A stretch of 64,000 nucleotides of DNA from Candidatus Omnitrophota bacterium (lineage in GTDB: Bacteria; Omnitrophota; Gorgyraeia; Aquiviventales; Aquiviventaceae). Both the position numbers and the translations under genes were made by a program. This document shows positions 1-64,000 of the stretch, piece after piece. How positions within the stretch are numbered: the first letter of the stretch is position 1; each line of letters starts with the position of its first letter. Location: positions 3,234-67,233 of the forward strand of contig JACPAY010000005.1 in the NCBI GenBank assembly GCA_016180575.1, in the 5' to 3' direction. Under the pieces are notes generated by a model. It made no database searches. It had not been told where the DNA came from and saw only the letters and a program-made list of their open reading frames with translations.

Positions 1-553
1 GGCGATGGTCCACCCGCACTTCACCTTCAAGAAGAAGCTCTCGCACACCGCGGACTCGCAGGACCAGCGCCACCGGATGGTGCCGGCCTCGCGGCCGATC
101 CTGGCGTGCCACTTCGTCAGCGGGAAGCCCGACTACATCCTCCCGCCGCTCATCGCCGCACGAGCAGAGGCGGAGGCGGCCTATCGGGAGGCGATGGCGC
201 GCACCTGGACGGCGATCGACCGGCTCCTGAACCTCGGCGTGCCGCAGGAGCACGCCCTGTATCTTTTGCCCAACGCGTTCCCCATCCGGTTCGAGGAGTC
301 CGGCGACCTGCTGCACTTCCACCACAAGTGGGTCCAGCGGCTCTGCTACACCGCGCAGGAGGAGATCTGGAACGCCTGCCGCGACGAGGTGCTGCAGGTG
401 ACGGCGCGCTTCCCGCTCATCGGCCGCTACCTGCAGGCGCCCTGCTGGCCGAGGGCGCAGGCGCGCGTGCGCCCGGTCTGCCCGGAGGGCGACCGATTCT
501 GCGGGGTGGCGGTGTGGAAGCAACCTGTCGAAAACTATCGACGACTGATTTAA
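1..553 (+). CDS. ThyX-like (FAD-dependent thymidylate synthase family) protein, 5' end outside window
   Basis: ORF is open to the window start. QRHR and LLPNA..HFHHKWVQRLCYTAQEEI resemble the ThyX core, but the serines of RHRxxSxxxxSxRY are not conserved. C-terminus is Cys-rich. Confidence 0.5.
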   Translation, partial: AMVHPHFTFKKKLSHTADSQDQRHRMVPASRPILACHFVSGKPDYILPPLIAARAEAEAAYREAMARTWTAIDRLLNLGVPQEHALYLLPNAFPIRFEESGDLLHFHHKWVQRLCYTAQEEIWNACRDEVLQVTARFPLIGRYLQAPCWPRAQARVRPVCPEGDRFCGVAVWKQPVENYRRLI

Positions 554-578
554 AAAAAATGGGAGCCGGTCCCTTTTT
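552..578. repeat. Family A palindrome copy A1 (consensus AAAAATGGGACCGGTCCCATTTTT)
   Basis: aaaaaaaatgggagccggtccctttttg. Contains part of the upstream TAA stop and the hemQ ATG. Confidence 0.85.
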
Positions 579-1302
579 GCGAACGGAAACACAGCGGCAG
601 GGAACCGCACCGACGGCGGAGGCGAGGCAGGTGGTGAGCTTCTGCTTCTACCGCGTGGATCCGGCGTGGCGGCGGCTTTCCGCCGCGGAGAAGCGCAAGC
701 AGGGCGGGGAGCTGCTCGGCGCCGTCAACGCGTTCAGCAAGAAGCTGATGGTGCTGACCTACTCGCTCGTCGGGCTCAAGGCCGACGTGGACTTCCTCAT
801 CTGGCGCGTGGGCACGCGCCTGGAGGAGCTGCAGGAAATGTCCGGGGCGGTGCGGCAGACGACGATGGCCGGCTACCTCACGATGCCGTATTCGTACCTC
901 TCCATGACGAAGCGCTCGATGTACGTGGACAAGCTGGACCCGGACCATCCGGACAAGCGCAGGTGTATCACGCCCTTCCACAGCCGCTACCTCTTCGTCT
1001 ACCCCTTCGTCAAGACGACGGAGTGGTACCAGCTCCCCTTCGACCAGCGCCAGGCGATGATGGACGAGCACATCGTGCTCGGCAACAAGTACAAGTCGGT
1101 GCGCATCCACACGACGTACTCCTTCGGCCTCGACGACCAGGAGTTCGTCCTCGCCTTCGAGACGGACGAGCCGCGGGACTTCCTCGACCTCGTGCAGGAG
1201 ATGCGCGAGAGCAAGGCCAGGCCCTACACGCTGCGCGACACGCCCATCTTCACCTGCGTCGCCAAGCCGATGACCGAGATCCTCAAGGAGATCGGCGGCT
1301 GA
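559..1302 (+). CDS. hemQ: Chlorite dismutase family protein, coproheme decarboxylase (HemQ/ChdC)-like
   Basis: YLFVYPFVKTTEWYQL, MMDEHIVLG and TYSFGLDDQEFVLAFETD motifs. ATG lies inside palindromic element A1; an in-frame GTG at 631 is an alternative start. Confidence 0.75.
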   Translation: MGAGPFLRTETQRQGTAPTAEARQVVSFCFYRVDPAWRRLSAAEKRKQGGELLGAVNAFSKKLMVLTYSLVGLKADVDFLIWRVGTRLEELQEMSGAVRQTTMAGYLTMPYSYLSMTKRSMYVDKLDPDHPDKRRCITPFHSRYLFVYPFVKTTEWYQLPFDQRQAMMDEHIVLGNKYKSVRIHTTYSFGLDDQEFVLAFETDEPRDFLDLVQEMRESKARPYTLRDTPIFTCVAKPMTEILKEIGG

Positions 1303-2021
1303 TGGCGGCGCTCGCCTCGGCCGCCGGCGGCATCGCGAGTGAGACGGCCCAGTTCGCAAGCGACGGCTTTGCCATCCCCGCGTTCCTCGCCCGTCCGACC
1401 GACGCTGCGCGTCCGGCACCCGCCATCCTGCTCCTGCACGAGTGGTGGGGGCTCACCGACCACACCAAGGGGATCGCCAGGTGGCTGGCCGAGGCAGGCT
1501 ACGCGGCGCTTGCGCCGGACCTCTACGCCCGCCAGGGCTCCAAGGTGGCGGCCACACCCCAGGAGGCCGCCGCGCTCATGAACGCGGTTTCCTCCCAGGC
1601 GGTCCTCCGCGACCTCAACGCGGCGACGAAGCACCTGAAGGCGCAGCCCTTCGTCGATGCGCTGCGCGTGGGCGTCATCGGCTTCAGCATGGGCGGCACC
1701 TTCGCGCTGACCCAGGCCGCGCACAACTCGGACCTGAAGGCCGCGGTGGTGTTCTACGGCAAGGTCCCGCCCATCGAGACGTTTCGCTATCTGCTCTGCC
1801 CGGTGCTGTTCCACCACGCGGGCAAGGACGGCTGGGTGACGCGGCAGGAGGCGGAGCGGTTCCAGCAGGGGCTGGAGCGCTATGGGAAGCCCGGGACGCT
1901 GCACATCTATCCGGACGCGGACCACGCCTTCTTCAACGACACGCGGCCGGAGGCCTACCGCGCCCAGGACGCCCGGCTTGCCTGGGACCGCACCCTGGCG
2001 TTTCTGCGGCAGCATCTGTGA
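1302..2021 (+). CDS. Dienelactone hydrolase family protein
   Basis: LLLHEWWGL, GVIGFSMGG nucleophile elbow and C-terminal DHAF. TGATG overlap with hemQ. Confidence 0.8.
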   Translation: MAALASAAGGIASETAQFASDGFAIPAFLARPTDAARPAPAILLLHEWWGLTDHTKGIARWLAEAGYAALAPDLYARQGSKVAATPQEAAALMNAVSSQAVLRDLNAATKHLKAQPFVDALRVGVIGFSMGGTFALTQAAHNSDLKAAVVFYGKVPPIETFRYLLCPVLFHHAGKDGWVTRQEAERFQQGLERYGKPGTLHIYPDADHAFFNDTRPEAYRAQDARLAWDRTLAFLRQHL

Positions 2022-2028
2022 GGTGACC

Positions 2029-2508
2029 ATGGACCTGCAGGCGAAGAAGACCGCGCTGAGGAAGATCCCGCATGGCGTCTACGTCGTCGGGGTGAAGCAG
2101 GGAACGCAGCTCAACGCGTTCACCGCGACGTGGCTCACCCAGGTCTCGTTCACCCCGCCGCTCGTCGCCCTGGGCATCAAGAAGGACTCGCACTCGCTCG
2201 AGATGATCCGCAGCGACCGGGTCTTCTCCGTGAATCTGCTCGGCAAAAGCCAGAAGCCGCTCGCGGAGCACTTCGTCAAGCCCGCCAGCGTCGTCGGCGA
2301 GAAGCTCAAGGACGTTCCTCATCGGCCGGGCAAGACCGGCGCGCCGGTGCTGGAGGAGGCCATCGCCTACTTCGAGTGCGAGGTGCGCGAGATCGCCAAC
2401 GAGCACGGCGACCATGCGGTGGTGATCGGCGAGGTGGTCGAAGCCGGCGCACCGAAGGATGAGCCGGCACTGACGCTGATGGATACCGGCTGGCATTATG
2501 GCGGGTGA
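2029..2508 (+). CDS. Flavin reductase-like FMN-binding domain protein
   Basis: GVYVVGV...NAFTATWLTQVSFTPPLVALGI pattern of the Flavin_Reduct family. GAGG sits upstream of the ATG. Confidence 0.75.
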   Translation: MDLQAKKTALRKIPHGVYVVGVKQGTQLNAFTATWLTQVSFTPPLVALGIKKDSHSLEMIRSDRVFSVNLLGKSQKPLAEHFVKPASVVGEKLKDVPHRPGKTGAPVLEEAIAYFECEVREIANEHGDHAVVIGEVVEAGAPKDEPALTLMDTGWHYGG

Positions 2509-2517
2509 GCCGCGGGA

Positions 2518-2838
2518 ATGATCGCACCGCGTCCCGGCTGGTCCGCCCGGTGCCTGGCGGGAGCCGCGTTCCTCGCCCTGACGCTGGGCCTGGCATCCCC
2601 GGCTGAGGCGGGGCTCATCAGCGGCATCCAGAAAATCGTCGGCGGGATCTTTCAGCTGCCGCTCTCGACGCTCGTGGGGACCTTCACCGGACCGCCCCTG
2701 CTTGGCACCGCCATGGGCGCCGTCAACGGCCTAGTCAGCGGGACAGGGATGGTGCTCGGCGGGGCGCTCGAGGTGACCGGGGCGGGCGTGTCGCTCGCGA
2801 AGATGGTGGCGCCGTACGTCCTGCCATTTGTCTTCTGA
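2518..2838 (+). CDS. Small secreted glycine-rich hypothetical protein
   Basis: Signal peptide ending ASPAEA, Gly-rich hydrophobic body, high GC3. Confidence 0.45.
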   Translation: MIAPRPGWSARCLAGAAFLALTLGLASPAEAGLISGIQKIVGGIFQLPLSTLVGTFTGPPLLGTAMGAVNGLVSGTGMVLGGALEVTGAGVSLAKMVAPYVLPFVF

Positions 2839-2841
2839 GGA

Positions 2842-2895
2842 CCGGTATCAGATACCTAATTTGACGATGCGAGGCAACATGGTATCTGATACCGG
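2842..2895. repeat. Family B inverted repeat copy B1 (arms CCGGTATCAGATACC / GGTATCTGATACCGG)
   Basis: Arms at 2842-2856 and 2881-2895. Each arm is itself a GGTATC-n-GATACC palindrome. Confidence 0.85.
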
Positions 2896-3730
2896 AAGGC
2901 GGTTAAAAACCTACGCCAGCTTCGTCAAGCTGGAGCATACGCTCTTTTCGCTCCCGCTCATCTACGCGGGCGCGCTGTTGCACCACGAGGGGCTCAGCGC
3001 GCGCCTGGCGGCCCTCATCCTGCTGGCGGCGGCCGGCGGCCGCGTGGTGGCGATGGGGCTCAACCGGCTCATCGACGCCGAGATCGACGCGCGCAACCCC
3101 CGCACGCAGCAGCGGGAGCTGGCCCGCGGCGCCATGCGGCGGGGCGAGGCGTGGGTCATCGTGGGACTGGCCGGCCTGCTCTACGCGGCGAGCGCCGCCG
3201 CCATCGCGCCCATCTGCCTGCGGCTTGCGCCGATCCCGGTCGCGCTGTTCGTCATCTACCCCTACCTGAAGCGCTTCACCGCGCTCTCGCACCTGGGCCT
3301 GGGTCTGGCCTGGTCGGTGGCGCCGGCGGCCGGCTGGCTGGCGGCCTCAGGATCGCTTGAGTGGATCAGCGAGGTGGGCTGGCTGTGGCTGTTCGCCTGG
3401 CTCTGGGTGACCGGGTTCGACGTCATCTACGCGACGATGGACGAACCGTTCGACCGCCAGGCGGGGCTCCACTCGCTGCCGGTCGAGCTGGGCAGCCGGA
3501 AGGCGCTCCAGGTCGCCGCCAACCTGCACGCGATGGCGTTCCTGTCGCTCTATATGCTCTGGCTGACGGAGTTCTACTCCCGCGCGTCGCTCGTGTGGCT
3601 GCTCGCGATCGGCGCCCTGTTCATCTGGCAGCACGCCGTCGCCGCGCGCAAGCCTGCGTTCGCGTTCTTTCAACTGAACGGGGTCATCGGCTTCCTCGTC
3701 TTCGGGTTCGTCCTCTTCGGTCTTCGCTAA
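2879..3730 (+). CDS. mqnP: UbiA-family polyprenyltransferase, probable menaquinone MqnP
   Basis: LEHTLFSLP, NRLIDAEIDARNPRT and DVIYATMD Asp-rich motifs, multi-TM. Context with ubiX/ubiD-like/mqn genes. Start codon lies inside the right arm of element B1. Confidence 0.75.
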   Translation: MVSDTGRRLKTYASFVKLEHTLFSLPLIYAGALLHHEGLSARLAALILLAAAGGRVVAMGLNRLIDAEIDARNPRTQQRELARGAMRRGEAWVIVGLAGLLYAASAAAIAPICLRLAPIPVALFVIYPYLKRFTALSHLGLGLAWSVAPAAGWLAASGSLEWISEVGWLWLFAWLWVTGFDVIYATMDEPFDRQAGLHSLPVELGSRKALQVAANLHAMAFLSLYMLWLTEFYSRASLVWLLAIGALFIWQHAVAARKPAFAFFQLNGVIGFLVFGFVLFGLR

Positions 3731-3745
3731 TTCCAGGAGGTTCCC

Positions 3746-4300
3746 ATGCGCGTGGTCATCGGGATCACCGGCGCCTCGGGCGCGGTCTTCGGGGTGGACT
3801 TCCTCCGGCGCTGCCCGGCGGAGGAGAAGTACCTCATCCTGACGAAGTGGGGCCGGTACGTCCTCAAGGAGGAAACCGGGCTCACCGAGCACCACCTGGC
3901 CGAGCACGTGAAGAAGAGCTTCTCCGATGAGGACCTCGCCGCACCCTTCTCGTCCGGCTCGACGCCGTTCGATGCGCTGGTCATCCTGCCCTGCTCGGTC
4001 TCGACGATGGCGAAGATCGCCTGCGGCCTGGCCGACACGCTGCTGACGCGCGCCGCGGCGGTCGCGCTCAAGGAGCGGCGCCGGCTCATCATCGGCCTGC
4101 GGGAGACGCCGCTCTCCACGATCCACCTGGAGCAGGCGGCCAAGCTGTCGCAGGCCGGGGCGATCGTGATGCCGATCGCGCCGCCGTTCTACCACCGGCC
4201 GCAGACCATCGATGAGCTGGTGGAGCAGTTCAACGCCAAGGTCCTCAGCCTCCTCGGGTTCGAGACCGCCCTCGCCTGGAAGCCCGAAGCCCTGGAATAA
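3746..4300 (+). CDS. ubiX: UbiX-type flavin prenyltransferase (MqnL-like)
   Basis: MRVVIGITGASGAVFG N-terminus and PCSVSTMAKIA motif. SD GGAGG upstream. Confidence 0.85.
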   Translation: MRVVIGITGASGAVFGVDFLRRCPAEEKYLILTKWGRYVLKEETGLTEHHLAEHVKKSFSDEDLAAPFSSGSTPFDALVILPCSVSTMAKIACGLADTLLTRAAAVALKERRRLIIGLRETPLSTIHLEQAAKLSQAGAIVMPIAPPFYHRPQTIDELVEQFNAKVLSLLGFETALAWKPEALE

Positions 4301-4320
4301 TAGGAACCGGTCCCATTTTT
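4298..4320. repeat. Family A palindrome copy A2
   Basis: taataggaaccggtcccattttt, between ubiX and the ubiD-like gene. Confidence 0.85.
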
Positions 4321-4325
4321 CCTCG

Positions 4326-6083
4326 ATGAGCGATTTGCACAGTTTTCTGGCGCTGCTTGAGCGGGAAGGCCAGCTGGCGCAGGTGCGCATCGAGGTGGAC
4401 CCCGAGCTTGAGATCACCGAGATCGCCACGCGCGTCGTGAAGGAGCAGGGGCCGGCGCTCCTCTTCGAGCGCGTGCGCGGCTCCGATTTCCCTCTGGCCA
4501 TCAACATCCTGGGCAGCGCGAGGCGCATCGAGCTGGCGCTTGGCCGGCACCCGCAGCAGGTCGGCCGGGAGCTTTCGCGCCTGATGGAGGCGGCGATGCC
4601 GCCGCGCCCGAAGCGGCTGCTCGATGAGTGGCGCACCGTCGGCCGCGTCCTCGCATCGCCCCCCAAGCGCGTGCGGCGCGCGGCCTGCCAGGCCATCGAG
4701 GAGCCGCCGGACCTCTCGCGCCTGCCCATCATGAAGTGCTGGCCCAAGGACGCCGGGCGCTTCATCACCTGCGGCATGGTGCTCACCCACGACCCCGAGA
4801 CCGATACGCGCAACCTCGGCATCTACCGGATGCAGGTGGTGGGGCCCGACCAGGTGCTGATGCACTGGCAGATCCAGAAGGGCGGCGGGTTCCACTACTG
4901 GAAGGCCGAGCAGCAGGACAAGGCGCTCGCCGTCGCGGTGGTCATTGGCGGCGGTCCCATCCTGTACCTCGCGTCGGTGGCGCCGCTGCCGGAGGGGATC
5001 GACGAGATGGCCTTCGCCGGGTTCCTCGGCGGCGCGCGCGTCCCGCTGGCACTCGGGCGCACCAAGGTCACCGCGGTCCCGGCGGAGGCCGAGATCGTGC
5101 TGGAGGGGATCGTGCCGCCCGATGAGCGGTTGCCAGAAGGCCCCTTCGGGGACCACTTCGGCCACTACTCGCACCCGAAGCCGTGCCCCGTCCTCTGGGT
5201 GCAGGCGATGACCCGCCGCCCCAACGCCATCTACCTCTCCGCCGTCGTCGGCAAGCCGCCGCAGGAGGACCGGTACATCGGCGAGGCGGTCCAGGAGATG
5301 CTCCTGCCGATGATCCGGCTCATCCATCCGGAGCTGCGGGACCTCTGGGCCTACTACGAGGCGGGCTTCCACAGCCTGGCGGCGGCGTCGGTCTTCGAAC
5401 GGTTCGGCAAGGAGGGGATGAAGACGGCGCTGGGGCTCCTGGGCACCGGGCAGATGGCGCTGACGAAGTGCCTCATCCTGGTCGGCGCGGAGGTCGACGC
5501 GAGGGACGCGGGAGCGGTCCTTGGCGCCATCCGGGACCACTTCGACCCGGCCGAGGACTTCCTCTTGCTTCCCGGCGTGCCTTTTGATACGCTGGATTTC
5601 ACCAGCTTCACCCTGAACCTGGGCAGCAAGATGGTGCTGGATGCCACGCCAAACGGTACCGCGCCAGCGAGCCGCCCGCGACCGCTCGACGAGGCCCAGA
5701 TCAGGGCGCTGCACCCCCGCATCCGGCGCGCGCGGTTCCTCGAGAACGCGCTGCTCGCCGTCCAGGTCGAGGGGACGGGCCGCGAGGTCGTGGAAACACT
5801 CGTCCAGGCAACACCGCTCGCCGCCGTGAAGCTCATTGCCGCCGTCAGCCCCGACGTCGACCTGGCAGACCGCGAGAGCCTCCTGTGGGGGATCTTCAGC
5901 CGGTTCGACCCGGCGCGCGACGTGGTGTTCACGTCCACGGAGCTGCGGGGGGCGTGGCCGGTCTCGCGCGGGCGCCTGGGCATCGACGCGACGTTCAAAT
6001 CAGGATACCCCGAACCTCTCATGATGGACCCGCAGATCGTCAGGCGCGTCAGCGCGCGATGGCAGCGGTACTGGACCGCCTAG
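4326..6083 (+). CDS. UbiD-family decarboxylase (MqnM-like)
   Basis: LHSFLALLEREGQL, NLGIYRMQV and PEGPFGDHFGHY UbiD motifs. The upstream in-frame extension from 4212 overlaps ubiX and was rejected. Confidence 0.8.
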   Translation: MSDLHSFLALLEREGQLAQVRIEVDPELEITEIATRVVKEQGPALLFERVRGSDFPLAINILGSARRIELALGRHPQQVGRELSRLMEAAMPPRPKRLLDEWRTVGRVLASPPKRVRRAACQAIEEPPDLSRLPIMKCWPKDAGRFITCGMVLTHDPETDTRNLGIYRMQVVGPDQVLMHWQIQKGGGFHYWKAEQQDKALAVAVVIGGGPILYLASVAPLPEGIDEMAFAGFLGGARVPLALGRTKVTAVPAEAEIVLEGIVPPDERLPEGPFGDHFGHYSHPKPCPVLWVQAMTRRPNAIYLSAVVGKPPQEDRYIGEAVQEMLLPMIRLIHPELRDLWAYYEAGFHSLAAASVFERFGKEGMKTALGLLGTGQMALTKCLILVGAEVDARDAGAVLGAIRDHFDPAEDFLLLPGVPFDTLDFTSFTLNLGSKMVLDATPNGTAPASRPRPLDEAQIRALHPRIRRARFLENALLAVQVEGTGREVVETLVQATPLAAVKLIAAVSPDVDLADRESLLWGIFSRFDPARDVVFTSTELRGAWPVSRGRLGIDATFKSGYPEPLMMDPQIVRRVSARWQRYWTA

Positions 6084-7159
6084 CGCAGAAGCTCCAGCAG
6101 GGCGAGCGGCTCGCGCGCGAGGAGGCCCTGGCGCTCTTTGGGACGCGCGACGTCGTCGCCCTCGGCCGCCTCGCCGGGGCGGCCAAGCGCGCGCGCTTCG
6201 GCGAGCGCGCCCACTTCGTCATCAACCGGCAGATCAATCCCTCCAACGTGTGCGTCCTCTCCTGCCGGTTCTGCGACTTCGCGACCAAGCGGGGGCGGCC
6301 CAACGCGTACGAGATGACCATCCAGGAGATCCTGGAGCGGTGCAGCCCGGAGCTGCGCGAGGTCCACATCGTCGGCGGCCTGCATCCCGACTGGCCCTGG
6401 GGTTTTTACCTTGAGATGTTCCGCGCCATAAGAACGGCCTTCCCGCAAATCCAGATCAAGGCCTGGACGGCGGTTGAGATTGACTACTTCTCGAAGAAGT
6501 TCCGCCTCAGCGTCGAGGAGGTCCTGCGGCAGCTCAAGGACGCGGGCCTCGCCGCGCTGCCGGGCGGAGGGGCGGAGGTGTTCTCGGAGCGGGTGCGCAG
6601 ATCACTCTTCCCCTTCAAGATCGGGGCGCCCCGGTGGCTTGAGATCCACCGCATCGCGCACCGCCTCGGCATCCCGACCAACGCGACGCTGCTCTACGGC
6701 CACATGGAGACGCACGAGGAGCGCGTGGACCACATGCTCAGGCTGCGCGCCCTGCAGGATGAGACGGGCGGCTTCATGAGCTTCATCCCGCTCGCCTATC
6801 AGCCCGGCAAGACCCGGGTGGTGGCCCGCCAGGCCTCCGCCCTCGAGGACCTCAAGACGGTCGCGATCGCGCGCCTGCTGCTCGACAACGTCCCGCACAT
6901 CAAGGCGTACTGGGTGACGATGGGCGAGGAGAGCGCCTCGGTGGCGCTGCAGTTCGGGGCGGACGACATCGACGGCACGATCGGGGAGGAGCGCATCATG
7001 CACGCGGCCGATGCCGCCTCGCCCGTGAGCCTGACGCGGGGACGCCTGGTGGAGCTGATCCGGGAATCCGGCTGCGTGCCGGTGGAGCGCGATGCCCTCT
7101 ATCGCACCATCCACGTGTATGACGACCACGCGCATTGCGAGAATACCGTATCTCAATAG
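6059..7159 (+). CDS. mqnE: Radical SAM enzyme, probable aminofutalosine synthase MqnE
   Basis: CVLSCRFCDFA radical-SAM cluster and CofH/MqnE-like body (GGLHPD, QDETGGF, FGADDIDGT). Adjacent to mqnA. Confidence 0.65.
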   Translation: MAAVLDRLAQKLQQGERLAREEALALFGTRDVVALGRLAGAAKRARFGERAHFVINRQINPSNVCVLSCRFCDFATKRGRPNAYEMTIQEILERCSPELREVHIVGGLHPDWPWGFYLEMFRAIRTAFPQIQIKAWTAVEIDYFSKKFRLSVEEVLRQLKDAGLAALPGGGAEVFSERVRRSLFPFKIGAPRWLEIHRIAHRLGIPTNATLLYGHMETHEERVDHMLRLRALQDETGGFMSFIPLAYQPGKTRVVARQASALEDLKTVAIARLLLDNVPHIKAYWVTMGEESASVALQFGADDIDGTIGEERIMHAADAASPVSLTRGRLVELIRESGCVPVERDALYRTIHVYDDHAHCENTVSQ

Positions 7160-7883
7160 CGCCCCCTTCTTCCAGGGGCTGGCGCTGGGGGAGCGGTATG
7201 AGCTGACGGACTGCGCCCCGCGGGCGCTCGGGGCGCAGGCGGCGGAAGGCTCGCTGCTGGCCGGCCTGATGCCGCTGGCGGACTACCTCCGCCTGGAAGA
7301 GACCTTTGAGCGGGTGGGGCGCTTCGGCATCGCGGTCCGGGGGCGCGTGCGCAGCGTCCTGCTCTTTTCACGCAAGCCGCTCCGGCAGCTTGACGGCGCC
7401 GTCATCGCCGTGACGGAGGAGACGTCCACGACGGCTGTCCTGCTGCGCCTCTTGCTCGAGCAGCGCTACCACATCAGCCCCGCCGCCTATGAGCGCGGCG
7501 AGCGCCCGGACGCCGAGGCGCTCCTCCTCATCGGGGACGCGGCGCTCAAGTTCCAGCAGCGCAACGACCAGTATCCCTTTGAGACGGACCTGGCGTTTGA
7601 GTGGTGGCTCTGGCAGCACCTGCCCTGCGTCTTCGCGGTCTGGGCCATCCGGAAGGACGCCGGCGCCGAGGAGAAGAAAGAGCTTGAGCTGGCATTGTCC
7701 AAGTCGCTGGGGATCAACCTGCGGCAGCTTGAGCGGCTGGCCCAGGACGCCTCCCCAGGGCTCGGCGTCCCGGCCGAGGCGCTGCACAGCTACCTCTCGC
7801 AGTTCACGTACCGGTTCGGGCAGCCCGAGGAGGACGGGATCGCGCAGTTCAAGAGGCTGGTCCATGAGCATCATCTGCTCTGA
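7119..7883 (+). CDS. mqnA: Chorismate dehydratase MqnA
   Basis: RIARIPYLNSAPFF N-terminus typical of MqnA (VitK2_biosynth fold). Overlaps flanking mqn genes. Confidence 0.7.
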   Translation: MTTTRIARIPYLNSAPFFQGLALGERYELTDCAPRALGAQAAEGSLLAGLMPLADYLRLEETFERVGRFGIAVRGRVRSVLLFSRKPLRQLDGAVIAVTEETSTTAVLLRLLLEQRYHISPAAYERGERPDAEALLLIGDAALKFQQRNDQYPFETDLAFEWWLWQHLPCVFAVWAIRKDAGAEEKKELELALSKSLGINLRQLERLAQDASPGLGVPAEALHSYLSQFTYRFGQPEEDGIAQFKRLVHEHHLL

Positions 7884-8976
7884 GGCGCTCGAGGAAAAGG
7901 TGCTCACCGGGACCCGCCTCTCGCGGGAGGAGGGGCTGTGGCTCTGGCAGCGGGGCGACCTCCTGGAGCTGGGTCACCTCGCCAACCAGGTGCGCCGCCG
8001 GCTGCACCCGGAGCCTGTGGTGACGTTCGTCATCGACTCCAACCCCAACTACACCAACGTCTGCGTCACCGACTGCGTTTTCTGCGCCTTCTACCGCAAG
8101 CCCGGCAGCCGCGACGGCTATACCCTGACGGTGGAGCAGGTGATGGAGAAGGTCCAACGGGCGGCGGACCAGGGCGCGACGACGGTGCTGCTCCAGGGCG
8201 GCCACAACCCCCAGATCCCCCTCGACTACTACCTCGACCTCGTGCGCGAGACCCGCAGGCGGTTCCCCCGCATCACCCCGCACTTCTTCACCGCGTCGGA
8301 GGTCACCACGATGGCGCAGGTGGCGGGCCTCTCGGTCCGCGAGGTGCTCGAGCGCCTGAAGGAGGCGGGGCAGTTCACGCTGCCCGGCGGGGGCGCCGAG
8401 ATCCTCTCGGACCGCATCCGCCGGCGGTTGAGCCCGAAGAAGGGCGGGGCGGAGGCGTGGCTCTCGGTCCATCACGAGGCGCATCGCCTTGGCTTCAAGT
8501 CGACCGCCACGATGATGTTCGGCCACATCGAGGAGGACGAGGACATCCTGGAGCACCTCGAGCACGTCCGAGCGCTGCAGGATGAGACGGGCGGCTTCAC
8601 GGCGTTCGTGCCCTGGACGTTCAAGCCGGGCAACACCCCGCTTGAGCAGCGCATCGCGCAGCACGCGGGCCCCACGCGGTACCTGCGCATGGTCGCCTTC
8701 TCGCGGCTCTACCTCGACAACGTCCCCCACGTCCAGGCCACCTGGTTCTCCGAGGGCAAGAAGACCGGCCAGATCGCCCTCCACTTCGGGGCCGACGACT
8801 TCGGCGGCACGCTGTTCGAGGAGAACGTCCACGCGGCGACCGGCTTCGTCAACAAGACCGCTGTGGAGGAGATCGTGACGCTCATCCGGGAATCCGGCTT
8901 CATCCCGGCCCAGCGCACCACCCTCTACGAGGTCCTCCGCACGTTCGAGCCGGCCGCGGCGCCGGTGAGCGGATGA
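7864..8976 (+). CDS. mqnC: Radical SAM enzyme, cyclic dehypoxanthinyl futalosine synthase MqnC
   Basis: NPNYTNVCVTDCVFCAFYR, QGGHNP, QDETGGFTAF and FGADDFGGT motifs. Confidence 0.7.
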   Translation: MSIICSEALEEKVLTGTRLSREEGLWLWQRGDLLELGHLANQVRRRLHPEPVVTFVIDSNPNYTNVCVTDCVFCAFYRKPGSRDGYTLTVEQVMEKVQRAADQGATTVLLQGGHNPQIPLDYYLDLVRETRRRFPRITPHFFTASEVTTMAQVAGLSVREVLERLKEAGQFTLPGGGAEILSDRIRRRLSPKKGGAEAWLSVHHEAHRLGFKSTATMMFGHIEEDEDILEHLEHVRALQDETGGFTAFVPWTFKPGNTPLEQRIAQHAGPTRYLRMVAFSRLYLDNVPHVQATWFSEGKKTGQIALHFGADDFGGTLFEENVHAATGFVNKTAVEEIVTLIRESGFIPAQRTTLYEVLRTFEPAAAPVSG

Positions 8977-9974
8977 TCGGCATTGAGCTGGACTGGTCCG
9001 CCATCGTGGCGCGCTCGCTGGGCGGGCAGGGCTTCACGCGCGAGGAGGCGCGGGCGATCCTCGCGCTGCCCGACGACGAGATCCCGCTGCTCCTGGCGGC
9101 CGCGTTCGCCGTCCGGAAGGCGCACTTCGGCAAGCGCGTCAAGGTGTGCATCCTCCAGAACGCCCGCAGCGGGCTCTGCCCCGAGGACTGCCACTACTGC
9201 TCGCAGTCGTCGGTGTCGGAGGCGAAGATCGACAAGTACCCGCTGATGTCCGCGGAGCAGCTGGTGGACGGGGCGCGGCGGGCGGCCGCGGGCGGGGCGA
9301 GGCGCTACTGCATGGTGACGAGCGGGCGGGGCCCGGCCGATGAGGAGATCGAGCACTTCTGCGGGGTGACGCGCGCCATCAAGCAGGAGCTGCCGGACCT
9401 TGAGATCTGCGTGTGTCTCGGGCTGCTCTCCGAGGAGCAGGCAAGGCGCTTGAAGGCGGCGGGGGTGGGCTGGGTGAACCACAACCTCAATTCAAGCGAG
9501 CGGTTCTACTCCGAATTCTGCACCACCCACACCTATCAGGACCGCGTCGAGACGGTCCGCAATGTCCGCAAGGCCGGTCTCATGACCTGCAGCGGCGGCA
9601 TCGTCGGGATGGGCGAGACGGACGAGGACATCCTGGACCTCGCCTTCGCCTGCCGCGAGCTCGGCATGGATTCGATCCCGGTCAACTTCCTCCATCCCAT
9701 CCCGGGCACCCCAATGGAGGCCCATCAGTTCCTGACGCCGATGAAGTGCCTGAAGGTGCTCTGCCTCTTCCGCCTCCTGAACCCGTCGAGCGAGATCCGG
9801 GCGGCCGGGGGGCGGGAGGTGAACCTCCGCTCGCTGCAGCCGCTGGCGCTCTACGCCGCGAATTCCATCTTCGTGGAGGGCTACCTGACGACGCCGGGCC
9901 AGCAGGGCGAGGAGGCGCGGCGGATGATCGAGGATCTTGGCTTCGAAGTCGAACCGGCGGGGAGGGGCGGATGA
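8973..9974 (+). CDS. bioB: Biotin synthase (BioB-type radical SAM)
   Basis: CPEDCHYCSQS, VNHNLNSS, CSGGIVGMGE and IRAAGGRE (the 2Fe-2S Arg region). ATGA overlap with mqnC. Confidence 0.75.
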   Translation: MIGIELDWSAIVARSLGGQGFTREEARAILALPDDEIPLLLAAAFAVRKAHFGKRVKVCILQNARSGLCPEDCHYCSQSSVSEAKIDKYPLMSAEQLVDGARRAAAGGARRYCMVTSGRGPADEEIEHFCGVTRAIKQELPDLEICVCLGLLSEEQARRLKAAGVGWVNHNLNSSERFYSEFCTTHTYQDRVETVRNVRKAGLMTCSGGIVGMGETDEDILDLAFACRELGMDSIPVNFLHPIPGTPMEAHQFLTPMKCLKVLCLFRLLNPSSEIRAAGGREVNLRSLQPLALYAANSIFVEGYLTTPGQQGEEARRMIEDLGFEVEPAGRGG

Positions 9975-10516
9975 CGAGGCGATGGGTCGTGACGACGCTG
10001 GGGAAGGACCGCCCGGGGATCGTCGCGGGGGTCACGAAGATCCTCTACCGGCTTGGCTGCAACCTCGAGGACTCGGCGATGACGCGCCTGGCCGGGGAGT
10101 TCGCCATCATGCTCATCTTCTCGGCGCCGGCCAAGGCGGCCGAGGCCGCCCTGCGGAAGGCGTTCGCGCCGCTGGAGCGGGGGCTGTCGCTGACGGTCCA
10201 TCTGAAGCCGCTGACGAAAGCGGAGATCGCTTCGCCCCGAAAGCGGGGGCGGGCCTACGTGATCTCGGTCTACGGGGCGGACCATCCCGGCATCGTGTTC
10301 CGCATCACGGACTCGCTGGCGCGCGCCGGGGTCAACATCACCGACCTGCACACGCACCGCACCGCCGGGGACGGGGCGCCGCTCTACCTGCTCCTGCTGG
10401 AAGTGGAGACCCCGCCGCGGGTCAGCGCCGCCAGGCTTGAGCGGCGCCTGCACACCCTGGCCACGACGCTGCGTGTTGAAGTCAGCTTCCGCCCCGCAGA
10501 CGCCGCCGTCCTCTAA
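9971..10516 (+). CDS. Tandem ACT-domain protein (GcvR-like)
   Basis: Two DRPGIV/DHPGIV ACT motifs. ATGA overlap with bioB. Confidence 0.65.
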   Translation: MTRRWVVTTLGKDRPGIVAGVTKILYRLGCNLEDSAMTRLAGEFAIMLIFSAPAKAAEAALRKAFAPLERGLSLTVHLKPLTKAEIASPRKRGRAYVISVYGADHPGIVFRITDSLARAGVNITDLHTHRTAGDGAPLYLLLLEVETPPRVSAARLERRLHTLATTLRVEVSFRPADAAVL

Positions 10517-10576
10517 TCGGGGACAGCCACTAATTTCCCTATGGCAGACTCAAGGAAATCAGTGGCTGTCCCCGAT
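10515..10576. repeat. Family C inverted repeat copy C1 (arm AATCGGGGACAGCCACTAATTTCC)
   Basis: 24-nt arms with one mismatch and a 14-nt loop. Overlaps the ACT-gene stop and the def start. Confidence 0.9.
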
Positions 10577-11071
10577 TTTTCCATCCGGCGGTTTCCGGAC
10601 CCCCTCCTCAAGCAGCCGACGCGCCGCGTGGACCGCGTGGACGACCGCATCCGGGCGCTGATCGACGCGATGGTGCGGACGATGCGCCATCACCCCCGCT
10701 GCGTGGGCCTGGCAGCCCCCCAGGTCGGCCGCGGCCTGCGCATCGCGGTGATGGACGCCTCCCGGCACCCCAAGGCCGCGGCGAGCCTCGGCCTGCTCGT
10801 CCTCGTCAACCCGCAGATCCTGGAGCGCGAGGGCAGCCTGCTGCAGCGGGAAGGGTGTCTCTCCGTCCCGGACTTCACCGGCAACGTCCCGCGCGCGTCG
10901 CGCGTGCGCCTGGCAACCTGGGACCGGGCGGGCTCCGCGATGGAGCTTGAGCTGGAGGGGTTCGAGGCGGTCATCGCGCAGCACGAGGTGGACCATCTCG
11001 ACGGGACGCTGTTCCTGGACCGCGTCGCCAACCTCGCCACCGATGTCTTCAAGCGGAAAACCTACCTGTGA
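10541..11071 (+). CDS. def: Peptide deformylase
   Basis: GLAAPQVG, EGCLSVP and HEVDHLDG motifs. Both candidate starts (ATG 10541, GTG 10562) lie inside element C1. Confidence 0.85.
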   Translation: MADSRKSVAVPDFSIRRFPDPLLKQPTRRVDRVDDRIRALIDAMVRTMRHHPRCVGLAAPQVGRGLRIAVMDASRHPKAAASLGLLVLVNPQILEREGSLLQREGCLSVPDFTGNVPRASRVRLATWDRAGSAMELELEGFEAVIAQHEVDHLDGTLFLDRVANLATDVFKRKTYL

Positions 11072-11080
11072 AGAAGGCGT

Positions 11081-11164
11081 GTGAGTCACAAAGTCACAAG
11101 GTCACAAAGTCACACGTGTGACCTTGTGACCGCGTGGTAGTCTCCAGTGTGTGACCCTGCGACC
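11081..11164. repeat. Family D: inverted arrays of GTCACAA(R)/(Y)TTGTGAC 8-mers, copy D1
   Basis: Four forward units, then two plus two reverse units split by a 16-nt spacer. Lies between convergent def and mqnD. Confidence 0.85.
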
Positions 11165-11179
11165 GGCTGGTGGATGAGA

Positions 11180-12040
11180 TTAGTTCTTGAGCGGCTCGAT
11201 GACGGAGAGGCGGGGCGCTGCGGGGATCAGCCCGGCGCGGTGGGCCTGGTCGAAGAGGGTGCGCAGCGCCTCGCGGCAGGGTTTGGAGAGGCCCAGCGAC
11301 TCCTCGTTGACGTACATGCTGATGAACTGGCGGGCGCGGGCGGCGTCGGTCCCCCGGCCGTAGCGCATGGCGTAGGCCAGCGCCTCCTCCTGATGCGCGA
11401 AGGCGTAGAGGATGCTGTCCCGCAGGACGGTGGCCGCGCGGGACGCGGTCCGGCGCCCGAGCGCTTTCTTCACGACGTTGAGCCCGAGCGGCAGCGGCAG
11501 CCTGGTCCGCTGCTGCCACCAGATCCCGAGGTCGAGCACCGGCAGAAGCCCCGCGTCCCGGTAGGTGAGCTGCCACTCGTGGATCACGAGGCCCGCGTCG
11601 ACCTCGCCCCGCAGCACCGCCTCCGGCACCTGCTCGAACCGCATGGCGACCGGCACGCAGCCGGGCAGGGCGAGGCGCAGGACGAGGCACGCGGTCGTCT
11701 GGAGGCCTGGCACCGCGATGCGGCGGCCCTCCAGCTCCTGGGGGCTGCGCGGCGCCTTCGAGATCACCACCGGGCCGTAGCCCTGCCCGACGCTGGAGCC
11801 CACCGCGACGATCCAGTAGTCTTTGGCGAGGGCCGGATAGCTGGCGGCGGAGACCGCCGTCAGGTCCAGCTCGGCCTCCTGCGCGCGGTGGTTGAGCGCG
11901 TCGATGTCGGCGATGACGTGCTCGAACCGGAGGCCGTCCATCGGGATCGCGCCGGAGGCGATCGCGTAGAACATGAAGGCGTCGTCCATGTCCGGCGTGT
12001 GGCCGACGGTCAGGGCGCGCTCGGCGGTCCGGATCACCAT
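11180..12040 (-). CDS. mqnD: MqnA/MqnD family protein, probable 1,4-dihydroxy-6-naphthoate synthase
   Basis: VGHTPDMDDAFMFYAI N-terminus and periplasmic-binding-like fold of the VitK2_biosynth family. ATGGTGA overlap with the upstream reductase gene. Confidence 0.6.
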   Translation of the reverse strand: MVIRTAERALTVGHTPDMDDAFMFYAIASGAIPMDGLRFEHVIADIDALNHRAQEAELDLTAVSAASYPALAKDYWIVAVGSSVGQGYGPVVISKAPRSPQELEGRRIAVPGLQTTACLVLRLALPGCVPVAMRFEQVPEAVLRGEVDAGLVIHEWQLTYRDAGLLPVLDLGIWWQQRTRLPLPLGLNVVKKALGRRTASRAATVLRDSILYAFAHQEEALAYAMRYGRGTDAARARQFISMYVNEESLGLSKPCREALRTLFDQAHRAGLIPAAPRLSVIEPLKN

Positions 12041-12738
12041 TCCTCGTAATGGATCCTCTCGTTCGGGACGCCGAGGCCCTGCAGGTCCTTGTGGACCGCC
12101 TTGACGACCTCGAGCCACCCGCAGAGATAGATCTCCTTGTCGGAGACGTCGGTGATGTGCTTCTGGAACGTCTGCTGGATGTGCCCGACCTCGCCGTGCC
12201 ACTCCTTCGGCCGGCTCACCGTCGGGATGTAGCGGAAGTTGTGGCGGATCCCCGCCAGGGAGCGGAACTCCGACTCGTAGAGCAGCGAGTGCTCGTACCG
12301 CGTGCCGAACAGCAGCCAGATGTTCCGGGTGACGTTGCGGTGCAGGAGGTGCTTGACCATCGACCGGAAGGGGGCGACGCCGGTGCCGGTGGCCATGAAG
12401 ACCGGCTCGTAGTCGAGCGGCTCCTTGAGGAGGAAGTTGCCGTGCGGACCGGAGATCGAGACCGGATCGCCGGCCTTGAGCTTCCAGCAGTAGGTCGAGG
12501 CGGCGCCCCCCTCCACGTGCTGGATGCACAGCTCGACCGTCTGGGGCTCGTGGGGCGGGGAGGCGATCGAGTAGGCCCGCTTGACGACCTTCCCGCCCTG
12601 CGGGACGTTCAGGATGACGAACTGCCCCGCCTTGAACTCCATCGCCGGCGGCTCGAGGAGCTTCAGGCGGAAGCCCCTGACGTTGTACGAGAGGACATCG
12701 ACCCGCTCAACGGTCGCGCGGTAGAGGGTGGCTGGCAT
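12034..12738 (-). CDS. FNR-like FAD/NAD(P)-binding oxidoreductase (no Fe-S domain)
   Basis: RAYSIAS FAD motif and MATGTGVAPF NAD(P) motif, 234 aa. Confidence 0.7.
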   Translation of the reverse strand: MPATLYRATVERVDVLSYNVRGFRLKLLEPPAMEFKAGQFVILNVPQGGKVVKRAYSIASPPHEPQTVELCIQHVEGGAASTYCWKLKAGDPVSISGPHGNFLLKEPLDYEPVFMATGTGVAPFRSMVKHLLHRNVTRNIWLLFGTRYEHSLLYESEFRSLAGIRHNFRYIPTVSRPKEWHGEVGHIQQTFQKHITDVSDKEIYLCGWLEVVKAVHKDLQGLGVPNERIHYEEW

Positions 12739-12766
12739 CGTCGGCGGTATTGTATCAGGAAGCGCC

Positions 12767-12816
12767 GAAAAAGTACCAGGTACTTTCTCCGCTTTGAGAA
12801 GTACCCGGTACTTTTT
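12767..12816. repeat. Family F: two A-like palindromes (AAAAAGTACCnGGTACTTTTT)
   Basis: gaaaaagtaccaggtactttc and gagaagtacccggtacttttt, 29 nt apart start to start, in the divergent FNR-mqnD / mutY intergenic region. Confidence 0.75.
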
Positions 12817-12820
12817 GACC

Positions 12821-13597
12821 ATGACCCGCGCTGAACGGCTGCGCGTCTTCCAGCGGCGGCTCCTGCGCTGGTACCAGCGCCACCAGCGCGACCTCCCCTG
12901 GCGCAAGACGCGCGACCCGTACCGGATCCTCGTCTCCGAGGTGATGCTCCAGCAGACGCAGGTGGAGCGGGTCGTGCCCAAGTACCGCGAGTTCCTCCGG
13001 CGCTACCCGACCCTCGCGTCGCTGGCCCGGGCCCGGGTCGCGGAGCTGCGGAGGGTCTGGTATCCGCTCGGCTACAATGTCCGCCCGCTGCGCCTGCGCC
13101 GGATCGCGCAGCGCGCGCTGCGGGAGCACGACGGCCGCATCCCGGATTCGTACGACGGGCTGCTGGCGATGGACGGGATCGGCCGCTACACCGCGGGCGC
13201 TGTGCTGAGCTTCGCGTTCAAGCGCGACGCGCCCATTGTGGACACGAACGTCGCCCGATTGCTCTCGCGGTACTTCGGGCGGCCGAGGCGAGAGGGCCGG
13301 GCGGCTGCCCAGCACCGCCTCTGGCGCCTGGCGGAGGCGGTGATCCCGCCCGGGAAGGGCTATCTGATCAACCAGGCGCTCATGGACTTCGGGGCGGTCG
13401 TCTGCACCGCGCGCGCCCCGCGCTGTGGTTCCTGCGTCCTGCGCCGAAGCTGCCGCAGCTATCCATTCATAGGACCGCGGGTGACGCAGAGCCGGGGACC
13501 CCGTCGCCTGCCCGCAGGCGAAGGCCGAGGACAGCCGACGGGGTGGCGGCGCGGCAGGACCCGCGGTCCAATCGCTCATGCTGCGAAGGCGCCCTAG
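12821..13597 (+). CDS. mutY: A/G-specific adenine glycosylase / EndoIII-family HhH-GPD glycosylase (no MutY C-terminal domain)
   Basis: DPYRILVSEVMLQQTQV, HhH GIGRYTAGAV and the C-x6-C-x2-C-x5-C cluster. The last ~35 codons are encoded by repeat core E3. Confidence 0.8.
   Translation: MTRAERLRVFQRRLLRWYQRHQRDLPWRKTRDPYRILVSEVMLQQTQVERVVPKYREFLRRYPTLASLARARVAELRRVWYPLGYNVRPLRLRRIAQRALREHDGRIPDSYDGLLAMDGIGRYTAGAVLSFAFKRDAPIVDTNVARLLSRYFGRPRREGRAAAQHRLWRLAEAVIPPGKGYLINQALMDFGAVVCTARAPRCGSCVLRRSCRSYPFIGPRVTQSRGPRRLPAGEGRGQPTGWRRGRTRGPIAHAAKAP
13472..13569 (+). repeat. Family E core copy E3 with different termini (GGACCGCGGG / CCCGCGGTCC)
   Basis: Core tgacgcagagccgggga...ggtggcggcgcggcagga is nearly identical to the E2 core. 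It lies inside the 3' coding end of the mutY-like gene. Confidence 0.8.
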
Positions 13598-13976
13598 GCC
13601 CGCTCACTCAGCCATCGCCCTGATTGAGCGCCGGGGGCGCCTCCTCATCTGCCGGCGGCGCCCCGGCGGCTTCCTGGGAGGCTATTGGGAGTTCCCCGGG
13701 GGCAAGCGCAGGCCGGGCGAGCGCTGGGCCGCCTGCCTGCGGCGCGAGCTGCGCGAGGAGCTGGGGGTCACGGTCAAAGCGGTGCGGCCGCTCATGACGC
13801 TTCGACATCTGCAGGGCCCCAGCCCCGTCATCTGCAAAGTCTACCGCTGCGCCATCGCCCGCGGCAGGCCGCGGCCGCTCGCCGCCACAACCCTCCGGTG
13901 GGTGCCGGTTCGCCGGCTCGCCCGCTATCGCTTCCCGCCGGCCAACCGGCCACTCCTCGCCCGCCTGCGCAGTTGA
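13578..13976 (+). CDS. Nudix hydrolase (MutT-like)
   Basis: Intact Nudix box GGKRRPGERWAACLRRELREELGV. Confidence 0.75.
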   Translation: MLRRRPRPAHSAIALIERRGRLLICRRRPGGFLGGYWEFPGGKRRPGERWAACLRRELREELGVTVKAVRPLMTLRHLQGPSPVICKVYRCAIARGRPRPLAATTLRWVPVRRLARYRFPPANRPLLARLRS

Positions 13977-13995
13977 GCCGTCCCCGACGATGGCT

Positions 13996-14001
13996 TATAC
14001 T
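13996..14001 (+). promoter_or_regulatory. -10 box TATACT 8 nt before the otsA ATG (leaderless-type)
   Basis: tatact at 13996-14001; ATG at 14010. Confidence 0.4.
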
Positions 14002-14009
14002 GGATCATC

Positions 14010-15485
14010 ATGGTCTGGACGAACGCAAACCTGCGGGACATGATCCGCCAGCGGCTGGGCGATGAGCTGTTCGTCGTCGTCTCCAACCGCGAGCCGTACA
14101 TCCACCGCTTCGAGGGGGAGGAGATCGTCTGCGAGGTCCCGCCGAGCGGCCTGACGATCGCCCTGGACCCGGTCATGCGCGCCTGCGGCGGCCTCTGGGT
14201 GGCGCACGGAAGCGGCGAGGCCGACCATCAGGTCGTGGACGGTTCCGCCCACGTCCAGGTGCCCCCGGAGTCGCCGGCCTACACCCTGCGGCGGGTGTGG
14301 CTCACCAAAGAGGAAGAGCAGCGCTACTACTACGGCTTCGCCAACCAGGCGCTGTGGCCGCTCTGCCACATCGCCTACACCCGGCCCTCCTTCAACCTGG
14401 ACGAGTGGGAGACGTACCAGGCGGTGAACCGGAAGTTCGCCGACGCGGTGCTGGAGGAGATCGGCGACCGCCGCGCCTTCGTCTTCATCCAGGATTACCA
14501 CTTCGCGACGCTCTCGCGGCTGCTCAAGCGGGTCAACATCCGCACGGCGCAGTTCTGGCACATCCCCTGGCCGAACCCCGAGGCGTTCCGCATCTGCCCC
14601 TGGAGCGAGGAGATCCTGGACGGCCTCCTCGGCAACGACCTCCTGGGCTTCCACCTCCAGAATCACTGCCAGAACTTCATGGACACCGTCGACCGGACGA
14701 TCGAGGCGAAGATGGACTACGAGCGGTTTGAGATCACCCGCGGGGGCTGCACGACGATGGTGCGCCCATTCCCCATCAGCGTCGATTATGATGCGATTGT
14801 GGAGCGGGCGGCCAGCCCCCCCATCGCGGAGGAAGCCAAGCGCCTTGCGCGGCGCCACGGGCTCCGGAAGATGCTGGTGGGCCTCGGGGTGGACCGGCTC
14901 GATTACACCAAGGGGATCCCGGAGCGGCTCCGGGCGGTCGACCGGTTCCTGGAGCGCCATCCCGAGTTCCAGGAGAAGTTCGTCTTCGTCCAGGTGGGGG
15001 TCCCCAGCCGCGTCCACATCGAGGCGTATCAGCGGATCAACGACGAGATCGACCAGCTCGTCGAGTCCATCAACTGGAAGTACCAGCGGGACAACTGGAA
15101 GCCCATCCTCTTCCTGAAGGCCCACGCCTCGCCTATCACCCTCTACGCCTGGTACCAGCTCGCCAACTTCTGCGCGGTCAGCTCGCTCCACGACGGGATG
15201 AACCTCGTGGCGAAGGAGTTCGTCGCCTCGCGCGCCCGCGAGGACGGCGTGCTGATCCTGAGCCACTTCACGGGCGCCGCGCGCGAGCTGGTGGACGCTG
15301 AGCTCGTCAACCCCTACGCCGTGGATGAGATGGCCGAGGCGTTCCACCGGGCGGCGGTGATGCCGCTCGAGGAGCAGCAGCGGAAGATGCAGAAGCTCAG
15401 GGCGCAGGTCCACGAGCAGAACATCTACCGGTGGGCGGGGAAGGTCCTCTCGACGCTGTTCAAGTTCGAGTTCCAGGAGGCATGA
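14010..15485 (+). CDS. otsA: Trehalose-6-phosphate synthase (GT20)
   Basis: Full-length GT20 pattern: YYYGFANQALWPLCH, IQDYHF, GVDRLDYTKGI and LHDGMNLVAKEF. Confidence 0.9.
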   Translation: MVWTNANLRDMIRQRLGDELFVVVSNREPYIHRFEGEEIVCEVPPSGLTIALDPVMRACGGLWVAHGSGEADHQVVDGSAHVQVPPESPAYTLRRVWLTKEEEQRYYYGFANQALWPLCHIAYTRPSFNLDEWETYQAVNRKFADAVLEEIGDRRAFVFIQDYHFATLSRLLKRVNIRTAQFWHIPWPNPEAFRICPWSEEILDGLLGNDLLGFHLQNHCQNFMDTVDRTIEAKMDYERFEITRGGCTTMVRPFPISVDYDAIVERAASPPIAEEAKRLARRHGLRKMLVGLGVDRLDYTKGIPERLRAVDRFLERHPEFQEKFVFVQVGVPSRVHIEAYQRINDEIDQLVESINWKYQRDNWKPILFLKAHASPITLYAWYQLANFCAVSSLHDGMNLVAKEFVASRAREDGVLILSHFTGAARELVDAELVNPYAVDEMAEAFHRAAVMPLEEQQRKMQKLRAQVHEQNIYRWAGKVLSTLFKFEFQEA

Positions 15486-16294
15486 GACGGCCTCATGCGC
15501 TGCGCGACTGGCGTCGGCTGCGCGGCAGGATGGGCGGCGGCGCGTGGCTGGTGCTCATGGACTACGACGGGACGCTCACACCCATCCGGCCCACGCCCGC
15601 GGAGGCGCGCCTCGGCGCCGGGATGCGCGAGGCGGTAAGCGCCTTGAGCCGGGCGCGCGGCATCACCGTCGGCATCGTGAGCGGCCGATCCCTTGAGGCG
15701 GTGCGGCGGCTGGTCGGGCTACGGGGCGTGGTGTACGCGGGCAACCACGGCCTGGAGCTGCAGGGCCCCGGGCTGCGGTTCGTCCATCCAGGCGCCAGGC
15801 GGTCTATCCCGCTGCTGAGGCGGATTGCGAGGCAGTTGAGCCGGGCGCTTGCGGGCATCCCCGGGGCGCTGGTGGAATCCAAGCGGCTCTCGCTGAGCAT
15901 CCACTGGCGCCGGGTCCCGGCGGCTCACGCCGCGGCGTTCCACCGGCGCGTGGGGGCGGTCCTGGCGCCGTGGGCGGCGCGGCGGGCGGTGCGCGTGACG
16001 CGGGGCAAGCGGGTCGTCGAGGTCCGTCCCCCGGTGAGCTGGGATAAGGGGGCGGTCGTGGACTGGCTGGCGAAGCGGCACCGGTGCCGGGACGGGCGCC
16101 TCCTGTATCTTGGCGATGACCGGACGGATGAGGACGCCTTCCGCGCGGTCAACCGCCGATCCGGCATCGCGGTGTTCGTCGGGCGGCCCCGGCGCGGCAC
16201 CGCGGCCGGCTGGTGGCTGCGCGGCACGCAGGAAGCGGGCGAGCTCTTCAGGCGCATGGCGGAGGGGCGATGGGCGAACAGGCGAGCGCGGTGA
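15482..16294 (+). CDS. otsB: Trehalose-6-phosphate phosphatase
   Basis: LMDYDGTLTPI HAD motif I and GDDRTDEDAF motif IV. ATGA overlap with otsA. Confidence 0.8.
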   Translation: MRRPHALRDWRRLRGRMGGGAWLVLMDYDGTLTPIRPTPAEARLGAGMREAVSALSRARGITVGIVSGRSLEAVRRLVGLRGVVYAGNHGLELQGPGLRFVHPGARRSIPLLRRIARQLSRALAGIPGALVESKRLSLSIHWRRVPAAHAAAFHRRVGAVLAPWAARRAVRVTRGKRVVEVRPPVSWDKGAVVDWLAKRHRCRDGRLLYLGDDRTDEDAFRAVNRRSGIAVFVGRPRRGTAAGWWLRGTQEAGELFRRMAEGRWANRRAR

Positions 16295-16971
16295 CGGGAA
16301 CGCCGGCGGCGGCGGTGCCGAAGCCGTTTCAGTTCCGGACGGCGCTCGTGCTCCAGGAGTCCACCGGGCTGCGGGCATCGACGCTGGTCACCCTGGCCAA
16401 GCTCCTCCGCAAGGTGCCGGACTCCTGCGTCTACTACCACACCCACCACTTCGTGCTGGAGCACCATTACCTGACGCCTGAGCCGACCAACGACTTCGCC
16501 TACTGGGTGGGGGAGATCTTCGGGGACGAGACGCTGGGGGAGCTGTTGGCCAGCGTCGACATCATGGAGTACACCGCCCTCCAGGGCCTCCGCGAGGTGC
16601 TGGCCGGCACGATCGAGCGGTACATCAAGGAGCACCCGGCGACCCGGATCAAATTCGCGCCGTCGGGCCGGGAGTTCTTCTTCATCAAGTCGGTGCACGT
16701 CATCATGCCGACCCCCTACACCGTGTCCACCCTGGCGGAGTTCGCCCAGGCCCTGGAGCAGGTCTCCCTCCACTCGCTCTACTTCCACATCTTCGACGCC
16801 CGGCTGCGCCTGGGGCGCCCGACGAACGACTTCTCGCTGTGGCTCACGGAACAGCTGGGGCTGAAGGCGCTCGGCGAAAGCGTCGCCGGCCTGAACCCCT
16901 ACGCGCACACGCTGCAGACGCTCCGCACCATCCTGCTCTCCCTCATCCGCGAGGCGGCTGCTCATGCCTGA
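16270..16971 (+). CDS. DUF5752-like protein associated with the trehalose synthase gene
   Basis: FQFRTALVLQESTGLRA..YYHTHHF pattern recalled from DUF5752. Overlaps both neighbours. Confidence 0.45.
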   Translation: MGEQASAVTGTPAAAVPKPFQFRTALVLQESTGLRASTLVTLAKLLRKVPDSCVYYHTHHFVLEHHYLTPEPTNDFAYWVGEIFGDETLGELLASVDIMEYTALQGLREVLAGTIERYIKEHPATRIKFAPSGREFFFIKSVHVIMPTPYTVSTLAEFAQALEQVSLHSLYFHIFDARLRLGRPTNDFSLWLTEQLGLKALGESVAGLNPYAHTLQTLRTILLSLIREAAAHA

Positions 16972-18211
16972 GAACGCCACGGCGACCCTGGCCGCCTACG
17001 AGCCCATCGCCGGCAAGAGCGTCGTCGACGAGCTGCGCCAGCTCGCCGGCCGGCTCGCCGGCAAGCGGATCCTCATGGTCAACTCGACCCGGAAAGGAGG
17101 CGGGGTGGCGGAGATCCTCATCCGCATGGTCCCCCTGCTGGCCGAGCTGGGGCTGGAGGTCCGCTGGGAGGTGGTCGAGGGGTCAGAGCCGTACTACAAG
17201 GTGACCAAGAAGTTCCACAACGCGCTCCACGGGGCCGCGGAGCTCTTCACCCAGGAGATGTTCGACCTCTTCCTGGAGGTCGGACGAGCCAACGCCAAGC
17301 GGATCCCGCTGGAGGCCGATTTCGTGTTCATCCACGACCCCCAGCCCCTGCCGCTGGTGGAGATGCGGAAGCGGCACCCCTCCTCCCGCTGGGTGTGGCG
17401 GTGCCACATCGACGTCTCCCGCCCCAACCAGGCGGTGTGGCGGTTCCTCCAGCCCTTCATCCTGCAGTTCGACGCGGCGATCTATTCCACCCCCGCGTTC
17501 GCCCAGCCGCTCAAGATGCGGCAGGTGCTCATCCCCCCCTCCATCGATCCGCTGAGCGACAAGAACCGGGACCTGCCGCAGGAGGAGATCGACGCGGTCA
17601 TGCGGCGCCTCGAGATCCCGCGGGACCGGCCGATCGTCACGCAGGTCTCGCGGTTCGACCGCCTGAAGGATCCGGTGGGCGTCATCGAGGCCTTCAAGCG
17701 CGTCCGCCGCTCGGTCAAGTGCCGCCTGGTGCTCGCCGGGGGGCCAGCCACCGACGACCCGGAGGCCGAGGAGGTGCTGGGGCTCGTGCGGGAGCAGGCG
17801 AAGGGCAACCCGGAGATCCACCTCCTGATGCTGCCGCCGGACAGCAACATCGAGATCAACGCGCTCCAGCGCGCCTCCGCGGTCGTCGTGCAGAAGTCGC
17901 TGCGCGAGGGGTTCGGCCTCACCGTGTCGGAGGCGCTCTGGAAGGGCCGCCCGGTCGTCGCCTCGGCGGTGGGCGGCATCCCCCTGCAGGTGAAGCACCA
18001 TCACAGCGGCCTCCTCGTGCACAGCGTCGAAGGGGCCGCCTACGCCATCCGGCAGCTGCTGGGCAACCCGGCGTACGCGCAGCGGCTCGGCGAGAACGGC
18101 CGGGAGCACGTCCGGGAGAACTTCCTGCTCACCCGCCACCTCGTGGACTACCTCCTGACGTGCCTCACCACGCAGTACGCGGATGAGACGATCTTCCTCG
18201 ACGGCAGCTGA
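16964..18211 (+). CDS. treT: GT4 glycosyltransferase, TreT-like trehalose synthase
   Basis: VNSTRKGGGVAEIL N-terminal motif and C-terminal EGFGLTVSEALWKG GT4 motif. Confidence 0.65.
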   Translation: MPENATATLAAYEPIAGKSVVDELRQLAGRLAGKRILMVNSTRKGGGVAEILIRMVPLLAELGLEVRWEVVEGSEPYYKVTKKFHNALHGAAELFTQEMFDLFLEVGRANAKRIPLEADFVFIHDPQPLPLVEMRKRHPSSRWVWRCHIDVSRPNQAVWRFLQPFILQFDAAIYSTPAFAQPLKMRQVLIPPSIDPLSDKNRDLPQEEIDAVMRRLEIPRDRPIVTQVSRFDRLKDPVGVIEAFKRVRRSVKCRLVLAGGPATDDPEAEEVLGLVREQAKGNPEIHLLMLPPDSNIEINALQRASAVVVQKSLREGFGLTVSEALWKGRPVVASAVGGIPLQVKHHHSGLLVHSVEGAAYAIRQLLGNPAYAQRLGENGREHVRENFLLTRHLVDYLLTCLTTQYADETIFLDGS

Positions 18212-18217
18212 GCGCCC

Positions 18218-18823
18218 ATGATGCATCAGCTCGTGCTCTTCGATCTGGGCGGGGTCGTGTTCGAAGTGGAGTCGGATCGGCTCGTCCATCAGGTGGCTCA
18301 GGGGCTCGGCCGCCCGTTTGAGGAGGTCCAGGAGGCGGTGTACCATCCGGAGCTGTTGCTTCCCTTCGAGCTGGGGCGGATCACCGCGACGGCGTACTAC
18401 GAGGGGCTCAAGAAGCGCCTTGCGCTGCGCTGGACGTACGAGCAGTTCGCCCGAGCCTGGACCGGCATCTTCACGGAGAACACCGACGTGACCGCCCTCA
18501 TGCAGCAGCTGCGCAAGCGCCACCGGCTGATGGCGCTCACCAACACCAACACCCTGCACCTGGACTATATCAAGGCGTCGTTCCCCTCGCTGGCCGTCCT
18601 GGAGGCATGGGTGGCGTCCTGCGACGTCGGGCTGCGCAAGCCGGACCCGCAGTTCTACCGGCTGGCGCTCGAGCGGGCCGGGGTCCGGCCGTCCGAGGCG
18701 GTGTACGTCGACGACCGTCCGGAGATGGTGGAGGCGGGGCGGGCCGTCGGCCTCACCGCGGTCCGCTTCCAGAACGGCAAGCAGCTGGCCGAAGATTTCC
18801 TGGCCATCGGGCTCGCCCTATGA
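18218..18823 (+). CDS. HAD-IA family hydrolase
   Basis: LFDLGGVV motif I, LTNTN motif II and YVDD motif IV. Confidence 0.8.
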   Translation: MMHQLVLFDLGGVVFEVESDRLVHQVAQGLGRPFEEVQEAVYHPELLLPFELGRITATAYYEGLKKRLALRWTYEQFARAWTGIFTENTDVTALMQQLRKRHRLMALTNTNTLHLDYIKASFPSLAVLEAWVASCDVGLRKPDPQFYRLALERAGVRPSEAVYVDDRPEMVEAGRAVGLTAVRFQNGKQLAEDFLAIGLAL

Positions 18824-19116
18824 CGGCCGAGCGGACCAGTGTCCCGTATCAGAAGATCGTCTTCGTGTGCGTCAACCGGCGCGAGCCGCACGAGACGTGC
18901 TGCGCGCACCGGGAGAGCGAGGCCATCGCGGCGGCGCTGAAGGCGCGGGTGAAGGCGCTGGGGCTCTCGCGCGCCATCCGCGTGAGCAAGTCCGGCTGCC
19001 AGGACCTGTGCGCCAAGGGGCCGAACGTGATGGTCTTTCCGGATTACGTGTGGTACCACGGCGTGGCGCCCGGGGACGTCGAGCGCATCATTGAAGACGT
19101 CGTGCGAAGGCCTTGA
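18820..19116 (+). CDS. Thioredoxin-like [2Fe-2S] ferredoxin
   Basis: VFVCVN..C..., SGCQDLCAKGPNVMVFP pattern. ATGA overlap with the HAD gene. Confidence 0.6.
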   Translation: MTAERTSVPYQKIVFVCVNRREPHETCCAHRESEAIAAALKARVKALGLSRAIRVSKSGCQDLCAKGPNVMVFPDYVWYHGVAPGDVERIIEDVVRRP

Positions 19117-20746
19117 GCCCCTCGACGAGGACGAGCACCGCCAGCACGAGCAGGAGGCACGCGACGAGGGCGATCCCATCCAGCGCCGGCCGGCCGCTGA
19201 GCAGGCCCGCCGCCCACGGCCGGATGGTCAGGGCGAGCGACCAGAACGTCATCGTCAGCATGAACGCCGCCGGCAGCGCGCTCACCAGCCAGGGCCGGCG
19301 CGTGCGCTTCAGCCACACCGTGATCGTCACCAGGGTCAGCGCCGCCAACAGTTGGTTTGACGTCCCGAACAGCGTCCAGAACACCTTCCAGGCCGGCACG
19401 ATGTTCCCCATCGGGTCCCGCACCGTCCAGCTCACGCTCAGCGCCGGCAGCGCCAGGGTCGCGAGCGTCGCGCCGATGCCGCCCCAGCGCCCCTTCCAGC
19501 CGGTCAGCTCCTGGAAGACGTAGCGCCCCAGGCGCGTCGCCACGTCCAGCGTGTCGTAGATGAACGTGGCGAAGGCGAGCAGGGCGAACCCGCGCGCGAA
19601 CTCCCGGTTGATGCCGAACTGCTCCACGAAGTGGCTCAGGCCGCTCGCGTAGATCCGGTCGGGCGACTGCTGGGTCGCGACATCATTCGGCATGAGCAGC
19701 ATGACGGTGGATAAGGCCACCACCGCCACCAGCCCCTCCAGCAGCATTCCCCCGTAGCCCACCAGGCGGCAGTCCGGCTCCCGCGCGATCTGCTTGGACG
19801 TCGTGCCGGAGCTGACGATCCCATGGAACCCCGAGCAGGCCCCGCAGGCCACCGTCACGAAGAGGAGCGGGAAGAGCGGGAAGCCCCGCTGGCTCGTCCA
19901 GCCGAGGAACGCCGGGTACTGGATGCGGTCGCCTCCCACCAGGACCCCGACGACGCCGGCCGCGAGCGTGAGGTAGAGGAAGAACCCGCCCAGGTACCCG
20001 CGCGGCTGCAGCAGGAGCCACAGCGGGATGATCGAGGCGATGAAGCAGTAGGCGAGGATCACGCCGTTCCAGACAAGCTGCGGACGGACCGCCCAGGTAC
20101 TCGGGATGGCGAGCGGGATCGATTGGCCGACCCAGACGATCAGGCCCACGAGCGGCAGGAAGATGGCCGTCGCCAGTCCGAGCGGCATGCGCCAGCGGTA
20201 CAGGCACAGCCCCATCGCGCCGGCGGCGAACAGGTAGAGCGTGGAGGAAGCGGCGATGCCGCCGCCGTAGGCCGGCTCGACGAACGAGTGGCTCGTGAGG
20301 TCCGTGAAGGCGATGATGACGTAGATGAGCGACAGCCACACGAACCCCATGAAGAGCAGGTGCGCCCTGGGCCCGAGGTGCTCGTGGACGAGCTCGACGA
20401 TCGAGCGCGCGCCGTGCCGCACCGAGCTGACGAGGCTGGCGAAATCGTGCACCGCGCCGAAGAAGATGGCGCCGAAGACGATCCACAGCAAGGCGGGCAG
20501 CCAGCCGAACCACAGCGCCCCGAGGACCGGCCCGACGATGGGGCCGGCGGCCGCGATGGCGGAGAAGTGCTGGCCGAGGAGGAACGGCGCCTTGGCCGGG
20601 ACGTAGTCCACGCCGTCGTTGAGCGTGCAGGCCGGGGTCGCCCGATCGGGGGCGAGGTCGAGCCAGCGCGCGAGCAGCCGGCCGTAAACGGCGTAGGCCG
20701 CCAGGAACAGCGCGCACGCGGCGGCCGCGACCGCGAACAAGCTCAT
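19088..20746 (-). CDS. cstA: Carbon starvation protein CstA
   Basis: GQHFSAIAAAGPIVGPV, CGACSGFHGIVSSGTTSKQ and FGTSNQLLAA motifs. The 3' end overlaps the convergent ferredoxin gene by 29 nt. Confidence 0.85.
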   Translation of the reverse strand: MSLFAVAAAACALFLAAYAVYGRLLARWLDLAPDRATPACTLNDGVDYVPAKAPFLLGQHFSAIAAAGPIVGPVLGALWFGWLPALLWIVFGAIFFGAVHDFASLVSSVRHGARSIVELVHEHLGPRAHLLFMGFVWLSLIYVIIAFTDLTSHSFVEPAYGGGIAASSTLYLFAAGAMGLCLYRWRMPLGLATAIFLPLVGLIVWVGQSIPLAIPSTWAVRPQLVWNGVILAYCFIASIIPLWLLLQPRGYLGGFFLYLTLAAGVVGVLVGGDRIQYPAFLGWTSQRGFPLFPLLFVTVACGACSGFHGIVSSGTTSKQIAREPDCRLVGYGGMLLEGLVAVVALSTVMLLMPNDVATQQSPDRIYASGLSHFVEQFGINREFARGFALLAFATFIYDTLDVATRLGRYVFQELTGWKGRWGGIGATLATLALPALSVSWTVRDPMGNIVPAWKVFWTLFGTSNQLLAALTLVTITVWLKRTRRPWLVSALPAAFMLTMTFWSLALTIRPWAAGLLSGRPALDGIALVACLLLVLAVLVLVEGLKAFARRLQ

Positions 20747-22065
20747 CGGGGGCGGCCCTCGCGCTCCGAGAGCCAATAGAGCGGCAGGCCGACGGCGAGC
20801 AGCACGAACCCGAACGCGGCGTCGGCAGGCTGCTTGATGCAGACATCCGCGATGAACCCGGCGATGACGAGGCAGAACACCAGCGGCGTCCAGGGGTAGC
20901 CCCAGGCGCGGTATGGCCGGGGCGCTTTCGGCCGCAGGCGCCGCAGGCGCACGACGCCGAAGACCGCCAGGATGAAGAAGACCGAGATGACGACGGTGGA
21001 GTAGGTCATGATCTGCTCGAACGTCTTGGTGAAGACCAGGCCCACCGCGATGGCCGCGTTCGCCCACAGCGCCGTCGCCGGCGTGTGAAAGCCGGGGTGC
21101 ACGGTGCCGAGGCGCCCGAAGAGCGCGTGGTCCTTGCCCAGGGCGTAGAGGATGCGGCCGCCGGTGAGGATGTAGCCGTTGAGCGCCCCGAACGCGGAGC
21201 AGGCGATCATGCCGGCGATGAACGCCGCCCCCGCCCCGCCCCACAGCCGCTCCATCACGCTGGCGGCGACCAGCGGCGTGCGCACCAGCTCGTCCATCGG
21301 GATGGCGAGGAGGTAGCTCGCGTTCACCAGCAGGTAGAGCACGGTGACGCCCGCGACCCCCAGGATGATGGCCCGCGGCACGTTGCGGGTGGGCTGCCTC
21401 ACCTCCTCGGCGACGTAGGCCGCCTCCGTCCACCCGCCGTAGGTCCACAGCACGAAGACGAATGCCACGCCGAGCGACTGGAGCACCGGCACGTCAAGCC
21501 GCGGCATGGTCCAGTCCAGCGCCACCGCCTGCCGCGAGGCCAGAATGGTGAGGCCCGCCGCGACCAGCGAAACGAGCGCGCCGATCTTCAGGACGGTGAA
21601 GACGTTCTGCACGTACTTGCCCCACCGGACCCCGACGACGTTCACCGCGGTGAGCAGCAGGATGGCCCCTGCCGCCACCCATCGCAGCGCCCCGTTCCCG
21701 TAGGGGAGGAGGCGGCCGCCGTACTCGGCGAAGACGAACCCGAGGATCGCGATGGTGCCGGTGCGCTCGATGAACAGCTTCGTCCAGCCGAACAGGAACC
21801 CCCAGAACCTGCCGTAGACTTCGCGGATGTAGACGTAGTCGCCGCCGCTGGCCGGGAACATGGCGGCGAGCTCCGCGTAGCAGAGCGCGCCGCACAGCGA
21901 CACGACGCCCCCCACGAGCCACAGCAAGAGGAAGAGGGCGGGGGAAGGGACGTGGCCGGCGATGGCGCTGGCGGTCCGGAAGATCCCCACCCCCACGATG
22001 CAGCCCACCACGAGCATCGAGGCGTCGAACAGCCCGAGCGACCGAACTAACGCAGGTTTGTTCAT
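20743..22065 (-). CDS. APC-family amino acid permease
   Basis: 12-TM pattern with CYAELAAMFPASGGDYVY. ATGA overlap with cstA. Confidence 0.85.
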   Translation of the reverse strand: MNKPALVRSLGLFDASMLVVGCIVGVGIFRTASAIAGHVPSPALFLLLWLVGGVVSLCGALCYAELAAMFPASGGDYVYIREVYGRFWGFLFGWTKLFIERTGTIAILGFVFAEYGGRLLPYGNGALRWVAAGAILLLTAVNVVGVRWGKYVQNVFTVLKIGALVSLVAAGLTILASRQAVALDWTMPRLDVPVLQSLGVAFVFVLWTYGGWTEAAYVAEEVRQPTRNVPRAIILGVAGVTVLYLLVNASYLLAIPMDELVRTPLVAASVMERLWGGAGAAFIAGMIACSAFGALNGYILTGGRILYALGKDHALFGRLGTVHPGFHTPATALWANAAIAVGLVFTKTFEQIMTYSTVVISVFFILAVFGVVRLRRLRPKAPRPYRAWGYPWTPLVFCLVIAGFIADVCIKQPADAAFGFVLLAVGLPLYWLSEREGRPR

Positions 22066-22070
22066 CCGGG

Positions 22071-22131
22071 GCCACAACGTCACAGGGTCACACGTCACAT
22101 GCGACCTTGTGACATGTGACTCTGTGACACC
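22071..22131. repeat. Family D copy D2
   Basis: gccacaacgtcacagggtcacacgtcacatgcgaccttgtgacatgtgactctgtgacacc, between vanY-like and the permease gene. Confidence 0.8.
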
Positions 22132-22132
22132 A

Positions 22133-22960
22133 TCACTCTTTCTCTCCCTCGAAGTGCCAATGCCAGGGCTCAAACGCCGTCCCGTGAGGGTTGCCGCGCG
22201 GGTAGGAGAGGGCGAAGCCGAACCGGGCCGCGTGCTCCTCGAGCCAGCGGTACTCGGGCAGCGCCTCGAACTCCTCGGGGTGGTCCTCGCCGTTGATGCC
22301 CGCCTCGTTGATGAAGTCAACGGCCTGCCGCGGGGGGTAGCCGTGCTCGCTGTGCCCGGGGAGCGCCACGAACCGGTTCGTCTCGGTGATGGAGTCGCCG
22401 TGCTTGGGCAGGTAGAAGAGGAAGAGGTAGAGCTGGTAGGCCGGGGAGCGGTAGCCGGACTCCACCCGCAGCCGCGTGCCAAGGTCGGCTTCCATGGCAT
22501 CCATCATCCGCTGGTAGGCCGACAGGGCCTCGCGCGGCAGGTACTGGGGATCGAGCGGCTTCGCGACGCCTTCCTTCACGATCTCCTGGGGCCCGACCGG
22601 AACGAGATCCGGCGGGGCGGACGGCTCGCCGAAGAAGTGGGCGGTCGCGCCAAGCGAAGCGGCTTTCAGGGCGCGGAACGCGTCCAGGAACGCCCGCTGC
22701 GGGGGCGAGAGCGGCTCATAGAGCTCCTCCCACGTCAGGAGGGCCGCCGTGCCCCCGCGCTGCTTGGCGGTGAGGGAGGGCTCAAGCGCCTGGAGGATGG
22801 CGTGGAGTGCCGCGGCATCATCCGGCGACAGCCGCCCGACGTCCACCGCCGAGGCGGGGAGGGGACACAACAACCAGGCGGCAGCCGCCGCGATGGCGAG
22901 CCGCCGCCTGGTTGAGGTGGACCCCGCCCCTCCAGGGGGCGGGGTAAATCGTCCAGACAC
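22133..22960 (-). CDS. Peptidase M15B/VanY-like D-alanyl-D-alanine carboxypeptidase
   Basis: SGYRSPAYQ, GHSEH and EPWHWHF motifs. GTG start chosen 2 nt after the upstream stop; signal peptide present. Confidence 0.7.
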   Translation of the reverse strand: MSGRFTPPPGGAGSTSTRRRLAIAAAAAWLLCPLPASAVDVGRLSPDDAAALHAILQALEPSLTAKQRGGTAALLTWEELYEPLSPPQRAFLDAFRALKAASLGATAHFFGEPSAPPDLVPVGPQEIVKEGVAKPLDPQYLPREALSAYQRMMDAMEADLGTRLRVESGYRSPAYQLYLFLFYLPKHGDSITETNRFVALPGHSEHGYPPRQAVDFINEAGINGEDHPEEFEALPEYRWLEEHAARFGFALSYPRGNPHGTAFEPWHWHFEGEKE

Positions 22961-22962
22961 CG

Positions 22963-23652
22963 CTACCGCTTGCGTGACTGGAGTTGCTCGATGAGGTCGG
23001 ACACCCAGCGTCCGGCGATGTCCTTGCACCCCAAGCCGAACGCAAGGCCCACGCCCAAGCTGATGCCCGCCAAGATGATCAGGAACACGTCGCCGAAGAA
23101 CGGGACCTGAAGCTGCTGGAGGGCAGCCACGACGGCGAAGATGATCACCACCGCCTGCACCGCTTGGCCAAGGACGTGCGCCTGCACGATGCCGGCGTTG
23201 CTGGTCGCCGTCCGCACGGTCGCCGAAAGGAACGCCGAGGCGAACGCGCCGACGATCAGGATGAACACCGCGGCGACGACGTTGGGCAAGAACCCGACGA
23301 TCTGCTGGAAGAGCTCCGCAGCCACCGTCAGGTTCAAGGCGTTGAGCGACGTCATCACGACCGCCAACATGACGATCCAGTAAATGATGGCCCCAATCAG
23401 CTCCGAGGTCTTCCGCCGGATCCCTCCCTTGGAGAGGAGCGTGGCGAACCCGATCTGATCCGCGAACTTGTCGAGGGTCACCACCTTGAGCGCTCTGTTG
23501 ATCACCTGCTCGATGCCTTTGGCGATCAGCCAACCGACAAGGAGAATAGCGAGGGCGGGGAAGATGCTGGGGACGAACGAGGCGAGCTGATTGATGGCCG
23601 TCTGCAGAGGCGTGATCACGAGTTGCTGAACGAGATCCCGACCGGTCTCCAT
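22963..23652 (-). CDS. Conserved TM-helix repeat membrane protein (mechanosensitive-channel-associated type)
   Basis: Repeated hydrophobic helices with AKGIEQVINRAL-like loops. SD AAGGAGG upstream. Confidence 0.5.
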   Translation of the reverse strand: METGRDLVQQLVITPLQTAINQLASFVPSIFPALAILLVGWLIAKGIEQVINRALKVVTLDKFADQIGFATLLSKGGIRRKTSELIGAIIYWIVMLAVVMTSLNALNLTVAAELFQQIVGFLPNVVAAVFILIVGAFASAFLSATVRTATSNAGIVQAHVLGQAVQAVVIIFAVVAALQQLQVPFFGDVFLIILAGISLGVGLAFGLGCKDIAGRWVSDLIEQLQSRKR

Positions 23653-23690
23653 CTCGTTATCACCTCCTTCTGGGTTGTCAGACCGCCAAT

Positions 23691-23719
23691 AGTCTAGGCA
23701 AACGATCCGCGCTTTGCAA
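23691..23719 (-). promoter_or_regulatory. Promoter for the TM-helix-repeat / vanY-like operon
   Basis: Minus strand reads TTGCAA - 17 nt - TAGACT, with an upstream A/T tract and a downstream AAGGAGG SD. Confidence 0.5.
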
Positions 23720-23738
23720 GCATTATTTTTAAAGCCTG

Positions 23739-24110
23739 CTACTCATACTCTTGGGCTGGCCCGTCCGGCTCCTCCGTGAAGACGTACTCGGGCTGGATGA
23801 CCGGCTGGTAGCCCGGCGGCGCCGGGAACGGGAAAGTGACCAGCTCATAGAGGCCGGCGGCGGTGCGGATGAAGCCGTAGCCGAGCCCTCGCAGCAGCCC
23901 CCAGGTGAAGCCGGCCATCGCGCCGTCGAGCTGGGTCGTCTCGTGCATCCGCTTGGGCACTTCGACCCAGCCGGTGACGGTGTTGACCGCGCCCCGGGTC
24001 AGCTTGGCGACCGCCCCTCCGGCCTCCATCGGATCGGCGGAGACTTGAGGCGCGCCGGCCAGCAGGATGAGCGCTGCGAGCCATCCCTCCATCGCGGCAA
24101 GCGGCTTCAT
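23739..24110 (-). CDS. Small secreted protein, exosortase-system-associated (TIGR04073-like)
   Basis: Signal peptide, then KLTRGAVNTVTGWVEVPKRM and GLLRGLGYGFIRTAAG pattern. Confidence 0.5.
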   Translation of the reverse strand: MKPLAAMEGWLAALILLAGAPQVSADPMEAGGAVAKLTRGAVNTVTGWVEVPKRMHETTQLDGAMAGFTWGLLRGLGYGFIRTAAGLYELVTFPFPAPPGYQPVIQPEYVFTEEPDGPAQEYE

Positions 24111-24148
24111 GGAGCACCTCCGGGTTGCCCACACTCTAGCATAAGGGC

Positions 24149-24183
24149 GTATCAGATACCAAGCCCCGTTTGGTATCTGATAC
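24149..24183. repeat. Family B inverted repeat copy B2
   Basis: gtatcagatacc aagccccgttt ggtatctgatac, in a divergent intergenic region. Confidence 0.85.
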
Positions 24184-24194
24184 AATAGGCGCCC

Positions 24195-25892
24195 ATGGAC
24201 CGGCACGAGCAGCGCGTCGTTCGCTTTCTCTCCAAGCCCTCCGCCTATCCGCATCGCGCGCCCGCCGTGGCGCGGCGGGAGACGCACGTCTCGCACGTTT
24301 TCCTGGCCGGCCCGTTCGCCTATAAGCTCAAGAAGCCGGTGAAGTTTCCGTTCCTCGATGCCTCCACGCTGGCCAGGCGCCGGCGGTTCTGCGGGCTGGA
24401 GCTCTCGCTCAACCGCCGCCTGGCGCCGGCGGTCTACCTGGGCATGGTGCCGATTGTGGAGACGCCGGCGGGGCTGCGCCTCGGTCCCTCGACTCGGCCT
24501 TCGGCCTCGCTCGGGACGTCGCCCGGACGCGACGGGGCGGGGCTCCGCGGGCACGAACGGATCATCGAGTGGGTGGTGAAGATGCGCCGCCTGCCGGAGG
24601 AGCGGATGCTGGACCAGGTGGTCGCCCGCCGGCAGCTGACCAGGGGCGACATGCTCCGCATCGCGGACCGGCTCAGCCGGTTCTTCCGGCGCGCCGCGCG
24701 GGGCCCCGCCATCGCCCGCTACGGCGCCCCGGACCAGGTGGCCGCGCTGGTCCTGGGCAACCTGGACGAGTGCCGGCCGTTCGTCGGCCGACTCTTCTCG
24801 GAGTCCGACCACCTGTTCCTCAAGGCGGCCTACCGCCAGTACCTGGCGCTCCACGAGCCGCTGCTGGCGCGGCGCGCGCGCGAGGGCCGGATCATCGATG
24901 GCCACGGCGACCTGCGGTGCGAGAACATCTGCCTGCCTGCCGCGCCGAAACGAGGAATGAAGCGTGGCGCGGCGCAGGCAGGCCTGACCAGTCCGGTCAT
25001 CTTCGACTGCGTGGAGTTTCAGCCGGCGTTCCGGTGCGGGGACATGGCCAACGATTTCAGCTTCCTCGTCATGGACCTGGAATTCCGCGGACGAGCCGAC
25101 CTGGCCGACGCCCTGGTCGCCGGGTACCGGCGCCGCCTGGGCGATGCGACCCTCGCGCAGGTCCTCCCGTTCTACAAGTGCCACCGCAGCCTCGTGCGCG
25201 GCAAGGTGCGGGCCCTGGCGTGGTCCCAGCACCCGCGCACGGCGCGGGGCCGGCGCGTGCGCGCGCTCTCCCGCCGCCACTTCCAGCTTGCGGCGCGCTA
25301 TGCACGAGCCTTCGCCCCGCCGCGGCTCGTGGCGGTCGGCGGGCTGATCGGCACCGGCAAGAGCACGCTCGCCCGCGCGCTGGCCCAGGCGCTGGGGGCC
25401 TCCTGGCTGCGCACCGACGAGATCCGGCTGCGCGAGTTCGCGCGCGCCAAGCGGCGCGGGCAGGGCTTCGCCCAAGGCCTCTACGCCCCGCACATCTCGG
25501 AGCTGGTGTACCGGCGGCTGCTCCGGCGGGCCGAGACCCTGGTGCGCGAGGGGGGCTCGGTCATCTGCGACGGGACGTTTTCGAAGGCCGCGGGGAGGGC
25601 GGCGCTGCGCGAGATCGCCAGGCGGCACGGTGGTTCGTTTCACTTCTTCGAGTGCGTGGTCCCCCGCGCGGTGGCCCTGCGCCGGGTGGCCAGGCGCTAC
25701 GCCGCGCGCGCGGATCTTTCGGAGGCGCGGCCGGAGCACTACGACCGGCTGCGGGCCGGCTTTGAGCCCCGCCCTCGGCGGGGCTGGCCGCGCCGGGACT
25801 GGACCCGGCTCTCCGACAACCGCGCGCCCCAGGCGACCGCGGCGGCCGCGCTGGCGGCGCTGCGGCGCGCATGGTCTCAATTTGGCGGGTGA
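24195..25892 (+). CDS. Bifunctional APH-like kinase domain / P-loop (AAA_33-like) ATP-binding protein
   Basis: HGDLRCENI..FDCVEF kinase motif and C-terminal GLIGTGKSTLA Walker A. Contains in-frame hairpin insert H1. The last codons and the stop come from element E1. Confidence 0.7.
   Translation: MDRHEQRVVRFLSKPSAYPHRAPAVARRETHVSHVFLAGPFAYKLKKPVKFPFLDASTLARRRRFCGLELSLNRRLAPAVYLGMVPIVETPAGLRLGPSTRPSASLGTSPGRDGAGLRGHERIIEWVVKMRRLPEERMLDQVVARRQLTRGDMLRIADRLSRFFRRAARGPAIARYGAPDQVAALVLGNLDECRPFVGRLFSESDHLFLKAAYRQYLALHEPLLARRAREGRIIDGHGDLRCENICLPAAPKRGMKRGAAQAGLTSPVIFDCVEFQPAFRCGDMANDFSFLVMDLEFRGRADLADALVAGYRRRLGDATLAQVLPFYKCHRSLVRGKVRALAWSQHPRTARGRRVRALSRRHFQLAARYARAFAPPRLVAVGGLIGTGKSTLARALAQALGASWLRTDEIRLREFARAKRRGQGFAQGLYAPHISELVYRRLLRRAETLVREGGSVICDGTFSKAAGRAALREIARRHGGSFHFFECVVPRAVALRRVARRYAARADLSEARPEHYDRLRAGFEPRPRRGWPRRDWTRLSDNRAPQATAAAALAALRRAWSQFGG
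24932..24982 (+). repeat. Family H intragenic hairpin insert H1 (51 nt, in frame)
   Basis: cctgcctgccgcgcc-16 nt-ggcgcggcgcaggcagg inside the kinase-like ORF, translated LPAAPKRGMKRGAAQAG. Confidence 0.75.
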
Positions 25893-25980
25893 CGCGGAGC
25901 CGGGGGCCCCGCCGCCCGCCCGCAGCGCAGCGAGGACGGCCGGCGGGGTGGCACAGCGGCAGGCCCCGCCAAATTGAGAC
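25874..25980 (+). mobile_element. Family E MITE-like element copy E1 (16-nt TIR GTCTCAATTTGGCGGG, GC-rich ~75-nt core)
   Basis: TIRs at 25874-25889 and 25965-25980. The left TIR encodes SQFGG plus the stop of the kinase-like gene. Confidence 0.85.
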
Positions 25981-26024
25981 AGTACCGCGCCTGGCTGGCT
26001 CGGACGTGACTCCCCGGCCAGGTG

Positions 26025-26030
26025 TATAAT
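26025..26030 (+). promoter_or_regulatory. -10 box TATAAT upstream of sodN
   Basis: ggtgtataat. About 45 nt of leader carrying the SD. Confidence 0.4.
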
Positions 26031-26079
26031 GAGGTTTGAGACGCTCAACGCCGCGTGTGCCAACCAGAAGGAGGCTGTG

Positions 26080-26547
26080 ATGTCCTGGATGCAGACCGTG
26101 ACCCGGGCGATGGACCGCCTGTTGCGGATCGAGCCGCTGTACGCCCACTGCGACGTCCCCTGCGGCATCTACGACCCGCACCTGGCCTCCGTTTCAGCCA
26201 AGACCGTCTACACGATGGTGAAGAAGGTGACGGACCTGAAGGACCCGGGGGCGGGCGCGCCGCCGCAGGACGCCCTTGAGTACCGCAACACCGTCGTGCG
26301 CATGGTCCAGACCAAAGAGGCCCACGCGCAGCTGTGCAAGCAGGAGCTGCTCATCCTCTGGACCGACTACTTCAAGCCGGAGCACCTGGCGATGTTCCCG
26401 GACCTCCATGAGACGTTCTGGAAGGCCGCGAAGCTGTGCTCCTACAATAAGCAGCACGTGGATCTGGCGAAGTCCCAGGAGCTCATGGATGCGGTGGGCA
26501 AGATCAGCGAGCTCTTCAAGAAGGCGGAAGCTGCCAAGAAAAAGTAG
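26080..26547 (+). CDS. sodN: Nickel superoxide dismutase precursor
   Basis: Pro-peptide followed by the HCDVPCGIYDP Ni-hook. SD AAGGAGG lies 6 nt upstream. Confidence 0.9.
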   Translation: MSWMQTVTRAMDRLLRIEPLYAHCDVPCGIYDPHLASVSAKTVYTMVKKVTDLKDPGAGAPPQDALEYRNTVVRMVQTKEAHAQLCKQELLILWTDYFKPEHLAMFPDLHETFWKAAKLCSYNKQHVDLAKSQELMDAVGKISELFKKAEAAKKK

Positions 26548-26554
26548 GGCAAGA

Positions 26555-26998
26555 TTGCTCCGCATCGACGGGCACAGCATGGCGCCGGTCCTAAAGGCCG
26601 GCGAGCTCGTCGTGGTCGAGGAGGGCGCGTACGCCTCCGCCGCACCCCGGCGGGGCGACGTGGTGGCGGCGCGCCCCGCGGCGCTGGGCGGCCGGGCGTG
26701 CGTCAAGCGCGTCGCCGGCCTCCCGCATGAGCGGGTGCGGGTCGGCGAGCGGGAGTGGCGGCTTGAGGAGGGGCAGTTCTTCCTCCTCGGCGACCGCGCG
26801 GAGGACAGCCTGGACTCCCGTGCCTTCGGCCCGGTCCCGCGCGAGGAGCTGCTCGGCCCGGTGCGCAAAATCGGGACCGGTTCCATTTTTCATCGCATCA
26901 GGCTGTTGGCGACGATGATGCGCGGGCGCGACAGCGGCGCCGCGGCGCGGGGCCGGGCGGCTTCCCCATTGTGTAACGAAAGCGGCCCTGGCATGTGA
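26555..26998 (+). CDS. sodX: S26-type NiSOD maturation protease SodX
   Basis: GHSMAPVL catalytic Ser motif and KRVAGLPHE. Needs the TTG start at 26555 to retain the Ser. The C-terminal tail reads through element A3. Confidence 0.65.
   Translation: MLRIDGHSMAPVLKAGELVVVEEGAYASAAPRRGDVVAARPAALGGRACVKRVAGLPHERVRVGEREWRLEEGQFFLLGDRAEDSLDSRAFGPVPREELLGPVRKIGTGSIFHRIRLLATMMRGRDSGAAARGRAASPLCNESGPGM
26867..26890. repeat. Family A palindrome copy A3 (inside the sodX 3' coding region)
   Basis: aaaatcgggaccggttccattttt, translated as KIGTGSIFH. Confidence 0.8.
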
Positions 26999-27026
26999 CG
27001 TGCTCCACCTCCAGTAACGACAACCT

Positions 27027-27065
27027 AACACGCAGGAGAGAGACGCTCTCCTGCGTGTTTTGCTT
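27027..27065 (+). terminator. Rho-independent terminator after sodX
   Basis: aacacgcaggagag-agacg-ctctcctgcgtgtt followed by ttgctt (14-bp stem, T-rich tail). Confidence 0.65.
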
Positions 27066-27079
27066 GAGAGGAGGGGAGC

Positions 27080-27760
27080 ATGGGGTGGGCGCGCTGGATG
27101 ATGGCGGGAATGCTCGTCTGGGGTGCCGGACGCCCGGACGCGCAGGCGGCTGTCCGGATCAATGAAGTGCTGGCCGATCCGTCCGCGGATGCGAATCGAG
27201 ACGGGACGACCCACACGACGCAGGATGAGTTCATCGAGCTGGTCAACACGGCGGCGGAGCCGGTCTTCCTGGAGCAGTGGAGCCTCTCCGATCTCGTGCA
27301 GGTGCGCCACCGGTTCGCCGCTCCGCAGGTCATCCCCGGCTTCGGCTTCTTCGTGGTGTTCGGCGGCGGCGCGCCGCAGGGGTTCGCCAATGCGAGCATT
27401 GCGTCGAGTGGAAGCCTGGGGCTCAATAACGCCGGCGACACGGTGACCTTGCGGGACGCTGGCACTCTCCTGGTGGATGCGGTCACCTATGGGAGCGAGG
27501 GTGGACGGAACAGCTCGCTCACGCGCTCCCCTGACGGGGCCGGCCCCTGGACGCTGCATCAGGGACTCAACGGCCTCCCCTTTTCTCCCGGCACAACGGT
27601 GGATGGCCGCGCCCGCCTCGAGCCCACCCCTCACCTGCCGCCCCCTCCCCTCCATACGGACGCCACAGGCGGGCCCGTCCTGCCGGAGCCGTCCTCGCTC
27701 GTCCTCGTAGGCCTCGGCGGGCTGGGACTGGCGCTGCGCCGCCGTCTCCGCGGCCGATGA
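27080..27760 (+). CDS. Lamin-tail-domain protein with PEP-CTERM anchor
   Basis: VRINEVLADP...EFIELVN LTD motif and C-terminal PEPSSLVLVGLGGLGLALRRR sorting signal. Confidence 0.75.
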   Translation: MGWARWMMAGMLVWGAGRPDAQAAVRINEVLADPSADANRDGTTHTTQDEFIELVNTAAEPVFLEQWSLSDLVQVRHRFAAPQVIPGFGFFVVFGGGAPQGFANASIASSGSLGLNNAGDTVTLRDAGTLLVDAVTYGSEGGRNSSLTRSPDGAGPWTLHQGLNGLPFSPGTTVDGRARLEPTPHLPPPPLHTDATGGPVLPEPSSLVLVGLGGLGLALRRRLRGR

Positions 27761-27782
27761 TGCGCGCTGGTCGTGACAGGCG

Positions 27783-27788
27783 TATAAT
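27783..27788 (+). promoter_or_regulatory. -10 box TATAAT 11 nt before the asmA-like ATG
   Basis: cgtataataattctcgccgATG. Confidence 0.4.
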
Positions 27789-27799
27789 AATTCTCGCCG

Positions 27800-29158
27800 A
27801 TGAAGAAGTTCCTCATCATCCTGGGCGTGCTCATCCTGGCTGGCCTGGTCGTCGCGGGCGTCTTCCTGGCCACGTTTGATGTGGACCGGTACCGGCCGCT
27901 GATCGTGCGCGAGCTGGAACGGGCGATCGGCCGGCCGGTGGCGCTGGAGCGCATCTCGCTCGGCTGGCGGCAGGGGATCGCGCTGCAGCTGAAGGGGTTC
28001 ACGGTCTTTGAAGGCGTCGCCGCCGGCAACCGGCCTGTCATCGAGGTCGATGTGGCGAGCGCCTTGGTGCCATTGTGGCCGCTCCTGCGCAGGGAGCTGC
28101 GGGTGTCGTCGGTGGTCCTGCTGCGGCCCCGCGTCCATGCGTCGCGGGATGCCCAGGGACGCGTCAACCTCGTGGGGCTGGCCGCGGCCGCCGCCCCAGC
28201 GGGAGCGGCCGGGGCGGCCCGTCCCGCGCCGGGAGCAGGGCAGCCTGCCATCTCGTTCCGCGTCGATTCGTTCCGTGTGGCGGACGGCACCCTGCGCTGG
28301 ACCGACGCGATGGCCCAGCCGCCCATGGAGCTCTCGCTCACCCAGGTCGACCTGGCGGTGACGAACATCGCGCCGGGCCAGCCGATGGATGTCGAGCTGC
28401 GCGGCGCGCTGGCCAGCCAGACGCCCAACGTGCAGCTGCGCGGGCGCCTCACGCTGCCAACCCTGGCCGGCGGGCCGGCCGTCGCGTCATCCGGTTCCGC
28501 AGAGCAGGTGCGGTTCACCGTCGAGCGCCTGCCGCTGGAATCCGCGTTCCGCGCGGCCGCCGACGCGCCGCAGCTGCGCGGCACGCTGACCCTGTCGCTG
28601 GAATTGGATGCGCTCACCCTCGATCCGCAGGTCGTCCGCGGCCTGTCGGGACGCGGCACGGCCAAGCTGGACGAGCCGGTGGTGGCGAACCTGAATGTCC
28701 TGCGGGCGGTGCTTGAGAAGTTCGCAATGATCCCGGGCCTTGTCGAGACGCTGGAGGCGCGCCTGCCGGAATCCGAGCGCGCCAAGCTCAACGCCAAGGA
28801 CACCGTCCTGAAGCCGATCGAGCTCTCGATGCTCCTCGAGGCCGGCGTCCTCCGGTTCACGGGCCTCACGGTGCAGAGCGACACGTTCGGCCTGGACGGG
28901 AGCGGGAGCGTCGGCTTTGATGGCACGGTGGATGTCCGCTCCACCCTGCGCGTCGACCCCGCCCTTTCCGCCGCCCTGGTCCGCAGCGTCAATGAGCTGC
29001 AAGGGCTGGCGAACGACACGGGGGAGCTGGAGATTCCCTTGACCGTCCAGGGCCAGGCGCAGCGCCTGGCGGTGGTGCCGGACCTCCAGTACGTGGCCTC
29101 GAGGATCATCGCCACCAGAGCGATCGACCTGCTCGGAGAGGTCTTGCGCAAGCAGTAA
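27800..29158 (+). CDS. AsmA family protein
   Basis: N-terminal anchor MKKFLIILGVLIL and DVDRYRPLI..., followed by a long beta-rich body. Confidence 0.65.
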   Translation: MKKFLIILGVLILAGLVVAGVFLATFDVDRYRPLIVRELERAIGRPVALERISLGWRQGIALQLKGFTVFEGVAAGNRPVIEVDVASALVPLWPLLRRELRVSSVVLLRPRVHASRDAQGRVNLVGLAAAAAPAGAAGAARPAPGAGQPAISFRVDSFRVADGTLRWTDAMAQPPMELSLTQVDLAVTNIAPGQPMDVELRGALASQTPNVQLRGRLTLPTLAGGPAVASSGSAEQVRFTVERLPLESAFRAAADAPQLRGTLTLSLELDALTLDPQVVRGLSGRGTAKLDEPVVANLNVLRAVLEKFAMIPGLVETLEARLPESERAKLNAKDTVLKPIELSMLLEAGVLRFTGLTVQSDTFGLDGSGSVGFDGTVDVRSTLRVDPALSAALVRSVNELQGLANDTGELEIPLTVQGQAQRLAVVPDLQYVASRIIATRAIDLLGEVLRKQ

Positions 29159-29192
29159 CCCCGCCAGTCCCCTCGCTTTTTTCCCGCGCGCC

Positions 29193-29222
29193 TTGACGCT
29201 CGTCTCCGCGCTCAGGTAGACT
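29193..29222 (+). promoter_or_regulatory. Sigma70-type promoter for the riboswitch-controlled operon
   Basis: TTGACG - 18 nt - TAGACT. The predicted TSS is just upstream of the aptamer. Confidence 0.5.
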
Positions 29223-29231
29223 TCATTCAAT

Positions 29232-29349
29232 ACTCTCGAAACGGCAAACTTCCCGCAAGGGAGGGACGCAAAGCCGCGGGTCCTGGTGCCTGGCTCTTCG
29301 CGAAGCGAAGTGCCTGGCACCGGAAGGATAGCCGGGCTACCGAAAGAGG
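29232..29349 (+). promoter_or_regulatory. c-di-GMP-I (GEMM-I) riboswitch
   Basis: ACGGCAAAC-[ttccc GCAA gggag hairpin]-GGGACGCAAAGCC-[long P2 hairpin ggtgcc..ggcacc]-AAGGATAGCCGGGCTACCGA matches the order and conserved blocks of the Vc2-type aptamer as I recall them. Ends at the ATG of the DUF948-like gene. Confidence 0.75.
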
Positions 29350-29673
29350 ATGACTGACGCGCTTCTGCTCGTGATTGCTGCAAGCATCATCGGCGTGTGC
29401 CTCCTCGCGACCACCCTTGCCACTCTCTCCACCATGCGTGAGTTCCGCGCGACGCTTGGCGAAACACGGGAGCTGCTGGCCAGATGGAACGCGATGACGC
29501 GGCGCGTCGAGGCGGTGGTCGGCTCGGCCTGCGATGCCGCCTCCGCGACGCTCGAGGGGCTCTCCCGCTGGAAGGCGCGGGCGGAGCAGGTGTTCACAGG
29601 CCGATCGGGAAACGGGGCGAGGGCGGAGCCTCGCCGGCATGGCAGGTCAACCAGAGGAGGGGAACGGGGATGA
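29350..29673 (+). CDS. DUF948-like small membrane protein
   Basis: N-terminal TM plus helical region. First gene downstream of the GEMM-I riboswitch. Confidence 0.5.
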   Translation: MTDALLLVIAASIIGVCLLATTLATLSTMREFRATLGETRELLARWNAMTRRVEAVVGSACDAASATLEGLSRWKARAEQVFTGRSGNGARAEPRRHGRSTRGGERG

Positions 29674-29987
29674 AGCGGACTCGTCGAGGGAAGACAGGGT
29701 TGCTGCAGGCGACGGCTTCATTTGTGCTGGGGGCGGTGACGGGGGCCATCGTGGCGCTGCTCTACGCCCCCACATCCGGGCAGGTCGCCAGGAGACGGCT
29801 GGCGATGAAGGCCCGCGGGCTGCAGCGCACCGCGGTCCGGCGTCTCGGCCGCGCCCAGCGGGCGCTGGCGACGAAGGCCGAGCACGTCCGCGAGGCGGCC
29901 GCCGGATGGATGACGGAGCGCTTCCCGGTCCGGAACGGCCGGCATCCGATCCGCCATCGCGCGATCCGTCACGCGGCGGCGCGGTAA
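29670..29987 (+). CDS. YtxH domain protein
   Basis: GAVTGAIVALLYAPTSGQVARRRL YtxH signature. ATGA overlap with the preceding gene. Confidence 0.65.
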   Translation: MKRTRRGKTGLLQATASFVLGAVTGAIVALLYAPTSGQVARRRLAMKARGLQRTAVRRLGRAQRALATKAEHVREAAAGWMTERFPVRNGRHPIRHRAIRHAAAR

Positions 29988-29990
29988 GTT

Positions 29991-30053
29991 AATCGGGGAC
30001 AGCCACTAATTTCCTAGTGGTGGCCGAAGGGAAATTAGTGGCTGTCCCCGATT
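29991..30053. repeat. Family C inverted repeat copy C2
   Basis: Perfect 24-nt arms at 29991-30014 and 30030-30053. Confidence 0.9.
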
Positions 30054-30098
30054 GTTTCCCGATTGTTTCCCCAATTGTTGGCGATTGTTTGCTATAAT
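30049..30098 (+). promoter_or_regulatory. Four tandem 11-bp iterons (CGATTGTTTCC x2, CCAATTGTTGG, CGATTGTTTGC) abutting a TATAAT box
   Basis: Iterons at 30049-30092; TATAAT at 30093-30098. The first iteron overlaps the end of element C2. Confidence 0.6.
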
Positions 30099-30158
30099 AC
30101 GCTCACTACACGGAGCTTTTGCCTTCCTGCATCGCACGCCTGAATCCGTACTGTATCC

Positions 30159-30323
30159 ATGCGCAACCGCGCCGCCCGCGACATCGGCGAGGAACTGAAA
30201 CAGATCCTCGCGCGGCTCAGGGCGCTGGCGAAGGATGAGCGCGCCGCGCGCGGCCCTGAAGCCGAAGCCCTGGAGATCGCCATCGTGAACCTCGACAGCG
30301 CCATCGAGATCCTGACGGAGTAG
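30159..30323 (+). CDS. Unannotated 54-aa helical protein (MRNRAARDIGEELKQILARL...)
   Basis: Below the ORF-track size cutoff. ATG..TAG in frame with strong GC3 bias. Stop is 2 nt before the next start. Confidence 0.5.
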   Translation: MRNRAARDIGEELKQILARLRALAKDERAARGPEAEALEIAIVNLDSAIEILTE

Positions 30324-30325
30324 CC

Positions 30326-30610
30326 ATGCCGGACATCAGCGTGACCACCGCCGCCACGAACGACGGCTGGACCTTCGGCGTGCAGGTGGCGGAGGCGAAC
30401 GGGCAGACGCGGCACAGCGTCACCCTCAGCCAGCGGGACTTCGCGCAGCTCACCGAAGGCAAGCAGACCACGCCGGAGGAGCTGGTGCGAAAGTCCTTCG
30501 AATTCCTCCTCGAGCGGGGGCCGAAGCACCAGATCCTGCGCCAGTTCGACCTGCCGGCGATCGTCCGGTACTTCCCCGACTACCCCACCGCCATCCGCAG
30601 CAAGCTCTAG
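30326..30610 (+). CDS. Conserved hypothetical 94-aa protein (ELVRKSFEFLLERGPKHQILRQFDL..RYFPDY)
   Basis: High GC3. The motif resembles a widespread uncharacterised small-protein family as I recall it; not verifiable here. Confidence 0.6.
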   Translation: MPDISVTTAATNDGWTFGVQVAEANGQTRHSVTLSQRDFAQLTEGKQTTPEELVRKSFEFLLERGPKHQILRQFDLPAIVRYFPDYPTAIRSKL

Positions 30611-30706
30611 TCCTGGCCGAGCCAGGTCCAAGGTGATATCAGAGACCCGCCGTAGTACACTAGAGATCATCCTGTCCATGCGGCCACATCACCGGCGGAG
30701 GCGAAG

Positions 30707-31048
30707 ATGAAACGATGGGTGCTCGGCATCATCTGCGGCGTCGCGCTGGCCTCGGCGGCTCAGGGCCAGGAAGAGGCCGCCCCGCTGACCGAGGCCCCCA
30801 TGGAGACCATCGGGCGCGCCGCGTTCAGCGTGCCGAAGGGCTACGGGCGCCTGGCGGCCATCGTGGAGAGCTCGGAGATCCACCACCTGTATTTCGAGGA
30901 CGGCCAGGGGACCGTCCGCGTCGTCCTCATCGGCCCACGTGGCGCCGCGGCGCGGGCCCGGAACGCGCTCCAATTGCTCTCGTCGGATGTCTATGTCATT
31001 GAGCGGGGGTTGGGAGCCGTTGAGGTCGTGCCGAGCGGGGAAGAGTGA
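30707..31048 (+). CDS. Small secreted hypothetical protein
   Basis: Signal peptide ending ASAAQG. Coupled to the next gene (GTGA overlap). Confidence 0.5.
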   Translation: MKRWVLGIICGVALASAAQGQEEAAPLTEAPMETIGRAAFSVPKGYGRLAAIVESSEIHHLYFEDGQGTVRVVLIGPRGAAARARNALQLLSSDVYVIERGLGAVEVVPSGEE

Positions 31049-32082
31049 TCGGCGGGGCTATGCGCCGCCCTCGCGCCCGAGCGCGGCTGCGCTACGCGTT
31101 TGACGACGAGAACCGCCTGGTGATCCGGGAGCGCCGTCCCCTCGCCGAGCGGGCGCAGCCGGTCCGGATTCTCGAAGGGACCGTCTCGGCCGACGGCGGC
31201 AACCGGCTGGTCTACAGGGCGCAGATGCCAACCGGGATCTCCCGGTCCGGTCCCCGCGCGATCGCCCTTGACGGCACCTGGGCGCTGACGCCCGCCCATG
31301 ACCTCGCGCTCACGCTGCATGAGACCGTCGCCAGGGACCGGCAGACGCTCTACCTCAAAGGCGCCCTCGCCAAGGCCGAGGCGCACGCGCTGGTCTTCGC
31401 CCTGCGCCGGCAGGACGGCCGCGCCGATGCCTCCCAGACCCTGACGCTCTCCGGCCGGTGGCAGGCGGATGCGCGCAACCGGCTCACCTTTCTGGTGGGG
31501 AAGGGGGATGGGTCGGAGGAGCGGCTGACGCTTGGCGGCGGGTGGGAGGTCGGGCCGGATCACGAGCTGCAGTATCGCTACCGGCGCCGCGCGCTCCGCG
31601 GCCGGGAAGAGCACGTGCTGGCGTTTGCCGGCGCGTGGGAGGTCGCGGCGGCCGGCCGGCTCCTCTACCGCCTGGAGGGCTCGGCGGACTCGGCCTTCGA
31701 GTTCCGGGCGAGCCTCCAGCGGCCGGGCCTGAGCGCCCGCGAGGGCCGGCTCGTCTACCAGGTCGGCATCGGCCTCTCCCGGGGAAGGACGCGGCAGCAG
31801 CGCGTCGCGCTCTTCGGCGCCTGGAAGCTCAACCGCGACCTCTCGGTGTCGTTCGAGGTGCCGTACGCGGGGGGCCGCGTCCGCAGCCTCCGCTTCGAGG
31901 GGACGTACGCCCTCACGCCCCAGGATCGGGTCGCGGTCGCGCTGTGGGGGCCCGGCGGCGAGCCGCTTGGCCTGACCGTCACGTTCACCCGCGACCTGGT
32001 CCCGGACGCGAGCCTCTTCGTCCGGCTGCGGCGGGACGAGCGCGAGCGCTCCCTCGTCGGCGGGGTCCAGGTGCGGTTCTAG
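31045..32082 (+). CDS. Repeat protein of unknown function (about six L-x-L-x-G-x-W...L-x-Y/F units)
   Basis: Recurrent units: LDGTWALTPAHDLALTL, LSGRWQADARNRLTFLV, LGGGWEVGPDHELQYRY, FAGAWEVAAAGRLLYRL, LFGAWKLNRDLSVSFEV, FEGTYALTPQDRVAVAL. Confidence 0.55.
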   Translation: MIGGAMRRPRARARLRYAFDDENRLVIRERRPLAERAQPVRILEGTVSADGGNRLVYRAQMPTGISRSGPRAIALDGTWALTPAHDLALTLHETVARDRQTLYLKGALAKAEAHALVFALRRQDGRADASQTLTLSGRWQADARNRLTFLVGKGDGSEERLTLGGGWEVGPDHELQYRYRRRALRGREEHVLAFAGAWEVAAAGRLLYRLEGSADSAFEFRASLQRPGLSAREGRLVYQVGIGLSRGRTRQQRVALFGAWKLNRDLSVSFEVPYAGGRVRSLRFEGTYALTPQDRVAVALWGPGGEPLGLTVTFTRDLVPDASLFVRLRRDERERSLVGGVQVRF

Positions 32083-32085
32083 GGG

Positions 32086-32505
32086 TTGCGGATGCCGTCC
32101 TTTCCCGTGTCGGCCAAGAAGCAGCTCGCCCTCGAGGCCGCAATGCGCCGGCTGGGCGTCGATGAGCGCGACCTGGAAGAGCGGTTCATCCGCTCGCGCG
32201 GCCCGGGCGGGCAGAATGTGAACAAGGTCTCGACCTGCGTCGTCCTGCGGCATCGCCCCAGCGGCCTTGAGGTGCGCTGCCAGCAGGAGCGCTCCCAGGC
32301 GCTGAATCGGTTTCTCGCGCGGCGGCTGCTGCTGGGCCGCCTGGAGGCCGAGCGGCTGGGACGGGAGAGCGCCGAGGCCCAGGCCGTCGCCAAGCTGCGC
32401 CGGCAGAAGCGCAAGCGGTCCAAGCGGGCGAAGGAGAAGGTGCTGGCCGCCAAGCGGCTCCGGGCGGAAAAGAAAGCGCTGCGCCGCCCTCCTTCGCTCG
32501 ACTGA
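32086..32505 (+). CDS. arfB: GGQ-motif peptidyl-tRNA hydrolase, ArfB-like ribosome rescue factor
   Basis: SRGPGGQNVNKVST motif, ~139 aa, Lys/Arg-rich C-terminal tail. Confidence 0.7.
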   Translation: MRMPSFPVSAKKQLALEAAMRRLGVDERDLEERFIRSRGPGGQNVNKVSTCVVLRHRPSGLEVRCQQERSQALNRFLARRLLLGRLEAERLGRESAEAQAVAKLRRQKRKRSKRAKEKVLAAKRLRAEKKALRRPPSLD

Positions 32506-32528
32506 ACAATGGGACCGGTTCTATTTTT
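32505..32528. repeat. Family A palindrome copy A4
   Basis: aacaatgggaccggttctattttt, between arfB-like and the PPIase gene. Confidence 0.85.
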
Positions 32529-32544
32529 CAAAAGGAGGCTGGAG

Positions 32545-33078
32545 ATGAGGTGGTGGGGTATCGTTGGCGTGGTGGTTGGGGGAGGGCTCCTGATGGGATC
32601 AGCGCACGCGCAGTCTGACCGTCCCCGGGCGGTGATCGAAACCGCCAAAGGGCGCATCGTCATCGAGCTCTACGCGGAGGAGGCGCCGAAGACGGTGGCC
32701 AACTTCGTGAAGCTCGCCAAGGAGGGGTTTTACAACGGGATCATCTTCCACCGCGTGATCCCCGGCTTCATGATCCAGACCGGAGACCCCACCGGCGCGG
32801 GCATGGGCGGTCCGGGCTACACCTTTGAGGACGAGTTCGCTCCCGGCCTGCGCCACGACGGCCCCGGCGTGGTGTCCATGGCGAACGCGGGCCCCAACAC
32901 CAACGGGAGCCAGTTCTTCATCACCCTCGCCGCCGCCCCGTGGCTGGACGGGAAGCACGCGATCTTCGGCCGCGTGGTCGAGGGACAGGAAGCCGTCGAG
33001 CAGATCGCCGCCGCCGGGCGCGACGCCCAGGACCGTCCGCTCGACAACATCCCCATGACGCGCGTGGCCATCGAATGA
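32545..33078 (+). CDS. Cyclophilin-type peptidyl-prolyl isomerase, secreted
   Basis: [15 protein letters not shown] and [17 protein letters not shown] motifs. Start chosen after SD AAGGAGG; the ATG at 32509 lies inside element A4. Confidence 0.85.
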
Positions 33079-33087
33079 GGAGACCGC

Positions 33088-33128
33088 GTCCCGCTTTCGC
33101 CATCGGATGAGGGGAGCGAAACCGGGAC
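33088..33128 (+). terminator. Hairpin after the PPIase gene
   Basis: gtcccgctttcgc-15 nt-gcgaaaccgggac (13-bp stem, one mismatch). No U-tract. Confidence 0.3.
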
Positions 33129-33144
33129 GTGGTCCCGGGACTAT

Positions 33145-34029
33145 ATGAGACCCAGGGTGCTGGTCGTCTATAAAAAAGACGCCTACCAGCAGTACATCCA
33201 GGAACAGCGCGATCCCCATCTGCTGCGTCTGCTCCGCCGGGCCCACGCCGACGCGCAGGACATGGAGCGCGCCCATGCGGCGCATGAGGAGGCGCTGAAC
33301 GCGATCGTGCATGCCCTGCGGCAGCTCCCGGTCGAGTTCGACCTGGCCTACCGGGCGGATTTGAAGATCACGAGGCGCTACCGGCTGGTGGTGTCGGTTG
33401 GCGGGGACGGCACATTCCTCCAGGCGGCCCGCAGCGTCATGCGGACCCCGATCCTGGGGGTGAACTCGGATCCGCTGCGCAGCGAGGCGGTCTTCTGCGC
33501 CGCCACGCGCCGGACCTTCCCCCGCCTGATGCGCTTGGCGCTCCAGGGGCGGCTGCCCGCGCTGCGCCTCCACCGGCTTCAGGTGCGGCTCAACGGGCGG
33601 CCGCTCGCCCTGCGCGCGCTCAACGACGTGCTCGTGGTCCACGACGACCCGGCGACGATGAGCCGCTACCGCCTGCGGATTGGCGCCCGGGAAGAAACCC
33701 AGAAAAGCTCAGGCCTCTGGGTCTCCACCGCGGCCGGCTCCAGCAGCGCCGTCCTGGCGGCCGGCGGTGTCCGCCTGCCGTGGGGGGCGAAGCGGTTCCA
33801 GTACCGCCCGCGCGAGATCTACCGTGGGCGGCTCTCCCGCTGCCGGTTGCGGGGCGGGGTGCTGCCGCCGCGCGCCGAGCTCCGGGTGACCTGGCTGATG
33901 CGGCGGGGCAGCGCGTTCCTGGACGGGCCGCATGTGAAAATCCCGCTTCGGTTCGCCGACCGGCTGGAGATCCGGCTCTCCTTGACCGACCCGCTGCGCG
34001 TGCTCGGGCTGCGGTCGAACTCCCGCTAA
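33145..34029 (+). CDS. nadK: NAD kinase
   Basis: VVSVGGDGTFL motif and NAD kinase architecture. Confidence 0.75.
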   Translation: MRPRVLVVYKKDAYQQYIQEQRDPHLLRLLRRAHADAQDMERAHAAHEEALNAIVHALRQLPVEFDLAYRADLKITRRYRLVVSVGGDGTFLQAARSVMRTPILGVNSDPLRSEAVFCAATRRTFPRLMRLALQGRLPALRLHRLQVRLNGRPLALRALNDVLVVHDDPATMSRYRLRIGAREETQKSSGLWVSTAAGSSSAVLAAGGVRLPWGAKRFQYRPREIYRGRLSRCRLRGGVLPPRAELRVTWLMRRGSAFLDGPHVKIPLRFADRLEIRLSLTDPLRVLGLRSNSR

Positions 34030-34033
34030 CACA

Positions 34034-34069
34034 CACGACGCCCCCCAGCCTGCGCTGAGGGGCGTCGTG
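34034..34069. terminator. GC-rich hairpin between convergent nadK and cspA
   Basis: cacgacgcccc-14 nt-ggggcgtcgtg. No clear U-tract. Confidence 0.35.
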
Positions 34070-34120
34070 GACTCTCGATCACCCGTCCCCGCCTGAAGCG
34101 GGAACGTGTATCACCAGGCC

Positions 34121-34351
<231 letters not shown>

Positions 34352-34484
34352 CTAACCACACTAACAAAAACGCCGCCCGACAACCTTAGCGGTTGCCTTG
34401 CGGCTTTCCACCACTGAAGATCGTGCTTGTCTTGCCTATCTGCGTACAACAGCTTGTCGTGCACATGCACTCTGAACGCTTGCT

Positions 34485-34513
34485 AGCATACCCAAAAAAC
34501 GGCGGTCTGTCAA
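34485..34513 (-). promoter_or_regulatory. cspA promoter
   Basis: Minus strand reads TTGACA (34513-34508) - 17 nt - TATGCT (34490-34485) with an A/T-rich UP-like tract. Predicts a ~140-150 nt 5' UTR typical of cold-shock genes. Confidence 0.6.
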
Positions 34514-34575
34514 CTCAAAAATTGGTCCCCTGCGCCTCGGATATACGCAGCCTACTCAGGGACAATGAGATAGCG

Positions 34576-35124
34576 CTAATTGAGCGTGGAGGCCGACTTG
34601 GGGCCCCCGCGCGGCCCAGGCGCGGCGCACTGGTTGGCGGCGCAGGCGGGGTTGCGGTGCAGGAGGTAGCGGTGAGATGCCACCCAGCGGTAGAGCCGTG
34701 TTCCAACCCAGCGCGCCCCCGGCAGATGCGCCAAGGGGGCGAGCCACCATAAGAGCGGCAGCCGCCTCGTCATCCGCGCAAACGCCTCAAACCCCCCAGT
34801 GAGCCGGCCGTTGGGCTCCAGCAGGATCATCTCGCTGCGGCACCGCTCCGGCGTGAGGACGGGGCTGAGCCGCGTGAGGTCCGGCTGCGCGTGGAAGTCC
34901 AGCGGGTCCAGCCAGCCGAACAGGTCCAGGGCCCGCAGCCGCCGGACGCTCTCCAGGCAGAGTCCGCAGCGGCCGTCGTAGAGGAGGATCGCCCGGCCGC
35001 GCGCGGCGTGCGCCGCCCGCCGCCCCTCGATCCACCGCCCCACCGCCGCCGGCCGGATGAGAGGCATCAGGGGATGACGAACCGCGTGATGAGCGTGTGG
35101 CGGCGCAGGCGCATGTACGCCCAT
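34576..35124 (-). CDS. Thiol-disulfide oxidoreductase DCC family (DUF393)
   Basis: LLYDGRCGLC motif. Start uncertain; an alternative ATG gives a 5' end at 35067. Confidence 0.65.
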   Translation of the reverse strand: MGVHAPAPPHAHHAVRHPLMPLIRPAAVGRWIEGRRAAHAARGRAILLYDGRCGLCLESVRRLRALDLFGWLDPLDFHAQPDLTRLSPVLTPERCRSEMILLEPNGRLTGGFEAFARMTRRLPLLWWLAPLAHLPGARWVGTRLYRWVASHRYLLHRNPACAANQCAAPGPRGGPKSASTLN

Positions 35125-35131
35125 TATACGC

Positions 35132-35137
35132 TATAAT
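35132..35137 (+). promoter_or_regulatory. -10 box TATAAT 9 nt before the aconitase ATG (leaderless-type)
   Basis: gctataatgaaaattcgATG. Confidence 0.45.
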
Positions 35138-35146
35138 GAAAATTCG

Positions 35147-37420
35147 ATGTTGCAGCCCGAAGAGCTCGACATGATCAAGCGCCTGTACGGGCGGATGAGC
35201 GCCGTCCACCAGGCCGCCCGCGCGCGGTGGAAGCGCCCGCTCACACTGGCGGAGAAGATCCTGCTCACCCACGTCAAGGATCCCGCCGCGCAGCCCTTCG
35301 TCCGCGGGGAGAGCTACCTCGCCCTGCAGCCCGACCGGGTCGTGATGCAGGACGCGACGGCGCAGATGGCGATCCTGCAGTTCATGCAGGCCGCGCGCGA
35401 CACGGTGGCGGTGCCGACGACGGTGCACTGCGACCACCTCATCCAGGCCCGCGTGGGCGTCTCGGAGGACATGAAGGCGGCGCTTGCGGCCAACCGCGAG
35501 GTGTACGACTTCCTGCGCAGCGCCTCGGCGCGCTACGGGATGGGGTTCTGGGAGCCCGGGGCCGGCATCATCCACCAGGTCTTCCTCGAGCAGTACGCCT
35601 TTCCAGGCGGCCTCGTCATCGGGACCGACTCGCACACCCCCAACGGCGGCGGCCTGGGGATGCTCGCCATCGGCGTCGGCGGGGCGGACGCGGCCGACGT
35701 GATGGCCGGCCTCGCCTGGGAGCTCAAGTGCCCGAAGCTCATCGGCGTACGCCTGACCGGCGCGCTCAGCGGCTGGGCCTCGCCCAAGGACGTCATCCTC
35801 AAGCTCTGCGGCCTCCTCACGACGAAGGGGGGCACGGACAAGATCATCGAGTTCTTCGGCCCGGGAACCCAGTCCATCAGCTGCACCGGGAAGGCCACCA
35901 TCACCAACATGGGCGCGGAGGTCGGGGCGACCACGTCGGTGTTCCCGTTCGATGAGCGGATGGTCCGCTACCTCAAGGCGACCGGCCGCGCCGAGGCGGC
36001 TGCGCTCGCCGAGCAGCACGCAAAGGACCTCACCGCCGATCCCGAGGTGGAGCGCGACCCGAAGCGCTGTTTCGATGAGCTGGTCGAGATCGACCTCTCC
36101 GCGCTTGAGCCGCACGTCGTCGGCCCGCGCCGGCCGGACCTTGCCCGGCCCATCTCGCGGCTGGCCAAGGACGTCGAGGCGGGCGGCTTCCCCCCACAGA
36201 TCAAGGCCGCGCTCATCGGCAGCTGCACGAATTCCTCGTACGAGGATATCGAACGCGCGGCCGCCATCGCCCGGCAGGCCAAGCAGGCTGGCCTGAAGGC
36301 GCAGGTCTACTTCCTCATCACGCCGGGGTCGGACCAGATCCACAACACCATCCGGCGCGACGGCCAGCTGGCGGCGCTGGAGGCCATCGGGGGCACGGTG
36401 CTGGCCAACGCCTGCGGTCCGTGCATCGGCCAGTGGAAGCGCGACGACATCACGCCGGGCGAGGTGAATTCCATCCTGACCTCGTTCAACCGCAACTTCC
36501 CCGGGCGCAATGACGGCACCGCCGAGACGCTGGCGTTCATGGGCAGCCCCGAGCTCGTGACCGCCATGGCGCTCGTCGGCGACCTGCGCTTCAACCCGCT
36601 CACGGATCCCGTGACCGCGCCGGACGGCCGGAAGGTGCACCTTGAGCCTCCGGCCGCTCCCGAGCTGCCCCCCAAGGGCTTCGCCCAGGGCGCGAGCGGC
36701 TACCTGCCGGCCGCGCCGCTGGCCGAGCGCCGGGGCATCGAGGTCGTCCTCCCGGCCGCGAGCGAGCGGCTCCAGCGCCTGGCGCCGTTTCCCGCATGGG
36801 ACGGGAACGAGTTCGAGCGGCTGCCCATCCTCATCAAGGTCAGCGGGCCGTGCACCACCGACCACATCTCGCCGGCGGGGAAGTGGCTGCGGTTCCGCGG
36901 CCACCTCGACCGGATCAGCGACAACATGTTCACCGCCGCGGTGAACGTCTTCACGGGCGGGGCTGGCACCGCCGTGGACCTGCTGGATGGCCAGACGAAG
37001 CCAATCCCCCAGGTCGCCCGCCACTACAAGGCGGAAGGCCTGGGATGGGCGGTCGTGGGCGACGAGAACTACGGGGAGGGTTCCAGCCGCGAGCACGCGG
37101 CGATGTCGCCGCGCTACCTGGGCTGCAGGCTCGTCATCGCGAAGGGCTTCGCCCGGCTGCATCTGACGAACTTGAAGAAGCAGGGCATCCTGCCCTGCAC
37201 GTTCGCGGACCCGGCGGATGCCGACCGGGTGAAGAGCGGGGACCGTATCAGCGTCGCGGGCCTGAGGGCGCTTGCGCCCGGCTCGAAGCTCTCCGCCTCG
37301 CTCCACCACGCGGACGGCCCCGCCGAGTCGTTCCCGCTCCTCCATTCGCTCACCGAGGAGCAGATCCGCTGGTTCAAGGCCGGGGCCGCCCTCAACCTGC
37401 TGTCCTCCCCTCGCAGTTGA
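35147..37420 (+). CDS. acn: Aconitate hydratase (mitochondrial-type, ~757 aa)
   Basis: VMQDATAQMA, GTDSHTPNGGG, IGSCTNSS and NACGPCIGQW cluster ligand motifs. Confidence 0.9.
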   Translation: MLQPEELDMIKRLYGRMSAVHQAARARWKRPLTLAEKILLTHVKDPAAQPFVRGESYLALQPDRVVMQDATAQMAILQFMQAARDTVAVPTTVHCDHLIQARVGVSEDMKAALAANREVYDFLRSASARYGMGFWEPGAGIIHQVFLEQYAFPGGLVIGTDSHTPNGGGLGMLAIGVGGADAADVMAGLAWELKCPKLIGVRLTGALSGWASPKDVILKLCGLLTTKGGTDKIIEFFGPGTQSISCTGKATITNMGAEVGATTSVFPFDERMVRYLKATGRAEAAALAEQHAKDLTADPEVERDPKRCFDELVEIDLSALEPHVVGPRRPDLARPISRLAKDVEAGGFPPQIKAALIGSCTNSSYEDIERAAAIARQAKQAGLKAQVYFLITPGSDQIHNTIRRDGQLAALEAIGGTVLANACGPCIGQWKRDDITPGEVNSILTSFNRNFPGRNDGTAETLAFMGSPELVTAMALVGDLRFNPLTDPVTAPDGRKVHLEPPAAPELPPKGFAQGASGYLPAAPLAERRGIEVVLPAASERLQRLAPFPAWDGNEFERLPILIKVSGPCTTDHISPAGKWLRFRGHLDRISDNMFTAAVNVFTGGAGTAVDLLDGQTKPIPQVARHYKAEGLGWAVVGDENYGEGSSREHAAMSPRYLGCRLVIAKGFARLHLTNLKKQGILPCTFADPADADRVKSGDRISVAGLRALAPGSKLSASLHHADGPAESFPLLHSLTEEQIRWFKAGAALNLLSSPRS

Positions 37421-37457
37421 CGAGACACCGACGCCACGGTAGCATTGTGAGGCCCTC

Positions 37458-38105
37458 ATGAGTCCCCGCCCCAGCAGCAAACGGGAGTCCGACCGCCTCC
37501 CGATGTCGGTCCGCGTCGGCCAGGCGCTCCGGCGGTACTTCGTGACGGGGCTGGCGGCGCTCGTCCCGGTCGCCGTCACCATCTGGCTGGTCGTCAAGGT
37601 GTTCCAGTTTGCGGACGGCTTCCTCGGCCGGGCGCTCGGCTTCCAGCTCCCGGGCCTGGGACTCGTGGTGACGCTGCTAGTCATTCTCGCCGTCGGCGTC
37701 TTGTCCATCCACTTCTTCGGGCGGGTGGCGTTCCGGACGATTGAGCTGGGGTTTGCCCGGCTGCCGATTGTGCGGAAGATCTACCCGGCGGTCAAGCAGC
37801 TGGCCCAGTTCCTCTTCAACGAGGAAAGCCGCAACGCCGCGTTCCGGCGGGTGGTGCTGGTGCAGTACCCGCGGCCCGGGCTCTACTCCATCGCGTTCGT
37901 CACCAACGAAGCGAAAACCTCGGCGACCGGCAAGCCGGAGACGCTGCTCACCCTGCTCATCCCCAACCCCCCCTCGCCGTTCACCGGGCCCATCATCTTC
38001 TCGCCGGAGGCGGACGTCATCCCCCTCCAGCTCTCGGTGGAGGAGGCCGTCAAGTTGATCGTCTCCGGGGGCGTGGTGGCCTCGCCCCTGCAAGCCATCA
38101 AATGA
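37458..38105 (+). CDS. DUF502 membrane protein
   Basis: Two N-terminal TMs, then the PNPPSPFTG motif typical of DUF502. Confidence 0.65.
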   Translation: MSPRPSSKRESDRLPMSVRVGQALRRYFVTGLAALVPVAVTIWLVVKVFQFADGFLGRALGFQLPGLGLVVTLLVILAVGVLSIHFFGRVAFRTIELGFARLPIVRKIYPAVKQLAQFLFNEESRNAAFRRVVLVQYPRPGLYSIAFVTNEAKTSATGKPETLLTLLIPNPPSPFTGPIIFSPEADVIPLQLSVEEAVKLIVSGGVVASPLQAIK

Positions 38106-38144
38106 GGAGTCCGGGAACCGGACCCGGGACCATCGAGGGCTAGC

Positions 38145-40259
<2,115 letters not shown>

Positions 40260-40311
40260 GCCTCCGCTGACCGATTCGCTCACGGCCCTCCTCAGCCGCG
40301 TCAGCGCGTGG

Positions 40312-41604
40312 GTGTGGGGCCTTCCCCTCATCATCCTCCTCGTCGGCACCGGCGCGTACCTCAGCATCCTCCTGCGCGGCATCCCATTCCGCCGGCTGCC
40401 GGAGGCGCTCCACCTCGCCTTCATCCGCCGCAGGGACCCCGACAGCCCGGGAGACATCTCGCACTTCCAGGCGCTGATGACGGCGCTCTCGGCGACCGTC
40501 GGCGTCGGCAACATCGCGGGGGTGGCGACCGCCATCGCGATCGGCGGCCCGGGGGCGATGGCGTGGATGTGGCTGACCGGCCTCGTCGGGATGGCGTCGA
40601 AGTACGCCGAGGCGGTGCTGGCGGTGCGGTACCGGATCGTCAACCCGCGGGGGGAGATGTCCGGCGGCCCGATGCACTACATCGAGCAGGGCCTGCGCTG
40701 TCGGTGGCTGGCGGTCGTCTTCGCCGTGTGCGCCGCCGCGGCCGCCTTCGGGATCGGGAACATGGTCCAGGCCCATTCGGTGGCGGACGGGCTGCGGACC
40801 ACGCTGGGCATCCCGCCGGCGGCTTCCGGCGCGGTGATGACGGTGGGGACCGCCCTGGTGCTCGTCGGGGGGGTCAAGTCGATCGGCCGGGCCGCCAGCA
40901 TCGTCGCGCCGGTCATGATCCTCGTCTACGTCGCGGGGGGCGCTGCGGCGCTCATCGTCCATCGTGAGCTGCTGGGGCAGGCCCTGGTCGAGATCCTGCG
41001 CGGGGCGTTCAATCCGCCGGCGGCGGTCGGCGGGTTCGCCGGCGCGGCGTTCGCCCAGACGCTGCGCATCGGCATCGCGCGCGGGATCTTCTCCAACGAG
41101 TCGGGCCTCGGCTCCTCGCCGATCGCCGCCGCGGCCGCCCAGACGCGCGACCCGGTGCGGCAGGGGCTGGTCTCCATGAGCCAGACGTTTCTCGACACGC
41201 TCGTCGTCTGCTCCTTCACGGGCCTGGTCATCGTCGCATCCGGGGCATGGCGGTCAGGGGCGAGCGGGGCCGAGCTGACCATCCGCGCGTTCCACGACAC
41301 CCTGGGCGTCGCGGGAGCGTGGCTTGTGCCGGCGAGCCTCGTGCTGTTCGCCTACTCGACCGTCCTGGGATGGAGCTACTATGGCGAGAAGGCGGTGGAG
41401 TATCTCGGCGGGATCCGGGCCGTGGCGCCCTACCGGTGGCTGTTCTGCGGGGCGGTGTTCGTCGGCGCCGTCAGCAAGCTCGAAGCGGTCTGGTCGTTGG
41501 CGGACATCCTCAACGGCCTGATGGCCTTGCCCAACCTCGTCGCCCTCCTGATCCTCTCCCCGGTCGTCCTGGCGGAAACGCGCCGCTACTGCGGCATGCG
41601 GTAA
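40312..41604 (+). CDS. Sodium:alanine symporter (AGCS family)
   Basis: ALMTALSATVGVGNIAGVATAI and FSNESGLGSSPIAAAAA motifs. GTG start; the frame stays open upstream (possible CTG at 40267). Confidence 0.85.
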   Translation: MWGLPLIILLVGTGAYLSILLRGIPFRRLPEALHLAFIRRRDPDSPGDISHFQALMTALSATVGVGNIAGVATAIAIGGPGAMAWMWLTGLVGMASKYAEAVLAVRYRIVNPRGEMSGGPMHYIEQGLRCRWLAVVFAVCAAAAAFGIGNMVQAHSVADGLRTTLGIPPAASGAVMTVGTALVLVGGVKSIGRAASIVAPVMILVYVAGGAAALIVHRELLGQALVEILRGAFNPPAAVGGFAGAAFAQTLRIGIARGIFSNESGLGSSPIAAAAAQTRDPVRQGLVSMSQTFLDTLVVCSFTGLVIVASGAWRSGASGAELTIRAFHDTLGVAGAWLVPASLVLFAYSTVLGWSYYGEKAVEYLGGIRAVAPYRWLFCGAVFVGAVSKLEAVWSLADILNGLMALPNLVALLILSPVVLAETRRYCGMR

Positions 41605-41625
41605 TCTCCACAGCGCTCTCCCCCA

Positions 41626-44563
41626 TTACCCTGTTGGGGCCACCCGCCGTCCATCAGCCACCGCGGTCTCGGCGCCGCGAGGGGTGAGTCCGTACTGTTT
41701 GCGCTCAAGCCTGCTGAAGAGGCTGTAGGCGCATGGGACGACGAAGAGCGTCAGCAGCGTTGAAAAGACCACCCCGCCGATGACGGCGATCGCCATGGGC
41801 CGGCGGGTTTCGGCGCCTGGGCCAAGGGCGAGCGCCGGCGGCACCGCGGCGGCGATCGTCGAGATGGAGGTCATCAGGATGGCCCGAAGGCGCGACGGGC
41901 AGGCCTCCAGGAGCGCCGGCTGGACCGCCATGCCGTGCTCCCGCCGCTGGTTCGTGAAGTCCACGAGCAGGATCGAGTTCTTCTTCACGATCCCCATGAG
42001 CAGGATGAGGCCGATGAAGCTATAGATGTTGAGCGACTGGTTGAGGAGCCACAGGCCGAGGAACGCGCCCGAGATGCTGAAGGGCAGCGCCAGCAGGACG
42101 CTCACCGGATGGAGGTAGCTGTTGTACTGCGAGCCGAGCACCATGTACGACACGATGATCCCCAGGAGGAGCGCGAAGAGCAGGCTCTGGAACGATTCCT
42201 TGAACGTCTCGCTGCTGCCCCCGAACACCACCCGGTAGCCCTCCGGCACGACCTCGCGCGCGAGCTGCTGCACGTCGGCCATGGCCGCGGCCTGCGATTG
42301 GCCGGGCGCGATGTTGGCGAAGACGTTGATGGCGCGCTCGCGGTTCTTGCGGGTGATGGTGAGCAGCGTCGGCTTCTCCGTCAGGGCGACCACGTCCTTG
42401 AGCTGGACCAGCTCGCCGTGCGTGTTCCACAGCCACAGCCGCTCGATGTCCTCGGCCTGCGTCCGCTGGGAGGGGACCAGGCGGACCCGGATGTCGTAGC
42501 GCCGGCCGCCGCGCGTGTACTTGCCCACCCGCTGGCCGCCGATCAGGGCGTTGACCGTCTGGGCGATCGTCTGCATGCTGACCCCGCGCTCGGCCGCCTG
42601 CTTGCGGTCCGGCCGCACGCGGACCTCGGGGATCCCCGTCAGGTAGTCGGTGTCCACGTCCACCATGCGCGGGCTCTCGCCCATCCGGCGCTCCAAGTCG
42701 AGGGCGGTGTTGGCCAGGACGTCCCAATCCGGGCCGCGGATGGAGAGCTCGATCGGGAAGCCGCGCTGGGCCGAGAAGCCGGACATCGAGAGGTCCTGGA
42801 TCCGCGCCTTGACGTCCGGAATCGCGCTCATCTCCTTCCGGAACAGGTCCATGAGCGCCTGCTGGGAGAGGTCGCGCTTGTTGGGCGGCACGAGGGTGAC
42901 AAACAGGACCCCGGTGTTGACCTCGCCGCCGCCGAACCCGCCGATCGCGCCGAAGTAGCGCCGCATCTCGGGCCGGCTCATCGCGAGGGCCTCGGCCGCC
43001 TTGAACTTCTCATCCGTGAATTCGATGGATGAGCCCACCGGCGTCTGCAGCCGGATGAGGAACATGCTCTGGTCCTGGCTCGGCACGAACTCCTTGCGCA
43101 GGAACGGGAAGACGCCCAGCGAGGAGACGAGGAAGACGACCAGCGACGCGCCGAGCACGGCCCATCGGTGGTTGAGCACGCCGGGCAGCACCCGGCGGTA
43201 GCCTGCCTCAAGGCCCCGGAAGCCCCGCTCCACCGCCCGGCCGAGACGGCCGCTGCGCGCGCCGACCCGGAGGAACTGCGAGCAGCGCATGGGGGCGAGG
43301 GTCAGCGCCTCGAGCAGGGAGAGCGCCACCGCGACCGAGATGGTCACGCCGAACTCGAAGAAGAACTTACCGATGATGCCGGTCATGAACGCCACGGGCA
43401 GGAAGATGGCGATGATCGCCAGGGTGGCCGCAAGCGCCGCGCCGGTGATCTGCCGCGCGCCCATCCGGGCCGCCTCCACCCGCCCGAGGCCGTGCTCGCG
43501 CTGGCGGACGATGTGCTCGAGCACCATGATGGCGTCGTCCACGACGATGCCGATGGCGAGCGAGGATGGACTCCTCGACGAACCGGGTGCGGTCGAAGTT
43601 GATGCCGAGCGAGATGCCCGGCGGCAGCTCTCGCTGCACCTCGGCCATGCGCTCCTTGACGCGGCGCGCCACCGCAACCTCGTTGGCCCCGCGCTGCTTC
43701 TTGATGCCGAGGCCCACCGCCGTCTCGCCCATGATCCGGGAGATGCGCCGCACGTCCGCCAGCCCGTCCTCCACGATTGCGACATCCTTGAGGTAGATGG
43801 GGGCGTAGATCGGCTGCCCCGCGCGGCGGGTGATCAGGATCTTCCCGAACTCCTCCACGCTGGCCGCCTCGCCGAGCGCGCGCACGTTGAGCTCCTGCGT
43901 GCCGGTCTCGATGCGGCCGCCCGGCATCTCGACGTGCTCGCGCTGGATGGCGTCGATGACATCGGCGACGGTGAGCTGGTAGGCGGCGAGCTTGTCCGCA
44001 TCGATCCAGACGCGCAGGTTGCGCTCGACCCAGCCGCCGAGGAAGATCTCGCCCACCCCGTTGATCGTCTGGAACCGGTCCTTGAGGTGGTCCTGGACGT
44101 ACTCCATGAGGTCGCGCTTGGGGACGTCCCCCGAAACGCCGAGCCACATGATGGGGTTGTCCTGCGGGTTCTGCTTGGTGACGATGGGGGGATCGAGGTC
44201 ATCCGGCAGGCGCAGCTGGGCCTGGGCGAGCTTGGTCTGCACCTCCTGGAGCGCGACGTCGATGTCGCGGTCCAGGTCGAACTCGATGGTGATGTTGGCG
44301 CTCCCCTGGCGCGTGGTGGAGGAGATGTCCCGGATGCCCTGGATGCTCATGACGACATCTTCCACGACGTCCACGACGTCGGTCTCCATGACCCCCGGCG
44401 CCGCGCCCTCCCAGTCCAGGCTGACGTTGAGGACGGGGAACTCGACGTCCGGCATCTGGCTGACCCCCATCCGCGAATAGCCGATGCCGCCGAACAGAAT
44501 CAGGGCGGCCATCAGCATCCAGGCGAAGACCGGGTTCTTGATGGAGAAATCAGAGAGCGTCAT
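41626..44563 (-). pseudogene. RND (AcrB/HAE1-type) efflux transporter disrupted by an internal deletion plus frameshift
   Basis: N-terminal ORF (44563 down to ~43565, ...RTRFVEESI) and C-terminal ORF (from ...LAIGIVVDDAIMV to 41626) are in different frames. About 60 residues (two TMs) that separate these motifs in AcrB are absent. Confidence 0.8.
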
Positions 44564-45872
44564 GGGGAAGCTCGCCTGTGGCGACGAGCAGCTGCCAGTA
44601 GAGGCGCTTCAGCTCGTAGTCGGCGCGGATGACCTCGCGCCGGGCGTCCTCGAGGTCCTGGAGCGTCTCGAGGACGTCGAGGGTGTTCACGAGGCTCAGC
44701 CGGTAGTCCTCCAGCTGGAGCCGGTAGTTCTCCTCCGCCGCCTGCCAGGCCTGGTCCAGCGCCCGGGCGCGCGCGACGGCGGCCTGCAGCAGCGCGTAGC
44801 GGTCGCGGATGTCCAGCTCGGCCTGCCGCCGGGTCTGCTCGAACCGGAGCTGGGCCTGCCGGGCGCGCGAGGCCGCGGAGCGCACGGCGCCCTTGGCGCT
44901 GCCGCCCTGGAAGATGGGGACGTCCACCGTGAGCAGGACGTCCCACTCGACATCCTTCGCGTTGCCGACCCGCTCCGTGTAGTAGTTCCCCTCAAGGTCC
45001 ACCTCCGGCCAGTAGTCGGCGCGCGCGACCGCGGTCTCATGCTGCGCGAGGCGCCAGGCCTCTTCCGCGGCCCGGACATCCGGACGAGCTGCCGCCTTGC
45101 CCACGTACGCGCCCTCCGGCGCCAGCTCGCCGAGCGGGATCTCCTGATCGGCGACGCCCTCCAGGCGGGGCAGTCCGGTCAGGAACTCGAGGAGCTGCCG
45201 GGCCGTCGTCTCCGCGCTCCGCGCCTGCTCCATCTCGGCCTCGACGCGGCGCAGCTGCGCCTCGACGCTGGCGACCTCGCTCGCGCGCGATCGGCCCAGG
45301 CGCCTGCGGTCCTCCAGCTCCTCGATGCGGGCGAGCAGCGTGGCGCGGATCGTCTCCAGGGCGAAGAGGTCGCGCCGCTGCTCCGTCAGGAGGTAGAAAG
45401 CGTCGGCGACATCCACGAACAGCAGCTGCTCGGCCCGGGCCTTCTCGTGCAGCCGCCCCTGCCGCTCGGCGCGCGCCCCGGCCACGGCGGCGAACTCCTT
45501 GAATCCGGTGAAGAGCGGCTGGGTGAACGTGAACCGCCGCTCCGGGATGTGCTTGAGGGTGAAGGCGGTCGCGCCGGTCCCATCCTGCCGCTTGTCTGTG
45601 GAGACAAACGAGACGTCCGGCAGGGCGCTGCCGAGCGCCTGGAGGAAGCGGCCGCGGGTCTCCTCGAGCCGCTCCCCGCTGATGGCGATCTCCTCGCTGC
45701 GCTTGAGGGCGAGGGCGAAGCAGTCGGCGAGGGTCAACAGCCGGCCGGCTGCCGCCGAGTCGGGCTGTTCCTGCTGCGGGGGGATGGGGACGAGGATCTC
45801 CTGAGCGGCGGCCGGGGTGGCGAGGGCGATCGTGAAGCAGAGCAGGAGCAGCGGAAGGCGTAAGGGCGCCAT
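44550..45872 (-). CDS. TolC-family outer membrane efflux protein
   Basis: Signal peptide and two-repeat TolC pattern. Overlaps the RND gene start by 14 nt. Confidence 0.8.
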   Translation of the reverse strand: MAPLRLPLLLLCFTIALATPAAAQEILVPIPPQQEQPDSAAAGRLLTLADCFALALKRSEEIAISGERLEETRGRFLQALGSALPDVSFVSTDKRQDGTGATAFTLKHIPERRFTFTQPLFTGFKEFAAVAGARAERQGRLHEKARAEQLLFVDVADAFYLLTEQRRDLFALETIRATLLARIEELEDRRRLGRSRASEVASVEAQLRRVEAEMEQARSAETTARQLLEFLTGLPRLEGVADQEIPLGELAPEGAYVGKAAARPDVRAAEEAWRLAQHETAVARADYWPEVDLEGNYYTERVGNAKDVEWDVLLTVDVPIFQGGSAKGAVRSAASRARQAQLRFEQTRRQAELDIRDRYALLQAAVARARALDQAWQAAEENYRLQLEDYRLSLVNTLDVLETLQDLEDARREVIRADYELKRLYWQLLVATGELPHDAL

Positions 45873-45873
45873 G

Positions 45874-46311
45874 TCATCGGCCCGCCGCTTGCAGCTGGCC
45901 CCGGAGCTTGGTGACGACCTCGTGGAACGCCGCCAGCTCGTGCGGCTCGAGCGAGACGAGCGCCTCCTCCCACCGGCGGCGGACAACCTGTTCAAAGTCC
46001 TGGAAGAACGCCCGCCCCTTGGGCGTCAGCTCGACGAGGACCTGCCGCCGGTCGTCGGCCTGCGGGACGCGCCGGACGAAGCCCGACCGGACGAGGCGCT
46101 CGACGATCCCGCTCGCCGTCGGCATGGTGACATGGAGGTTCCGGGCGAGCGTCCCCATGGGGCACCGGGTGTAGGCCCGGATGGCCCCCATCACGAGGAA
46201 CTGCGTCTGGGTCACGCCCCGCCGGACGAAAAACTCCAGCTGAATGCCCCGCAGGATGTGGGGCATCAGCCGGGCGACCCCCAGGCTGACGTCTTTCCGT
46301 GTCAGGCGCAT
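45874..46311 (-). CDS. MarR family transcriptional regulator
   Basis: Winged-helix pattern TQTQFLVMGAI...LARNLHVTMPTASGIVERLV..GFV.R..D..DRR. Confidence 0.85.
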   Translation of the reverse strand: MRLTRKDVSLGVARLMPHILRGIQLEFFVRRGVTQTQFLVMGAIRAYTRCPMGTLARNLHVTMPTASGIVERLVRSGFVRRVPQADDRRQVLVELTPKGRAFFQDFEQVVRRRWEEALVSLEPHELAAFHEVVTKLRGQLQAAGR

Positions 46312-46332
46312 ATTAGCTAAATATTAGCTTAT
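46311..46332. promoter_or_regulatory. Candidate MarR operator
   Basis: attagctaaatattagcttata: direct ATTAGCT repeat containing the palindrome TTAGCTAA, abutting the marR start. Confidence 0.35.
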
Positions 46333-46357
46333 ACAAACTAATTCGTCAAGGCGCCCA

Positions 46358-46385
46358 GAAAAAATAGGAACCGGTACCGTTTTTC
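46358..46385. repeat. Family A palindrome copy A5
   Basis: gaaaaaataggaaccggtaccgtttttc, in the marR / IMPase divergent region directly upstream of TACAAT. Confidence 0.8.
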
Positions 46386-46387
46386 AG

Positions 46388-46393
46388 TACAAT
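46388..46393 (+). promoter_or_regulatory. -10 box TACAAT 6 nt before the IMPase ATG (leaderless-type)
   Basis: cagtacaatagcggcATG, immediately after element A5. Confidence 0.4.
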
Positions 46394-46399
46394 AGCGGC

Positions 46400-47188
46400 A
46401 TGGGCAGCCAACGGGCGTTGCTGGGCTGGGTCGAGCGCCAGGTCCTCGCCTGCCGGCCGATCGCCCTGCGGCACTTCCGCTCCCGGGCGCTCCGCGTCGA
46501 GCGCAAGAGCGACCGGTCGCCCGTGACCGCCGCGGACCGGGCCATCGAAGCGCGGCTGCGGCGGGCGCTCGCGCGGGCCTGTCCGGGGGAGAGCATCGTC
46601 GGGGAGGAGTTCGGGCGCACAGGGCGCGATCGCGCCACCTTCTGGACGCTCGACCCCATCGACGGGACCCGGGCGTTCTCCCGCGGCCTGCCGTCCTGGG
46701 GCATCATGGTCGGCCGGGTGGAGCGCGGGCGGCCCGCCTTGGGCCTCATCGACTTTCCCGCCGTCGGGGTGACCATCGGCGTGGCGCCGGGGGTGGCGGC
46801 GTATGAGCGGGGCAGGGGCGGGACGAGCCGGCTGCCTCGCCCGAGGGCCGTGCGGTCGCTGCGGGAGGCGGTGATTTTCCACGGCGGTGCGCACTGGTGG
46901 CAATCCACGCGGTATGCCGCCGGGTTTGTCCGGGTCGCGCGCGCCTGCTTCCTCGAGCGCGCCTACGGGGACTGCTATGGGTACCTGTGGGCGCTGCGCG
47001 GCGGCGCGGACGCGGTGCTCGATTACGGGGTCAAGGTCTGGGACCTGGTGCCGCTGGCCGCGCTGGCCCGGGCGACGGGCCGCGCGCTGACCGACTGCCG
47101 CGGCCGCCCTTCCTGGACCGGGCCGGACTCCATCTTCGCCTCGCCACCCCTTGCCCGCCTCATCGCCAGCACGCTCAGGCATGCCTGA
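46400..47188 (+). CDS. Inositol monophosphatase family protein
   Basis: SPVTAADRAIE, WTLDPIDGT and WDLVPLAAL motifs. Confidence 0.8.
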   Translation: MGSQRALLGWVERQVLACRPIALRHFRSRALRVERKSDRSPVTAADRAIEARLRRALARACPGESIVGEEFGRTGRDRATFWTLDPIDGTRAFSRGLPSWGIMVGRVERGRPALGLIDFPAVGVTIGVAPGVAAYERGRGGTSRLPRPRAVRSLREAVIFHGGAHWWQSTRYAAGFVRVARACFLERAYGDCYGYLWALRGGADAVLDYGVKVWDLVPLAALARATGRALTDCRGRPSWTGPDSIFASPPLARLIASTLRHA

Positions 47189-48491
47189 GTTCGCCTTCCC
47201 GGACGGCTTCCTCTGGGGCAGCGCCACCTCCGCCCACCAGGTCGAGGGGGACAACGTCCACAGCGACTGGTGGGCGTGGGAGCAGGCCGGCCGCGTGAAG
47301 GAGCCCTCCGGGCTCGCCTGCGACCACTACCGGCGCTTCGCGCAGGATTTCGACCTCGCAGCGGAGCTGGGACACAACGCGCACCGCTTCTCGGTTGAGT
47401 GGAGCCGCCTCGAGCCCGCGGAGGGCCGGTGGGACGAGGCGGCGCTTGCGCACTACGTCGAGGTGGTGCGCGCGCTCCGCGCGCGGCGCCTGGAGCCGAT
47501 CGTGACGCTCCACCACTTCACCACCCCCCAATGGTTCGCCTTGCGGGGCGGATGGGTGCGGCCGGACTCGGTGGAGGCCTTCGCGCGGTATGTCCGCCGG
47601 GTCGCCGCGGCGCTGGGCGATTCGGTCCGGTACTGGGTCACCATCAACGAGCCGATGGTCTATGTCCGGATGCATTACATTCAGGGATTGGGCCCGCCCG
47701 GCGCCCGCGACCTCCCGCAGGCGCTCCGCGTCATCGAGCATCTCATCCGCGCCCACGCGGCCGCCTACCGCGTGCTGCACGGCGCGCGCCGCGGGCCAGG
47801 CCCGGCCCCGCAGGTCAGCGTCGCCCATCACGCCCCCGCCTTCGGGCCGTGCCGGCGGTGGTGGCCGCCGGACCGCTGGATGGCCGCGCGGACCGACCGC
47901 GTGTTCAACTGGGCGCTCCTCGAGGCGCTGACCGAGGGCCGGTGGGTCGTGCCCGGAGTGGGGAAGTGGCGCATCCCGGAGGCCGCAGCGACGCTCGACT
48001 ATGTCGGCGTGAACTTCTACGGGCGGCAGTTCATCCAGTGGGCCCCCGCGGCGGGCGCGTGGCCCGGCGCGAGCTGCGACCTGGGACACCATCCGCGGGA
48101 GGTCACCGAGCGCACCTCGTACGGCTGGGATGTGCACCCGGCCTCCTTCGTGCAGGTCCTCTCGCGCATCGGGCGGATGGGGCGGCCGATCCTCGTGACG
48201 GAAAACGGCACCTACATGCAGGACGACGCCAGGCGCTGGGACTTCATCCTGCGCCACGTGCAGGCGATGGCGCGCGCGTTCCAGCAGGGCGCGCGGATCA
48301 TCGGCTACTGCTACTGGTCGCTCCTCGACAACTTTGAGTGGGCGGATGGGTTCGGCCCGCGCTTCGGCCTGGCGGAGGTGGACTACGCGACCCAGCGGCG
48401 GACCATCCGAGACAGCGGCCGCCGGTACGCGGAGATCTGCCGCGCCAACCGCGTGGAAATCGGGGACATGGAAATCGGGGACAGCCACTAA
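47181..48491 (+). CDS. GH1 beta-glucosidase
   Basis: FLWGSATSAHQVEG, TINEP (acid/base) and VTENG (nucleophile) motifs. The last ~10 codons and the stop are encoded by element C3. Confidence 0.85.
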   Translation: MPEFAFPDGFLWGSATSAHQVEGDNVHSDWWAWEQAGRVKEPSGLACDHYRRFAQDFDLAAELGHNAHRFSVEWSRLEPAEGRWDEAALAHYVEVVRALRARRLEPIVTLHHFTTPQWFALRGGWVRPDSVEAFARYVRRVAAALGDSVRYWVTINEPMVYVRMHYIQGLGPPGARDLPQALRVIEHLIRAHAAAYRVLHGARRGPGPAPQVSVAHHAPAFGPCRRWWPPDRWMAARTDRVFNWALLEALTEGRWVVPGVGKWRIPEAAATLDYVGVNFYGRQFIQWAPAAGAWPGASCDLGHHPREVTERTSYGWDVHPASFVQVLSRIGRMGRPILVTENGTYMQDDARRWDFILRHVQAMARAFQQGARIIGYCYWSLLDNFEWADGFGPRFGLAEVDYATQRRTIRDSGRRYAEICRANRVEIGDMEIGDSH

Positions 48492-48544
48492 TTTGCGAAT
48501 GGGAACAATTGTGTCCAGGCTTAAATTAGTGGCTGTCCCCGATT
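48455..48544. repeat. Family C inverted repeat copy C3 with 15-nt tandem duplication of the left end
   Basis: ggaaatcggggacat/ggaaatcggggacagccactaattt ... aaattagtggctgtccccgatt. Confidence 0.85.
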
Positions 48545-48548
48545 GTTG

Positions 48549-49392
48549 ATGCGGGCGTTGGTGCTGGGGGCGACCGGGCATATCGGGCTGCCCCTGGGTG
48601 TTCCATGCCGCTGGCTACTATCCCCGGTTTCGAGAGCGGCGCAAGGAGGCCATCGAGCGGGGCCTCCGGTCCACGCGCCGTCTCCTCGAGCAGCTCCGGC
48701 GGATGGGCCCCGCGCGCATCGTCTTCACGAGCAGCGCAGCCACCATCCGGCGCGTGCCCGGGCGGCCGGCGACCGAAGCGGACGCCGAGCCCTGGCCGCC
48801 GGCCGAGTGGCGGCCGCTCTACGCGACGGTCAAACTCGCGATGGAGCACGAGGTGCTGGAGGCCTGCCGGGGCGGGCTGCCCGCCGTCGTGGTGAACCCC
48901 AGCCTCTGCGTCGGGGAGTACGACGCGCGGCCCTTCTCCGGCCGGGCCGTCCTGGCATTCGCCCGGCCCGGCATCCCGGTCTACGTGCGGCACACCTTCA
49001 ACGCGGTCTACACCGGCGACGTCGCCATTGGGCACCTCCGCGCGGCCGAGCGGGGGCGTCTCGGCGAGCGCTATCTCCTCGTCGGCCGCAACGTGACCCT
49101 GCGGGAGTTCGCAACGCTCGTCGCCCGGGCGGCCGACGTGTGCCCGCCGCGGTGGCGCGTCCCGTACGGCCTCGTGTGGGCCGCGGCCGTCTCGACGGAG
49201 GCCGCCGCCTGGCTGGCGCGCACCGAGCCGTTGCTGCCGCGGGGTGCTGTCCACTCGCTGCGGATGGGACAGCTGCTGGATGGGACGAAGGCGCTGCGGG
49301 AGCTCGCGCTGCCCCAGACGCCGCTTGAGGAAGCCATCCGGCGGGCGCTTGCGTGGTTTAAGTTGCTTCCTTCCGGTATCAGATACCGGTAA
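48549..49392 (+). pseudogene. NAD-dependent epimerase/dehydratase with internal deletion and frameshift
   Basis: MRALVLGATGHIG Rossmann start (frame of 48549) is joined after ~16 codons to VFHAAGYY... (frame of 48598). About 50 residues normally between these motifs are missing. Confidence 0.7.
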
Positions 49393-49427
49393 AATAAACG
49401 GGTTAGTAGGCCGGTATCTGATACCGG
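49373..49427. repeat. Family B inverted repeat copy B3
   Basis: ccggtatcagataccgg ... ccggtatctgataccgg. Encodes the last codons (GIRYR) and the stop of the epimerase pseudogene. Confidence 0.85.
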
Positions 49428-49441
49428 AACGGGAGGCGCTC

Positions 49442-49771
49442 ATGCGATACGTGATGGCCGGGTTCGCCTTGGTGCTGGCGGTCGGCTGGCCGGCCGGGGC
49501 GGAGGCGCGCGACAAGCCTGTCGAAGAGCTGACGCAGGACATGTGGACGCTCGCGTTCGCATGGACCGAGCCGATCAAGCACGTGGTCAAGGAAACGCGC
49601 CGGTTCGACCCGGTGAGCGGCTTCTGGTTTGGATTGCTCGAGGGGTCCATCAAGTCGTTCGAACGGACGGCCGCAGTCTTCTTCCCGCCGCCGCAGGAGG
49701 CGCCGGAGGAGCAGCCGGGCGGGCCGAAACACGAGCCGCTCGAAGAGCCGCTCCTGCGCTACACCTTCTGA
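49442..49771 (+). CDS. Small secreted hypothetical protein (possibly TIGR04073-like)
   Basis: Signal peptide ending AGAEA. AWTEPIKHVVKE...GLLEGSIKSFERTAA is reminiscent of the 23739-24110 product. Confidence 0.45.
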   Translation: MRYVMAGFALVLAVGWPAGAEARDKPVEELTQDMWTLAFAWTEPIKHVVKETRRFDPVSGFWFGLLEGSIKSFERTAAVFFPPPQEAPEEQPGGPKHEPLEEPLLRYTF

Positions 49772-49775
49772 CGCG

Positions 49776-50990
49776 ATGGCCGATTGGCTGAACGGCGTGC
49801 TGAGCCAGCACGGCCTCTGGTGGGGGCTGCCCGCCGTCTTCCTCGTGGGGCTCTCCCTCAACCTCACGCCATGCGTCTACCCCATGATCCCGGTGACCTT
49901 CGCCTTCTTCAGCAGCCAGGCCGCAGGCTCGCTGGGGCGAGCCGCGCGGCTCGCGGGCTGCTACGTCCTGGGGGTCGCGCTGATGTACGCGGCGCTCGGG
50001 CTTGCTGCGGCAAAAACCGGCGCGCTCTTCGGATCCTGGCTGCAGCACCCCGCCGTGCTGGCGGCCCTTGCCGCCGTCATCGTCGCGCTCGCCCTCAGCA
50101 TGTTCGGCCTGTATGAGCTGCGGCCCCCGCGCGCATTGATCCGCCGGCTCGGCACGGCCTCGGCCGGGGCCTGGGGCGCCTTTCTCATGGGCGCGGTGGT
50201 CGGCCTCGTGGCCGCGCCGTGCATCGGGCCGGTCGTCTTGAGCCTCCTCCTGTTGGTGAGCCAATTGGGCGATCCGTTCGCCGGGTTCCTCCTCTTTCTC
50301 GTCATGGGGTTGGGGATGGGCGCGCCGTACGTCGCGCTCGGGGTCGCGGCGGACCGGGTCGGGCAGCTGCCCAAGGCGGGCGCGTGGCTCGTCTGGAGCA
50401 AGAAGGCGCTCGGCCTGCTCCTGCTCGGCCTTGCGCTCTTCTTCCTCAAGCCGCTGCTGCCCGGACAGGCGCCGCGGCTCTTGGGGGCCGCGTTGCTGGC
50501 GGGCGGCGGGATGTACCTCGGGTGGCTTGAGCGCAGCCGCGGACGGCGGGCGGCCTTCACCCGCGTGCGCCGGGTGGTCGGGGGGCTGCTCATCGCAGCG
50601 GCGCTCGTGATGGCAGTGCCGCGGCCCCGACTGGCATCGCCGGTCGCCTGGATCCCCTACACCGCGGCGTCGCTGGAAGAGGCCCAGCGGAGCGGCCGGC
50701 CGATCCTCATCGACATTTACGCGGATTGGTGCATCCCCTGTGTTGAGATGGAGCACGTCACGTTCCGGGATCCCACCGTCGCGCAGGCGCTGCAGTCGGT
50801 GGCGACGCTGCGGGTGGACGCGACGCGGGGGGTGTCGAAGGAGGCGGAGCGGTTCCTTTCGCGCCACCGCGTTTACGGCGCGCCGACGATGCTGTTCTTC
50901 GACCGGACCGGTCATGAGCGGGAGGACCTGCGGCTGCTGGGGTTCGCGGCGCCCGACGAATTCCTCGAGCGGCTGCAGCAGGTGTTGTGA
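49776..50990 (+). CDS. dsbD: DsbD/CcdA-type thiol:disulfide interchange protein with C-terminal thioredoxin domain
   Basis: LNLTPCVYPMIP and AAPCIGP membrane Cys motifs plus a WCIPC thioredoxin motif. Confidence 0.8.
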   Translation: MADWLNGVLSQHGLWWGLPAVFLVGLSLNLTPCVYPMIPVTFAFFSSQAAGSLGRAARLAGCYVLGVALMYAALGLAAAKTGALFGSWLQHPAVLAALAAVIVALALSMFGLYELRPPRALIRRLGTASAGAWGAFLMGAVVGLVAAPCIGPVVLSLLLLVSQLGDPFAGFLLFLVMGLGMGAPYVALGVAADRVGQLPKAGAWLVWSKKALGLLLLGLALFFLKPLLPGQAPRLLGAALLAGGGMYLGWLERSRGRRAAFTRVRRVVGGLLIAAALVMAVPRPRLASPVAWIPYTAASLEEAQRSGRPILIDIYADWCIPCVEMEHVTFRDPTVAQALQSVATLRVDATRGVSKEAERFLSRHRVYGAPTMLFFDRTGHEREDLRLLGFAAPDEFLERLQQVL

Positions 50991-51004
50991 GCGGCCAAGG
51001 TGCT

Positions 51005-51116
51005 GTCTCAATTTGGCGGGTCCTGCCGCGCCGCCACCCCGCCGGCTGTCCTCGGCCTCCTGGCCTGCGGGCAGGCGGCGGGGGCCTCGGCTCCGCGTCA
51101 CCCGCCAAATTGAGAC
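51005..51116 (-). mobile_element. Family E MITE-like element copy E2 (inverted relative to E1)
   Basis: TIRs at 51005-51020 and 51101-51116. The reverse complement of the core aligns with the E1 and E3 cores. Confidence 0.85.
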
Positions 51117-51220
51117 ACGACCGCGGCCAAACCGGGGTTGAACGCCGTGCGGGGCTCTGCTAAACTGAACATGTGAACTCGGTCGCGACTTTGGGTGCGG
51201 AACGGACAGGGAGGTGCGGG

Positions 51221-51724
51221 ATGTGGGGTGGTCGTGTGCTGGCGCTGGTCGCCGTGGCCGCGCTCGCGAGCGGGTGCGCGGGGGCGCGGACGAGCCAGGA
51301 GCTGGCGCGGTTGCAATCGCAGGTCGGACTGTTAGATGAGCGCATGACGCAGCTTGAGCGTTCGGGCGTGGGCGGCGCCTTCACGACGGGCTCGTTCATC
51401 GAGCCGGGCGCGGATGCGGGGACGACCGTCACGAGCGCGGCGCCGGCGAAGAAGTCGTCGGCCGGCAAGAGCGCCGGGACGCCGTCGGCGGCGAAGCCCA
51501 CGACGCGCCAGATCCAGCAGGCGCTCAAGAACGCCGGCTTTTACCAGGGGACCGTGGACGGCAAGAGCGGCCCGATGACCAAGGACGCGGTCAAAGAATT
51601 TCAGCGCGTGCACGGCTTGGTCGATGACGGCGTCGTCGGGAAGCAGACCTGGACGAAGCTCAAGGCGTACGCCGACCTCTCCGCCGCCGGCGACGAGCTC
51701 AACGCCGCTGAGCCCCTGAAGTAA
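51221..51724 (+). CDS. Lipoprotein with peptidoglycan-binding (PG_binding_1) domain
   Basis: Lipobox LASGC. IQQALKNAGFYQGTVDGKSGPMTKDAVKEFQ PG-binding motif. Confidence 0.7.
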   Translation: MWGGRVLALVAVAALASGCAGARTSQELARLQSQVGLLDERMTQLERSGVGGAFTTGSFIEPGADAGTTVTSAAPAKKSSAGKSAGTPSAAKPTTRQIQQALKNAGFYQGTVDGKSGPMTKDAVKEFQRVHGLVDDGVVGKQTWTKLKAYADLSAAGDELNAAEPLK

Positions 51725-51740
51725 CCCCCGCGCGGGCGTC

Positions 51741-52490
51741 ATGCTCCGTGCGAGCGGGAATGCGCGGCGGTCATGGGCGCGAGCGGCGGTGGCCATCGCC
51801 GCCGTCGCGACGGCCGCAGGCTGCACGGGCCGCCGCGTGACCATCCCGCTCATCCCGCCGTTCGTGCCGTCCTCCTCCCCCATGCTCTGGTCGGAGCCCT
51901 TCGACACGCTCAACCCGGAATGGTGGCGCGAAGTGGAAGTCCATGGGCACACGCAGTATGAAGCGGTGCCGCTCGAGGGCCGCCCCTGCCTGCGGGCCTC
52001 GAGCCATCAGGCGGCCTCCATCCTCCTCAGCCCCCTGCGGTTTGACCCGGAGACCTACGAATGGCTGTCCTGGGACTGGCGCGTGGACCGGCTCGTGGAG
52101 GGGGAGGCGCTGGAGCGCAAGGAGGGCTCGGACGCCGCGGCCCGGGTCTATGTCTACTTCGAATCGAAGGGGCTGCCGTGGCAGAAGCGCAACCTCGACT
52201 ACGTCTGGTCGGCCTCGCTGCCGGTGGGCACCGTCCTGACCAGCGCCTACTCCTCGTCCTCCAAGATCATCGTGGCGGAGAGCGGGTCGGCGTCGCTCGG
52301 CCAGTGGCGAACCGTCGAGCGGAATCTCGAAGAGGATTACGAGCGGTGTTTCGGCAAGGGGAGCCTCCCGGAGGTCCTCGCCATCGGCCTCATGAGCGAC
52401 ACCGACAACACCGGCGGGGACGCCCTGGCCTACTTTGACGAGCTGCGCGTCAGCCGCCGGCCGCGCGCCGCGCGCTCCCGCCGCCCCTGA
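51741..52490 (+). CDS. DUF3047 domain protein
   Basis: LSWDWRVD...ARVYVYF...LDYVWS pattern recalled from DUF3047. Lipoprotein-like N-terminus. Confidence 0.6.
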   Translation: MLRASGNARRSWARAAVAIAAVATAAGCTGRRVTIPLIPPFVPSSSPMLWSEPFDTLNPEWWREVEVHGHTQYEAVPLEGRPCLRASSHQAASILLSPLRFDPETYEWLSWDWRVDRLVEGEALERKEGSDAAARVYVYFESKGLPWQKRNLDYVWSASLPVGTVLTSAYSSSSKIIVAESGSASLGQWRTVERNLEEDYERCFGKGSLPEVLAIGLMSDTDNTGGDALAYFDELRVSRRPRAARSRRP

Positions 52491-52491
52491 C

Positions 52492-54237
52492 GTGGAGGAC
52501 CAGCCGGTGCCGGAGACGAACCCCCTCATCCAGACGGCCTCGTGGGGCCGCCACGCCGGCCTCGTGCGGGGGGCCCTCGAACGCCTCAGCGCCCAGCGCG
52601 CCCTGCCGCGGCTCTGGGAGCGCGACGGTTCGCTCTGGAGCGATGAGCCGGCCGTCCAGGCCGCGATCCGCAACCGGCTCGGGTGGCTCTCCATTGCCGG
52701 CGTCATGTCGAAGCAGGTGGACGCCCTGCGCGGGCTTGCGCAGGAGCTCCGCGAGGCCGGCTTCACCCACGCGCTCTTGCTTGGGATGGGCGGCAGCGCC
52801 CTGTTCCCGGAGGTCTGCCGCAAGACATTCGGCGTCGCCCCGGGCCATCCGGACCTGACCGTCCTGGATACCAGCGACCCGGCCGCCATCCGCGCGCACA
52901 GCCGGCACCCGCTCAAGCAGCTCTTCGTCATCGCCTCCAGCAAATCCGGCACGACGAGCGAGACCGCCGCCCTCACCGCCTACTTCTATGACCTGTTCAA
53001 GCAGGGCGGCCTCGACGCCGGCGCCCACTGCCTGGCCATCACCGATGCGGGGACGCCGCTGGAGCGGCAGGCGAGGACGCTCCGGTTCCGGCGCGTCTTT
53101 GCGCACGGCCCCGGCACCGGCGCGGAGGTGGGCGGGCGGTTCTCCGCCCTGACGTATTTCGGCCTGGCGCCCGCATCACTCATCGGGGTTGACGTGGCGC
53201 GGTTGCTGCAGCGGGCCGAGGCCATGTTCACGCGCTGCGGCCCGGAGGCGCCGCCGGAGGGCAATCCGGCGGCCGAGCTGGGGGCGGGGCTCGGCGCGCT
53301 GGTGCAGGCCGGCGTGGACAAAGTCACGCTCTTCTGCGCGCCGGAGCTGGCCGGGTTCGGGGCCTGGGCAGAGCAGCTCATCGCGGAGAACCTCGGCAAG
53401 CAGGGGAAGGGCCTCGTGCCCATCCTCGGCGAGCCTGCGCGCGAGCCATCCTCCTATGCCGACGACCGCGTCTTTGTCGTGCTGGACCTTGCCGCGCGCC
53501 CCGACACGGGACTTGAGGCGGCCGCCGAGGCGCTCGGCACAGCCGGGCACCCGGTGGTCAGGATCCGGTGGAGGGATCCCTACGATGTCGGCGGCGAGGC
53601 GGCCAAATGGTTCGTGGCGTCGGCGCTCATCGGCCACCTCATAGGCATCAACGCCTTCGATGAGCCCAACGTCCAGGAGAGCAAGGACCGCACCAAGGCG
53701 CTGCTGGAGCGGTATGCGCGCGAGCAGCGGTTCCCTGAGGAGGCGCCGGCGTGCTCGGACGCCCAAGTGGACGTCTACGGGACAGCGGAGGCCGGCACCT
53801 CGCTGGCGCAGTGTCTGGGGGCGTTCTTCCGGCGCCGCCGCCCGACCGATTACGTCGCGCTCCTCTCGTTCCTGCCCCGGACCGACGCGCTCGACCATGC
53901 CGTCGTGGCGCTGCGCGAGCGCCTTGCGGCGCGCTCCGGCGCCGCGACGATGCTGGGGTTCGGTCCCCGCTACCTCCATTCGACCGGCCAGCTCTACAAG
54001 GGTGGGCCCGACGGGGGGCTGTTCCTCCTGCTGACGGCCGAGGAGCCCGAGGACCTGCCGATCCCCGGCGAGCCGCACACCTTCGGCGTCCTCAAGCGGG
54101 CGCAGGCGGTGGGCGATTTCGAGGCGCTGCGGCAGCGGGGCCGCCGCATCCTGCGCCTCCACCTCCGCGGCGACCTCGGCCGCGCGATGGAGCAGCTGGC
54201 GCGCGCCCTCGACGCGGCGGCCGCCGAACCGCTCTAG
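52492..54237 (+). CDS. pgi: Glucose-6-phosphate isomerase (PGI domain of the transaldolase/PGI type)
   Basis: LLLGMGGSALFPEV and IASSKSGTTSET SIS motifs. GTG start directly after the upstream stop. Confidence 0.7.
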   Translation: MEDQPVPETNPLIQTASWGRHAGLVRGALERLSAQRALPRLWERDGSLWSDEPAVQAAIRNRLGWLSIAGVMSKQVDALRGLAQELREAGFTHALLLGMGGSALFPEVCRKTFGVAPGHPDLTVLDTSDPAAIRAHSRHPLKQLFVIASSKSGTTSETAALTAYFYDLFKQGGLDAGAHCLAITDAGTPLERQARTLRFRRVFAHGPGTGAEVGGRFSALTYFGLAPASLIGVDVARLLQRAEAMFTRCGPEAPPEGNPAAELGAGLGALVQAGVDKVTLFCAPELAGFGAWAEQLIAENLGKQGKGLVPILGEPAREPSSYADDRVFVVLDLAARPDTGLEAAAEALGTAGHPVVRIRWRDPYDVGGEAAKWFVASALIGHLIGINAFDEPNVQESKDRTKALLERYAREQRFPEEAPACSDAQVDVYGTAEAGTSLAQCLGAFFRRRRPTDYVALLSFLPRTDALDHAVVALRERLAARSGAATMLGFGPRYLHSTGQLYKGGPDGGLFLLLTAEEPEDLPIPGEPHTFGVLKRAQAVGDFEALRQRGRRILRLHLRGDLGRAMEQLARALDAAAAEPL

Positions 54238-54257
54238 CGAGCGGTCCTCGCGTCGGT

Positions 54258-54263
54258 TATAAT
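54258..54263 (+). promoter_or_regulatory. -10 box TATAAT upstream of nuoA
   Basis: ggttataatggacgtgagg; ATG at 54288. Confidence 0.4.
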
Positions 54264-54287
54264 GGACGTGAGGACATCCCTCGTCGC

Positions 54288-54656
54288 ATGTCGGACCTCT
54301 ACTTCCAGCACTATCTCTTTATCGGCGTGCTGACCGCCGTCGCGGTCGCCTTCGGCGTGGCGCCCCTCATCCTGGCCCGGTTCATCGCGCCGCGCAGGCC
54401 CGCGCCGTCCAAGCAGGCCCCTTACGAGTGCGGGATCGAGTCGGCGGGCGATCCCTGGGTCCAGTTCCGCGTGCAGTATTACCTCTACGCCCTGCTCTTC
54501 GTCATCTTCGACGTCGAGGTGGTCTTCATCTACCCCTGGGCGCTCGTCTGGAAGGGCCTCGGGCCGGTCGTGCTCGCCGAGATGGCGCTCTTCCTCGCCA
54601 TCCTCGGCGTGGCGCTTGCGTACGCGTGGAAGAAAGGCGTGCTCGAATGGGAGTAG
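54288..54656 (+). CDS. nuoA: NADH-quinone oxidoreductase subunit A
   Basis: YECGIE and [15 protein letters not shown] motifs. Confidence 0.9.
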
Positions 54657-55240
54657 ACGAGGGGCTGAAGAGCGAGCTGCAGAAGCAGGGCGTCTACGTG
54701 ACGACGTGGGACCAGCTCGTCAACTGGGGCCGGAGCAACTCGATCTGGCCGCTCCAGTTCGGCCTCGCCTGCTGCGCCATCGAGATGATCGCGACCGCGG
54801 CCTCGCGCTATGACATCGCCCGCTTCGGCTCCGAGATCTTCCGCGCCAGCCCCCGCCAGGCGGACCTCATGATCGTGGCGGGGACGGTGACGAAGAAGAT
54901 GGCGCCGCAGGTCGTGCGGCTCTACAACCAGATGGCGGAGCCCAAGTACGTCATCTCGATGGGCGCCTGCGCCACCTCGGGCGGCCCGTTCCACACCGGC
55001 TACAACGTGCTCAAGGGGATCGACCGGTACATCCCCGTGGACGTGTACATCCCAGGCTGCCCGCCGACGCCCCAGGGGCTCCTCGAAGGGCTGATGCGGC
55101 TCCAGGAGCGGATCAAGAGCCGCTCGATGGGCCAGGAGGTGGGGGCGAAGCAGGCGGCGTATCCCGTGCCCGCCTTCGGCGCCTCGGGCCTCGAGCCCCG
55201 CTATACCCCCGGCGTCTTCCAGCCCCGCAAGCCCTGGTGA
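54647..55240 (+). CDS. nuoB: NADH-quinone oxidoreductase subunit B
   Basis: [18 protein letters not shown] and PGCPP N2-cluster motifs. C-terminal extension present. Confidence 0.9.
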
Positions 55241-55264
55241 AAAACGGTACCGGTTCCCATTGTT
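55239..55264. repeat. Family A palindrome copy A6
   Basis: gaaaaacggtaccggttcccattgtt, between nuoB and nuoC. Confidence 0.8.
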
Positions 55265-55267
55265 CCG

Positions 55268-55774
55268 ATGCTGCCATCCCCTGATGAACTGAAACGCGCG
55301 TTGGAGCAGTTGCTGCCCGGCGTCTCGCTGACGCTGGAGGGAACGGTCCTGTTCGTGGGGCCGAAGGACCTTGCCGCGGTGTGCCGCTGCCTGAAGGAGC
55401 AGGAGCGGTTCGGGCTCGACTACCTCGCGAACCTGACGGCGGTGGACTACCCGACGGAGCACCTGCCTGCCGCGCCGGAGGCGAGCACGAGTGGCGCGGC
55501 GCAGGCAGGGCGGATGGATGTGGTCTACCACCTCTATTCCATGGCGCAGAAGCACGGCCCGGTCATCCTCAAGGTGAAGCTCCCGCGGGCGAATCCGGTC
55601 GTCGCATCGGTGACCCCGATCTGGCGGGGCGCCGAGTTCCAGGAGCGCGAGGTCTATGACCTCTACGGGGTGACCTTCGAGGGGCATCCGGATCTGCGCC
55701 GCATCCTCATGTGGGACGGCTTTCAGGGCCACCCGATGCGCAAGGACTACGTGCCGGAGGATCAGGATGCTTAG
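55268..55774 (+). CDS. nuoC: NADH-quinone oxidoreductase subunit C (contains in-frame hairpin insert H2)
   Basis: LTAVDY...VVYHLYS and [22 protein letters not shown] motifs. Confidence 0.85.
55462..55509 (+). repeat. Family H intragenic hairpin insert H2 (48 nt, in frame)
   Basis: cctgcctgccgcgcc-16 nt-ggcgcggcgcaggcagg inside nuoC, translated [16 protein letters not shown]. Confidence 0.75.
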
Positions 55775-55850
55775 CGCGACGGAGCTGCTCGAGGTGAGCC
55801 TCCCCGGCCCGCCTGTCATCAGAGCCGGGGCGGGCGGGCCGCAGCCATGA
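55767..55850 (+). other. Relic or alternative nuoD 5' end (27-codon [19 protein letters not shown]...)
   Basis: Its ATG overlaps the nuoC stop. ATELLEVSL parallels [14 protein letters not shown] of the annotated nuoD. It is followed by the hairpin cggcccgcc..ggcgggccg. Confidence 0.45.
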
Positions 55851-56986
55851 TAACACCGCACGCGATTTCCGCCGAGCTGCTGGAAGTCAGCTTGGGCCCC
55901 CAACATCCGTCCACCCACGGCGTCTTCCGCATGAACGCGACGCTCGACGGCGAGACCATCGTGAAGCTCAAGCCGGTGATGGGCTACCTGCACCGCAACC
56001 ACGAGCAGATCGGCGAGCACGCGACCTACATCGCGAGCTTCCCGTTCACCGACCGGCTGGATTACTTCTGCGCGATGTCGAACAACCTGGGCCTTGCCCT
56101 CGCCATCGAGAAGCTGGGCGGCATCCCGGTCTCGGAGCGGGGCGAGTACCTGCGCGTCATCATGGCGGAGCTCACCCGCCTGGTGAACCACACCGCCGTC
56201 ACCGGCTTCCTCCTCAACGACATGGGCGCGTTCGGCACGCCGCTCCTCTATGCCTTCCGCGAGCGCGAGAAGATCCTCGACCTATTCGAAGAGGCGTCCG
56301 GCTCCCGGATGATGTGCAACTACATCCGGCCAGGCGGGGTGCGGCAGGACGTGCCGCCCGGGTGGCTGGATCGCGCCCGGGAACTCGTGCGGGGCTATCC
56401 GGCGTTCCTGGATGAGTTCGAGCGGCTGCTGACGGAAAACGAGATCATCCGCCAGCGCGCGCAGCAGGTCGGCGTCCTGCCGAAGGAGCTGGCGGTCAGC
56501 GCCAGCATCACCGGCCCGATGCTGCGCGCCTCAGGGGTCAACTACGATATCCGCAAGGTGGACGGCTACTCCCTCTACCCGCGCTTCAAGTTCAAGGTGC
56601 CGCTGGGCACGGTGGGCGACGTGTACGACCGCTACTACGTCCGCATCCTCGAGATGCGCGAGAGCGTCAAGATCCTGGAGCAGGCGCTGAAGGAGATCAA
56701 TGACGCGAGCCCGTCCATCAGCCCGAAGGGGCTGGCGCTCGTGAAGGCGCCGCGGACGTTCCGCCCGCCGAAGGGCGAGGCCTACGGCCGCATCGAGGCG
56801 CCGAAAGGGGAGCTGGGGTTCTACCTTGTGAGCGACGGCACGCCGCAGCCCTACCGCTACCACATCCGGGCGCCGAGCTTCATCAACCTGACGGTGCTCG
56901 AGGACCTGTGCCTCAATCATAAGGTGGCGGACGTCATCATCATCCTCGGCTCGGTGGACATCGTGATGGGTGAAGTTGACCGATGA
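55847..56986 (+). CDS. nuoD: NADH-quinone oxidoreductase subunit D (NdhH-like)
   Basis: [22 protein letters not shown] and APKGELGFY motifs with C-terminal [12 protein letters not shown]. Lacks the SMEx(4)HHFK segment of NuoEFG-containing complex I as I recall it. Confidence 0.85.
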
Positions 56987-56990
56987 CGGA

Positions 56991-57090
56991 GTCACAAAGT
57001 CACACAGAGGAGAAGCTGCACGCGGTCACAATGTCACATGGCTTCATGGCCAGTCCACCTTGTGACTTTGTGACCTTGTGACTTTGTGAC
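56991..57090. repeat. Family D copy D3
   Basis: 2+2 forward units and 4 reverse units (cttgtgactttgtgaccttgtgactttgtgac), between nuoD and nuoI. Confidence 0.85.
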
Positions 57091-57108
57091 TTCATAGGAG
57101 TATCTGCA

Positions 57109-57726
57109 ATGATTGGGGTTGGGGTGCTCAAGGGGATGGGGGTGACGCTCAAGACGTTCCTCGAGACCTACCCCTGGGGGCGGGGGCTGCTGCGGACGCT
57201 GCGCATGCCGCCGACGAACGGCCTTGTGACGGTCCAGTACCCCGACGTCAAGCAGCAGCACTCGGAGCGGTTCCGCTACTTCCCGTTCCTCGTGTACGAC
57301 CGGACGCCGGATGACCTGCGCTGCGTCGCCTGCAAGATCTGCGAGCAGGAGTGCCCCCCGCAGTGCATCCACATCGTGGGGCCGGCGAAGGACGCGCAGG
57401 GCCGTCCGCTCAAGGCGCACGGCCGGACCTACCCGGTCGCGTTCGACATCGATATGTCCATCTGCATGTCCTGCCGCATCTGCGTGGATGTCTGCCCCTT
57501 CGACGCCATCGAGATGGACAACCAGTACGAGCTCTCCGCCTCGGACCGTTGGGATCCCATGGTCTACGACAAGGAGAAATTGCTCAAGCCGGCCGAGTAC
57601 TTCCAGCAGATCAAGCCCACTGAGGCGGCCGAGGTGGACGCGCGCCTCGCCGCCAAGGCGAAGAAGGCCGCACCTGCCGCCCCACAGCCGCCAGCCCCGC
57701 CGGCCGCGCCGCCCCCCGCCGCATGA
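57109..57726 (+). CDS. nuoI: NADH-quinone oxidoreductase subunit I
   Basis: CVACKICEQECP and CMSCRICVDVCP 4Fe-4S motifs. Ala/Pro-rich C-terminal tail. Confidence 0.9.
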   Translation: MIGVGVLKGMGVTLKTFLETYPWGRGLLRTLRMPPTNGLVTVQYPDVKQQHSERFRYFPFLVYDRTPDDLRCVACKICEQECPPQCIHIVGPAKDAQGRPLKAHGRTYPVAFDIDMSICMSCRICVDVCPFDAIEMDNQYELSASDRWDPMVYDKEKLLKPAEYFQQIKPTEAAEVDARLAAKAKKAAPAAPQPPAPPAAPPPAA

Positions 57727-58988
57727 GCATTTCCCTCGACCAGCTCTTCGTGCAGCTCCACGGCGCCCTCCTCGGCGCGCTGCCGGCCTGGGCGCGCCCC
57801 TGGGTCTCGATCCTGGTGCGGATCGGGGTCATCGCGGCGCTCGCCCCGCTCATCATGATGTACCTCACGTGGATCGAGCGGAAGCTCATCGCCCGGATGC
57901 AGAACCGGTTTGGCCCGACCCGCGTGGGGCGCTACGGGCTGCTGCAGCCGCTCGCCGACGGGCTGAAGATGCTGATTAAGGAGGACATCGTCCCGACGGG
58001 CGCGGACCGGTTGCTCCACCTGGCGGCCCCGATCCTCGCGGTGGTCCCGGCGGTCCTGCTCTTCGCGGTGCTGCCCTTCGGGCGCAACCTCATCGCGGCC
58101 GACCTCAACGTCGGGCTCCTCTACGTCTTCGCGGTCTCCTCCGTCAGCTCCTACGCGATCTTCATGGGCGGCTGGGCCTCCCGGAGCAAGTTCTCCATCA
58201 TCGGGGCGATGCGCTCGGTCGCGCAGATCATCTCCTACGAAGTCCCGGGCGTCCTCTCGGTCGTCGCGGTCATCATGGTCACGGGCACGCTGTCCATGGT
58301 GGGCATCGTCGAATCGCAGGCCGAGCGCTGGTTCGTCTTCACCCCCTGGGGGCTCGTCGGTTGCCTCCTCTTCTTCCTCAGCGGGGTGGCCGAGGTCAAC
58401 CGCACGCCCTTCGACATGCCGGAGGCGGAGTCCGAGCTCGTCGCGGGCTTCCACACCGAGTACAGCGGGATGAAGTTCGCCCTGTGGTACATGGCGGAGT
58501 TCCTCGAGTCGTTCGCCGTCTGCGCCCTGACGGTGACGTTCTTCCTCGGCGGGTGGCAGGGGCCGCCGGTGCCGTTCTGGGCGCTGGCCGCGCTTTTGGC
58601 CGCGCTCGTCGGGACCGCCCGCCTGCTCATGTGGCCGGTGCGGCTCCTGGGGGCGGCGGCGATGGCGGGGGCGGGGGTGCTGTGGGGCGCTGAGCCGATC
58701 CCCTCCTGGATCTGGTTCCTCGCCAAGACGTACGCGCTCGTCTTCGTCCTCGTCTGGTTCCGCGGCACGCTGCCGCGCCTGCGGATCGATCAGCTGATGG
58801 GCCTCGCGTGGAAGTTCTTCCTGCCGCTTGGGCTCATCAATATCCTCGCCGCCGGCCTCTGGGTCTTGTGGCCGTTCCCCATCGGAACCGCGGCGAGCGC
58901 GCTCCTGCTCCTCGTCAGCGGCTGGGGCCTTGTGCGCGCGAACAACCCCGCGCCGCTGCAGTCCCGCACGTACGTCTTCGCCGAATAA
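57723..58988 (+). CDS. nuoH: NADH-quinone oxidoreductase subunit H
   Basis: ERKLIARMQNRFGP, GLLQPLADGLK and NRTPFDMPEAESELVAGFHTEYSG motifs. Confidence 0.9.
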   Translation: MSISLDQLFVQLHGALLGALPAWARPWVSILVRIGVIAALAPLIMMYLTWIERKLIARMQNRFGPTRVGRYGLLQPLADGLKMLIKEDIVPTGADRLLHLAAPILAVVPAVLLFAVLPFGRNLIAADLNVGLLYVFAVSSVSSYAIFMGGWASRSKFSIIGAMRSVAQIISYEVPGVLSVVAVIMVTGTLSMVGIVESQAERWFVFTPWGLVGCLLFFLSGVAEVNRTPFDMPEAESELVAGFHTEYSGMKFALWYMAEFLESFAVCALTVTFFLGGWQGPPVPFWALAALLAALVGTARLLMWPVRLLGAAAMAGAGVLWGAEPIPSWIWFLAKTYALVFVLVWFRGTLPRLRIDQLMGLAWKFFLPLGLINILAAGLWVLWPFPIGTAASALLLLVSGWGLVRANNPAPLQSRTYVFAE

Positions 58989-59002
58989 ACAAGGAGGCGC
59001 CG

Positions 59003-60775
59003 ATGACATCGCAGCCTGGGGACTCTCCAGCCCGCGTCGCGGCCTCGGAGCCGGCCGCTATCGAGTGGGAGCGCAAGCCGAAGACGATCGACGCCAACCT
59101 CAAGGACTACGACGCCGCCTACAAGGGCTTCGACTGGAAATCGGTCGAGCGGGAGTTCGACTGGTCGAAGACGGGGAAGGTGAACGTGGTCCATGAGGCG
59201 GTGGACCGCCACGCCGCCTCCCCGCGCAAGGACAAGCTCGCGCTCGCCTTCACCGACTTCGCGGGCCGGGATGAGCGCTGCACCTTCCAGGACCTCAAGC
59301 GGCTCACGAGCCGCTTCGCCCACGCGCTGCGGCAGCTCGGCGTGAAGAAGGGCGACCGCGTGGGGACGTTCCTGCCGCGCACGCCCGAACTCTACATCGC
59401 GATCCTCAGCATCAACCGCATCGGCGCCATCCCCGTGCCGCTCTTCGAAGCGTTCATGGAGCAGGCGGTCGAGGACCGGCTGGGGGACAGCGAGGCGGTC
59501 GCCTGCGTCACCTCGCCCGCCCTGAAGGGCCGCATCCCGCTCAAGAAGCTGCCGAAGCTCAAGCGGCTCATCCTCGTCGGCGCCTCCGGCGCGCTCGCCC
59601 CCAACGAGGCGAGCTACGAGCAGGCCACCGCCAACGCCCCGGATTGGGTGGAGCCGGAGTGGCTCACTGTTGACGACGGCCTCGTCATCCACTACACCTC
59701 AGGCTCCACGGGAAAGTCCAAGGGGGCGCTCCACCGCCAGTACGCGATGGTCGGCCACTACCAGACGAGCAAGTGGGCGCTCGACCTGCGGGATGACGAC
59801 GTGTACTGGTGCACGGCGGATCCTGGGTGGGTGACCGGCACCTCCTACGGCATCTACGGTCCCTGGACGCTGGGGATCTCGAGCGTCGTGATCGGCGGCC
59901 GCTTCGACCCGGACCGGTGGTACGAGACCATCCAGCGCTACAAGGTCACGATGTGGTACAGCGCGCCCACCGCCTACCGCATGCTCATGTCCGCGGGCGA
60001 GGCCATCCCGAAGAAGTACGACCTCAAGAGCCTGCGCCACATCTGCAGCGTCGGCGAGCCGCTCAATCCGGAGGCGCTGAAGTGGGTCAAGAAGATCACG
60101 GGCCTGGCGCCCCATGAGACCTGGTGGATGACCGAGACCGGCATGCAGCTCATCTGCAACTATCGGAGCAAAGATTTCCCCATCGGGTGCACGGGCAAGC
60201 CGTTCCCGGGCACCTACGCGACGGTGGTGAACGACCAGGGCAGGGAGCTGCCGCCGGGCGAGCTCGGCCACCTCGTCGTCAAGCCGGGCTGGCCGTCGAT
60301 GATGAAGGAGATCTGGCGAAACCCCGTCAAGTATCAGGAGTACTTCCGCATCCCCGGCTGGTATGTGAGCGGCGACAGCGCGTACCGGGACGAGCAGGGC
60401 TACCTCTGGTACCAGGGAAGGGCGGACGACGTCATCAAGACGGCGGGCGAGCGCGTGGGGCCGTTCGAGGTCGAAAGCGCCCTCGTCGCGCACCCGGCGG
60501 TGGCCGAGGCGGGGGTGATCGGCAAGCCCGACCCGGTGCGCGGGCACATCATCAAGGCCTTCGTCTCGCTGCGCAAGGGCCACCAGCCCTCGGAGCAGCT
60601 CAAGCAGGACATCGCCGACTTCGTGAAGAACAACCTTGCGGCCCACGCCGCCCCGCGCGAGATCGCGTTCGTGGACAAGGTGCCCAAGACCCGGTCGGGG
60701 AAGATCATGCGCCGCGTCCTGCGCGCCTGGGACCTCGGCCAGCCCGTCGGCGACATCTCGACGATGGAAGAATGA
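59003..60775 (+). CDS. acs: AMP-forming acetyl-CoA synthetase family ligase
   Basis: YTSGSTGKSKG AMP motif, WWMTETG, SGDSAYRDEQGY and PKTRSGKIMRR motifs. Confidence 0.8.
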   Translation: MTSQPGDSPARVAASEPAAIEWERKPKTIDANLKDYDAAYKGFDWKSVEREFDWSKTGKVNVVHEAVDRHAASPRKDKLALAFTDFAGRDERCTFQDLKRLTSRFAHALRQLGVKKGDRVGTFLPRTPELYIAILSINRIGAIPVPLFEAFMEQAVEDRLGDSEAVACVTSPALKGRIPLKKLPKLKRLILVGASGALAPNEASYEQATANAPDWVEPEWLTVDDGLVIHYTSGSTGKSKGALHRQYAMVGHYQTSKWALDLRDDDVYWCTADPGWVTGTSYGIYGPWTLGISSVVIGGRFDPDRWYETIQRYKVTMWYSAPTAYRMLMSAGEAIPKKYDLKSLRHICSVGEPLNPEALKWVKKITGLAPHETWWMTETGMQLICNYRSKDFPIGCTGKPFPGTYATVVNDQGRELPPGELGHLVVKPGWPSMMKEIWRNPVKYQEYFRIPGWYVSGDSAYRDEQGYLWYQGRADDVIKTAGERVGPFEVESALVAHPAVAEAGVIGKPDPVRGHIIKAFVSLRKGHQPSEQLKQDIADFVKNNLAAHAAPREIAFVDKVPKTRSGKIMRRVLRAWDLGQPVGDISTMEE

Positions 60776-60799
60776 AAAACGGGACCGGGTCCCTTTTTT
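60775..60799. repeat. Family A palindrome copy A7
   Basis: aaaaacgggaccgggtccctttttt, starting at the last base of the acs TGA stop. Confidence 0.85.
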
Positions 60800-60817
60800 C
60801 CACCGTTGGCCGATCAG

Positions 60818-60842
60818 AAAAAATGGACCCGGTCCCAATTTT
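60818..60842. repeat. Family A palindrome copy A8
   Basis: aaaaaatggacccggtcccaatttt, supplying the tlpA-like start codon. Confidence 0.85.
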
Positions 60843-61350
60843 GCTTTCGCTGCTTGTTCTCGCCGGCTGCGGCCAGCAGGGGATCGGCGCCGATTGGAAA
60901 CGCATCGAGCCCGGCGTCGCCGCGATCGACTTCGAGCTGCCGCAGCTCGACGGCCCGCCGGTGAAGCTGTCGGACTACCGGGGCCGCGTCGTCGTCATGG
61001 AATTCTGGGCGACCTGGTGCGGCCCCTGCCGGTTTTCACTTCCATCGCTTGAGGTCATCTACAAGCGGTACCGCGACCGAGGGATGACCGTCCTCTTGAT
61101 CAATGAGGGGGAAGAGGCCGAAGTGGCGCGGAAATGGGCGGAGAAGCGGTTCACGGCTCCTATCCTCCTGGACCGGGACCAGGCGGTCGGCGCGCGCTAC
61201 CGCGTGCGCGGCATCCCGCGGCTCTTCATCGTGGACCAGGCGGGGAACCTGGCGTATGCGCATGAAGGCTACGGCGGGGGGCTTGAGCGGAACCTCACGC
61301 TGATCCTCGATGAGTTCCTGGCGCCCCCCGCACCCGCCGCAGATGGCTGA
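60823..61350 (+). CDS. TlpA/ResA-like thioredoxin-fold lipoprotein
   Basis: Lipobox LAGC and WATWCGPC motif. The ATG and first ~7 codons lie inside element A8. Confidence 0.8.
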   Translation: MDPVPILLSLLVLAGCGQQGIGADWKRIEPGVAAIDFELPQLDGPPVKLSDYRGRVVVMEFWATWCGPCRFSLPSLEVIYKRYRDRGMTVLLINEGEEAEVARKWAEKRFTAPILLDRDQAVGARYRVRGIPRLFIVDQAGNLAYAHEGYGGGLERNLTLILDEFLAPPAPAADG

Positions 61351-61756
61351 TACGTTGAGCCTTCAAGACATCACCGTCGAGTGCCGGCTCGGGGTCCACG
61401 AGTGGGAGCGAGAAACGCCCCAGACCGCATGGGTGGATCTTGAGCTGGCGATTGATGCCGCCGCCGCGGCGGCCGCGGATGACGTGGAAGCGACGGTGGA
61501 TTACGCGGCCCTCGTGGAGTCGGTGCGGCGCCTCGCGCAGAGCCGCCCCTACCGCCTGCTGGAGACGCTGGCCGAGGAGATCGCGTCGCTCGTGCTGGGA
61601 GAGGCCGGGACCCCGTGGGTGCGGGTGCGGGTCAAGAAGCAGGCGCTTCCGGGGGTCGGCTACGCGGCGGTGGAGATCGAGCGCGCCGCGGCCCGGCGCC
61701 GCGCGGCCCGCCGTCCGGCGCGGGGACGCCGCCGGACCGCGGCATCGGGCCGGTAG
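61343..61756 (+). CDS. folB: Dihydroneopterin aldolase (FolB family)
   Basis: LGVHEWERETPQ..V.LEL..D......DD...TVDYAAL pattern. Arg/Ala-rich tail overlaps the 3' end of queD. Confidence 0.7.
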   Translation: MADTLSLQDITVECRLGVHEWERETPQTAWVDLELAIDAAAAAAADDVEATVDYAALVESVRRLAQSRPYRLLETLAEEIASLVLGEAGTPWVRVRVKKQALPGVGYAAVEIERAAARRRAARRPARGRRRTAASGR

Positions 61757-62145
61757 GCGGCGACGGAGCGCTCCGTCTCCCACACCCGGACGCAGGTGAC
61801 CGGAAAGCCCTGGGAGGCGGCGTGCTCGAAGATCAGCCGGGCGATCGCCTCGGCGGTCGGGTTGTCGTCGAGCAGGAAGACCGGCTCATGCCGCTCCCGC
61901 AGGAGCGGCGCCACCGGATCGTCGCGGTGCAGCAGCATCTTGTGGTCCAGCTCCTGGTCGATCCACGCCTGCACCACCCGCTTGATCTCGTCGAAATCCC
62001 GCACCATCCCCCTGCGGTCCAGCGTCCGGCTGCTCAGCTCGATCTCGACCTTCCCGTTGTGCCCGTGCAGGTAGCGGCACTTGCCCTGATAGTTCAGGAG
62101 CCGGTGGCCGTAGCAGAACTCGATAACTTTGGTAACTGCATACAT
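61660..62145 (-). CDS. queD: 6-carboxy-5,6,7,8-tetrahydropterin synthase
   Basis: FCYGHRL...C..LHGHN motif of the PTPS/QueD family. Confidence 0.85.
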   Translation of the reverse strand: MYAVTKVIEFCYGHRLLNYQGKCRYLHGHNGKVEIELSSRTLDRRGMVRDFDEIKRVVQAWIDQELDHKMLLHRDDPVAPLLRERHEPVFLLDDNPTAEAIARLIFEHAASQGFPVTCVRVWETERSVAAYRPDAAVRRRPRAGRRAARRRAAARSISTAA

Positions 62146-62148
62146 GGC

Positions 62149-62207
62149 GTCACAAGGTCACAAGGTCACAAGGTCACATGTGACGTGTGACGCTGTGACG
62201 TTGTGAC
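62149..62207. repeat. Family D copy D4 (most regular)
   Basis: gtcacaag x3 + gtcaca | tgtgac gtgtgac gctgtgac gttgtgac, starting 4 nt from the queD ATG. Confidence 0.9.
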
Positions 62208-62217
62208 CCACAATGGG

Positions 62218-62389
62218 TTAGAACCGGTTTCATAAATCCCCGCGGCCGCGCTGGGCCTAGCGGCGAGGCCCGCAAGGCGCGAGGAGCGTGGCGTACTCGC
62301 AGACGAGTACGCGAGCGACGAGCAACGCCGCGGGCCGACGCCGAGGCGCTCGCAACGCGGCTCGCGCGGATTTATGAAACCGGTTCTAG
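62218..62389. mobile_element. Family G MITE-like element (22-nt TIR TTAGAACCGGTTTCATAAATCC)
   Basis: TIRs at 62218-62239 and 62368-62389. The interior is a long imperfect palindrome centred on gcgtactcg-caga-cgagtacgc. Confidence 0.8.
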
Positions 62390-63120
62390 GCGATCAGTTG
62401 TCCGCCATCAACGAATATGGTGGAGCCGGTCATGAAGTCGGTGCCCTCGATGAGGAACAGCACCGTGTTGACGATGTCCTGCGGGTCGCCCCACCGCCCG
62501 AGCGGGACGCGCCGGGCGATCCGCTCGCGCGCCGCCTGGCTCATCCTGCCCGGCGGCAGGATCGGTCCGGGCGCGATGGCGGTCACCTGGATGCCCGGGG
62601 CCAATTCCTTTGCAAGCGCCCGGGTCAGCCCGAGGACGCCCGCCTTGGAGACGCAGTAGGGCAGGTAGTCGCGATAGGGGCGCACCGCGGCCCAGTCCGC
62701 GAGGTTGATGATCTTGCCGCCGCCGCGAGCCCGCATGAGCCGGCTCGCATAGAGGGCGCACAGGAACGGCCCCTTGAGGTTGGCGTCGAGCGCGCGGTCC
62801 CAGTCGCGCTCCGTGAGCGCGCCGAAGGGCGTCCGGTCGAACGTGGCCGCGCTGTTGATGAGCACGTCCAGCCGCCCGAAGCGCCGCCTGACGCGCTCGA
62901 TGAGCCGGCGCACCTCATCGGCCCGCGACAGGTCCGCCCGGATCGCCAGCGCCTCGGCGCCGAGGCGCTCAAGCGCCGCCAGCGTCTGGCGGGCCTCCCG
63001 CGCGGAGGTCCGGTAGGAGAACGCGACGCGGGCCCGGCGCTCGGCCAGGGCGAGGGCGATGGCGCGCCCCAGCCGACGGGCGCCGCCCGTCACGAGCACC
63101 ACGCGGCCGTCAAGGGTCAT
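62386..63120 (-). CDS. SDR oxidoreductase, pteridine-reductase-like (PTR1/FolM type)
   Basis: VTGGARRLGRAIA cofactor motif and Y-x3-K (YCVSK). Context is folB/queD/queC. The stop codon lies in the right terminal repeat of element G. Confidence 0.7.
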   Translation of the reverse strand: MTLDGRVVLVTGGARRLGRAIALALAERRARVAFSYRTSAREARQTLAALERLGAEALAIRADLSRADEVRRLIERVRRRFGRLDVLINSAATFDRTPFGALTERDWDRALDANLKGPFLCALYASRLMRARGGGKIINLADWAAVRPYRDYLPYCVSKAGVLGLTRALAKELAPGIQVTAIAPGPILPPGRMSQAARERIARRVPLGRWGDPQDIVNTVLFLIEGTDFMTGSTIFVDGGQLIA

Positions 63121-63132
63121 CCCGGCCCTGCC

Positions 63133-63432
63133 TCAACCGGCCCGCTTCTGCAGCTGCTCGACCATCTTGTTGATCGACCGGGCCAGATCCTCCAGCGCAT
63201 CCCCCTGGCGCAGCTGGACGCGCTGCGAGAAGTCTCCCTGGCCGATGGCCTGCAGGGCCCGCTTCAGGCGGTTCATGGGCCCGATGACGCGGTGGCTCTG
63301 CCGGATCCCCAACATGAAGATCAGGGGGATCGCCAGGAGCAGCTCGACGAGGAGGGTGACGGCGATCGTGATGAGCGCGACAACCAGGATGCGCGCGTCG
63401 CGGTCCGGGGCGTAGAGGTTGTTCCAGACCAC
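63133..63432 (-). CDS. Small membrane-anchored HAMP-domain protein
   Basis: One TM, then the HAMP pattern IGPMNRLKRALQAIGQGDFSQRV....DALEDLARSINKM. GTG start inferred. Confidence 0.5.
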   Translation of the reverse strand: MVWNNLYAPDRDARILVVALITIAVTLLVELLLAIPLIFMLGIRQSHRVIGPMNRLKRALQAIGQGDFSQRVQLRQGDALEDLARSINKMVEQLQKRAG

Positions 63433-63498
63433 AGGTACTGCTTGCGCGGATGCGGCGGCTGGCCGGGCATGGCGCCGGCCAGTATAGCACGGTGCTGA

Positions 63499-63527
63499 TT
63501 GACTTTTCCACGACGGTTTGTTACTGT
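63499..63527 (+). promoter_or_regulatory. Candidate queC promoter
   Basis: TTGACT - 17 nt - TACTGT; ATG is 15 nt downstream. Confidence 0.4.
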
Positions 63528-63541
63528 GCAACTTTGGATGC

Positions 63542-64000
63542 ATGTCCAAACTCTTGACGCCCATCTGCGTGCTCGCAAGCGGCGGGCTCGACAGCGCAGC
63601 GCTCCTCATCCGATGCCTCAAGGCGGGCGGCCGGGTCGCTCCGCTCTACCTCCGGTGCGGGTTCGTCTGGGAGGCGGCTGAGCTGCACTGGCTCCGGCGC
63701 TTTCTCCGGTCGGTGCGGTCGCCTCGCCTCCTGCCGCTTCAGGTGCTGGATGTCCCGCTGCGCTCCACGTACGGCGCCCATTGGAGCTTGACCGGGCGCC
63801 GCGTCCCGGGGGCCTCCAGCGCGGACGAGGCGGTCTACCTCCCCGGCCGCAACGTGCTCCTGCTCGCTCACGCCGCCGTCCGCTGCGCCCAGCGGGGCAT
63901 CACGACGATCGCCATCGGCACGCTCGCGGGCAATCCCTTCGGCGACGGTTCGCCGCGCTTCTTCCGCGGGATGAGCGCCTGCCTCTCCCTGGCGCTGCGC
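63542..64000 (+). CDS. queC: 7-cyano-7-deazaguanine synthase, 3' end outside window
   Basis: VLASGGLDSAAL PP-loop. Frame is open from ATG 63542 to the window end (153 codons); absent from the ORF track because it has no stop. Confidence 0.85.
   Translation, partial: MSKLLTPICVLASGGLDSAALLIRCLKAGGRVAPLYLRCGFVWEAAELHWLRRFLRSVRSPRLLPLQVLDVPLRSTYGAHWSLTGRRVPGASSADEAVYLPGRNVLLLAHAAVRCAQRGITTIAIGTLAGNPFGDGSPRFFRGMSACLSLALR

Follow-up and report, generated by a model that had tools for sequence, protein, structure and literature searches.

Apparent iterons beside a −35-less promoter in an Omnitrophota-like genome are probably end duplications of a TIRYT-type REPIN

In Neisseria, Correia elements are small mobile repeats that form hairpins in intergenic positions and can influence both termination and promoters; their ends carry promoter boxes. 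REPIN–RAYT systems have been described in Pseudomonas and Enterobacteria (Bertels & Rainey 2011; PMC3116915, PMC3337134). For these classical REPINs, co-option as terminators has been proposed for doublets flanked by A/T runs, and tandem arrangements are known and unexplained (PMC3337134). A related group appears in the relevant passages of Di Nocera et al. (2013), where RAYT-like genes with terminal inverted repeats that share the motif GGGGWSAS are called TIRtrons, or TIRYT, and where the repeats are also said to be dispersed as dimers and clusters (PMC3733652). The corresponding passages of Quentin et al. (2018) place TIRYT in subclass 2.1 of TnpA_REP, give it a C-terminal HTH-like domain, and state that REP-like structures were not found for this subclass (PMC6006769).

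Here we show that a hairpin within a 64-kb stretch of DNA, hereafter the window, is a REPIN: two inverted ~24-nt REPs whose core, GGGGACAGCCAC, is the terminal-repeat motif of TIRYT, a branch of the REP-associated Y1 (HUH) tyrosine transposases. TIRYT-type REPs and REPINs are an already described kind of element, found here in an Omnitrophota-like genome. Short direct repeats lead from this hairpin into a TATAAT box and had been read as iterons. We consider it probable that the REPIN has taken the place of a terminator just ahead of an ancestral promoter that lacks a −35, and that the 'iterons' are a partial duplication of its end (an end-stutter) and not an evolved operator.

The hairpin spans 29991–30053, and its 24-nt arms (AATCGGGGACAGCCACTAATTTCC) are 100% complementary across a 15-nt loop. 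The left REP arm (29991–30014, + strand) reads AATC-GGGGACAGCCAC-TAATTTCC, with a core that recurs in 77 loci; the spacer, or loop (30015–30029, + strand), is not conserved among family members; and the right REP arm (30030–30053, − strand) is a perfect inverted copy of the left, as arm search and RNA fold both indicate. Read 5′ to 3′, the window runs TAATCGGGGACAGCCACTAATTTCC-TAGTGGTGGCCGAAG-GGAAATTAGTGGCTGTCCCCGATT, then GTTTCC, CGATTGTTTCC, CCAATTGTTGG, CGATTGTTTGC and TATAAT. Searching the window for the 24-mer arm with up to three mismatches returned six matches, equal to three doublets, against 0.00 in 100 shuffles, and the predicted RNA fold of 29975–30100, which holds the stem, has an energy of −60.7 kcal/mol (z = −6.3). 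With perfect arms and six arm matches, the hairpin of the original prediction, its 'family C' with 24-nt arms, was borne out.

The other two doublets are a REPIN between an ACT-domain gene and def (copy 1, 10515–10577, + strand) and a REPIN with a longer spacer (copy 3, 48473–48544, + strand), both located by arm search. Hence, of the three positions first given for the family, 10515 and 29991 stand and 48455 does not: it is the start of TGGAAATCGGGGACA ×2, a 15-nt tandem duplication that forms a left-end stutter on copy 3 (48454–48483, + strand). Because of this duplication, the claim that the other copies carry a single, unexpanded end unit is only half right. The repeats also reach into coding sequence. 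The GH1 gene at 47151–48491 ends within a REP: the stutter and left REP arm (48454–48491) supply both its stop codon (TAA in CACTAATTT) and the codons for its final ~12 residues (VEIGDMEIGDSH). The ACT-domain gene upstream of copy 1 (window 10514–10580) has a stop codon that the REPIN overlaps (TAA in cTAATCGGGG). Because the peptide deformylase ORF begins at an ATG inside the loop of copy 1 (10541), with a Pfam match that does not set in before residue 15, the REPIN encodes the N-terminus of def.

A repeat search with the pattern GGGGACAGCCACTRATTT, using one genome per species, found 77 loci in Omnitrophota, Desulfobacterota, Planctomycetota, Coprothermobacterota and other phyla. Most are inverted doublets whose spacers are very different in length and sequence, and the motif is present many times in several MAGs. 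In a set of 185 distinct arms there is almost no variation in the 12 bases GGGGACAGCCAC, which have AAAT[C/T] on the outer flank and [T/C][G/A]ATTT on the inner flank. These flanks pair with each other: 70.6% of cells pair, compared with 66.3% in shuffles (0 of 500 reach the observed value) and at most 50% with the partner slid, and the closing pair covaries (CG 38, UA 33, UG 31). The REP monomer is therefore a small stem of 5–6 bp (AAATY/RATTT), weak and short, around a conserved 13-nt loop, and the doublet is a long hairpin. Neither a GTAG nor a CGTC tag stands out in the position frequencies of the arms, where conservation lies in GGGGACAGCCAC. Among the arms GGGGACAG is invariant, and it fits the TIRYT terminal-repeat motif GGGGWSAS as given in the pertinent passages of PMC3733652 and PMC6006769.

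The family includes copies that surround a transposase gene. At locus L029, five direct and five inverted copies of the core bracket a 234-aa ORF that matches Pfam Y1_Tnp (E = 5e-14) and whose top NCBIfam match is the REP-associated tyrosine transposase NF047646, with IS200 at 20.6 bits. NF047646 scores of 73.2 and 69.6 bits extend over the full profile length and lie below the curated cut-off of 80. A 56%-identical homolog at L023 is likewise flanked by core copies, as is P0135 in a repeat-rich Omnitrophota MAG (L093), where the copies are inverted. Seven homologs all keep the HUH motif NH[VAI]H and the tyrosine motif RY[VI]ExNP; they measure 222–234 aa against a core profile of 146 positions and have a conserved C-terminal stretch of ~85 residues in common. 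Pfam detected no second domain in these proteins, and the transposase had no match among PDB sequences at E ≤ 0.01. The protein family comprises at least 7,896 clusters at E ≤ 1e-10. Since GGGGACAG fits the TIRYT motif and GGGGACAGCCAC repeats bracket Y1 genes, the hairpin is a TIRYT-type REPIN. No Y1 transposase gene lies within the 64-kb window, so the TIRYT link of its genome is by family membership. At L029 (6404–7622), the REP copies around the Y1 gene are spaced 29–50 nt apart and the right-hand array has a short CCGATCTC stutter. Some TIRYT genes overlap the flanking repeat at their 3′ end, and their protein ends in ...VAVPD, encoded by GTGGCTGTCCCTGAT (L093 2170–2187; C-terminus of P0129).

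Other identities for the hairpin were rejected. An integron attC site lacks support in the form of R''/R' core motifs, and the housekeeping gene context misfits. There is no direct target-site duplication, as the flanks AATC/GATT are inverted, which excludes a Tn3-type or IS630-type MITE. A Tn7- or Mu-like multi-site transposon end was set aside because the gene between the L029 arrays is a Y1 transposase, and a CRISPR repeat because the elements are inverted doublets and not direct repeats with spacers. Rfam holds no family for the hairpin or the array at gathering threshold or at E ≤ 1, apart from a chance mir-373 match (22.7 bits against a cut-off of 69), and a search of the literature with either strand of GGGGACAGCCACT brought up nothing but eukaryotic primer sequences without relation to the element. 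The window contains other repeats as well. A separate family at 11084–11136, 56991–57092 and 62149–62207 has three to four tandem copies of GTCACAAR facing three to four inverted copies of YTTGTGAC, that is, hairpins built from short tandem 8-mers. Three further hairpin doublets with palindromic arms, at 60775–60842, 12768–12816 and 49371–49429 (AAAAACGGGACCGGGTCCCTTTTT, AAAAAGTACCNGGTACTTTTT, TTCCGGTATCWGATACCGGAA), look like further REPIN-type families or bidirectional terminators.

The REPIN at 29991 lies in a conserved gene neighborhood. Upstream, a c-di-GMP-I-GGC riboswitch (29234–29345, + strand; Rfam, 62.9 bits, cut-off 59) heads a two-gene unit that ends in a YtxH-like gene (29670–29987, + strand), and the REPIN lies in the terminator slot of that gene. 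Downstream follow a 54-aa ORF (30159–30323, + strand), called in all orthologous loci, and a 94-aa ORF (30326–30610, + strand) with 106 homologs, the best named of which comes from an Omnitrophica MAG; neither ORF has a Pfam match. Contigs with homologs keep the order AsmA, riboswitch, ~110-aa gene, YtxH, intergenic region, 54-aa ORF, 94-aa ORF. In the window, the two genes of the riboswitch unit encode a 107-aa membrane protein and YtxH, and the riboswitch is preceded by a promoter-like TTGACG-18-TAGACT (window 29193–29345). L090 has a standard c-di-GMP-I aptamer where the window has c-di-GMP-I-GGC, and in the more distant L095 and L096 the whole riboswitch unit is absent, with the 54-aa ORF directly 3′ of AsmA.

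In Omnitrophota relatives, the slot after YtxH normally holds a plain intrinsic terminator. It reads AGCAGAAACAGCAGCC-TTGC-GGCTGCTGTTTCTGCTATAAT in L087 and L089 (94-aa ORF 89% identical), AAAAAACGGCAGCTACGG-AACC-CCGTAGCTGCCGTTTTTTGCTATAAT in L090 and L091 (81%), CGGCAGCCC-ACCC-GGGCTGCCGTTTTTTGCTATAAT in L107 (82%), and CAGCAGTCTACGC-TTCG-GCGTAGGCTGCTGTTTTTTCTTCC, a GC stem with T6, in L097 (70%), while L105 (82%) has a hairpin and then ...GGGTGGGTTTTTGCTATAAT (...TTTTTGCTATAAT). The GC stems of L090/L091 and L107 are followed by TTTTTTGCTATAAT. Only the closest relatives, L084–L086 (93%), have a REPIN of the same family in the slot, followed by GATGATTTGTCCTATAAT; the layout there is REPIN, GATGATTTGTCC and TATAAT, without the four-unit array. 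Comparison of these loci shows the hairpin to stand in the predicted terminator slot of the riboswitch-controlled unit, a slot that a REPIN occupies in two lineages. A consensus terminator scan misses both the 29991 REPIN, whose loop exceeds 8 nt, and the ortholog terminators, whose A-run pairs with the T-run; these hairpins were read directly from the sequence. A small palindrome (ATTGCGT-CA-ACGCAAT; L084 2182–2200) stands between the YtxH stop and the REPIN in the sister lineage; the part that overlaps the REP outer flank is its 3′ half, in effect an inverted, not direct, copy of the REP end.

Downstream of the slot, the TATAAT at 30093–30098 is preceded by TG, giving an extended −10 element, TGCTATAAT (TGnTATAAT; 30090–30098, + strand), 60 nt 5′ of the ATG of the 54-aa ORF. 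It is unique in the window (one match against 0.03 expected), and it or a close variant occupies the same place before the 54-aa/94-aa pair in five ortholog groups. In three groups the terminator T-run leads into GCTATAAT; a fourth has TGTTTCTGCTATAAT. No −35-like hexamer was called upstream of the 30093 TATAAT or found in any orthologous promoter, where the terminator 3′ arm, with its T-run, lies at that position. As the orthologs keep this passage from T-run to GCTATAAT without iterons, the predicted −35-less extended −10 promoter of the gene pair is shown to be ancestral and independent of the iterons. The window holds six TATAAT boxes where 0.68 would be expected (about nine-fold), each of them just upstream of an ORF start, a count that marks the box as one in wide use in this genome and, together with the conservation of TGCTATAAT, supports the original placement of a promoter here. 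The TATAAT sites at 26025, 27783, 30093, 35123–35137 and 54258 all lack an obvious −35, and the pair at 35123/35132 is divergent and overlapping.

The 5′ leader of the gene pair (30099–30158, + strand; CACTACACGG...ATCGCACGCCTGAATCC) is conserved as well. Its 60 nt are conserved at the nucleotide level in L084–L089 (CACTACAYGG ... ATCGCACGCCYGAATCC) and hold no clear Shine-Dalgarno sequence by eye; the leader may be structured or regulatory. A metagenome scan with the promoter-leader pattern TATAATRSGYKCACTACAYGG found seven loci, of which one was relevant (L086) and the rest were chance matches in low-GC contigs.

The four-unit array leads from the arm end to the promoter. Delimited by Tandem Repeats Finder, motif positions and orthologs, it covers 30045–30092 (+ strand) as TCCCCGATTGTT / TCCCGATTGTT / TCCCCAATTGTT / GGCGATTGTTTGC; Tandem Repeats Finder itself reported 30045–30090, with period 11, 3–4 copies and scores of 51–64. 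The motif CGATTGTT/CAATTGTT starts at 30049, 30060, 30072 and 30082, a spacing of 11/12/10 nt with a mean of 11. Units 1 and 2 are identical, unit 4 is off at one position and unit 3 at four. The prediction of four 11-bp iterons at 30049–30092 therefore holds for the number of units and fails for the strict period, with just two units identical; that the units run directly into TATAAT (30093–30098) proved correct. With one mismatch allowed, the window yields 18 matches to CGATTGTT, where 20.6 would be expected; the motif as such is therefore not overrepresented, and four such matches inside 44 nt form a cluster far above chance. Two small ORFs over the array (30052–30198, + strand; 30006–30137, − strand) were discounted as genes, since they overlie the REPIN and stutter, which orthologs do not share.

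The composition of the units points to where they came from. The natural repeat unit, TCCCCGATTGTT, takes in the final C's of the hairpin arm, so the array re-uses the arm end. Unit 1 is the true REP end. Unit 3 (CCCCAATT) resembles the AATT variant of the REP end, a look that repeated insertions or conversion fit as well as simple slippage. Unit 4 (TTGTTTGC) contains the ancestral T-tract of the orthologs, and comparison with them shows that this last 'iteron' does not derive from the REP. What is repeated is therefore the stretch in which the REP end (CCCGATT) meets the T-run (GTTT). Three further samples of this population, which is present in samples SRR12113383–431, carry the array unchanged; their short-read contigs break exactly at the REPIN. 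Among the orthologous loci compared, the array is restricted to the lineage of the window.

We weighed this origin against the original reading, in which the units bind an activator or repressor, or form a curved phased element, and replace the −35 of the TATAAT promoter. Several features are as that reading would have them: the units abut a perfect extended −10, a −35 hexamer is absent, the mean period is 11 nt, the region is AT-rich (46–48% GC in a ~70% GC genome) and the array is stable across samples. Yet the same promoter is kept without iterons, and also without a −35, in at least four ortholog groups, and the slot of the closest relative holds a REPIN without the four-unit array; the units thus do not appear to stand in for a −35. 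The spacing of 11/12/10, with only two identical units, counts to some degree against a helically phased array, and the orthologous promoters lack the array. T-runs of at most 3 nt are too short for classical A-tract bending, which speaks against intrinsic curvature. Exact CGATTGTT is confined in the window to three array sites and the end of the third family copy, a REP end; equivalent stutters are found at copies away from promoters and with periods of 8–38 nt; and both downstream ORFs are without any Pfam match. We regard an operator or curved element as very improbable.

A different possibility is that selection favored the expansion at the terminator–promoter junction, where the units would regenerate a UUGUUU tail and space the hairpin from the −10. 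Orthologs do hold terminators with T-runs in this slot (textbook stems and T6), five of the first eight nucleotides after the REPIN stem are T (GATTGTTT), and A/T-flanked REPIN doublets have been proposed as co-opted terminators (PMC3337134). The sister lineage, however, manages with REPIN, GATGATTTGTCC and TATAAT, and a single unit would be enough for the tail. Selection of this kind seems to us unlikely, if somewhat less so than an operator.

The partial copies are not peculiar to this locus. We scored as stutter any partial direct copy of an arm's outer end (a 9-mer of six flanking bases plus GGG) within 40 nt outward, at periods under 26 nt. Stutter was present at 25 of 166 distinct arms (15%). 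The controls gave 1–4%: 2 of 166 arms in a far window, displaced outward by another 80 nt (Fisher, 2.5e-6), and 6 of 166 for the inner side (Fisher, 5e-4). Across phyla the period can be anything from 8 to 38 nt, and 11 nt is not favored. The copies include copy-specific flanking sequence, and their outer boundary is roughly fixed while their depth into the REP varies; many are perfect (8/8, 9/9, 10/10, 19/19 and 21/21 identical). In the window, the left-end stutter of copy 3 forms the GH1 C-terminus, ...VEIGDMEIGDSH*, and lying inside a gene end it cannot be a promoter device. Stutter is hence a family-wide trait, and outer-end duplication is a recurrent mutational by-product in this REP family.

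These family-wide data bear on whether the units were instead left by several independent REP or REPIN insertions at one site, later truncated. The CCCCAATT of unit 3, which is the other common variant of the REP end, and the existence of direct arrays of full REPs would suit such a history. Against it, units 1 and 2 are identical, and many of the stutters at other loci repeat even the flanking bases peculiar to their copy in perfect tandem (up to 21/21), which indicates local duplication. Repeated insertion therefore appears improbable.

The same data allow a role for the partial copies in the element itself, as extra TIRYT binding or cleavage sites or as alternative 3′ stem strands kept for REPIN mobilisation. 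Stutter is polar, confined to the outer end, and enriched across phyla; it has a roughly fixed outer boundary with variable depth into the REP; the outer flank is the stem of a monomer stem-loop with covariation; and multiple direct REP copies flank transposase genes. But only 15% of arms stutter, with wide variation in depth and period, the invariant core is missing from most partial copies, and the relevant passages of PMC6006769 give no biochemistry for TnpA_REP subclass 2.1. We hold a function for the element to be about as improbable as repeated insertion. Somewhat more credible, though still doubtful, is that the stutter is an enzymatic footprint of TIRYT, in which the enzyme would nick the REP at a fixed boundary on its outer foot and nested partial copies would be left behind, through run-off with re-priming or through misaligned rejoining.

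Taken together, the evidence favors a REPIN in a terminator slot beside an ancestral promoter, with an end-stutter between them. The stable REPIN stem and its GAUUGUUU tail may serve as a terminator or 3′ stabiliser of the upstream transcript, and transcription of the 54-aa/94-aa pair, driven by TGCTATAAT, would begin within a few nucleotides 3′ of 30098. The 'iterons' would then be three additional direct copies, in part decayed, of the CCCGATT/T-tract (GTTT) junction. Such copies may have arisen when the transposase nicked the outer foot and run-off with re-priming followed, through misaligned rejoining, or when the polymerase stalled at the hairpin foot. Most simply, the extra units would be neutral debris; a four-unit AT-rich array beside a −10 box could also have an incidental effect on promoter or termination.

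An apparently designed promoter would thus be the overlap of an ancestral −35-less promoter, a terminator slot occupied by a hairpin, and an end duplication, and the locus cautions that REPIN debris can be misread as regulatory iterons. For those who work on REPINs, a side result is a single invariant 12-nt REP core common to genomes of many phyla. About one arm in seven has a polar outer-end duplication, which may mark a site of transposase or replisome action. Were the footprint reading true, it would give a first sequence-level handle on where, and by what steps, the very widespread TIRYT subclass processes its repeats, and on how REPIN ends can seed phased AT-rich arrays by promoters that selection might recruit at a later stage.

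Among described systems, TIRtrons come closest. As in the passages that define them, GGGGWSAS (GGGGACAG) is part of the repeat and lies inverted around a long Y1 HUH transposase (L029, L023, L093), the repeat is also dispersed as dimers and clusters, and the transposase has a conserved C-terminal extension. Measured against the same passages, the core here is longer (12 nt) and invariant across phyla, hosts include Omnitrophota, and, unlike what PMC6006769 states there of subclass 2.1, the core is the loop of a small covarying stem; the passages concerned in PMC3733652 and PMC6006769 make no mention of an outer-end stutter. With REPIN–RAYT systems the family shares the inverted REP doublet, long hairpin and variable spacer, a mostly extragenic, multi-copy distribution, and, in three other genomes here, a RAYT gene flanked by REPs. 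It differs in that the GTAG/CGTC tag is absent, in that its core is common to many phyla, where classical REPINs are inherited vertically and restricted to a lineage, and in that its tandem feature is a partial copy of an end where REPIN–RAYT tandems repeat the whole REPIN.

Like an intrinsic terminator, the hairpin combines a strong stem with a U-rich stretch behind it, at the predicted 3′ end of a transcription unit, and orthologs have canonical terminators in exactly the same slot; unlike one, it has a stem of 24–26 bp, a 15-nt loop and an interrupted tail (GAUUGUUU). The array resembles the iteron and operator arrays of plasmid origins and phased repressor sites in its short direct repeats of about one helical turn next to a promoter element, but it is not conserved in orthologs, its spacing is irregular, and its units come from the end of a mobile repeat. 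Finally, in contrast to the promoter boxes that Correia elements carry in their ends, the TATAAT here is ancestral host sequence and lies outside the element.

What the first reader, a model, noticed from the sequence alone, without database searches (positions are those of the whole stretch)
48549..48610. Epimerase/dehydratase gene with a third ~50-codon internal deletion; the three lesions cluster between 38 and 49 kb
- **This lesion:** MRALVLGATGHIGLPLG is joined out of frame to VFHAAGYY. That removes the whole beta2-beta4 region of the Rossmann fold.
- **Clustering:** together with hppA (39.9 kb) and the RND gene (43.6 kb), three unrelated genes within ~10 kb have lost 50-60 codons each. 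The other ~70 genes in the window look intact.
- **Explanation 1:** local relaxed selection or gene decay.
- **Explanation 2:** hairpin- or microhomology-mediated deletions. One possibility is imprecise loss of intragenic palindromic inserts such as family H; this is pure inference.
- **Explanation 3:** consensus or assembly artefacts.
Basis: inference. Interest (0 to 1): 0.58.

Follow-up and report, generated by a model that had tools for sequence, protein, structure and literature searches.

The report
Assembly joins mimicking internal gene deletions
Three genes in this draft genome of an uncultured groundwater bacterium each lack 135-182 bases, but an independent assembly of the same population has the epimerase gene whole, so the "deletions" are most likely places where the draft was stitched together with sequence left out: ordinary, but the faulty proteins are now in public databases.

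Summary
The epimerase gene lacks exactly 152 nt after window position 48585. An RND pump gene lacks 182 nt at 43565|43564. The pyrophosphatase gene hppA lacks 135 nt, in frame, after about 39888. Each gap is clean and removes conserved native coding sequence. No other lesion of this kind was found in about 57 other genes of the window.

The window comes from a public metagenome-assembled genome: Candidatus Omnitrophota, proteins MBI2104457-65, California groundwater project PRJNA640378. That project used 150-bp paired reads, MEGAHIT contigs, and then the IDBA-UD scaffolder.

An independent Logan assembly of a run from the same SRR accession series matches the window at 1268 of 1268 flanking bases, yet it contains the 152 nt and encodes an intact 331-aa epimerase. 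Other same-strain contigs repeatedly break next to the lesions, and SNP clusters there show co-existing strains. The missing segment is not a hairpin, not a repeat insert, and has only 3 nt of junction homology. Apart from the gaps, the genes show no decay.

Best explanation (about 0.75): contig joins written without the unassembled gap sequence, which is a known class of local assembly error. Main rival (about 0.18): real deletion alleles in a sub-population. No same-strain intact copy was found for hppA or the RND gene, so for those two the artefact reading is inferred. Interest is low.

The parts
48549..48585 (+). Epimerase 5' remnant. It encodes MRALVLGATGHI plus the first base of Gly13, so the GxxGxxG NAD-binding motif is present. 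It ends at the junction, whose exact position is ambiguous by 3 nt (GGC).
48586..49392 (+). Epimerase 3' part in the +1 frame: GCPWVFHAAGYY... to the stop. NCBI annotates it from GTG 48598 as a 'complete' 264-aa protein, MBI2104463.1.
   Evidence: It is 100% identical to the intact Logan allele P0121/L073.
48585..48586 (+). Junction 3. 152 nt are missing here. They encode AHIVRALLAEGHQVRAAFRTDRFLHVLDGLPVERVRVDLDSLDGLPAALD(G).
   Evidence: L073 matches the window at 48200-48586 and 48586-49467 with 0 mismatches and carries an extra 152 nt. Searches show the segment in relatives.
43565..44563 (-). RND (AcrB-type) efflux pump gene, N-terminal 333 codons. These match Pfam PF00873 profile positions 2-330.
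41626..43564 (-). RND efflux pump gene, C-terminal ~646 codons in another frame. These match profile positions 393-1020 and begin at the helix carrying the VVDD motif. This gene has no protein accession of its own among the neighbouring NCBI numbers.
43564..43565 (-). Junction 2. 182 nt (about 61 codons, two transmembrane helices by position) are missing, which causes a frameshift.
   Evidence: eight sister loci all carry the segment; 33 loci support the gap and none spans it without a gap.
38145..40259 (+). hppA, a membrane pyrophosphatase. It is a single 704-aa ORF, annotated by NCBI as complete (MBI2104457.1).
39888..39889 (+). Junction 1. 135 nt (45 codons, in frame) are missing. They correspond to roughly residues 602-650 of the Thermotoga enzyme 4AV3.
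   Evidence: L061 alignment; PDB alignment; Pfam shows two stretches with a jump in the profile.
40025..40070 (+). Cluster of SNPs between same-population contigs from different sequencing runs. Five independent contigs start at 39996-40074, just right of junction 1.

Best explanation
The three 'deletions' are assembly artefacts in a metagenome-assembled genome, not lesions in the organism.

**Proposed mechanism.**
- In this stretch the short-read assembly broke into separate contigs, probably because closely related strains co-exist and differ here.
- Read pairs then ordered the contigs during scaffolding.
- The joins were written with no placeholder for the 135-182 nt that lay unassembled between contig ends. 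This could happen because the scaffolder estimated the gap as zero or negative and abutted or trimmed the contigs, or because gap Ns were later removed.
- Gene callers then read straight through the joins. The result is one in-frame shortened hppA, one frameshifted RND gene and one truncated epimerase.

**What is shown.**
- The same population has an intact epimerase.
- The pipeline included IDBA-UD scaffolding.
- Independent contigs break beside the lesions.

**What is inferred.**
- The junctions are scaffold joins.
- The exact software step responsible.
- The hppA and RND gaps have the same cause as the epimerase gap.
For: 1. **Source.** The window's proteins are MBI2104457-65 of an NCBI Candidatus Omnitrophota MAG on a 79,908-bp contig. 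Same-population contigs come from runs SRR12113383-433. [quoted passage not shown]
2. **Intact allele in the same population.** Logan contig L073 (SRR12113422) equals the window over 48200-49467 with 0 mismatches, but has the extra 152 nt and encodes an intact 331-aa epimerase.
3. **Deleted versions are seen only in the MAG.** The deleted gene products (the 264-aa epimerase and the 704-aa hppA) occur only in the NCBI MAG. Four of five intact neighbouring proteins looked up (MarR, phosphatase, hypothetical protein, DsbD-like protein, TolC) occur in up to three further Logan contigs each; the fifth, the GH1 glycosidase, is also NCBI-only.
4. **Independent contigs break beside the lesions.**
   - Left ends lie at 39996-40074 in five runs; the hppA lesion is at 39888.
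   - One left end lies at 48673; the epimerase lesion is at 48585.
   - No contig retrieved in the look-ups made covered 42150-44435, which holds the RND lesion.
   - SNP clusters at 40025-40070 and 41926-32, and a contig (L074) that switches to a divergent RND gene, show co-existing strains.
5. **Little other difference.** Over about 8 kb of same-strain independent contigs, the 152 nt is the only difference longer than 1 nt.
6. **No decay and no biological deletion signature.** The ORFs are otherwise clean. The missing segment is native conserved coding DNA. It is not a hairpin, z = -0.17. Junction homology is only 3 nt.
7. **Size class.** All the gaps (135, 152, 182 nt) are shorter than the library insert, as gaps bridged by read pairs must be.
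8. **Where such lesions occur.** A scan of 83 related sequences (1.06 Mb) for clean internal deletions supported by at least 3 orthologues found three. Two were the window's RND and epimerase lesions. The third was a 79-nt frameshifting deletion in TolC of L038, a scaffold from the same project.
[quoted passage not shown] One example genome of 1.13 Mb had 13 of them (PMC7111523).
Against: - No reads could be mapped, so lack of read support at the junctions is not shown.
- No same-strain intact copy was found for hppA or the RND gene. The artefact reading is direct only for the epimerase. Even there, an intact allele in another run is also compatible with a real polymorphism.
- It is not known which sequencing run the MAG was built from.
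- The window has no N runs. IDBA-UD scaffolds elsewhere do carry Ns at gaps (L006). A join without Ns therefore needs an extra assumption, and my recollection of how the IDBA scaffolder treats negative gap estimates is unverified.
- Other scaffolds from the same project showed no such lesion in the genes that could be compared, so this is not a systematic feature of every join.
Confidence: 0.75

Rival explanations
1. The deletions are real alleles. Under this reading, a sub-population (the one dominant in the sample used for the MAG) has lost 135, 182 and 152 nt from hppA, the RND pump gene and the epimerase gene. Other members of the same population keep the genes intact.
For: - The sequence is in the public record as such, and an intact allele co-exists in another run. 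That is what a polymorphism would also look like.
- Strain heterogeneity is demonstrable in this region.
- A 3-nt junction homology (GGC) is compatible with illegitimate recombination.
Against: - It needs three independent gene-killing deletions of one narrow size class within 9 kb, in a lineage with zero SNPs against the intact allele over 1268 nt.
- No independent assembly carries any of the three junctions or the deleted proteins.
- Contig ends in other runs lie 87-186 nt away from the deletion boundaries. With the short k-mers Logan uses (my recollection), a deletion bubble would instead place them within a k-mer length of the boundary. SNP clusters explain the observed ends instead.
- The hppA gap removes about 45 residues of membrane-embedded sequence (one transmembrane helix by my recollection of the 4AV3 topology), and the RND gap removes about two.
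Confidence: 0.18
2. This is fixed gene decay under locally relaxed selection. The three genes are old pseudogenes of this species.
For: Three unrelated genes are disrupted close together.
Against: - The same population has an intact epimerase with identical flanks.
- None of the three genes has any further frameshift, stop or loss of codon bias.
- Genes between the lesions are intact: the alanine symporter, TolC, MarR, the phosphatase and GH1.
- All relatives keep the genes whole.
Confidence: 0.03
3. The gaps are hairpin-mediated or repeat-mediated excisions. Examples would be imprecise loss of an intragenic palindromic element of the kind that litters the intergenic regions of this genome.
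For: - The genome is rich in palindromic intergenic repeats. One ends 2 nt before the epimerase start codon.
- Another is a ~140-nt insertion relative to sister genomes, at 50997-51137.
Against: - The missing DNA is ordinary conserved coding sequence in every relative, and no relative has an insert at these sites.
- The 152-nt segment with its flanks folds no better than shuffles, z = -0.17.
- No direct or inverted repeat brackets the breakpoints.
Confidence: 0.02

Closest known systems
Local assembly errors and scaffold-join errors in short-read metagenome-assembled genomes (described by Chen et al. 2020, Genome Res, PMC7111523)
   Same: - Errors confined to a few hundred bases inside otherwise correct scaffolds.
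- Produced by an IDBA-UD-based workflow.
- They yield incomplete or incorrect protein genes that enter public databases.
- The source project used this kind of workflow without a reported correction step.
   Different: - The paper describes unsupported consensus sequence, Ns inserted despite overlap, and wrong repeat numbers. It does not specifically describe clean loss of 135-182 nt with no Ns.
- Read support could not be examined here.
Bacterial pseudogenes formed by internal deletion
   Same: A gene is interrupted by loss of an internal segment, with or without a frameshift. NCBI evidently treats the RND gene as a pseudogene, because it gives it no protein accession.
   Different: - There are no additional disabling mutations.
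- An intact allele with identical flanks exists in the same population.
- Three events share one size class within 9 kb.
Microhomology-mediated deletion (replication slippage or illegitimate recombination)
   Same: The junction is clean with 3 nt of shared sequence, GGC.
   Different: - In DNA that is 69% G+C, 3 nt of homology is no more than chance.
- No hairpin or longer repeat is present.
- The breakpoints in hppA and the RND gene cannot be evaluated without the same-strain intact allele.

Membership tests
Local assembly / scaffold-join error in a MAG | The junction is not supported by any perfectly matching read, and clipped reads rebuild the missing sequence. | not testable with these tools
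   No read data or read mapper is available. This is the decisive test.
Local assembly / scaffold-join error in a MAG | An independent assembly of the same population contains the missing sequence and has identical flanks. | tested here: met
   Met for the epimerase only: L073 has 0 mismatches over 1268 nt plus the extra 152 nt. Not obtained for hppA or the RND gene.
Local assembly / scaffold-join error in a MAG | The sequence was produced by a workflow that joins contigs by read pairs. | tested here: met
   MEGAHIT contigs were scaffolded with IDBA-UD using 150-bp paired reads. The link from the window to this project rests on its NCBI protein accessions and on exact-match contigs from one SRR accession series. 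That those runs and the accessions belong to PRJNA640378 is my inference (accession neighbourhood).
Local assembly / scaffold-join error in a MAG | The lesions lie where assemblies tend to break (contig ends, strain variation). | tested here: inconclusive
   Independent contigs end 87-186 nt from two of the lesions, and no contig retrieved here covered the RND lesion region. SNP clusters are present. This is suggestive, but the MAG's own contig ends are unknown.
Pseudogene by decay | Further disabling mutations or loss of coding signal have accumulated. | tested here: not met
   Clean ORFs and strong third-position GC bias on both sides of each junction. The epimerase remainder is identical to the intact allele.
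Pseudogene by decay | The lesion is shared by the whole population or species. | tested here: not met
   An intact allele exists in run SRR12113422. All relatives are intact.
NAD-dependent epimerase/dehydratase (extended SDR, Pfam PF01370) | N-terminal GxxGxxG dinucleotide-binding motif. | tested here: met
   GATGHIG at residues 7-13 of the 5' remnant.
NAD-dependent epimerase/dehydratase (extended SDR, Pfam PF01370) | A complete Rossmann fold between the glycine motif and the VFHxAA strand. | tested here: not met
   Profile positions about 18-67 are absent from the window sequence. They are present in the intact allele P0121.
NAD-dependent epimerase/dehydratase (extended SDR, Pfam PF01370) | Catalytic Ser/Thr and the YxxxK motif. 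| tested here: met
   TSS and YATVK are present in the 3' part (translation, alignment).
Membrane pyrophosphatase (Pfam PF03030) | Continuous match to the full profile, i.e. all transmembrane helices present. | tested here: not met
   Two stretches: residues 26-582 match profile positions 1-525 of 645, then the match jumps. 45 residues are missing relative to L061, and ~45-50 residues relative to 4AV3.
RND efflux permease (Pfam PF00873) | Continuous match to the full profile in one reading frame. | tested here: not met
   Profile positions 2-330 are in one frame and 393-1020 in another. 182 nt are missing.

The most novel reading that the evidence does not exclude
The deletions are real. In that case a very recent sub-lineage of this Omnitrophota population suffered one clustered mutational episode, for example error-prone end-joining repair of several breaks in a 9-kb stretch. 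That episode removed 135-182 nt from three genes at once, and the lineage rose to dominance in one groundwater sample despite losing its membrane pyrophosphatase, an efflux pump and an epimerase.
Probability: 0.12. Interest if true: 0.4.

Novelty: not a real feature. Interest (0 to 1): 0.08.

Why it matters
Biologically it matters little, because the organism most likely has all three genes intact.

In practice it matters in three ways:
- The public record holds a 704-aa 'complete' pyrophosphatase that lacks about 45 internal residues.
- It holds a 264-aa 'complete' epimerase with a false start.
- It holds an RND pump that appears to be treated as a pseudogene (it has no protein accession). 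Metabolic or pseudogene surveys of uncultured phyla would read all three as gene loss.

The case also shows a cheap check: look up the neighbouring proteins in independent assemblies of the same sequencing project.

Tried and rejected
1. **Same-strain intact hppA and RND fragments.**
   - I ran two searches of the 5.8-billion-protein database, using a 264-aa hppA segment and a chimeric RND+hppA junction query.
   - Only relatives at 92% identity or less turned up.
   - The tool seems to list only proteins up to about 1.75 times the query length, so a full-length intact hppA could have been missed.
2. **Exact-protein look-ups of flanking genes, to fetch contigs that reach the hppA and RND junctions.**
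   - Contigs carrying the alanine symporter start 108-186 nt short of the hppA junction.
   - Contigs carrying TolC stop 0.9 kb short of the RND junction.
   - The DUF502 gene was not on record with either start tried.
3. **Scan of JGI metagenome contigs** for the left flank of the epimerase junction: no match.
4. **Idea that the scaffolder was biased by about one read length, so that every join loses ~150 nt: rejected.** Other scaffolds of the same project show no such lesion in comparable genes, and the one other case (L038) lost 79 nt.
5. **Naming the source MAG.**
   - The best fit is NC_groundwater_243_Ag_S-0.2um_69_17 (JACPAY).
   - This rests on the window's 69.1% G+C, a supplementary-table search restricted to Omnitrophica genomes of 68-72% G+C, and the accession order.
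   - That MAG comes from the same sample assembly as L038.
   - An attempt to confirm it through an L038 protein look-up failed, so it stays an inference.
6. **Hairpin or repeat mechanisms:** tested and rejected.

Full report
**What is in the sequence**

The ATG at 48549 opens MRALVLGATGHIG, the glycine-rich NAD-binding motif of an extended short-chain dehydrogenase. From 48586 the conserved sequence continues in the +1 frame, as (G)CPWVFHAAGYYPRF... to the stop at 49392.
- Pfam's epimerase profile PF01370 matches from residue 18 of the joined protein to profile position 68, so about 50 profile positions are skipped.
- Homologues of 326-331 aa all carry about 51 residues between GHIG and CPWVFH.
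- DNA alignment to close relatives shows one clean gap of 152 nt.
Strand beta4 (VFHAAG) is retained.

- The RND pump gene (44563 to 41626, minus strand) lacks 182 nt at 43565|43564. This corresponds to Pfam PF00873 positions 331-392. Eight sister loci all carry the segment.
- hppA (38145-40259) lacks 135 nt, in frame, after about 39888. This is relative to L061. The solved Thermotoga enzyme 4AV3 has ~45-50 residues there that hppA lacks. By my reading this removes about one membrane helix.

**Clustering**
- A codon-position GC scan of all six frames flagged no other frameshift.
- Pfam scans of about 57 further ORFs all gave end-to-end profile coverage.
- Three lesions within 8.7 kb of a 64-kb window is mildly non-random, p about 0.05 by my calculation.
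- Lesions in genes without a Pfam match, or in intergenic DNA, would not have been seen.

**Where the window comes from**
- The 264-aa product that starts at GTG 48598 is NCBI protein MBI2104463.1.
- hppA, MarR, a phosphatase, a hypothetical protein (locus tag HYT90_02620) and a DsbD-like protein are MBI2104457-65. All sit on a 79,908-bp contig of a Candidatus Omnitrophota MAG.
- Contigs encoding exactly the same proteins come from Logan assemblies of runs SRR12113383-433. I take these to be the California groundwater project of He et al. 2021.
[quoted passage not shown] It mentions no correction of local errors (PMC7906910).
- The window's G+C is 69.1%. I searched the supplementary tables only for Omnitrophica genomes of 68-72% G+C. 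Together with the accession order, the hits point to NC_groundwater_243_Ag_S-0.2um_69_17. This identification is an inference.

**The key result**

The 90%-identity cluster of the truncated epimerase has a second member, P0121. It is 331 aa, comes from Logan, and is identical to the window protein except that it contains the missing 51 residues.

Its contig L073 (SRR12113422, 1420 nt) aligns to window 48200-49467 with 0 mismatches and a single 152-nt insertion at the junction. The breakpoint has 3 nt of ambiguity (GGC). So the same population, at the level of zero SNPs in 1268 nt, has an intact gene.

**Context from other independent contigs**

Same-strain contigs cover 39996-42150, 44435-47660 and 48200-51028.
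- Apart from a few SNPs and a 1-nt gap at one contig end, the 152 nt is the only difference longer than 1 nt from the window across these contigs.
- Their ends cluster next to the lesions. Five contigs begin at 39996-40074, and the hppA lesion is at 39888. One begins at 48673, and the epimerase lesion is at 48585.
- No contig retrieved in the look-ups made here covers 42150-44435, which holds the RND lesion.
- Between runs there are SNP clusters at 40025-40070 and 41926-32.
- One contig (L074) matches the window almost perfectly up to about 41.9 kb (through the symporter gene), then drops to roughly 75-90% identity in the RND gene.

Related strains therefore co-exist and differ exactly in this stretch. 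That is the usual reason short-read assemblies fragment, and it would explain why three joins fall close together.

The deleted proteins themselves are found only in the NCBI MAG. Four of five intact neighbours looked up are also found in Logan contigs; the GH1 glycosidase is NCBI-only.

**Tests of the biological alternatives**
- The missing segments are native, conserved coding DNA in every relative. They are not inserts.
- The 152-nt segment with its flanks folds no better than shuffled sequence, z = -0.17. No repeat brackets the breakpoints.
- Apart from the gaps, the three genes show no decay.
- A scan of 83 sequences (the window plus all fetched loci, 1.06 Mb) looked for clean internal deletions supported by at least three orthologues. 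It returned three hits.
  - Two were the window's RND and epimerase lesions.
  - The third was a 79-nt frameshifting deletion in TolC of L038.
  - L038 is a scaffold from the same project and, if my identification of the MAG is right, from the same sample assembly.
- None of the loci from other projects showed such a lesion.

**Interpretation**

The best-supported explanation is a join between neighbouring contigs that was written without the unassembled 135-182 nt.
- All the gaps are shorter than the library insert, as gaps bridged by read pairs must be.
- Chen et al. 2020 describe local assembly errors as prominent in IDBA-UD output and as a source of wrong protein genes in databases (PMC7111523).
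- The exact step is not established. My recollection is that the IDBA scaffolder abuts or trims contigs when its gap estimate is not positive, but I could not verify this.
- The window and all loci from this project lack N runs. An older IDBA-UD scaffold from another project (L006) has them.

The main rival is that the deletions are real alleles of a sub-population. An intact allele in another run does not exclude this, and no same-strain intact copy was found for hppA or the RND gene. I put it at about 0.18, for these reasons:
- It needs three gene-killing events of one size class within 9 kb, in a lineage with no SNPs against the intact allele.
- No independent assembly shows any of the junctions.

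Fixed gene decay and repeat-mediated excision are effectively excluded.

**Verdict**

The feature is most likely not biological. Interest is low, apart from the caution about erroneous proteins in public databases. Read mapping at the three junctions would settle it.

Noticed in passing
window 10515-10580, 29991-30056, 48473-48547: A ~72-nt palindromic repeat family (AATCGGGGACAGCCACTAATTT ... AAATTAGTGGCTGTCCCCGATT). The copy at 48473-48547 overlaps the stop codon of the GH1 glycosidase gene and ends 2 nt before the epimerase ATG. The close relative L001 shares its right arm.
   Followed up: partly
window 50993-51128; related copies at 13477-13564 and 25874-25986: A composite palindromic element of about 140 nt. 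At 50997-51137 it is an insertion relative to the sister loci L002, L003 and L082, which suggests a mobile miniature element. Several Logan contigs end inside it.
   Followed up: partly
window 11084-11126, 22063-22129, 57057-57095, 62141-62209: Arrays of the 8-nt unit GTCACAAG/GTCACAAA, arranged as inverted repeats in intergenic regions. Their function is unknown.
   Followed up: no
window 40255-40314: The alanine/sodium symporter gene is called from GTG 40312. However, coding signal and a family-typical N-terminus (...LTDSLTALLSRVSAWVWG) run about 19 codons further upstream with no ATG, GTG or TTG. The start may be non-canonical (CTG 40267 or ATT 40255). Logan contig L078 is identical here, so this is not an assembly issue.
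   Followed up: partly
window 63133-63645 (minus strand): A short ORF whose only Pfam match is a HAMP linker domain at its very C-terminus, directly abutting the next gene. It could be a truncated sensor protein or a small stand-alone protein.
   Followed up: no
L038 ~467-470: Another MAG scaffold of the same project (NC_groundwater_241, assembly S5_GD2017_2_S2) has a clean 79-nt frameshifting deletion in its TolC gene relative to six orthologues.
   Followed up: partly
L034 1169-1553: The RND gene of NC_groundwater_710 carries about 270 extra in-frame nucleotides. They encode a hydrophobic segment of about 90 aa that is absent from all other orthologues and has no similarity elsewhere in the fetched loci. 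This could be a real insertion or a misassembly.
   Followed up: partly
L074 (Logan, SRR12113419) versus window 40073-43547: This contig matches the window almost perfectly up to about 41.9 kb (through the symporter gene). It then drops to roughly 75-90% identity through the RND gene. It is either a strain mosaic (recombination) or a chimeric contig.
   Followed up: partly
window 48454-48483: A perfect 15-nt tandem duplication at the 3' end of the GH1 gene, giving ...EIGDMEIGDSH*. It is also present in the independent contig L073, so it is real.
   Followed up: yes

Follow-up and report, generated by a model that had tools for sequence, protein, structure and literature searches.

The bacterial MITEs that derive from DDE transposons, such as MITEAba12, the Correia element of Neisseria and the QMITE of Coxiella, are short sequences of ~100-170 bp that possess inverted repeats, a target-site duplication of fixed length and no ORF. 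They are dispersed in many copies through spacers and gene ends, fold as long hairpins, and can rewrite the C-terminus of a gene. MITEs are also typically AT-rich, according to a review of these elements (PMC10969869). Base composition aside, these features are shared by a family of repeats, here called the E family, that has three copies (E1, E2 and E3) in a 64-kb stretch of Omnitrophota DNA of 69% G+C, hereafter referred to as the window. Unlike the described MITEs, the E family is most conserved in its interior rather than at its ends, combines one interior with at least two unrelated end types (giving 8- or 9-bp duplications), and also occurs without IS-like ends; furthermore, it is very GC-rich, and neither the window nor ~450 kb of related loci yielded a parent IS.

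Other known systems resemble the E family in part. IS1 and IS6/IS26, the likely source of the ends of E1 and E2, share with them the GGnnnTG termini and the 8-bp duplication, but E1 and E2 lack a transposase gene. The IS6/IS26 family moves by cointegrate formation, and such a route would be unusual for a MITE. The REP, REPIN and BIME sequences of Proteobacteria are likewise imperfect palindromes with conserved asymmetries, many intergenic copies, nesting at the tip and a modular mosaic of hairpins. However, REPs lack the classical transposon ends and duplications seen in the E1/E2-type copies and in a second class of E elements, while the E family has no GTAG-type head and a longer unit (75-130 nt). 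Finally, E3 recalls the Rickettsia palindromic elements in that a palindromic repeat sits in frame in a gene, here one whose product, a DNA glycosylase, gains 34 residues; of the three window copies, however, just this one is in frame, which is no more than the one-in-three chance would give, and both the host clade and the sequence are unrelated.

Taken as a whole, the E family is judged to be a genuine new MITE family with a mosaic architecture. It is well documented and recently active, and it belongs to Omnitrophota, a phylum known almost entirely from metagenomes and whose mobile elements have barely been described. Its members are likely to be non-coding DNA transposons moved by a DDE transposase encoded elsewhere, with the conserved core acting as a portable module and not as an RNA gene. 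The coordinates of the window copies are collected in Table 1.

Table 1. Positions in the window of the three E elements, their parts and the adjoining sites.
Feature	Position	Strand	Sequence	Remarks
E3, 102-bp insertion	13469..13570	+		absent from syntenic relative L093
E3 conserved core	13477..13564	+		nhmmer E 4e-8 and 6e-7
E1 left target-site duplication copy	25867..25874	.	GCGCATGG	
E1, E2-type MITE without first 7 nt (GGTnnTG)	25875..25986	+		
E1 conserved core	25885..25969	+		nhmmer E 2e-8 and 3e-9
E1 right target-site duplication copy	25987..25994	.	GCGCCTGG	8 bp
Displaced relic of native AAA_33 last codons	25995..26009	+	CTGGCTCGGACGTGA	encodes LART*
DsbD-like stop codon	50988-50990			
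E2 left target-site duplication copy	50991..50998	.	GCGGCCAA	8 bp; directly after DsbD-like stop
E2, complete MITE, 124 bp	50999..51122	-		core on minus strand; recovered by a generic finder of inverted repeats and duplications
E2 left terminal inverted repeat	50999..51020	+	GGTGCTGTCTCAATTTGGCGGG	GGnnnTG-type end
E2 conserved core	51016..51105	-		nhmmer E 7e-9 and 1e-6
E2 right terminal inverted repeat	51101..51122	-	GGTCGTGTCTCAATTTGGCGGG	minus-strand reading
E2 right target-site duplication copy	51123..51130	.	GCGGCCAA	8 bp, perfect

The three window copies are spaced 12-25 kb from one another among housekeeping genes and occur in both orientations. A reading of the window from its sequence only had described E1 and E2 as MITE-like, with a perfect terminal repeat in common, and this description is borne out: the 16-mer GTCTCAATTTGGCGGG occurs exactly four times in the window, without mismatch and at all four ends (25874 and 51005 on the plus strand; 25965 and 51101 on the minus strand), whereas 0.69 matches would be expected by chance even with up to three mismatches allowed. 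The claim that the two copies share an inverted core is likewise upheld, their interiors aligning in opposite orientation over 57 nt at 91% and 56 nt at 89% identity. In addition to the inverted repeats, the MITE-like character is evident from the target-site duplications, the multiple copies, the empty sites found for all three window copies, and the lack of coding capacity, which had also been proposed; the ORFs that cross the elements are simply the tails of flanking genes.

E2 is a true MITE insertion of fairly recent date, with ends of the IS1- or IS6-like type. Its inverted repeats are 22 bp long, begin with GGTnnTG and agree with one another at 20 of 22 positions, and the two copies of its 8-bp duplication are identical. 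The element had earlier been delimited as 51005-51116, with 16-nt inverted repeats; while the shared 16-mer is real, the repeat is 22 nt and the element reaches six bases further out. Read on the minus strand, the core of E2 runs GCGGG-TGACGCGGAGCCG..CCCCGCCGCCTGCCCG, then a short apex, then GAGGACAGCCGGCGGGGTGGCGGCGCGGCAGGA-CCCGC. The element lies between a gene for a DsbD-like thioredoxin protein and one for a PG_binding_1 lipoprotein, and two relatives with the same gene pair (L129 and L131, with DsbD protein identities of 88% and 85%, respectively) possess the empty site, i.e., a single GCGGCCAG / GCGG without the element. Short-read contigs that encode the identical DsbD protein all terminate within the E2 repeat, as is expected of a multi-copy sequence.

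Just downstream of the E2 insertion point (51138-51175) lies a promoter-like motif, TTGAAC-N17-TAAACT/TAGACT, that a simple promoter scan missed and that is kept in L129 and L131, both of which are without E2. The landing spot of E2 consists of the few bases separating the upstream stop codon from this motif.

E1 is an old, one-ended, decayed sibling of E2. Its right end (…GAGACAGTACC, ending at 25986) is intact and is followed by its copy of the duplication; on the left side, the other copy directly adjoins TCTCAATTT, and the terminal GGTnnTG of the element is therefore missing. Because of this loss, E1 is probably immobile. The corresponding empty site is seen in a relative (L132, 81% identity), where one GCGCGTGG is followed directly by CTGGCTCGG. 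The insertion has replaced the C-terminus of a kinase-like protein: the AAA_33 ORF (24195-25892) takes its final residues, SQFGG, and its TGA stop (25890-25892) from E1, and ends in …RRAWSQFGG* as opposed to …RRAWLARA* in L132, in agreement with the prediction that E1 donates the last five codons and the stop. Both the E1 and E2 insertions postdate the split of this lineage from relatives at 81-88% protein identity.

The third copy, E3, had been noted as a copy at 13472 with its terminal repeats swapped, and it does carry the core of E1 and E2 between different arms (GGACCGCGGG/CCCGCGGTCC). In full, these arms read AT(A/T)GGACCGCGGG / CCCGCGGTCCA, and any duplication is no longer than 2 bp (AT). 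According to Pfam assignments, E3 adds 34 codons, in frame, to the C-terminus of an HhH-GPD glycosylase gene and ends 7 nt upstream of the ATG of a NUDIX gene at 13578. In L093, a syntenic contig with a 94%-identical glycosylase, E3 is absent and the glycosylase and NUDIX genes overlap by 26 nt. The 102 extra bases of the window relative to L093 include both arms, and the arms therefore travel with E3. This empty site also rules out the notion that a bare core had landed in pre-existing palindromes, thereby mimicking covariation. Similarly, E3 did not split a fused MutY gene, as the homologues are stand-alone glycosylases of ~230 aa, each with a separate, overlapping NUDIX gene.

The window itself belongs to a 'Candidatus Omnitrophica bacterium' MAG, to which its proteins match at 100%. 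Outside the window, when one genome per species was scanned with a pattern, three high-GC Omnitrophota/Omnitrophica MAGs (L019, L021 and L025) were the only ones with true copies, and a scan of metagenomes gave 57 loci, six of which were judged to be chance matches. Profile searches with the core halves added two further, more divergent copies and one more in a close relative. Together, the three MAGs and the metagenomes provide ~43 distinct sequences among the complete copies, in a sample that is biased by exact-pattern retrieval. Among viral contigs there were chance matches to the short pattern only, with the 5' half of the core absent, and plasmids gave one weak, irrelevant match. Many contigs break within E elements, which is to say that these repeats fragment short-read assemblies of their host genomes; metagenomic contigs may, moreover, be chimeric at repeats, and too much should not be read into a single hybrid copy such as L036.

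Across copies, the elements measure 100-170 bp and share a common layout. From the outside inward, a variable outer stem is followed by GCGGG-TGACGCGGAGCCG-RGGN-CCCCGCCGCCYGCCCG and a variable apex of 10-60 nt, after which come GAGGACRG(CCG)GCGGGG-TGG-CGCAGCGGC-AGGM-CCYGC and, once more, the variable outer stem. The core halves have a mean pairwise identity of 92-94%, the invariance of the 3' half being inflated because part of it was fixed by the search pattern, as opposed to ~34% in the outer arms. The G-U wobble offered by CCTGC was considered as a strand marker and set aside, since it is equally readable as a bulged T and probably represents one variant passed on by descent.

At least three kinds of shell carry this core. 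The first has GGnnnTG ends and an 8-bp duplication that is perfect in E2, L051, L053, L062 and L068 and matches at 7/8 positions in three more copies; the second has TGCTCTGTCGAAAA ends and a 9-bp duplication, perfect in L058 and L080 and 7/9 in L050, L021 and L091; and the remaining, E3-like shells have short arms unique to each copy, with, in E3, a duplication of at most 2 bp. No shell was seen without the core, which argues against the core having simply nested itself in MITEs that were already there. For the GGnnnTG class, a generic finder of inverted repeats and duplications returned only core-containing elements with 8-bp duplications. Several apex types accompany each shell class, and shell class, apex type and small core variants are found in many combinations. 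The hairpin CCGCCAA-N6-TTGGCGG, absent from the window, forms the tip of many E copies and also stands alone, in the manner of a REP-type unit, in intergenic DNA of contigs that carry E copies (L043 4175-4194, L044 12931-12950 and L055 3055-3074). In a relative, the core of one E copy is interrupted in its 3' half by a nested insertion of 52 nt (TCCCTCGACTTCGCTCGGGACCGTGGTGAGCGAGCATCGTGAGTCGAACCAC). The shuffled shells and apices, the stand-alone apex hairpin and this nested insertion show the family to be a mosaic of palindromic modules. At the locus of the nested-insertion copy, a sister assembly has lost ~100 nt of the element between two short GGCGGG repeats; the sequences compared for the insertion and this deletion are L128 1890-2110, L130 130-350 and L129 1990-2100.

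As to the source of the ends, IS1 elements duplicate 8-9 bp of their target. GGnnnTG termini are common to the IS1 and IS6/IS26 families, the latter of which duplicates 8 bp (PMC6807381). Within the IS1 family, the ends of ISKpn14 begin with GGTGATG and GGTAATG and the duplication is 9 bp (PMC10569121), while in the IS5 family the ends of IS903B begin with GGCTTTGTTGAATAAATC and give 9-bp repeats (PMC10569121, PMC9769513). The GGnnnTG ends and 8-bp duplication of the E1/E2 type agree with those of IS1 or IS6/IS26 and would point to a transposase of one of these two families. Of 14 positions compared, the class-1 ends agree with the right end of ISKpn14 at 7-10 and with the IS26 end at 7-9, a similarity that is suggestive but by which IS1 and IS6/IS26 are not separable. 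The family of the transposase is deduced from the ends and duplication only, because the window and the ~450 kb of related loci yielded neither an autonomous element nor a matching transposase; tblastn of the window and these loci with approximate queries for the IS26 and IS1 transposases likewise returned nothing.

The proposed mechanism is thus one in which a DDE transposase encoded elsewhere in the genome would cut or copy, and paste, the E elements. The core, an imperfect palindrome of ~75 nt, would serve as the movable interior of a superfamily of mosaic repeats that belongs to high-GC Omnitrophota, with interchangeable apical hairpins presumably carried at its tip. Its conservation may stem from shared descent, from module exchange by recombination or nested insertion, and from selection acting on the element, in which, for instance, the rod-like hairpin would bring the two element ends together. 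The sequence-only reading had suggested that the core is the selected unit; as a description, the statement that the core is the conserved unit stands, given the 92-94% versus ~34% identities, the unrelated ends and the different duplication lengths. As for the cause, element-level explanations are favored over a host RNA function, and the main alternative is a REPIN-like unit recognized by a protein.

Under that alternative, which is a tentative possibility, the core would be an independently mobile or recognized palindrome whose single-stranded DNA fold is bound by a HUH/RAYT-like enzyme or a host factor; the shells would be secondary, and the E3 type would be the basic form. The E3-type copies, lacking IS-like ends and with a duplication of 2 bp or less, are compatible with it, the more so as E3 is nonetheless a clean insertion that includes its own arms, and several copies possess short, unique and perfectly complementary arms. 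Every copy retains the asymmetric internal loops (TGA.., RGGN / TGG, AGGM), and the smaller hairpin occurs both alone and at the core's tip, where it is nested as in mosaics of the BIME type. The 8- or 9-bp duplications of E1, E2 and the class-2 copies, however, speak against REP/REPIN membership for these elements, and some apparently bare copies are decayed class-2 elements (e.g., L054/L082 and L058b). There is, moreover, no conserved flanking tetranucleotide: a TTCA motif at the left border of bare copies was considered as a target, but with three cases only it was weak and was dropped. Nor do the two strands differ in folding (18 versus 25 copies; Wilcoxon p=0.39).

A related but doubtful reading is that the core is a functional portable hairpin, of single-stranded DNA or RNA, that is bound by a specific protein and has been repeatedly captured or exchanged by unrelated shells, to the benefit of the carrier element or the host. 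The near-invariance of the core across species-level genomes, with arms and apex replaced, is stronger than usual for MITE interiors and may reflect selection on the sequence itself for a function; a putative protein-binding or single-stranded-DNA role is possible. The sole unusual aspect of the family is this pairing of one interior with different transposon ends. If real selection lies behind the shared interior, the E family would offer a tractable case for learning what MITE interiors are for, and were the portable-hairpin reading true, it would mean selection on the core sequence and a natural sharing of cargo among MITEs moved by different transposases.

The remaining biological explanation, also raised by the sequence-only reading, is that the core is a structured RNA (an sRNA or a cis-acting element) selected for a function in the host or element and merely spread by the transposon shells. 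This is unlikely. Each window copy does fold as a very stable, long rod hairpin (z -5 to -9 relative to shuffled versions), and the sequence is conserved across shells and genomes. The closing stem, likewise, varies yet stays paired: both sides have changed in 19 of the 23 pairs of the outer helix, as counted in an anchored, N-padded alignment with the variable apex replaced by a placeholder (AAAA), which was used because MAFFT misaligned the apex in full elements. Such covariation is expected, however, since the arms belong to different transposon shells, the ends of which pair with each other. Of the 22 pairs in the three core helices, 18 are invariant and two show a compensatory change, in a sample biased by the search pattern; the near-invariance leaves almost no covariation signal and is uninformative about structure. 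The helix next to the apex also stays paired in pattern-independent copies, through an inserted A-T pair in L058b and changes from G-C to AT/TA in L043b, and a Y-R pair is swapped between window copies with its pairing kept. A DNA palindrome could likewise keep its pairing through template switching between its arms.

Further observations weigh against an RNA gene. Rfam (15), searched at gathering and at permissive thresholds (E up to 5-10), holds no relevant match for the element. Both strands fold equally well, and a crude GC3-based gene caller gave no orientation preference relative to flanking genes (7 sense and 10 antisense), with two further copies between convergent genes and none between divergent genes. 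A scan for promoter-like or terminator-like sites found none at E1 or E2, and one copy tolerates the 52-nt insertion inside its core. ARAGORN found no tRNA or tmRNA, and the resemblance of the 3' half of the core to a tRNA acceptor/D-arm is superficial only. By eye, neither the K-turn nor the integron attC definition fits the sequence; in the case of attC, the outer arms are variable and are not R''/R' boxes (GTTRRRY), and the copies are dispersed in both orientations without a cassette array.

Lastly, that the similarity reflects chance GC-rich palindromes or an assembly artefact is exceedingly improbable: GC-rich DNA such as that of the window yields many spurious hairpins, but four exact 16-mers where fewer than one is expected, dozens of copies in independent assemblies, precise target duplications and clean empty sites stand against it, and the empty-site comparisons have already refuted it.

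The window holds several other repeats and features of note. A second family of palindromic repeats, ~66-75 bp long with the form AATCGGGGACAGCCACTAATTTCC … GGAAATTAGTGGCTGTCCCCGATT, is present at 10515-10580, 29991-30056 and 48473-48547 with 80-100% identity and is probably a second MITE-like family. Tandem 8-mers (GTCACAAG / GTCACAAA) form partly palindromic arrays at 11077-11126, 22063-22113, 56991-57095 and 62141-62209, some pairs of sites being 93-100% complementary, and similar GTGACnAGT arrays flank E copies in L044, L058 and L066. Short GGGAACCGGTCCC-type hairpins (family D3), with A-runs on one side and T-runs on the other, are found at 548-580, 4289-4321, 26859-26891, 46353-46385 and 60768-60843 and look like bidirectional intrinsic terminators. 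A c-di-GMP-I-GGC riboswitch aptamer (RF03167) lies on the plus strand at 29234-29345, scoring 62.9 bits against a gathering score of 59. Finally, two adjacent paralogous genes, ~1.8 kb apart at 6111-9090, share several stretches of 45-133 nt at 65-76% identity (families D4-D6 and D18), a pattern suggestive of an old tandem duplication beside the VitK2_biosynth (futalosine-pathway) gene of the syntenic contig.

Follow-up and report, generated by a model that had tools for sequence, protein, structure and literature searches.

An in-frame palindromic insertion in nuoC of an Omnitrophota bacterium, probably a copy of a very small mobile hairpin family

The window analysed here, a stretch of 64,000 nucleotides from a Candidatus Omnitrophota bacterium, carries nuoC, which encodes the 30-kDa subunit of complex I, and within this gene a GC-rich palindrome of 48 nt. 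A second copy of the same palindrome lies in another open reading frame of the window, about 30 kb upstream. The features to which we refer are the following.

55268..55774, + strand: nuoC, complex I 30-kDa subunit, 168 aa (PF00329, E 2e-41)
55462..55509, + strand: whole palindromic element, 48 nt, identical with the entire insertion; its ends are set by the empty/filled comparison with the relatives L022 and L223
55462..55476, + strand: left arm CCTGCCTGCCGCGCC, 15 nt, in-frame reading (H)LPAAP
55477..55492, + strand: loop GGAGGCGAGCACGAGT, variable, 16 nt, in-frame reading EASTS
55493..55509, + strand: right arm GGCGCGGCGCAGGCAGG, 17 nt, GC unpaired at 55501-55502, in-frame reading GAAQAG
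24195..25892, + strand: host ORF of the sister copy, 565 aa, with a C-terminal AAA_33 kinase domain (Pfam, E 1.4e-26)
24932..24982, + strand: sister copy, 51 nt, arms as in the nuoC copy, 19-nt loop, same codon phase, reading (C)LPAAPKRGMKRGAAQAG

The element at 55462-55509 supplies the third base of NuoC codon 65, codons 66-80 and the first two bases of codon 81. An earlier note on this DNA, made from the letters alone, had placed a 48-nt hairpin in frame at this position, and its coordinates proved exact to the base; the peptide that it had read across the insert agrees with the ORF translation. The termini are perfect 9-bp inverted repeats within the 15- and 17-nt arms. As RNA, the nuoC copy is predicted to fold at -31.8 kcal/mol (z -3.2), a value equalled by 0/200 shuffles, into an outer stem of 7 bp and an inner stem of 9 bp, the latter counting a closing G-U pair, with the 2-nt GC bulge (55501-55502) between them; the corresponding DNA fold reaches -19.1 kcal/mol. 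The sister copy, located between HGDLRCENI and VIFDCVEF of its host protein, folds as RNA at -30.3 kcal/mol (z -3.8). As described earlier, the arms of the two copies are identical, while their loops are unrelated (16 vs 19 nt). Each copy starts on a third codon position and hence reads LPAAP...GAAQAG, and all six frames of both copies are free of stops. The core pattern CCTGCCTGC-N(3-33)-GCAGGCAGG matches the 64-kb window at these two places only; since 100 dinucleotide-preserving shuffles of the window gave an expectation of 0.00 matches, a chance origin is excluded. Two further candidates, 25402-25464 and 55799-55849, are loose matches without the family hairpin and were not counted.

The host protein is 100% identical to an NCBI protein annotated as "NADH-quinone oxidoreductase subunit C" from a Candidatus Omnitrophica MAG, and Foldseek matched its model to complex I chains (E 8e-12), which confirms the fold. 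That the 48 nt are an insertion is seen directly in the closest sequenced relative, L022, which shares 85.9% nucleotide identity and is empty at the site: its GAGCA|GCGG corresponds to GAGCA[48 nt]GCGG in the window, and over a wider stretch TCGGAGCA|GCGGATGGAC against ACGGAGCA[48 nt]GCGGATGGAT. The insertion is thus exactly 55462-55509, and it falls between the second and third base of the CAG codon that precedes the Arg of the RMDVVY strand. No target-site duplication was found in three empty/filled comparisons (GAGCA|GCGG, GAACA|ACGG and GGACGC|TGGCGCG).

Protein comparisons place the insertion at the same point. Among the 120 closest NuoC homologues (63-100% identity), 71 are without an insert, and in these VDY is separated from the Arg that opens the following strand region by only 3-4 residues (PPD, PxEQ), while in the other 49 this spacing is 9-43 residues. 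Solved complex I structures have about 5 residues in this turn, which is short (3-5 residues) in all of them, and when NuoC is aligned by phmmer with solved 30-kDa, Nqo5 and NdhJ chains, a gap of 15 residues falls precisely on the insert. The earlier view that the segment is inserted is therefore borne out, whereas the spacing of 8-15 residues that it took as normal is not: without an insert the turn is much shorter. In the AlphaFold2 model of NuoC (mean pLDDT 80), strands span residues 52-61 and 82-91, residues 62-81 are coil, pLDDT drops below 50 at residues 71-77, and no secondary structure is assigned within the insert. The model thus supports a location of the insert in the turn between two NuoC strands, in line with the loop proposed earlier. 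Natural homologues tolerate up to 43 residues at this place, which argues that the turn is exposed in the assembled complex.

The nuoC site also offers a view of gain and loss. In a second pair of relatives, L024 is filled and L223 empty; their nuoC genes are 93.3% identical and differ by the element. An empty nuoC (L023) also occurs alongside the filled L024 in a single JGI sample, 3300009444. This pair and the window/L022 pair are about 78.6% identical to each other, and the grouping has 100% four-point bootstrap support. The inserts of the window and of L024 sit at the same nucleotide position and are identical at 46/48 nucleotides (15/16 in the loop), although the two genes differ at 21% of all sites and at 44% of third positions (56% identical there). 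Both differences within the insert are non-synonymous; its 16 third positions are all unchanged. The pattern calls for a minimum of two precise losses of the element or, alternatively, of two gains of the same element at one position. A neighbour-joining tree of the 120 NuoC homologues implies at least 35 changes of insert state, on a topology that is poorly resolved and has the states interleaved throughout.

Furthermore, L026 carries a second copy of 42 nt at another site of nuoC (GGAGGC[...]CGGCGCG), which shares its phase with the copy some 150 nt further downstream in this nuoC and differs from it by one nucleotide; in L222, which is 92.6% identical to L026, the site is empty (GGACGC|TGGCGCG). 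To judge from this comparison, the second copy is a fresh copy-and-paste, loop included, without duplication. Across lineages, the nuoC positions used comprise at least two nucleotides in the VDY turn and the third site of L026. A 30-nt form from viral contigs, CCTGCCTGCCGAAGCCTCGGCGCAGGCAGG, translates to LPAEASAQAG, which is the exact insert at the nuoC site of the homologues P0009 and P0014. Filled and empty alleles in 93%-identical genes, together with the fresh second copy in one nuoC, demonstrate that the element has been mobile recently.

The hairpins bounded by CCTGCCTGC and GCAGGCAGG form a large and apparently undescribed family. A search with the exact arms and any loop of 5-35 nt retrieved 20 stretches of a species-representative genome collection, from MAGs which their submitters had labelled as Omnitrophota, Planctomycetota/Planctomycetales, Verrucomicrobia, Victivallales, Methylomirabilota, Deltaproteobacteria and Bacillota. 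One host is cultured: in the gammaproteobacterium Thiorhodospira sibirica ATCC 700588, a copy lies just past the stop of an ORF whose translation we read as BchM-like. Metagenomes yielded 81 exact-arm copies, of which 43 are 48 nt long and 74 have a length divisible by three. Large metagenome contigs hold 1-2 such copies each, and the window holds 2 per 64 kb. With duplicates removed, 86 distinct copies remain; 77 of these have lengths divisible by three, the range being 39-66 nt and 48 nt the commonest length. These searches require intact arms, and decayed copies are invisible to them.

As the earlier note had it for the two window copies, this is one and the same element, and elsewhere it recurs across many genes that are unrelated to each other. 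Two in-frame hosts were confirmed by Pfam, ribosomal protein L3 (L146) and HisH of an AT-rich genome (L187). Motif readings of translations add EF-Tu, with a copy at the C-terminal REGG|KTVGAGV turn (L158); Ogt, with a copy just before PCHRV at five loci in four lineages; RadA-, Maf- and CinA-like ORFs; and a large helicase-like ORF with three copies (L002). The exact arms occur in intergenic DNA as well. A multi-copy repeat at contig ends (L006, L009, L011 and L018) has the hairpin some 100 nt ahead of the start of an ORF, and the contigs stop there. GC-rich copies in the AT-rich hosts L015 and L187 are a pointer to a foreign origin.

Viral contigs contributed 122 matches of the 9-nt core pattern, 82 with lengths divisible by three, in a set that includes chance matches. 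The modal forms in this set are 30 and 33 nt long and keep the asymmetric GC bulge, and in such small members with the bulge stop codons are rare in all six frames. According to PHROGs, viral copies lie inside major head-protease, tape-measure, portal, tail-completion and head-maturation protease genes; the arms of these phage-gene copies are near-identical to those of the window element. BLAST against cultured phages and plasmids returned marginal partial matches only (E at least 0.02), an absence that may explain why surveys of cultured genomes have missed the family. In Rfam, the window gave nothing at the gathering threshold except a c-di-GMP riboswitch elsewhere in it, and at E up to 10 only generic microRNA-hairpin models appeared, far below their cut-offs. 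A literature search gave no match to the arm sequences, and the work that it retrieved on Omnitrophota repeats and in-frame palindromes concerns Rickettsia palindromic elements (RPEs), REPs and MITEs only.

Because the window comes from a metagenome-assembled genome, one might think of an assembly or sequencing artefact such as a chimeric hairpin, although nothing specific speaks for it. A separate Logan assembly (SRR12113384) encodes the identical protein, a JGI sample contains an orthologous copy that differs by 2 substitutions, members of the family turn up in many independent projects as well as in one cultured isolate, and the frame and length statistics of the family are biological. We regard the chance of an artefact as negligible.

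The statistics of length and frame bear on whether the insert is translated. Confidently in frame within coding sequence are 32 of the 86 distinct copies, and 20 more possibly so. Among the 32, the one orientation and phase of six that reads LPAAP...GAAQAG accounts for 19 copies, compared with about 5 expected. In NuoC, the reading frame stays open because the length of the insert is a multiple of three and the window copies contain no stops. From these reading-frame statistics we infer, with good though not full confidence, that the 48 nt are translated. The contrary possibility is a protein of the normal short form, made because the mRNA loses the hairpin or because ribosomes skip it, as they do in T4 gene 60. 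A very stable structure exactly at the insertion boundaries would suit this idea, as would the conserved arms, which are expected if the structure neutralises the insertion. Yet removal or bypass would constrain neither length nor stops, while lengths divisible by three prevail and the small members seldom contain stops; nor would it account for the dominance of one orientation and phase among coding copies. Moreover, there are no matching take-off and landing codons (CAC precedes the element, GGG CGG follows it), and no Rfam family matches. An untranslated hairpin thus seems very improbable to us, and we continue with the reading that the insert is a translated part of NuoC.

What is constrained in the family can be read from old and young copies alike. 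Among the four Ogt lineages, identity in the flanks is only 60-72% and the loops agree at 8-13/16 positions, while the arms are identical at 32/32. Even though only exact arms could be retrieved, four independent survivors with intact arms at such divergence go far beyond neutral expectation. Since the reading frame of the arms varies from gene to gene, what is constrained is the nucleic acid and not the peptide. In one subfamily the inner stem shows a compensatory change, from GCCGCGCC/GGCGCGGC to GCCCCGCC/GGCGGGGC, and the asymmetric GC bulge of the right arm recurs in the viral members of 30 and 33 nt. The mean number of inner-stem pairs in the viral set exceeds that after shuffling only slightly (3.77 vs 3.47 pairs), as short GC-rich inserts pair by chance and the set has chance matches. 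The loops, in contrast, are nearly all different. The nuoC loop differs from that of the sister copy and from all other retrieved copies except the orthologous one in L024. Several multi-copy subfamilies share a loop, the same loop is found at different sites in L146, and in a composite repeat with five copies the flanks are identical while the apical loops differ at 9/15 positions. On these comparisons, it is the stems and termini that matter, and the loop that does not.

Two origins of the loop were considered and rejected. It is not derived from the target, as empty sites lack such 16 nt and one contig (L146) has two copies with the same loop at different sites. Mutagenesis of the kind known from DGRs, considered in view of the composite repeat, is not indicated either: the changes are not adenine-specific, and relaxed constraint on the apical loop explains them. 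An intein or mini-intein was likewise dismissed, as the insert has only 16 residues, is of low complexity and varies between copies, while inteins exceed 100 residues and carry splicing motifs. As an observation apart, the perfect conservation of arms in old copies is unexplained by a purely selfish, immobile copy, and could mean a function at the level of the host.

One might also see in the insert a lineage-specific extension of the NuoC loop that evolved for protein function, with the palindrome as an incidental feature. Such a reading can draw on the variable length of the site in Omnitrophota-like NuoC (3-43 residues) and on the fact that surface-loop insertions can gain functions. It does not explain why the same 32 arm nucleotides are found in unrelated genes, in intergenic DNA and in MAGs labelled as other phyla, near-identical in phage contigs, and in different frames. 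The two differences between the window and L024 are both non-synonymous, the opposite of what constraint at the protein level would give; the closest relatives are without the insert, and the segment is of low confidence and unstructured in the AlphaFold2 model. The earlier note had named conservation at the protein level in homologues without the arms as the outcome that would speak against an insertion, and none was seen. An extension evolved for protein function is accordingly a highly improbable explanation.

More weight has to be given to the idea that the hairpin is kept for a role in the DNA or RNA of the host, as an exapted REP-like site for mRNA processing or stabilisation, ribosome pausing or protein binding, with the peptide as a tolerated by-product. 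The frozen Ogt arms amid a diverging host gene and drifting loops fit this idea well, and so does the near-identity of the nuoC insert between the window and L024 (46/48 between genes 78.6% identical, with 0/16 third positions changed). The predicted RNA hairpin is very stable (-31.8 kcal/mol), and REPs have been credited with roles in mRNA stabilisation and termination (PMC3733652). However, the presence of the element in nuoC is patchy, with 71/120 homologues lacking an insert and the nearest relatives of filled genes being empty; hence there is no conserved requirement for it in nuoC. The host genes and the positions within them are mutually unrelated, copies are found in phage structural genes too, and the marked preference in frame and length indicates that selection acts on translation rather than on a regulatory site. 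Altogether, retention for a host role appears unlikely, if clearly less so than the explanations by bypass or by protein function, and we prefer a mobile palindromic element.

That the segment at 55462-55509 is such an element, inserted in frame, we hold to be very probable. The fuller account, in which it is a copy of a very small, non-autonomous family of GC-rich palindromic mobile elements that was inserted, is tolerated and was moved in the manner set out below, is likely overall, and its parts differ in strength. The proposed plan of the family has termini that are always CCTGCCTGC...GCAGGCAGG, an inner stem specific to the subfamily, a GC left unpaired in one arm and a free loop. Read in the present orientation and phase, the element would yield a peptide rich in Pro, Ala, Gly and Gln, and its translation would most likely give a disordered extension of 16 residues in the turn of a β-hairpin. 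Selection would then remove copies in other places, phases or lengths, which would explain why the same permissive turn has been hit repeatedly in related lineages. Close relatives of the element sit in structural genes of phages, which may plausibly carry it from host to host.

As to movement, the element lacks a target-site duplication, is gained and lost seamlessly, has a conserved asymmetric bulge and occurs in nested form, with copies in the loops of other copies in L002, L003, L005, L007 and L020. For these reasons, we propose that a single-stranded DNA hairpin would be handled in trans by a structure- and sequence-specific enzyme, probably of HUH/Y1 type, as in the IS200/IS605 elements and the REP-associated RAYT transposases, and that this enzyme would excise and insert the element seamlessly. 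Movement by an HUH-type mechanism is a tentative proposal, somewhat less probable than its contrary. A crude regular expression for the HUH...Y motif, run over 1.25 and then 1.66 Mb that comprised the window and the surroundings of about 220 copies, gave three loose hits and no credible Y1 transposase; clustering of 1377 neighbouring ORFs found syntenic orthologues only and no recurrent mobile gene beside the copies; and no conserved target motif was visible in about 100 flanks.

It is instructive to compare the family with known systems. IS200/IS605 elements have separate left and right hairpins and insert next to a fixed target of 4-5 nt. The present element resembles them in its seamless insertion and excision without target duplication and in an imperfect hairpin whose asymmetry marks the strand, but it is a single hairpin with no apparent target motif, and no TnpA was found. 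Of the features by which MITEs are recognised, it has the terminal inverted repeats and lacks the target-site duplication.

The closest parallels in terms of lifestyle are found in RPEs and in intragenic REPs. RPEs (Ogata et al. 2000) measure about 100-150 bp, encode family-specific conserved peptides and are known from Rickettsia, with some related small repeats in Wolbachia (PMC10969869, PMC3733652). As in the present case, palindromic repeats lie in frame in unrelated, often essential genes, add a short peptide compatible with the fold and are read as selfish DNA tolerated by translation. In-frame insertion in functional ORFs, which defines RPEs, was found here in NuoC, L3, HisH, EF-Tu, Ogt, RadA-like ORFs and phage structural genes. 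The present family differs in its length (39-66 nt), in stems that alone are constant and in having no detectable sequence relation to the small RPE classes tagged by GTAG/CGTC. Furthermore, MAGs with several different phylum labels have identical arms, and phage contigs have near-identical ones.

REPs and the REPIN-RAYT system share with the family short GC-rich imperfect palindromes with conserved stems and variable loops, sometimes nested or clustered and occasionally inside ORFs. REPs are marked at one end by a GTAG or CGTC tetranucleotide, are predominantly extragenic, and their movement is attributed to an HUH tyrosine transposase that recognises the hairpin in single-stranded DNA (PMC3733652); intragenic GTAG/CGTC REPs are frequent in the verrucomicrobium Opitutus terrae and in R. 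conorii (PMC3733652, PMC10969869). No such tag is present in or beside the window copies and the other copies listed, the termini of which are CCTGCCTGC and GCAGGCAGG. With 48 nt, the window element exceeds the usual REP range of about 20-40 nt; both window copies are intragenic, with 32/86 copies of the family confidently coding and 77/86 divisible by three; and no RAYT gene was detected near any copy by the motif expression over 1.66 Mb or by clustering of neighbouring ORFs. REPINs are described as vertically inherited within a lineage, whereas the arms of the present family are identical across distant taxa. Finally, mitochondrial genes, for example those of Nematomorpha (PMC6649704), have coding palindromes and GC-rich hairpin clusters that reach 284 bp and whose arms both code within a single genome. 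They too are inverted repeats in coding sequence that are read through in frame, but they are organellar and much longer than a 48-nt bacterial and phage element common to several genomes.

The element thus behaves like RPEs and intragenic REPs, but on these comparisons it would belong to none of the known families. The nuoC insertion is a case of a known phenomenon, and the family looks like an undescribed variant of it with unusual properties. A bolder reading would make the CCTGCCTGC...GCAGGCAGG hairpins a distinct, coding-adapted mobile class: single hairpins of multiple-of-three length whose stems stay identical across phyla and over long residence at a site while the loop is free, which enter and leave seamlessly at the same codon position and travel in phage structural genes, and whose mover is neither a RAYT nor a known IS transposase, or which are kept for use by the host. 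We consider this a long shot, although worth stating. If it were true, the same 48-nt copy at the same nuoC nucleotide in two clades with empty sisters would reflect site-directed homing or precise enzymatic excision, and not chance.

In summary, our analysis points to a bacterial case outside Rickettsia of selfish palindromic DNA in essential genes that is apparently translated, in NuoC and, in related data, in EF-Tu, L3, Ogt, HisH and RadA. The combination of missing duplication, conserved asymmetric bulge and frozen stems provides a concrete handle for finding the responsible enzyme. For the annotation and phylogenetics of uncultured lineages, it follows that indels in marker proteins may be mobile hairpins, which come and go between genes that are 93% identical. 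A tiny family of multiple-of-three length, common to distant bacteria and phages, would amount to a natural experiment on which protein loops tolerate insertions, and possibly to a source of new loop sequence.

At the VDY turn of NuoC, which holds the 48-nt hairpin element of nuoC in the window (55462-55509), a second type of short insert was observed, about 21 nt long and reading PDPA(A/S/G)GG(A/T)G; its carriers are P0003, P0019, P0021, P0058, P0063 and others among the NuoC homologues. At one nuoC locus (L025, around 1690) the ~21-nt insert at this turn reads CCCCGCCAGCGGAGGGGCAGG, a small GC palindrome with a CAGG end. The PDPA(A/S/G)GG(A/T)G insert either represents a further family of hairpins or derives by decay from the CCTGCC family, the small mobile palindromes that share the arms of the nuoC element. 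Comparison of L222 (around 780), which lacks the second nuoC copy of L026, with L026 revealed in L222 a 12-nt deletion (CCGGCAGAACAC) immediately next to the 5' end of the element in nuoC, whereby PAEH is lost and VDY-LPAPP is left. From the alignment of these two loci, this suggests that deletions associated with the hairpin occur at element borders.

The junction between nuoC and nuoD comprises the following features in the window.

55767-55850, nuoC-nuoD junction, with the ELLEVSL motif present twice
55767, ATG overlapping the nuoC stop and opening a short reading frame
about 55801-55840, imperfect GC-rich hairpin separating the two ELLEVSL copies
55847, ATG, the current nuoD start, located after the short frame
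55848, TGA closing the short frame

Judged by its sequence, the short frame seems to be a vestige of the start that nuoD originally had. At L025 the nuoD start is located at the nuoC stop, and at L022 and L023, two relatives with empty sites, two small ORFs on the reverse strand are inserted at the junction.

Members of the CCTGCC family also reside in other cellular genes. Locus L146 carries a 48-nt element twice with identical loop (4757-4804 and 5419-5466), within 660 nt of one contig; one of the two copies lies in frame in ribosomal protein L3, and the other adjoins a segment that encodes KTVGAGV and is situated between the genes for L3 and EF-Tu. At L158 (1554-1601) a copy of the element interrupts a peptide between REGG and KTVGAGV, which we read as the C-terminal end of EF-Tu. 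In a Verrucomicrobia MAG (L002), a single ORF of 1252 aa, helicase-like, contains three in-frame family members.

L002, 4705-4764, family member of 60 nt
L002, 5698-5724, family member of 27 nt
L002, 5770-5799, family member of 30 nt

A filled and an empty site were furthermore found in related phage major head-protease genes on two viral contigs, where L047 reads GEGPT-GLPAATLAAQAG-RIRVMG, while L037 is empty and reads GDGPPN-RIRVMG. Both genes carry a 21-nt perfect or near-perfect palindrome, read as YLPARQAG or DLPDRQAG.

Family members are also part of longer repeats at contig ends. A composite repeat of ~130 nt containing a 47-nt member is present at the contig ends of L152, L155, L163, L203 and L216, where the copies share identical flanks but differ from one another at 9 of 15 positions of the apical loop. 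More hairpins are located upstream of the repeat, one of which is another family member. In the MAG CAZYTX01, a 39-nt copy with the loop AAGCCAA lies within a multi-copy repeat at contig ends (L006, L009, L011, L018) and adjoins a second hairpin, and ~100 nt downstream starts an ORF, beginning MTDITDLQMNTIKFF, that is interrupted by the contig end. This multi-copy repeat possibly represents the terminus of an insertion sequence.

The window itself contains several further hairpin families and a riboswitch.

10515-10577, 29991-30053 and 48473-48544, three copies of a hairpin family unlike the nuoC element, with arms AATCGGGGACAGCCACTAATTTCC / GGAAATTAGTGGCTGTCCCCGATT
2842-2895, 24149-24183 and 49371-49429, a third hairpin family, based on CCGGTATCAGATACCGG, arms perfect at all three
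11093-11136, 56991-57074, 60775-60842 and 12768-12816, more inverted-repeat families (GTCACAAAGTCACA, AAAAACGGGACCGGGTCCC, AAAAAGTACCAGGTACTT)
29234-29345, c-di-GMP-I-GGC riboswitch aptamer (RF03167; 62.9 bits, gathering score 59, E 1.8e-12)

The AATCGGGGACAGCCACTAATTTCC / GGAAATTAGTGGCTGTCCCCGATT copies have an AT content above that of the genome; arm complementarity is 96-100% at 10515-10577 and 29991-30053, and the copy at 48473-48544 forms a longer palindrome of 36 nt with 83% complementarity. One CCGGTATCAGATACCGG hairpin lies directly upstream of the ORF hosting the sister copy of the nuoC element, one GTCACAAAGTCACA copy is located between nuoD and the following nuo gene, and the riboswitch lies ~650 nt upstream of one AATCGGGG hairpin. 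The genome is rich in several hairpin repeats that are unrelated to each other.
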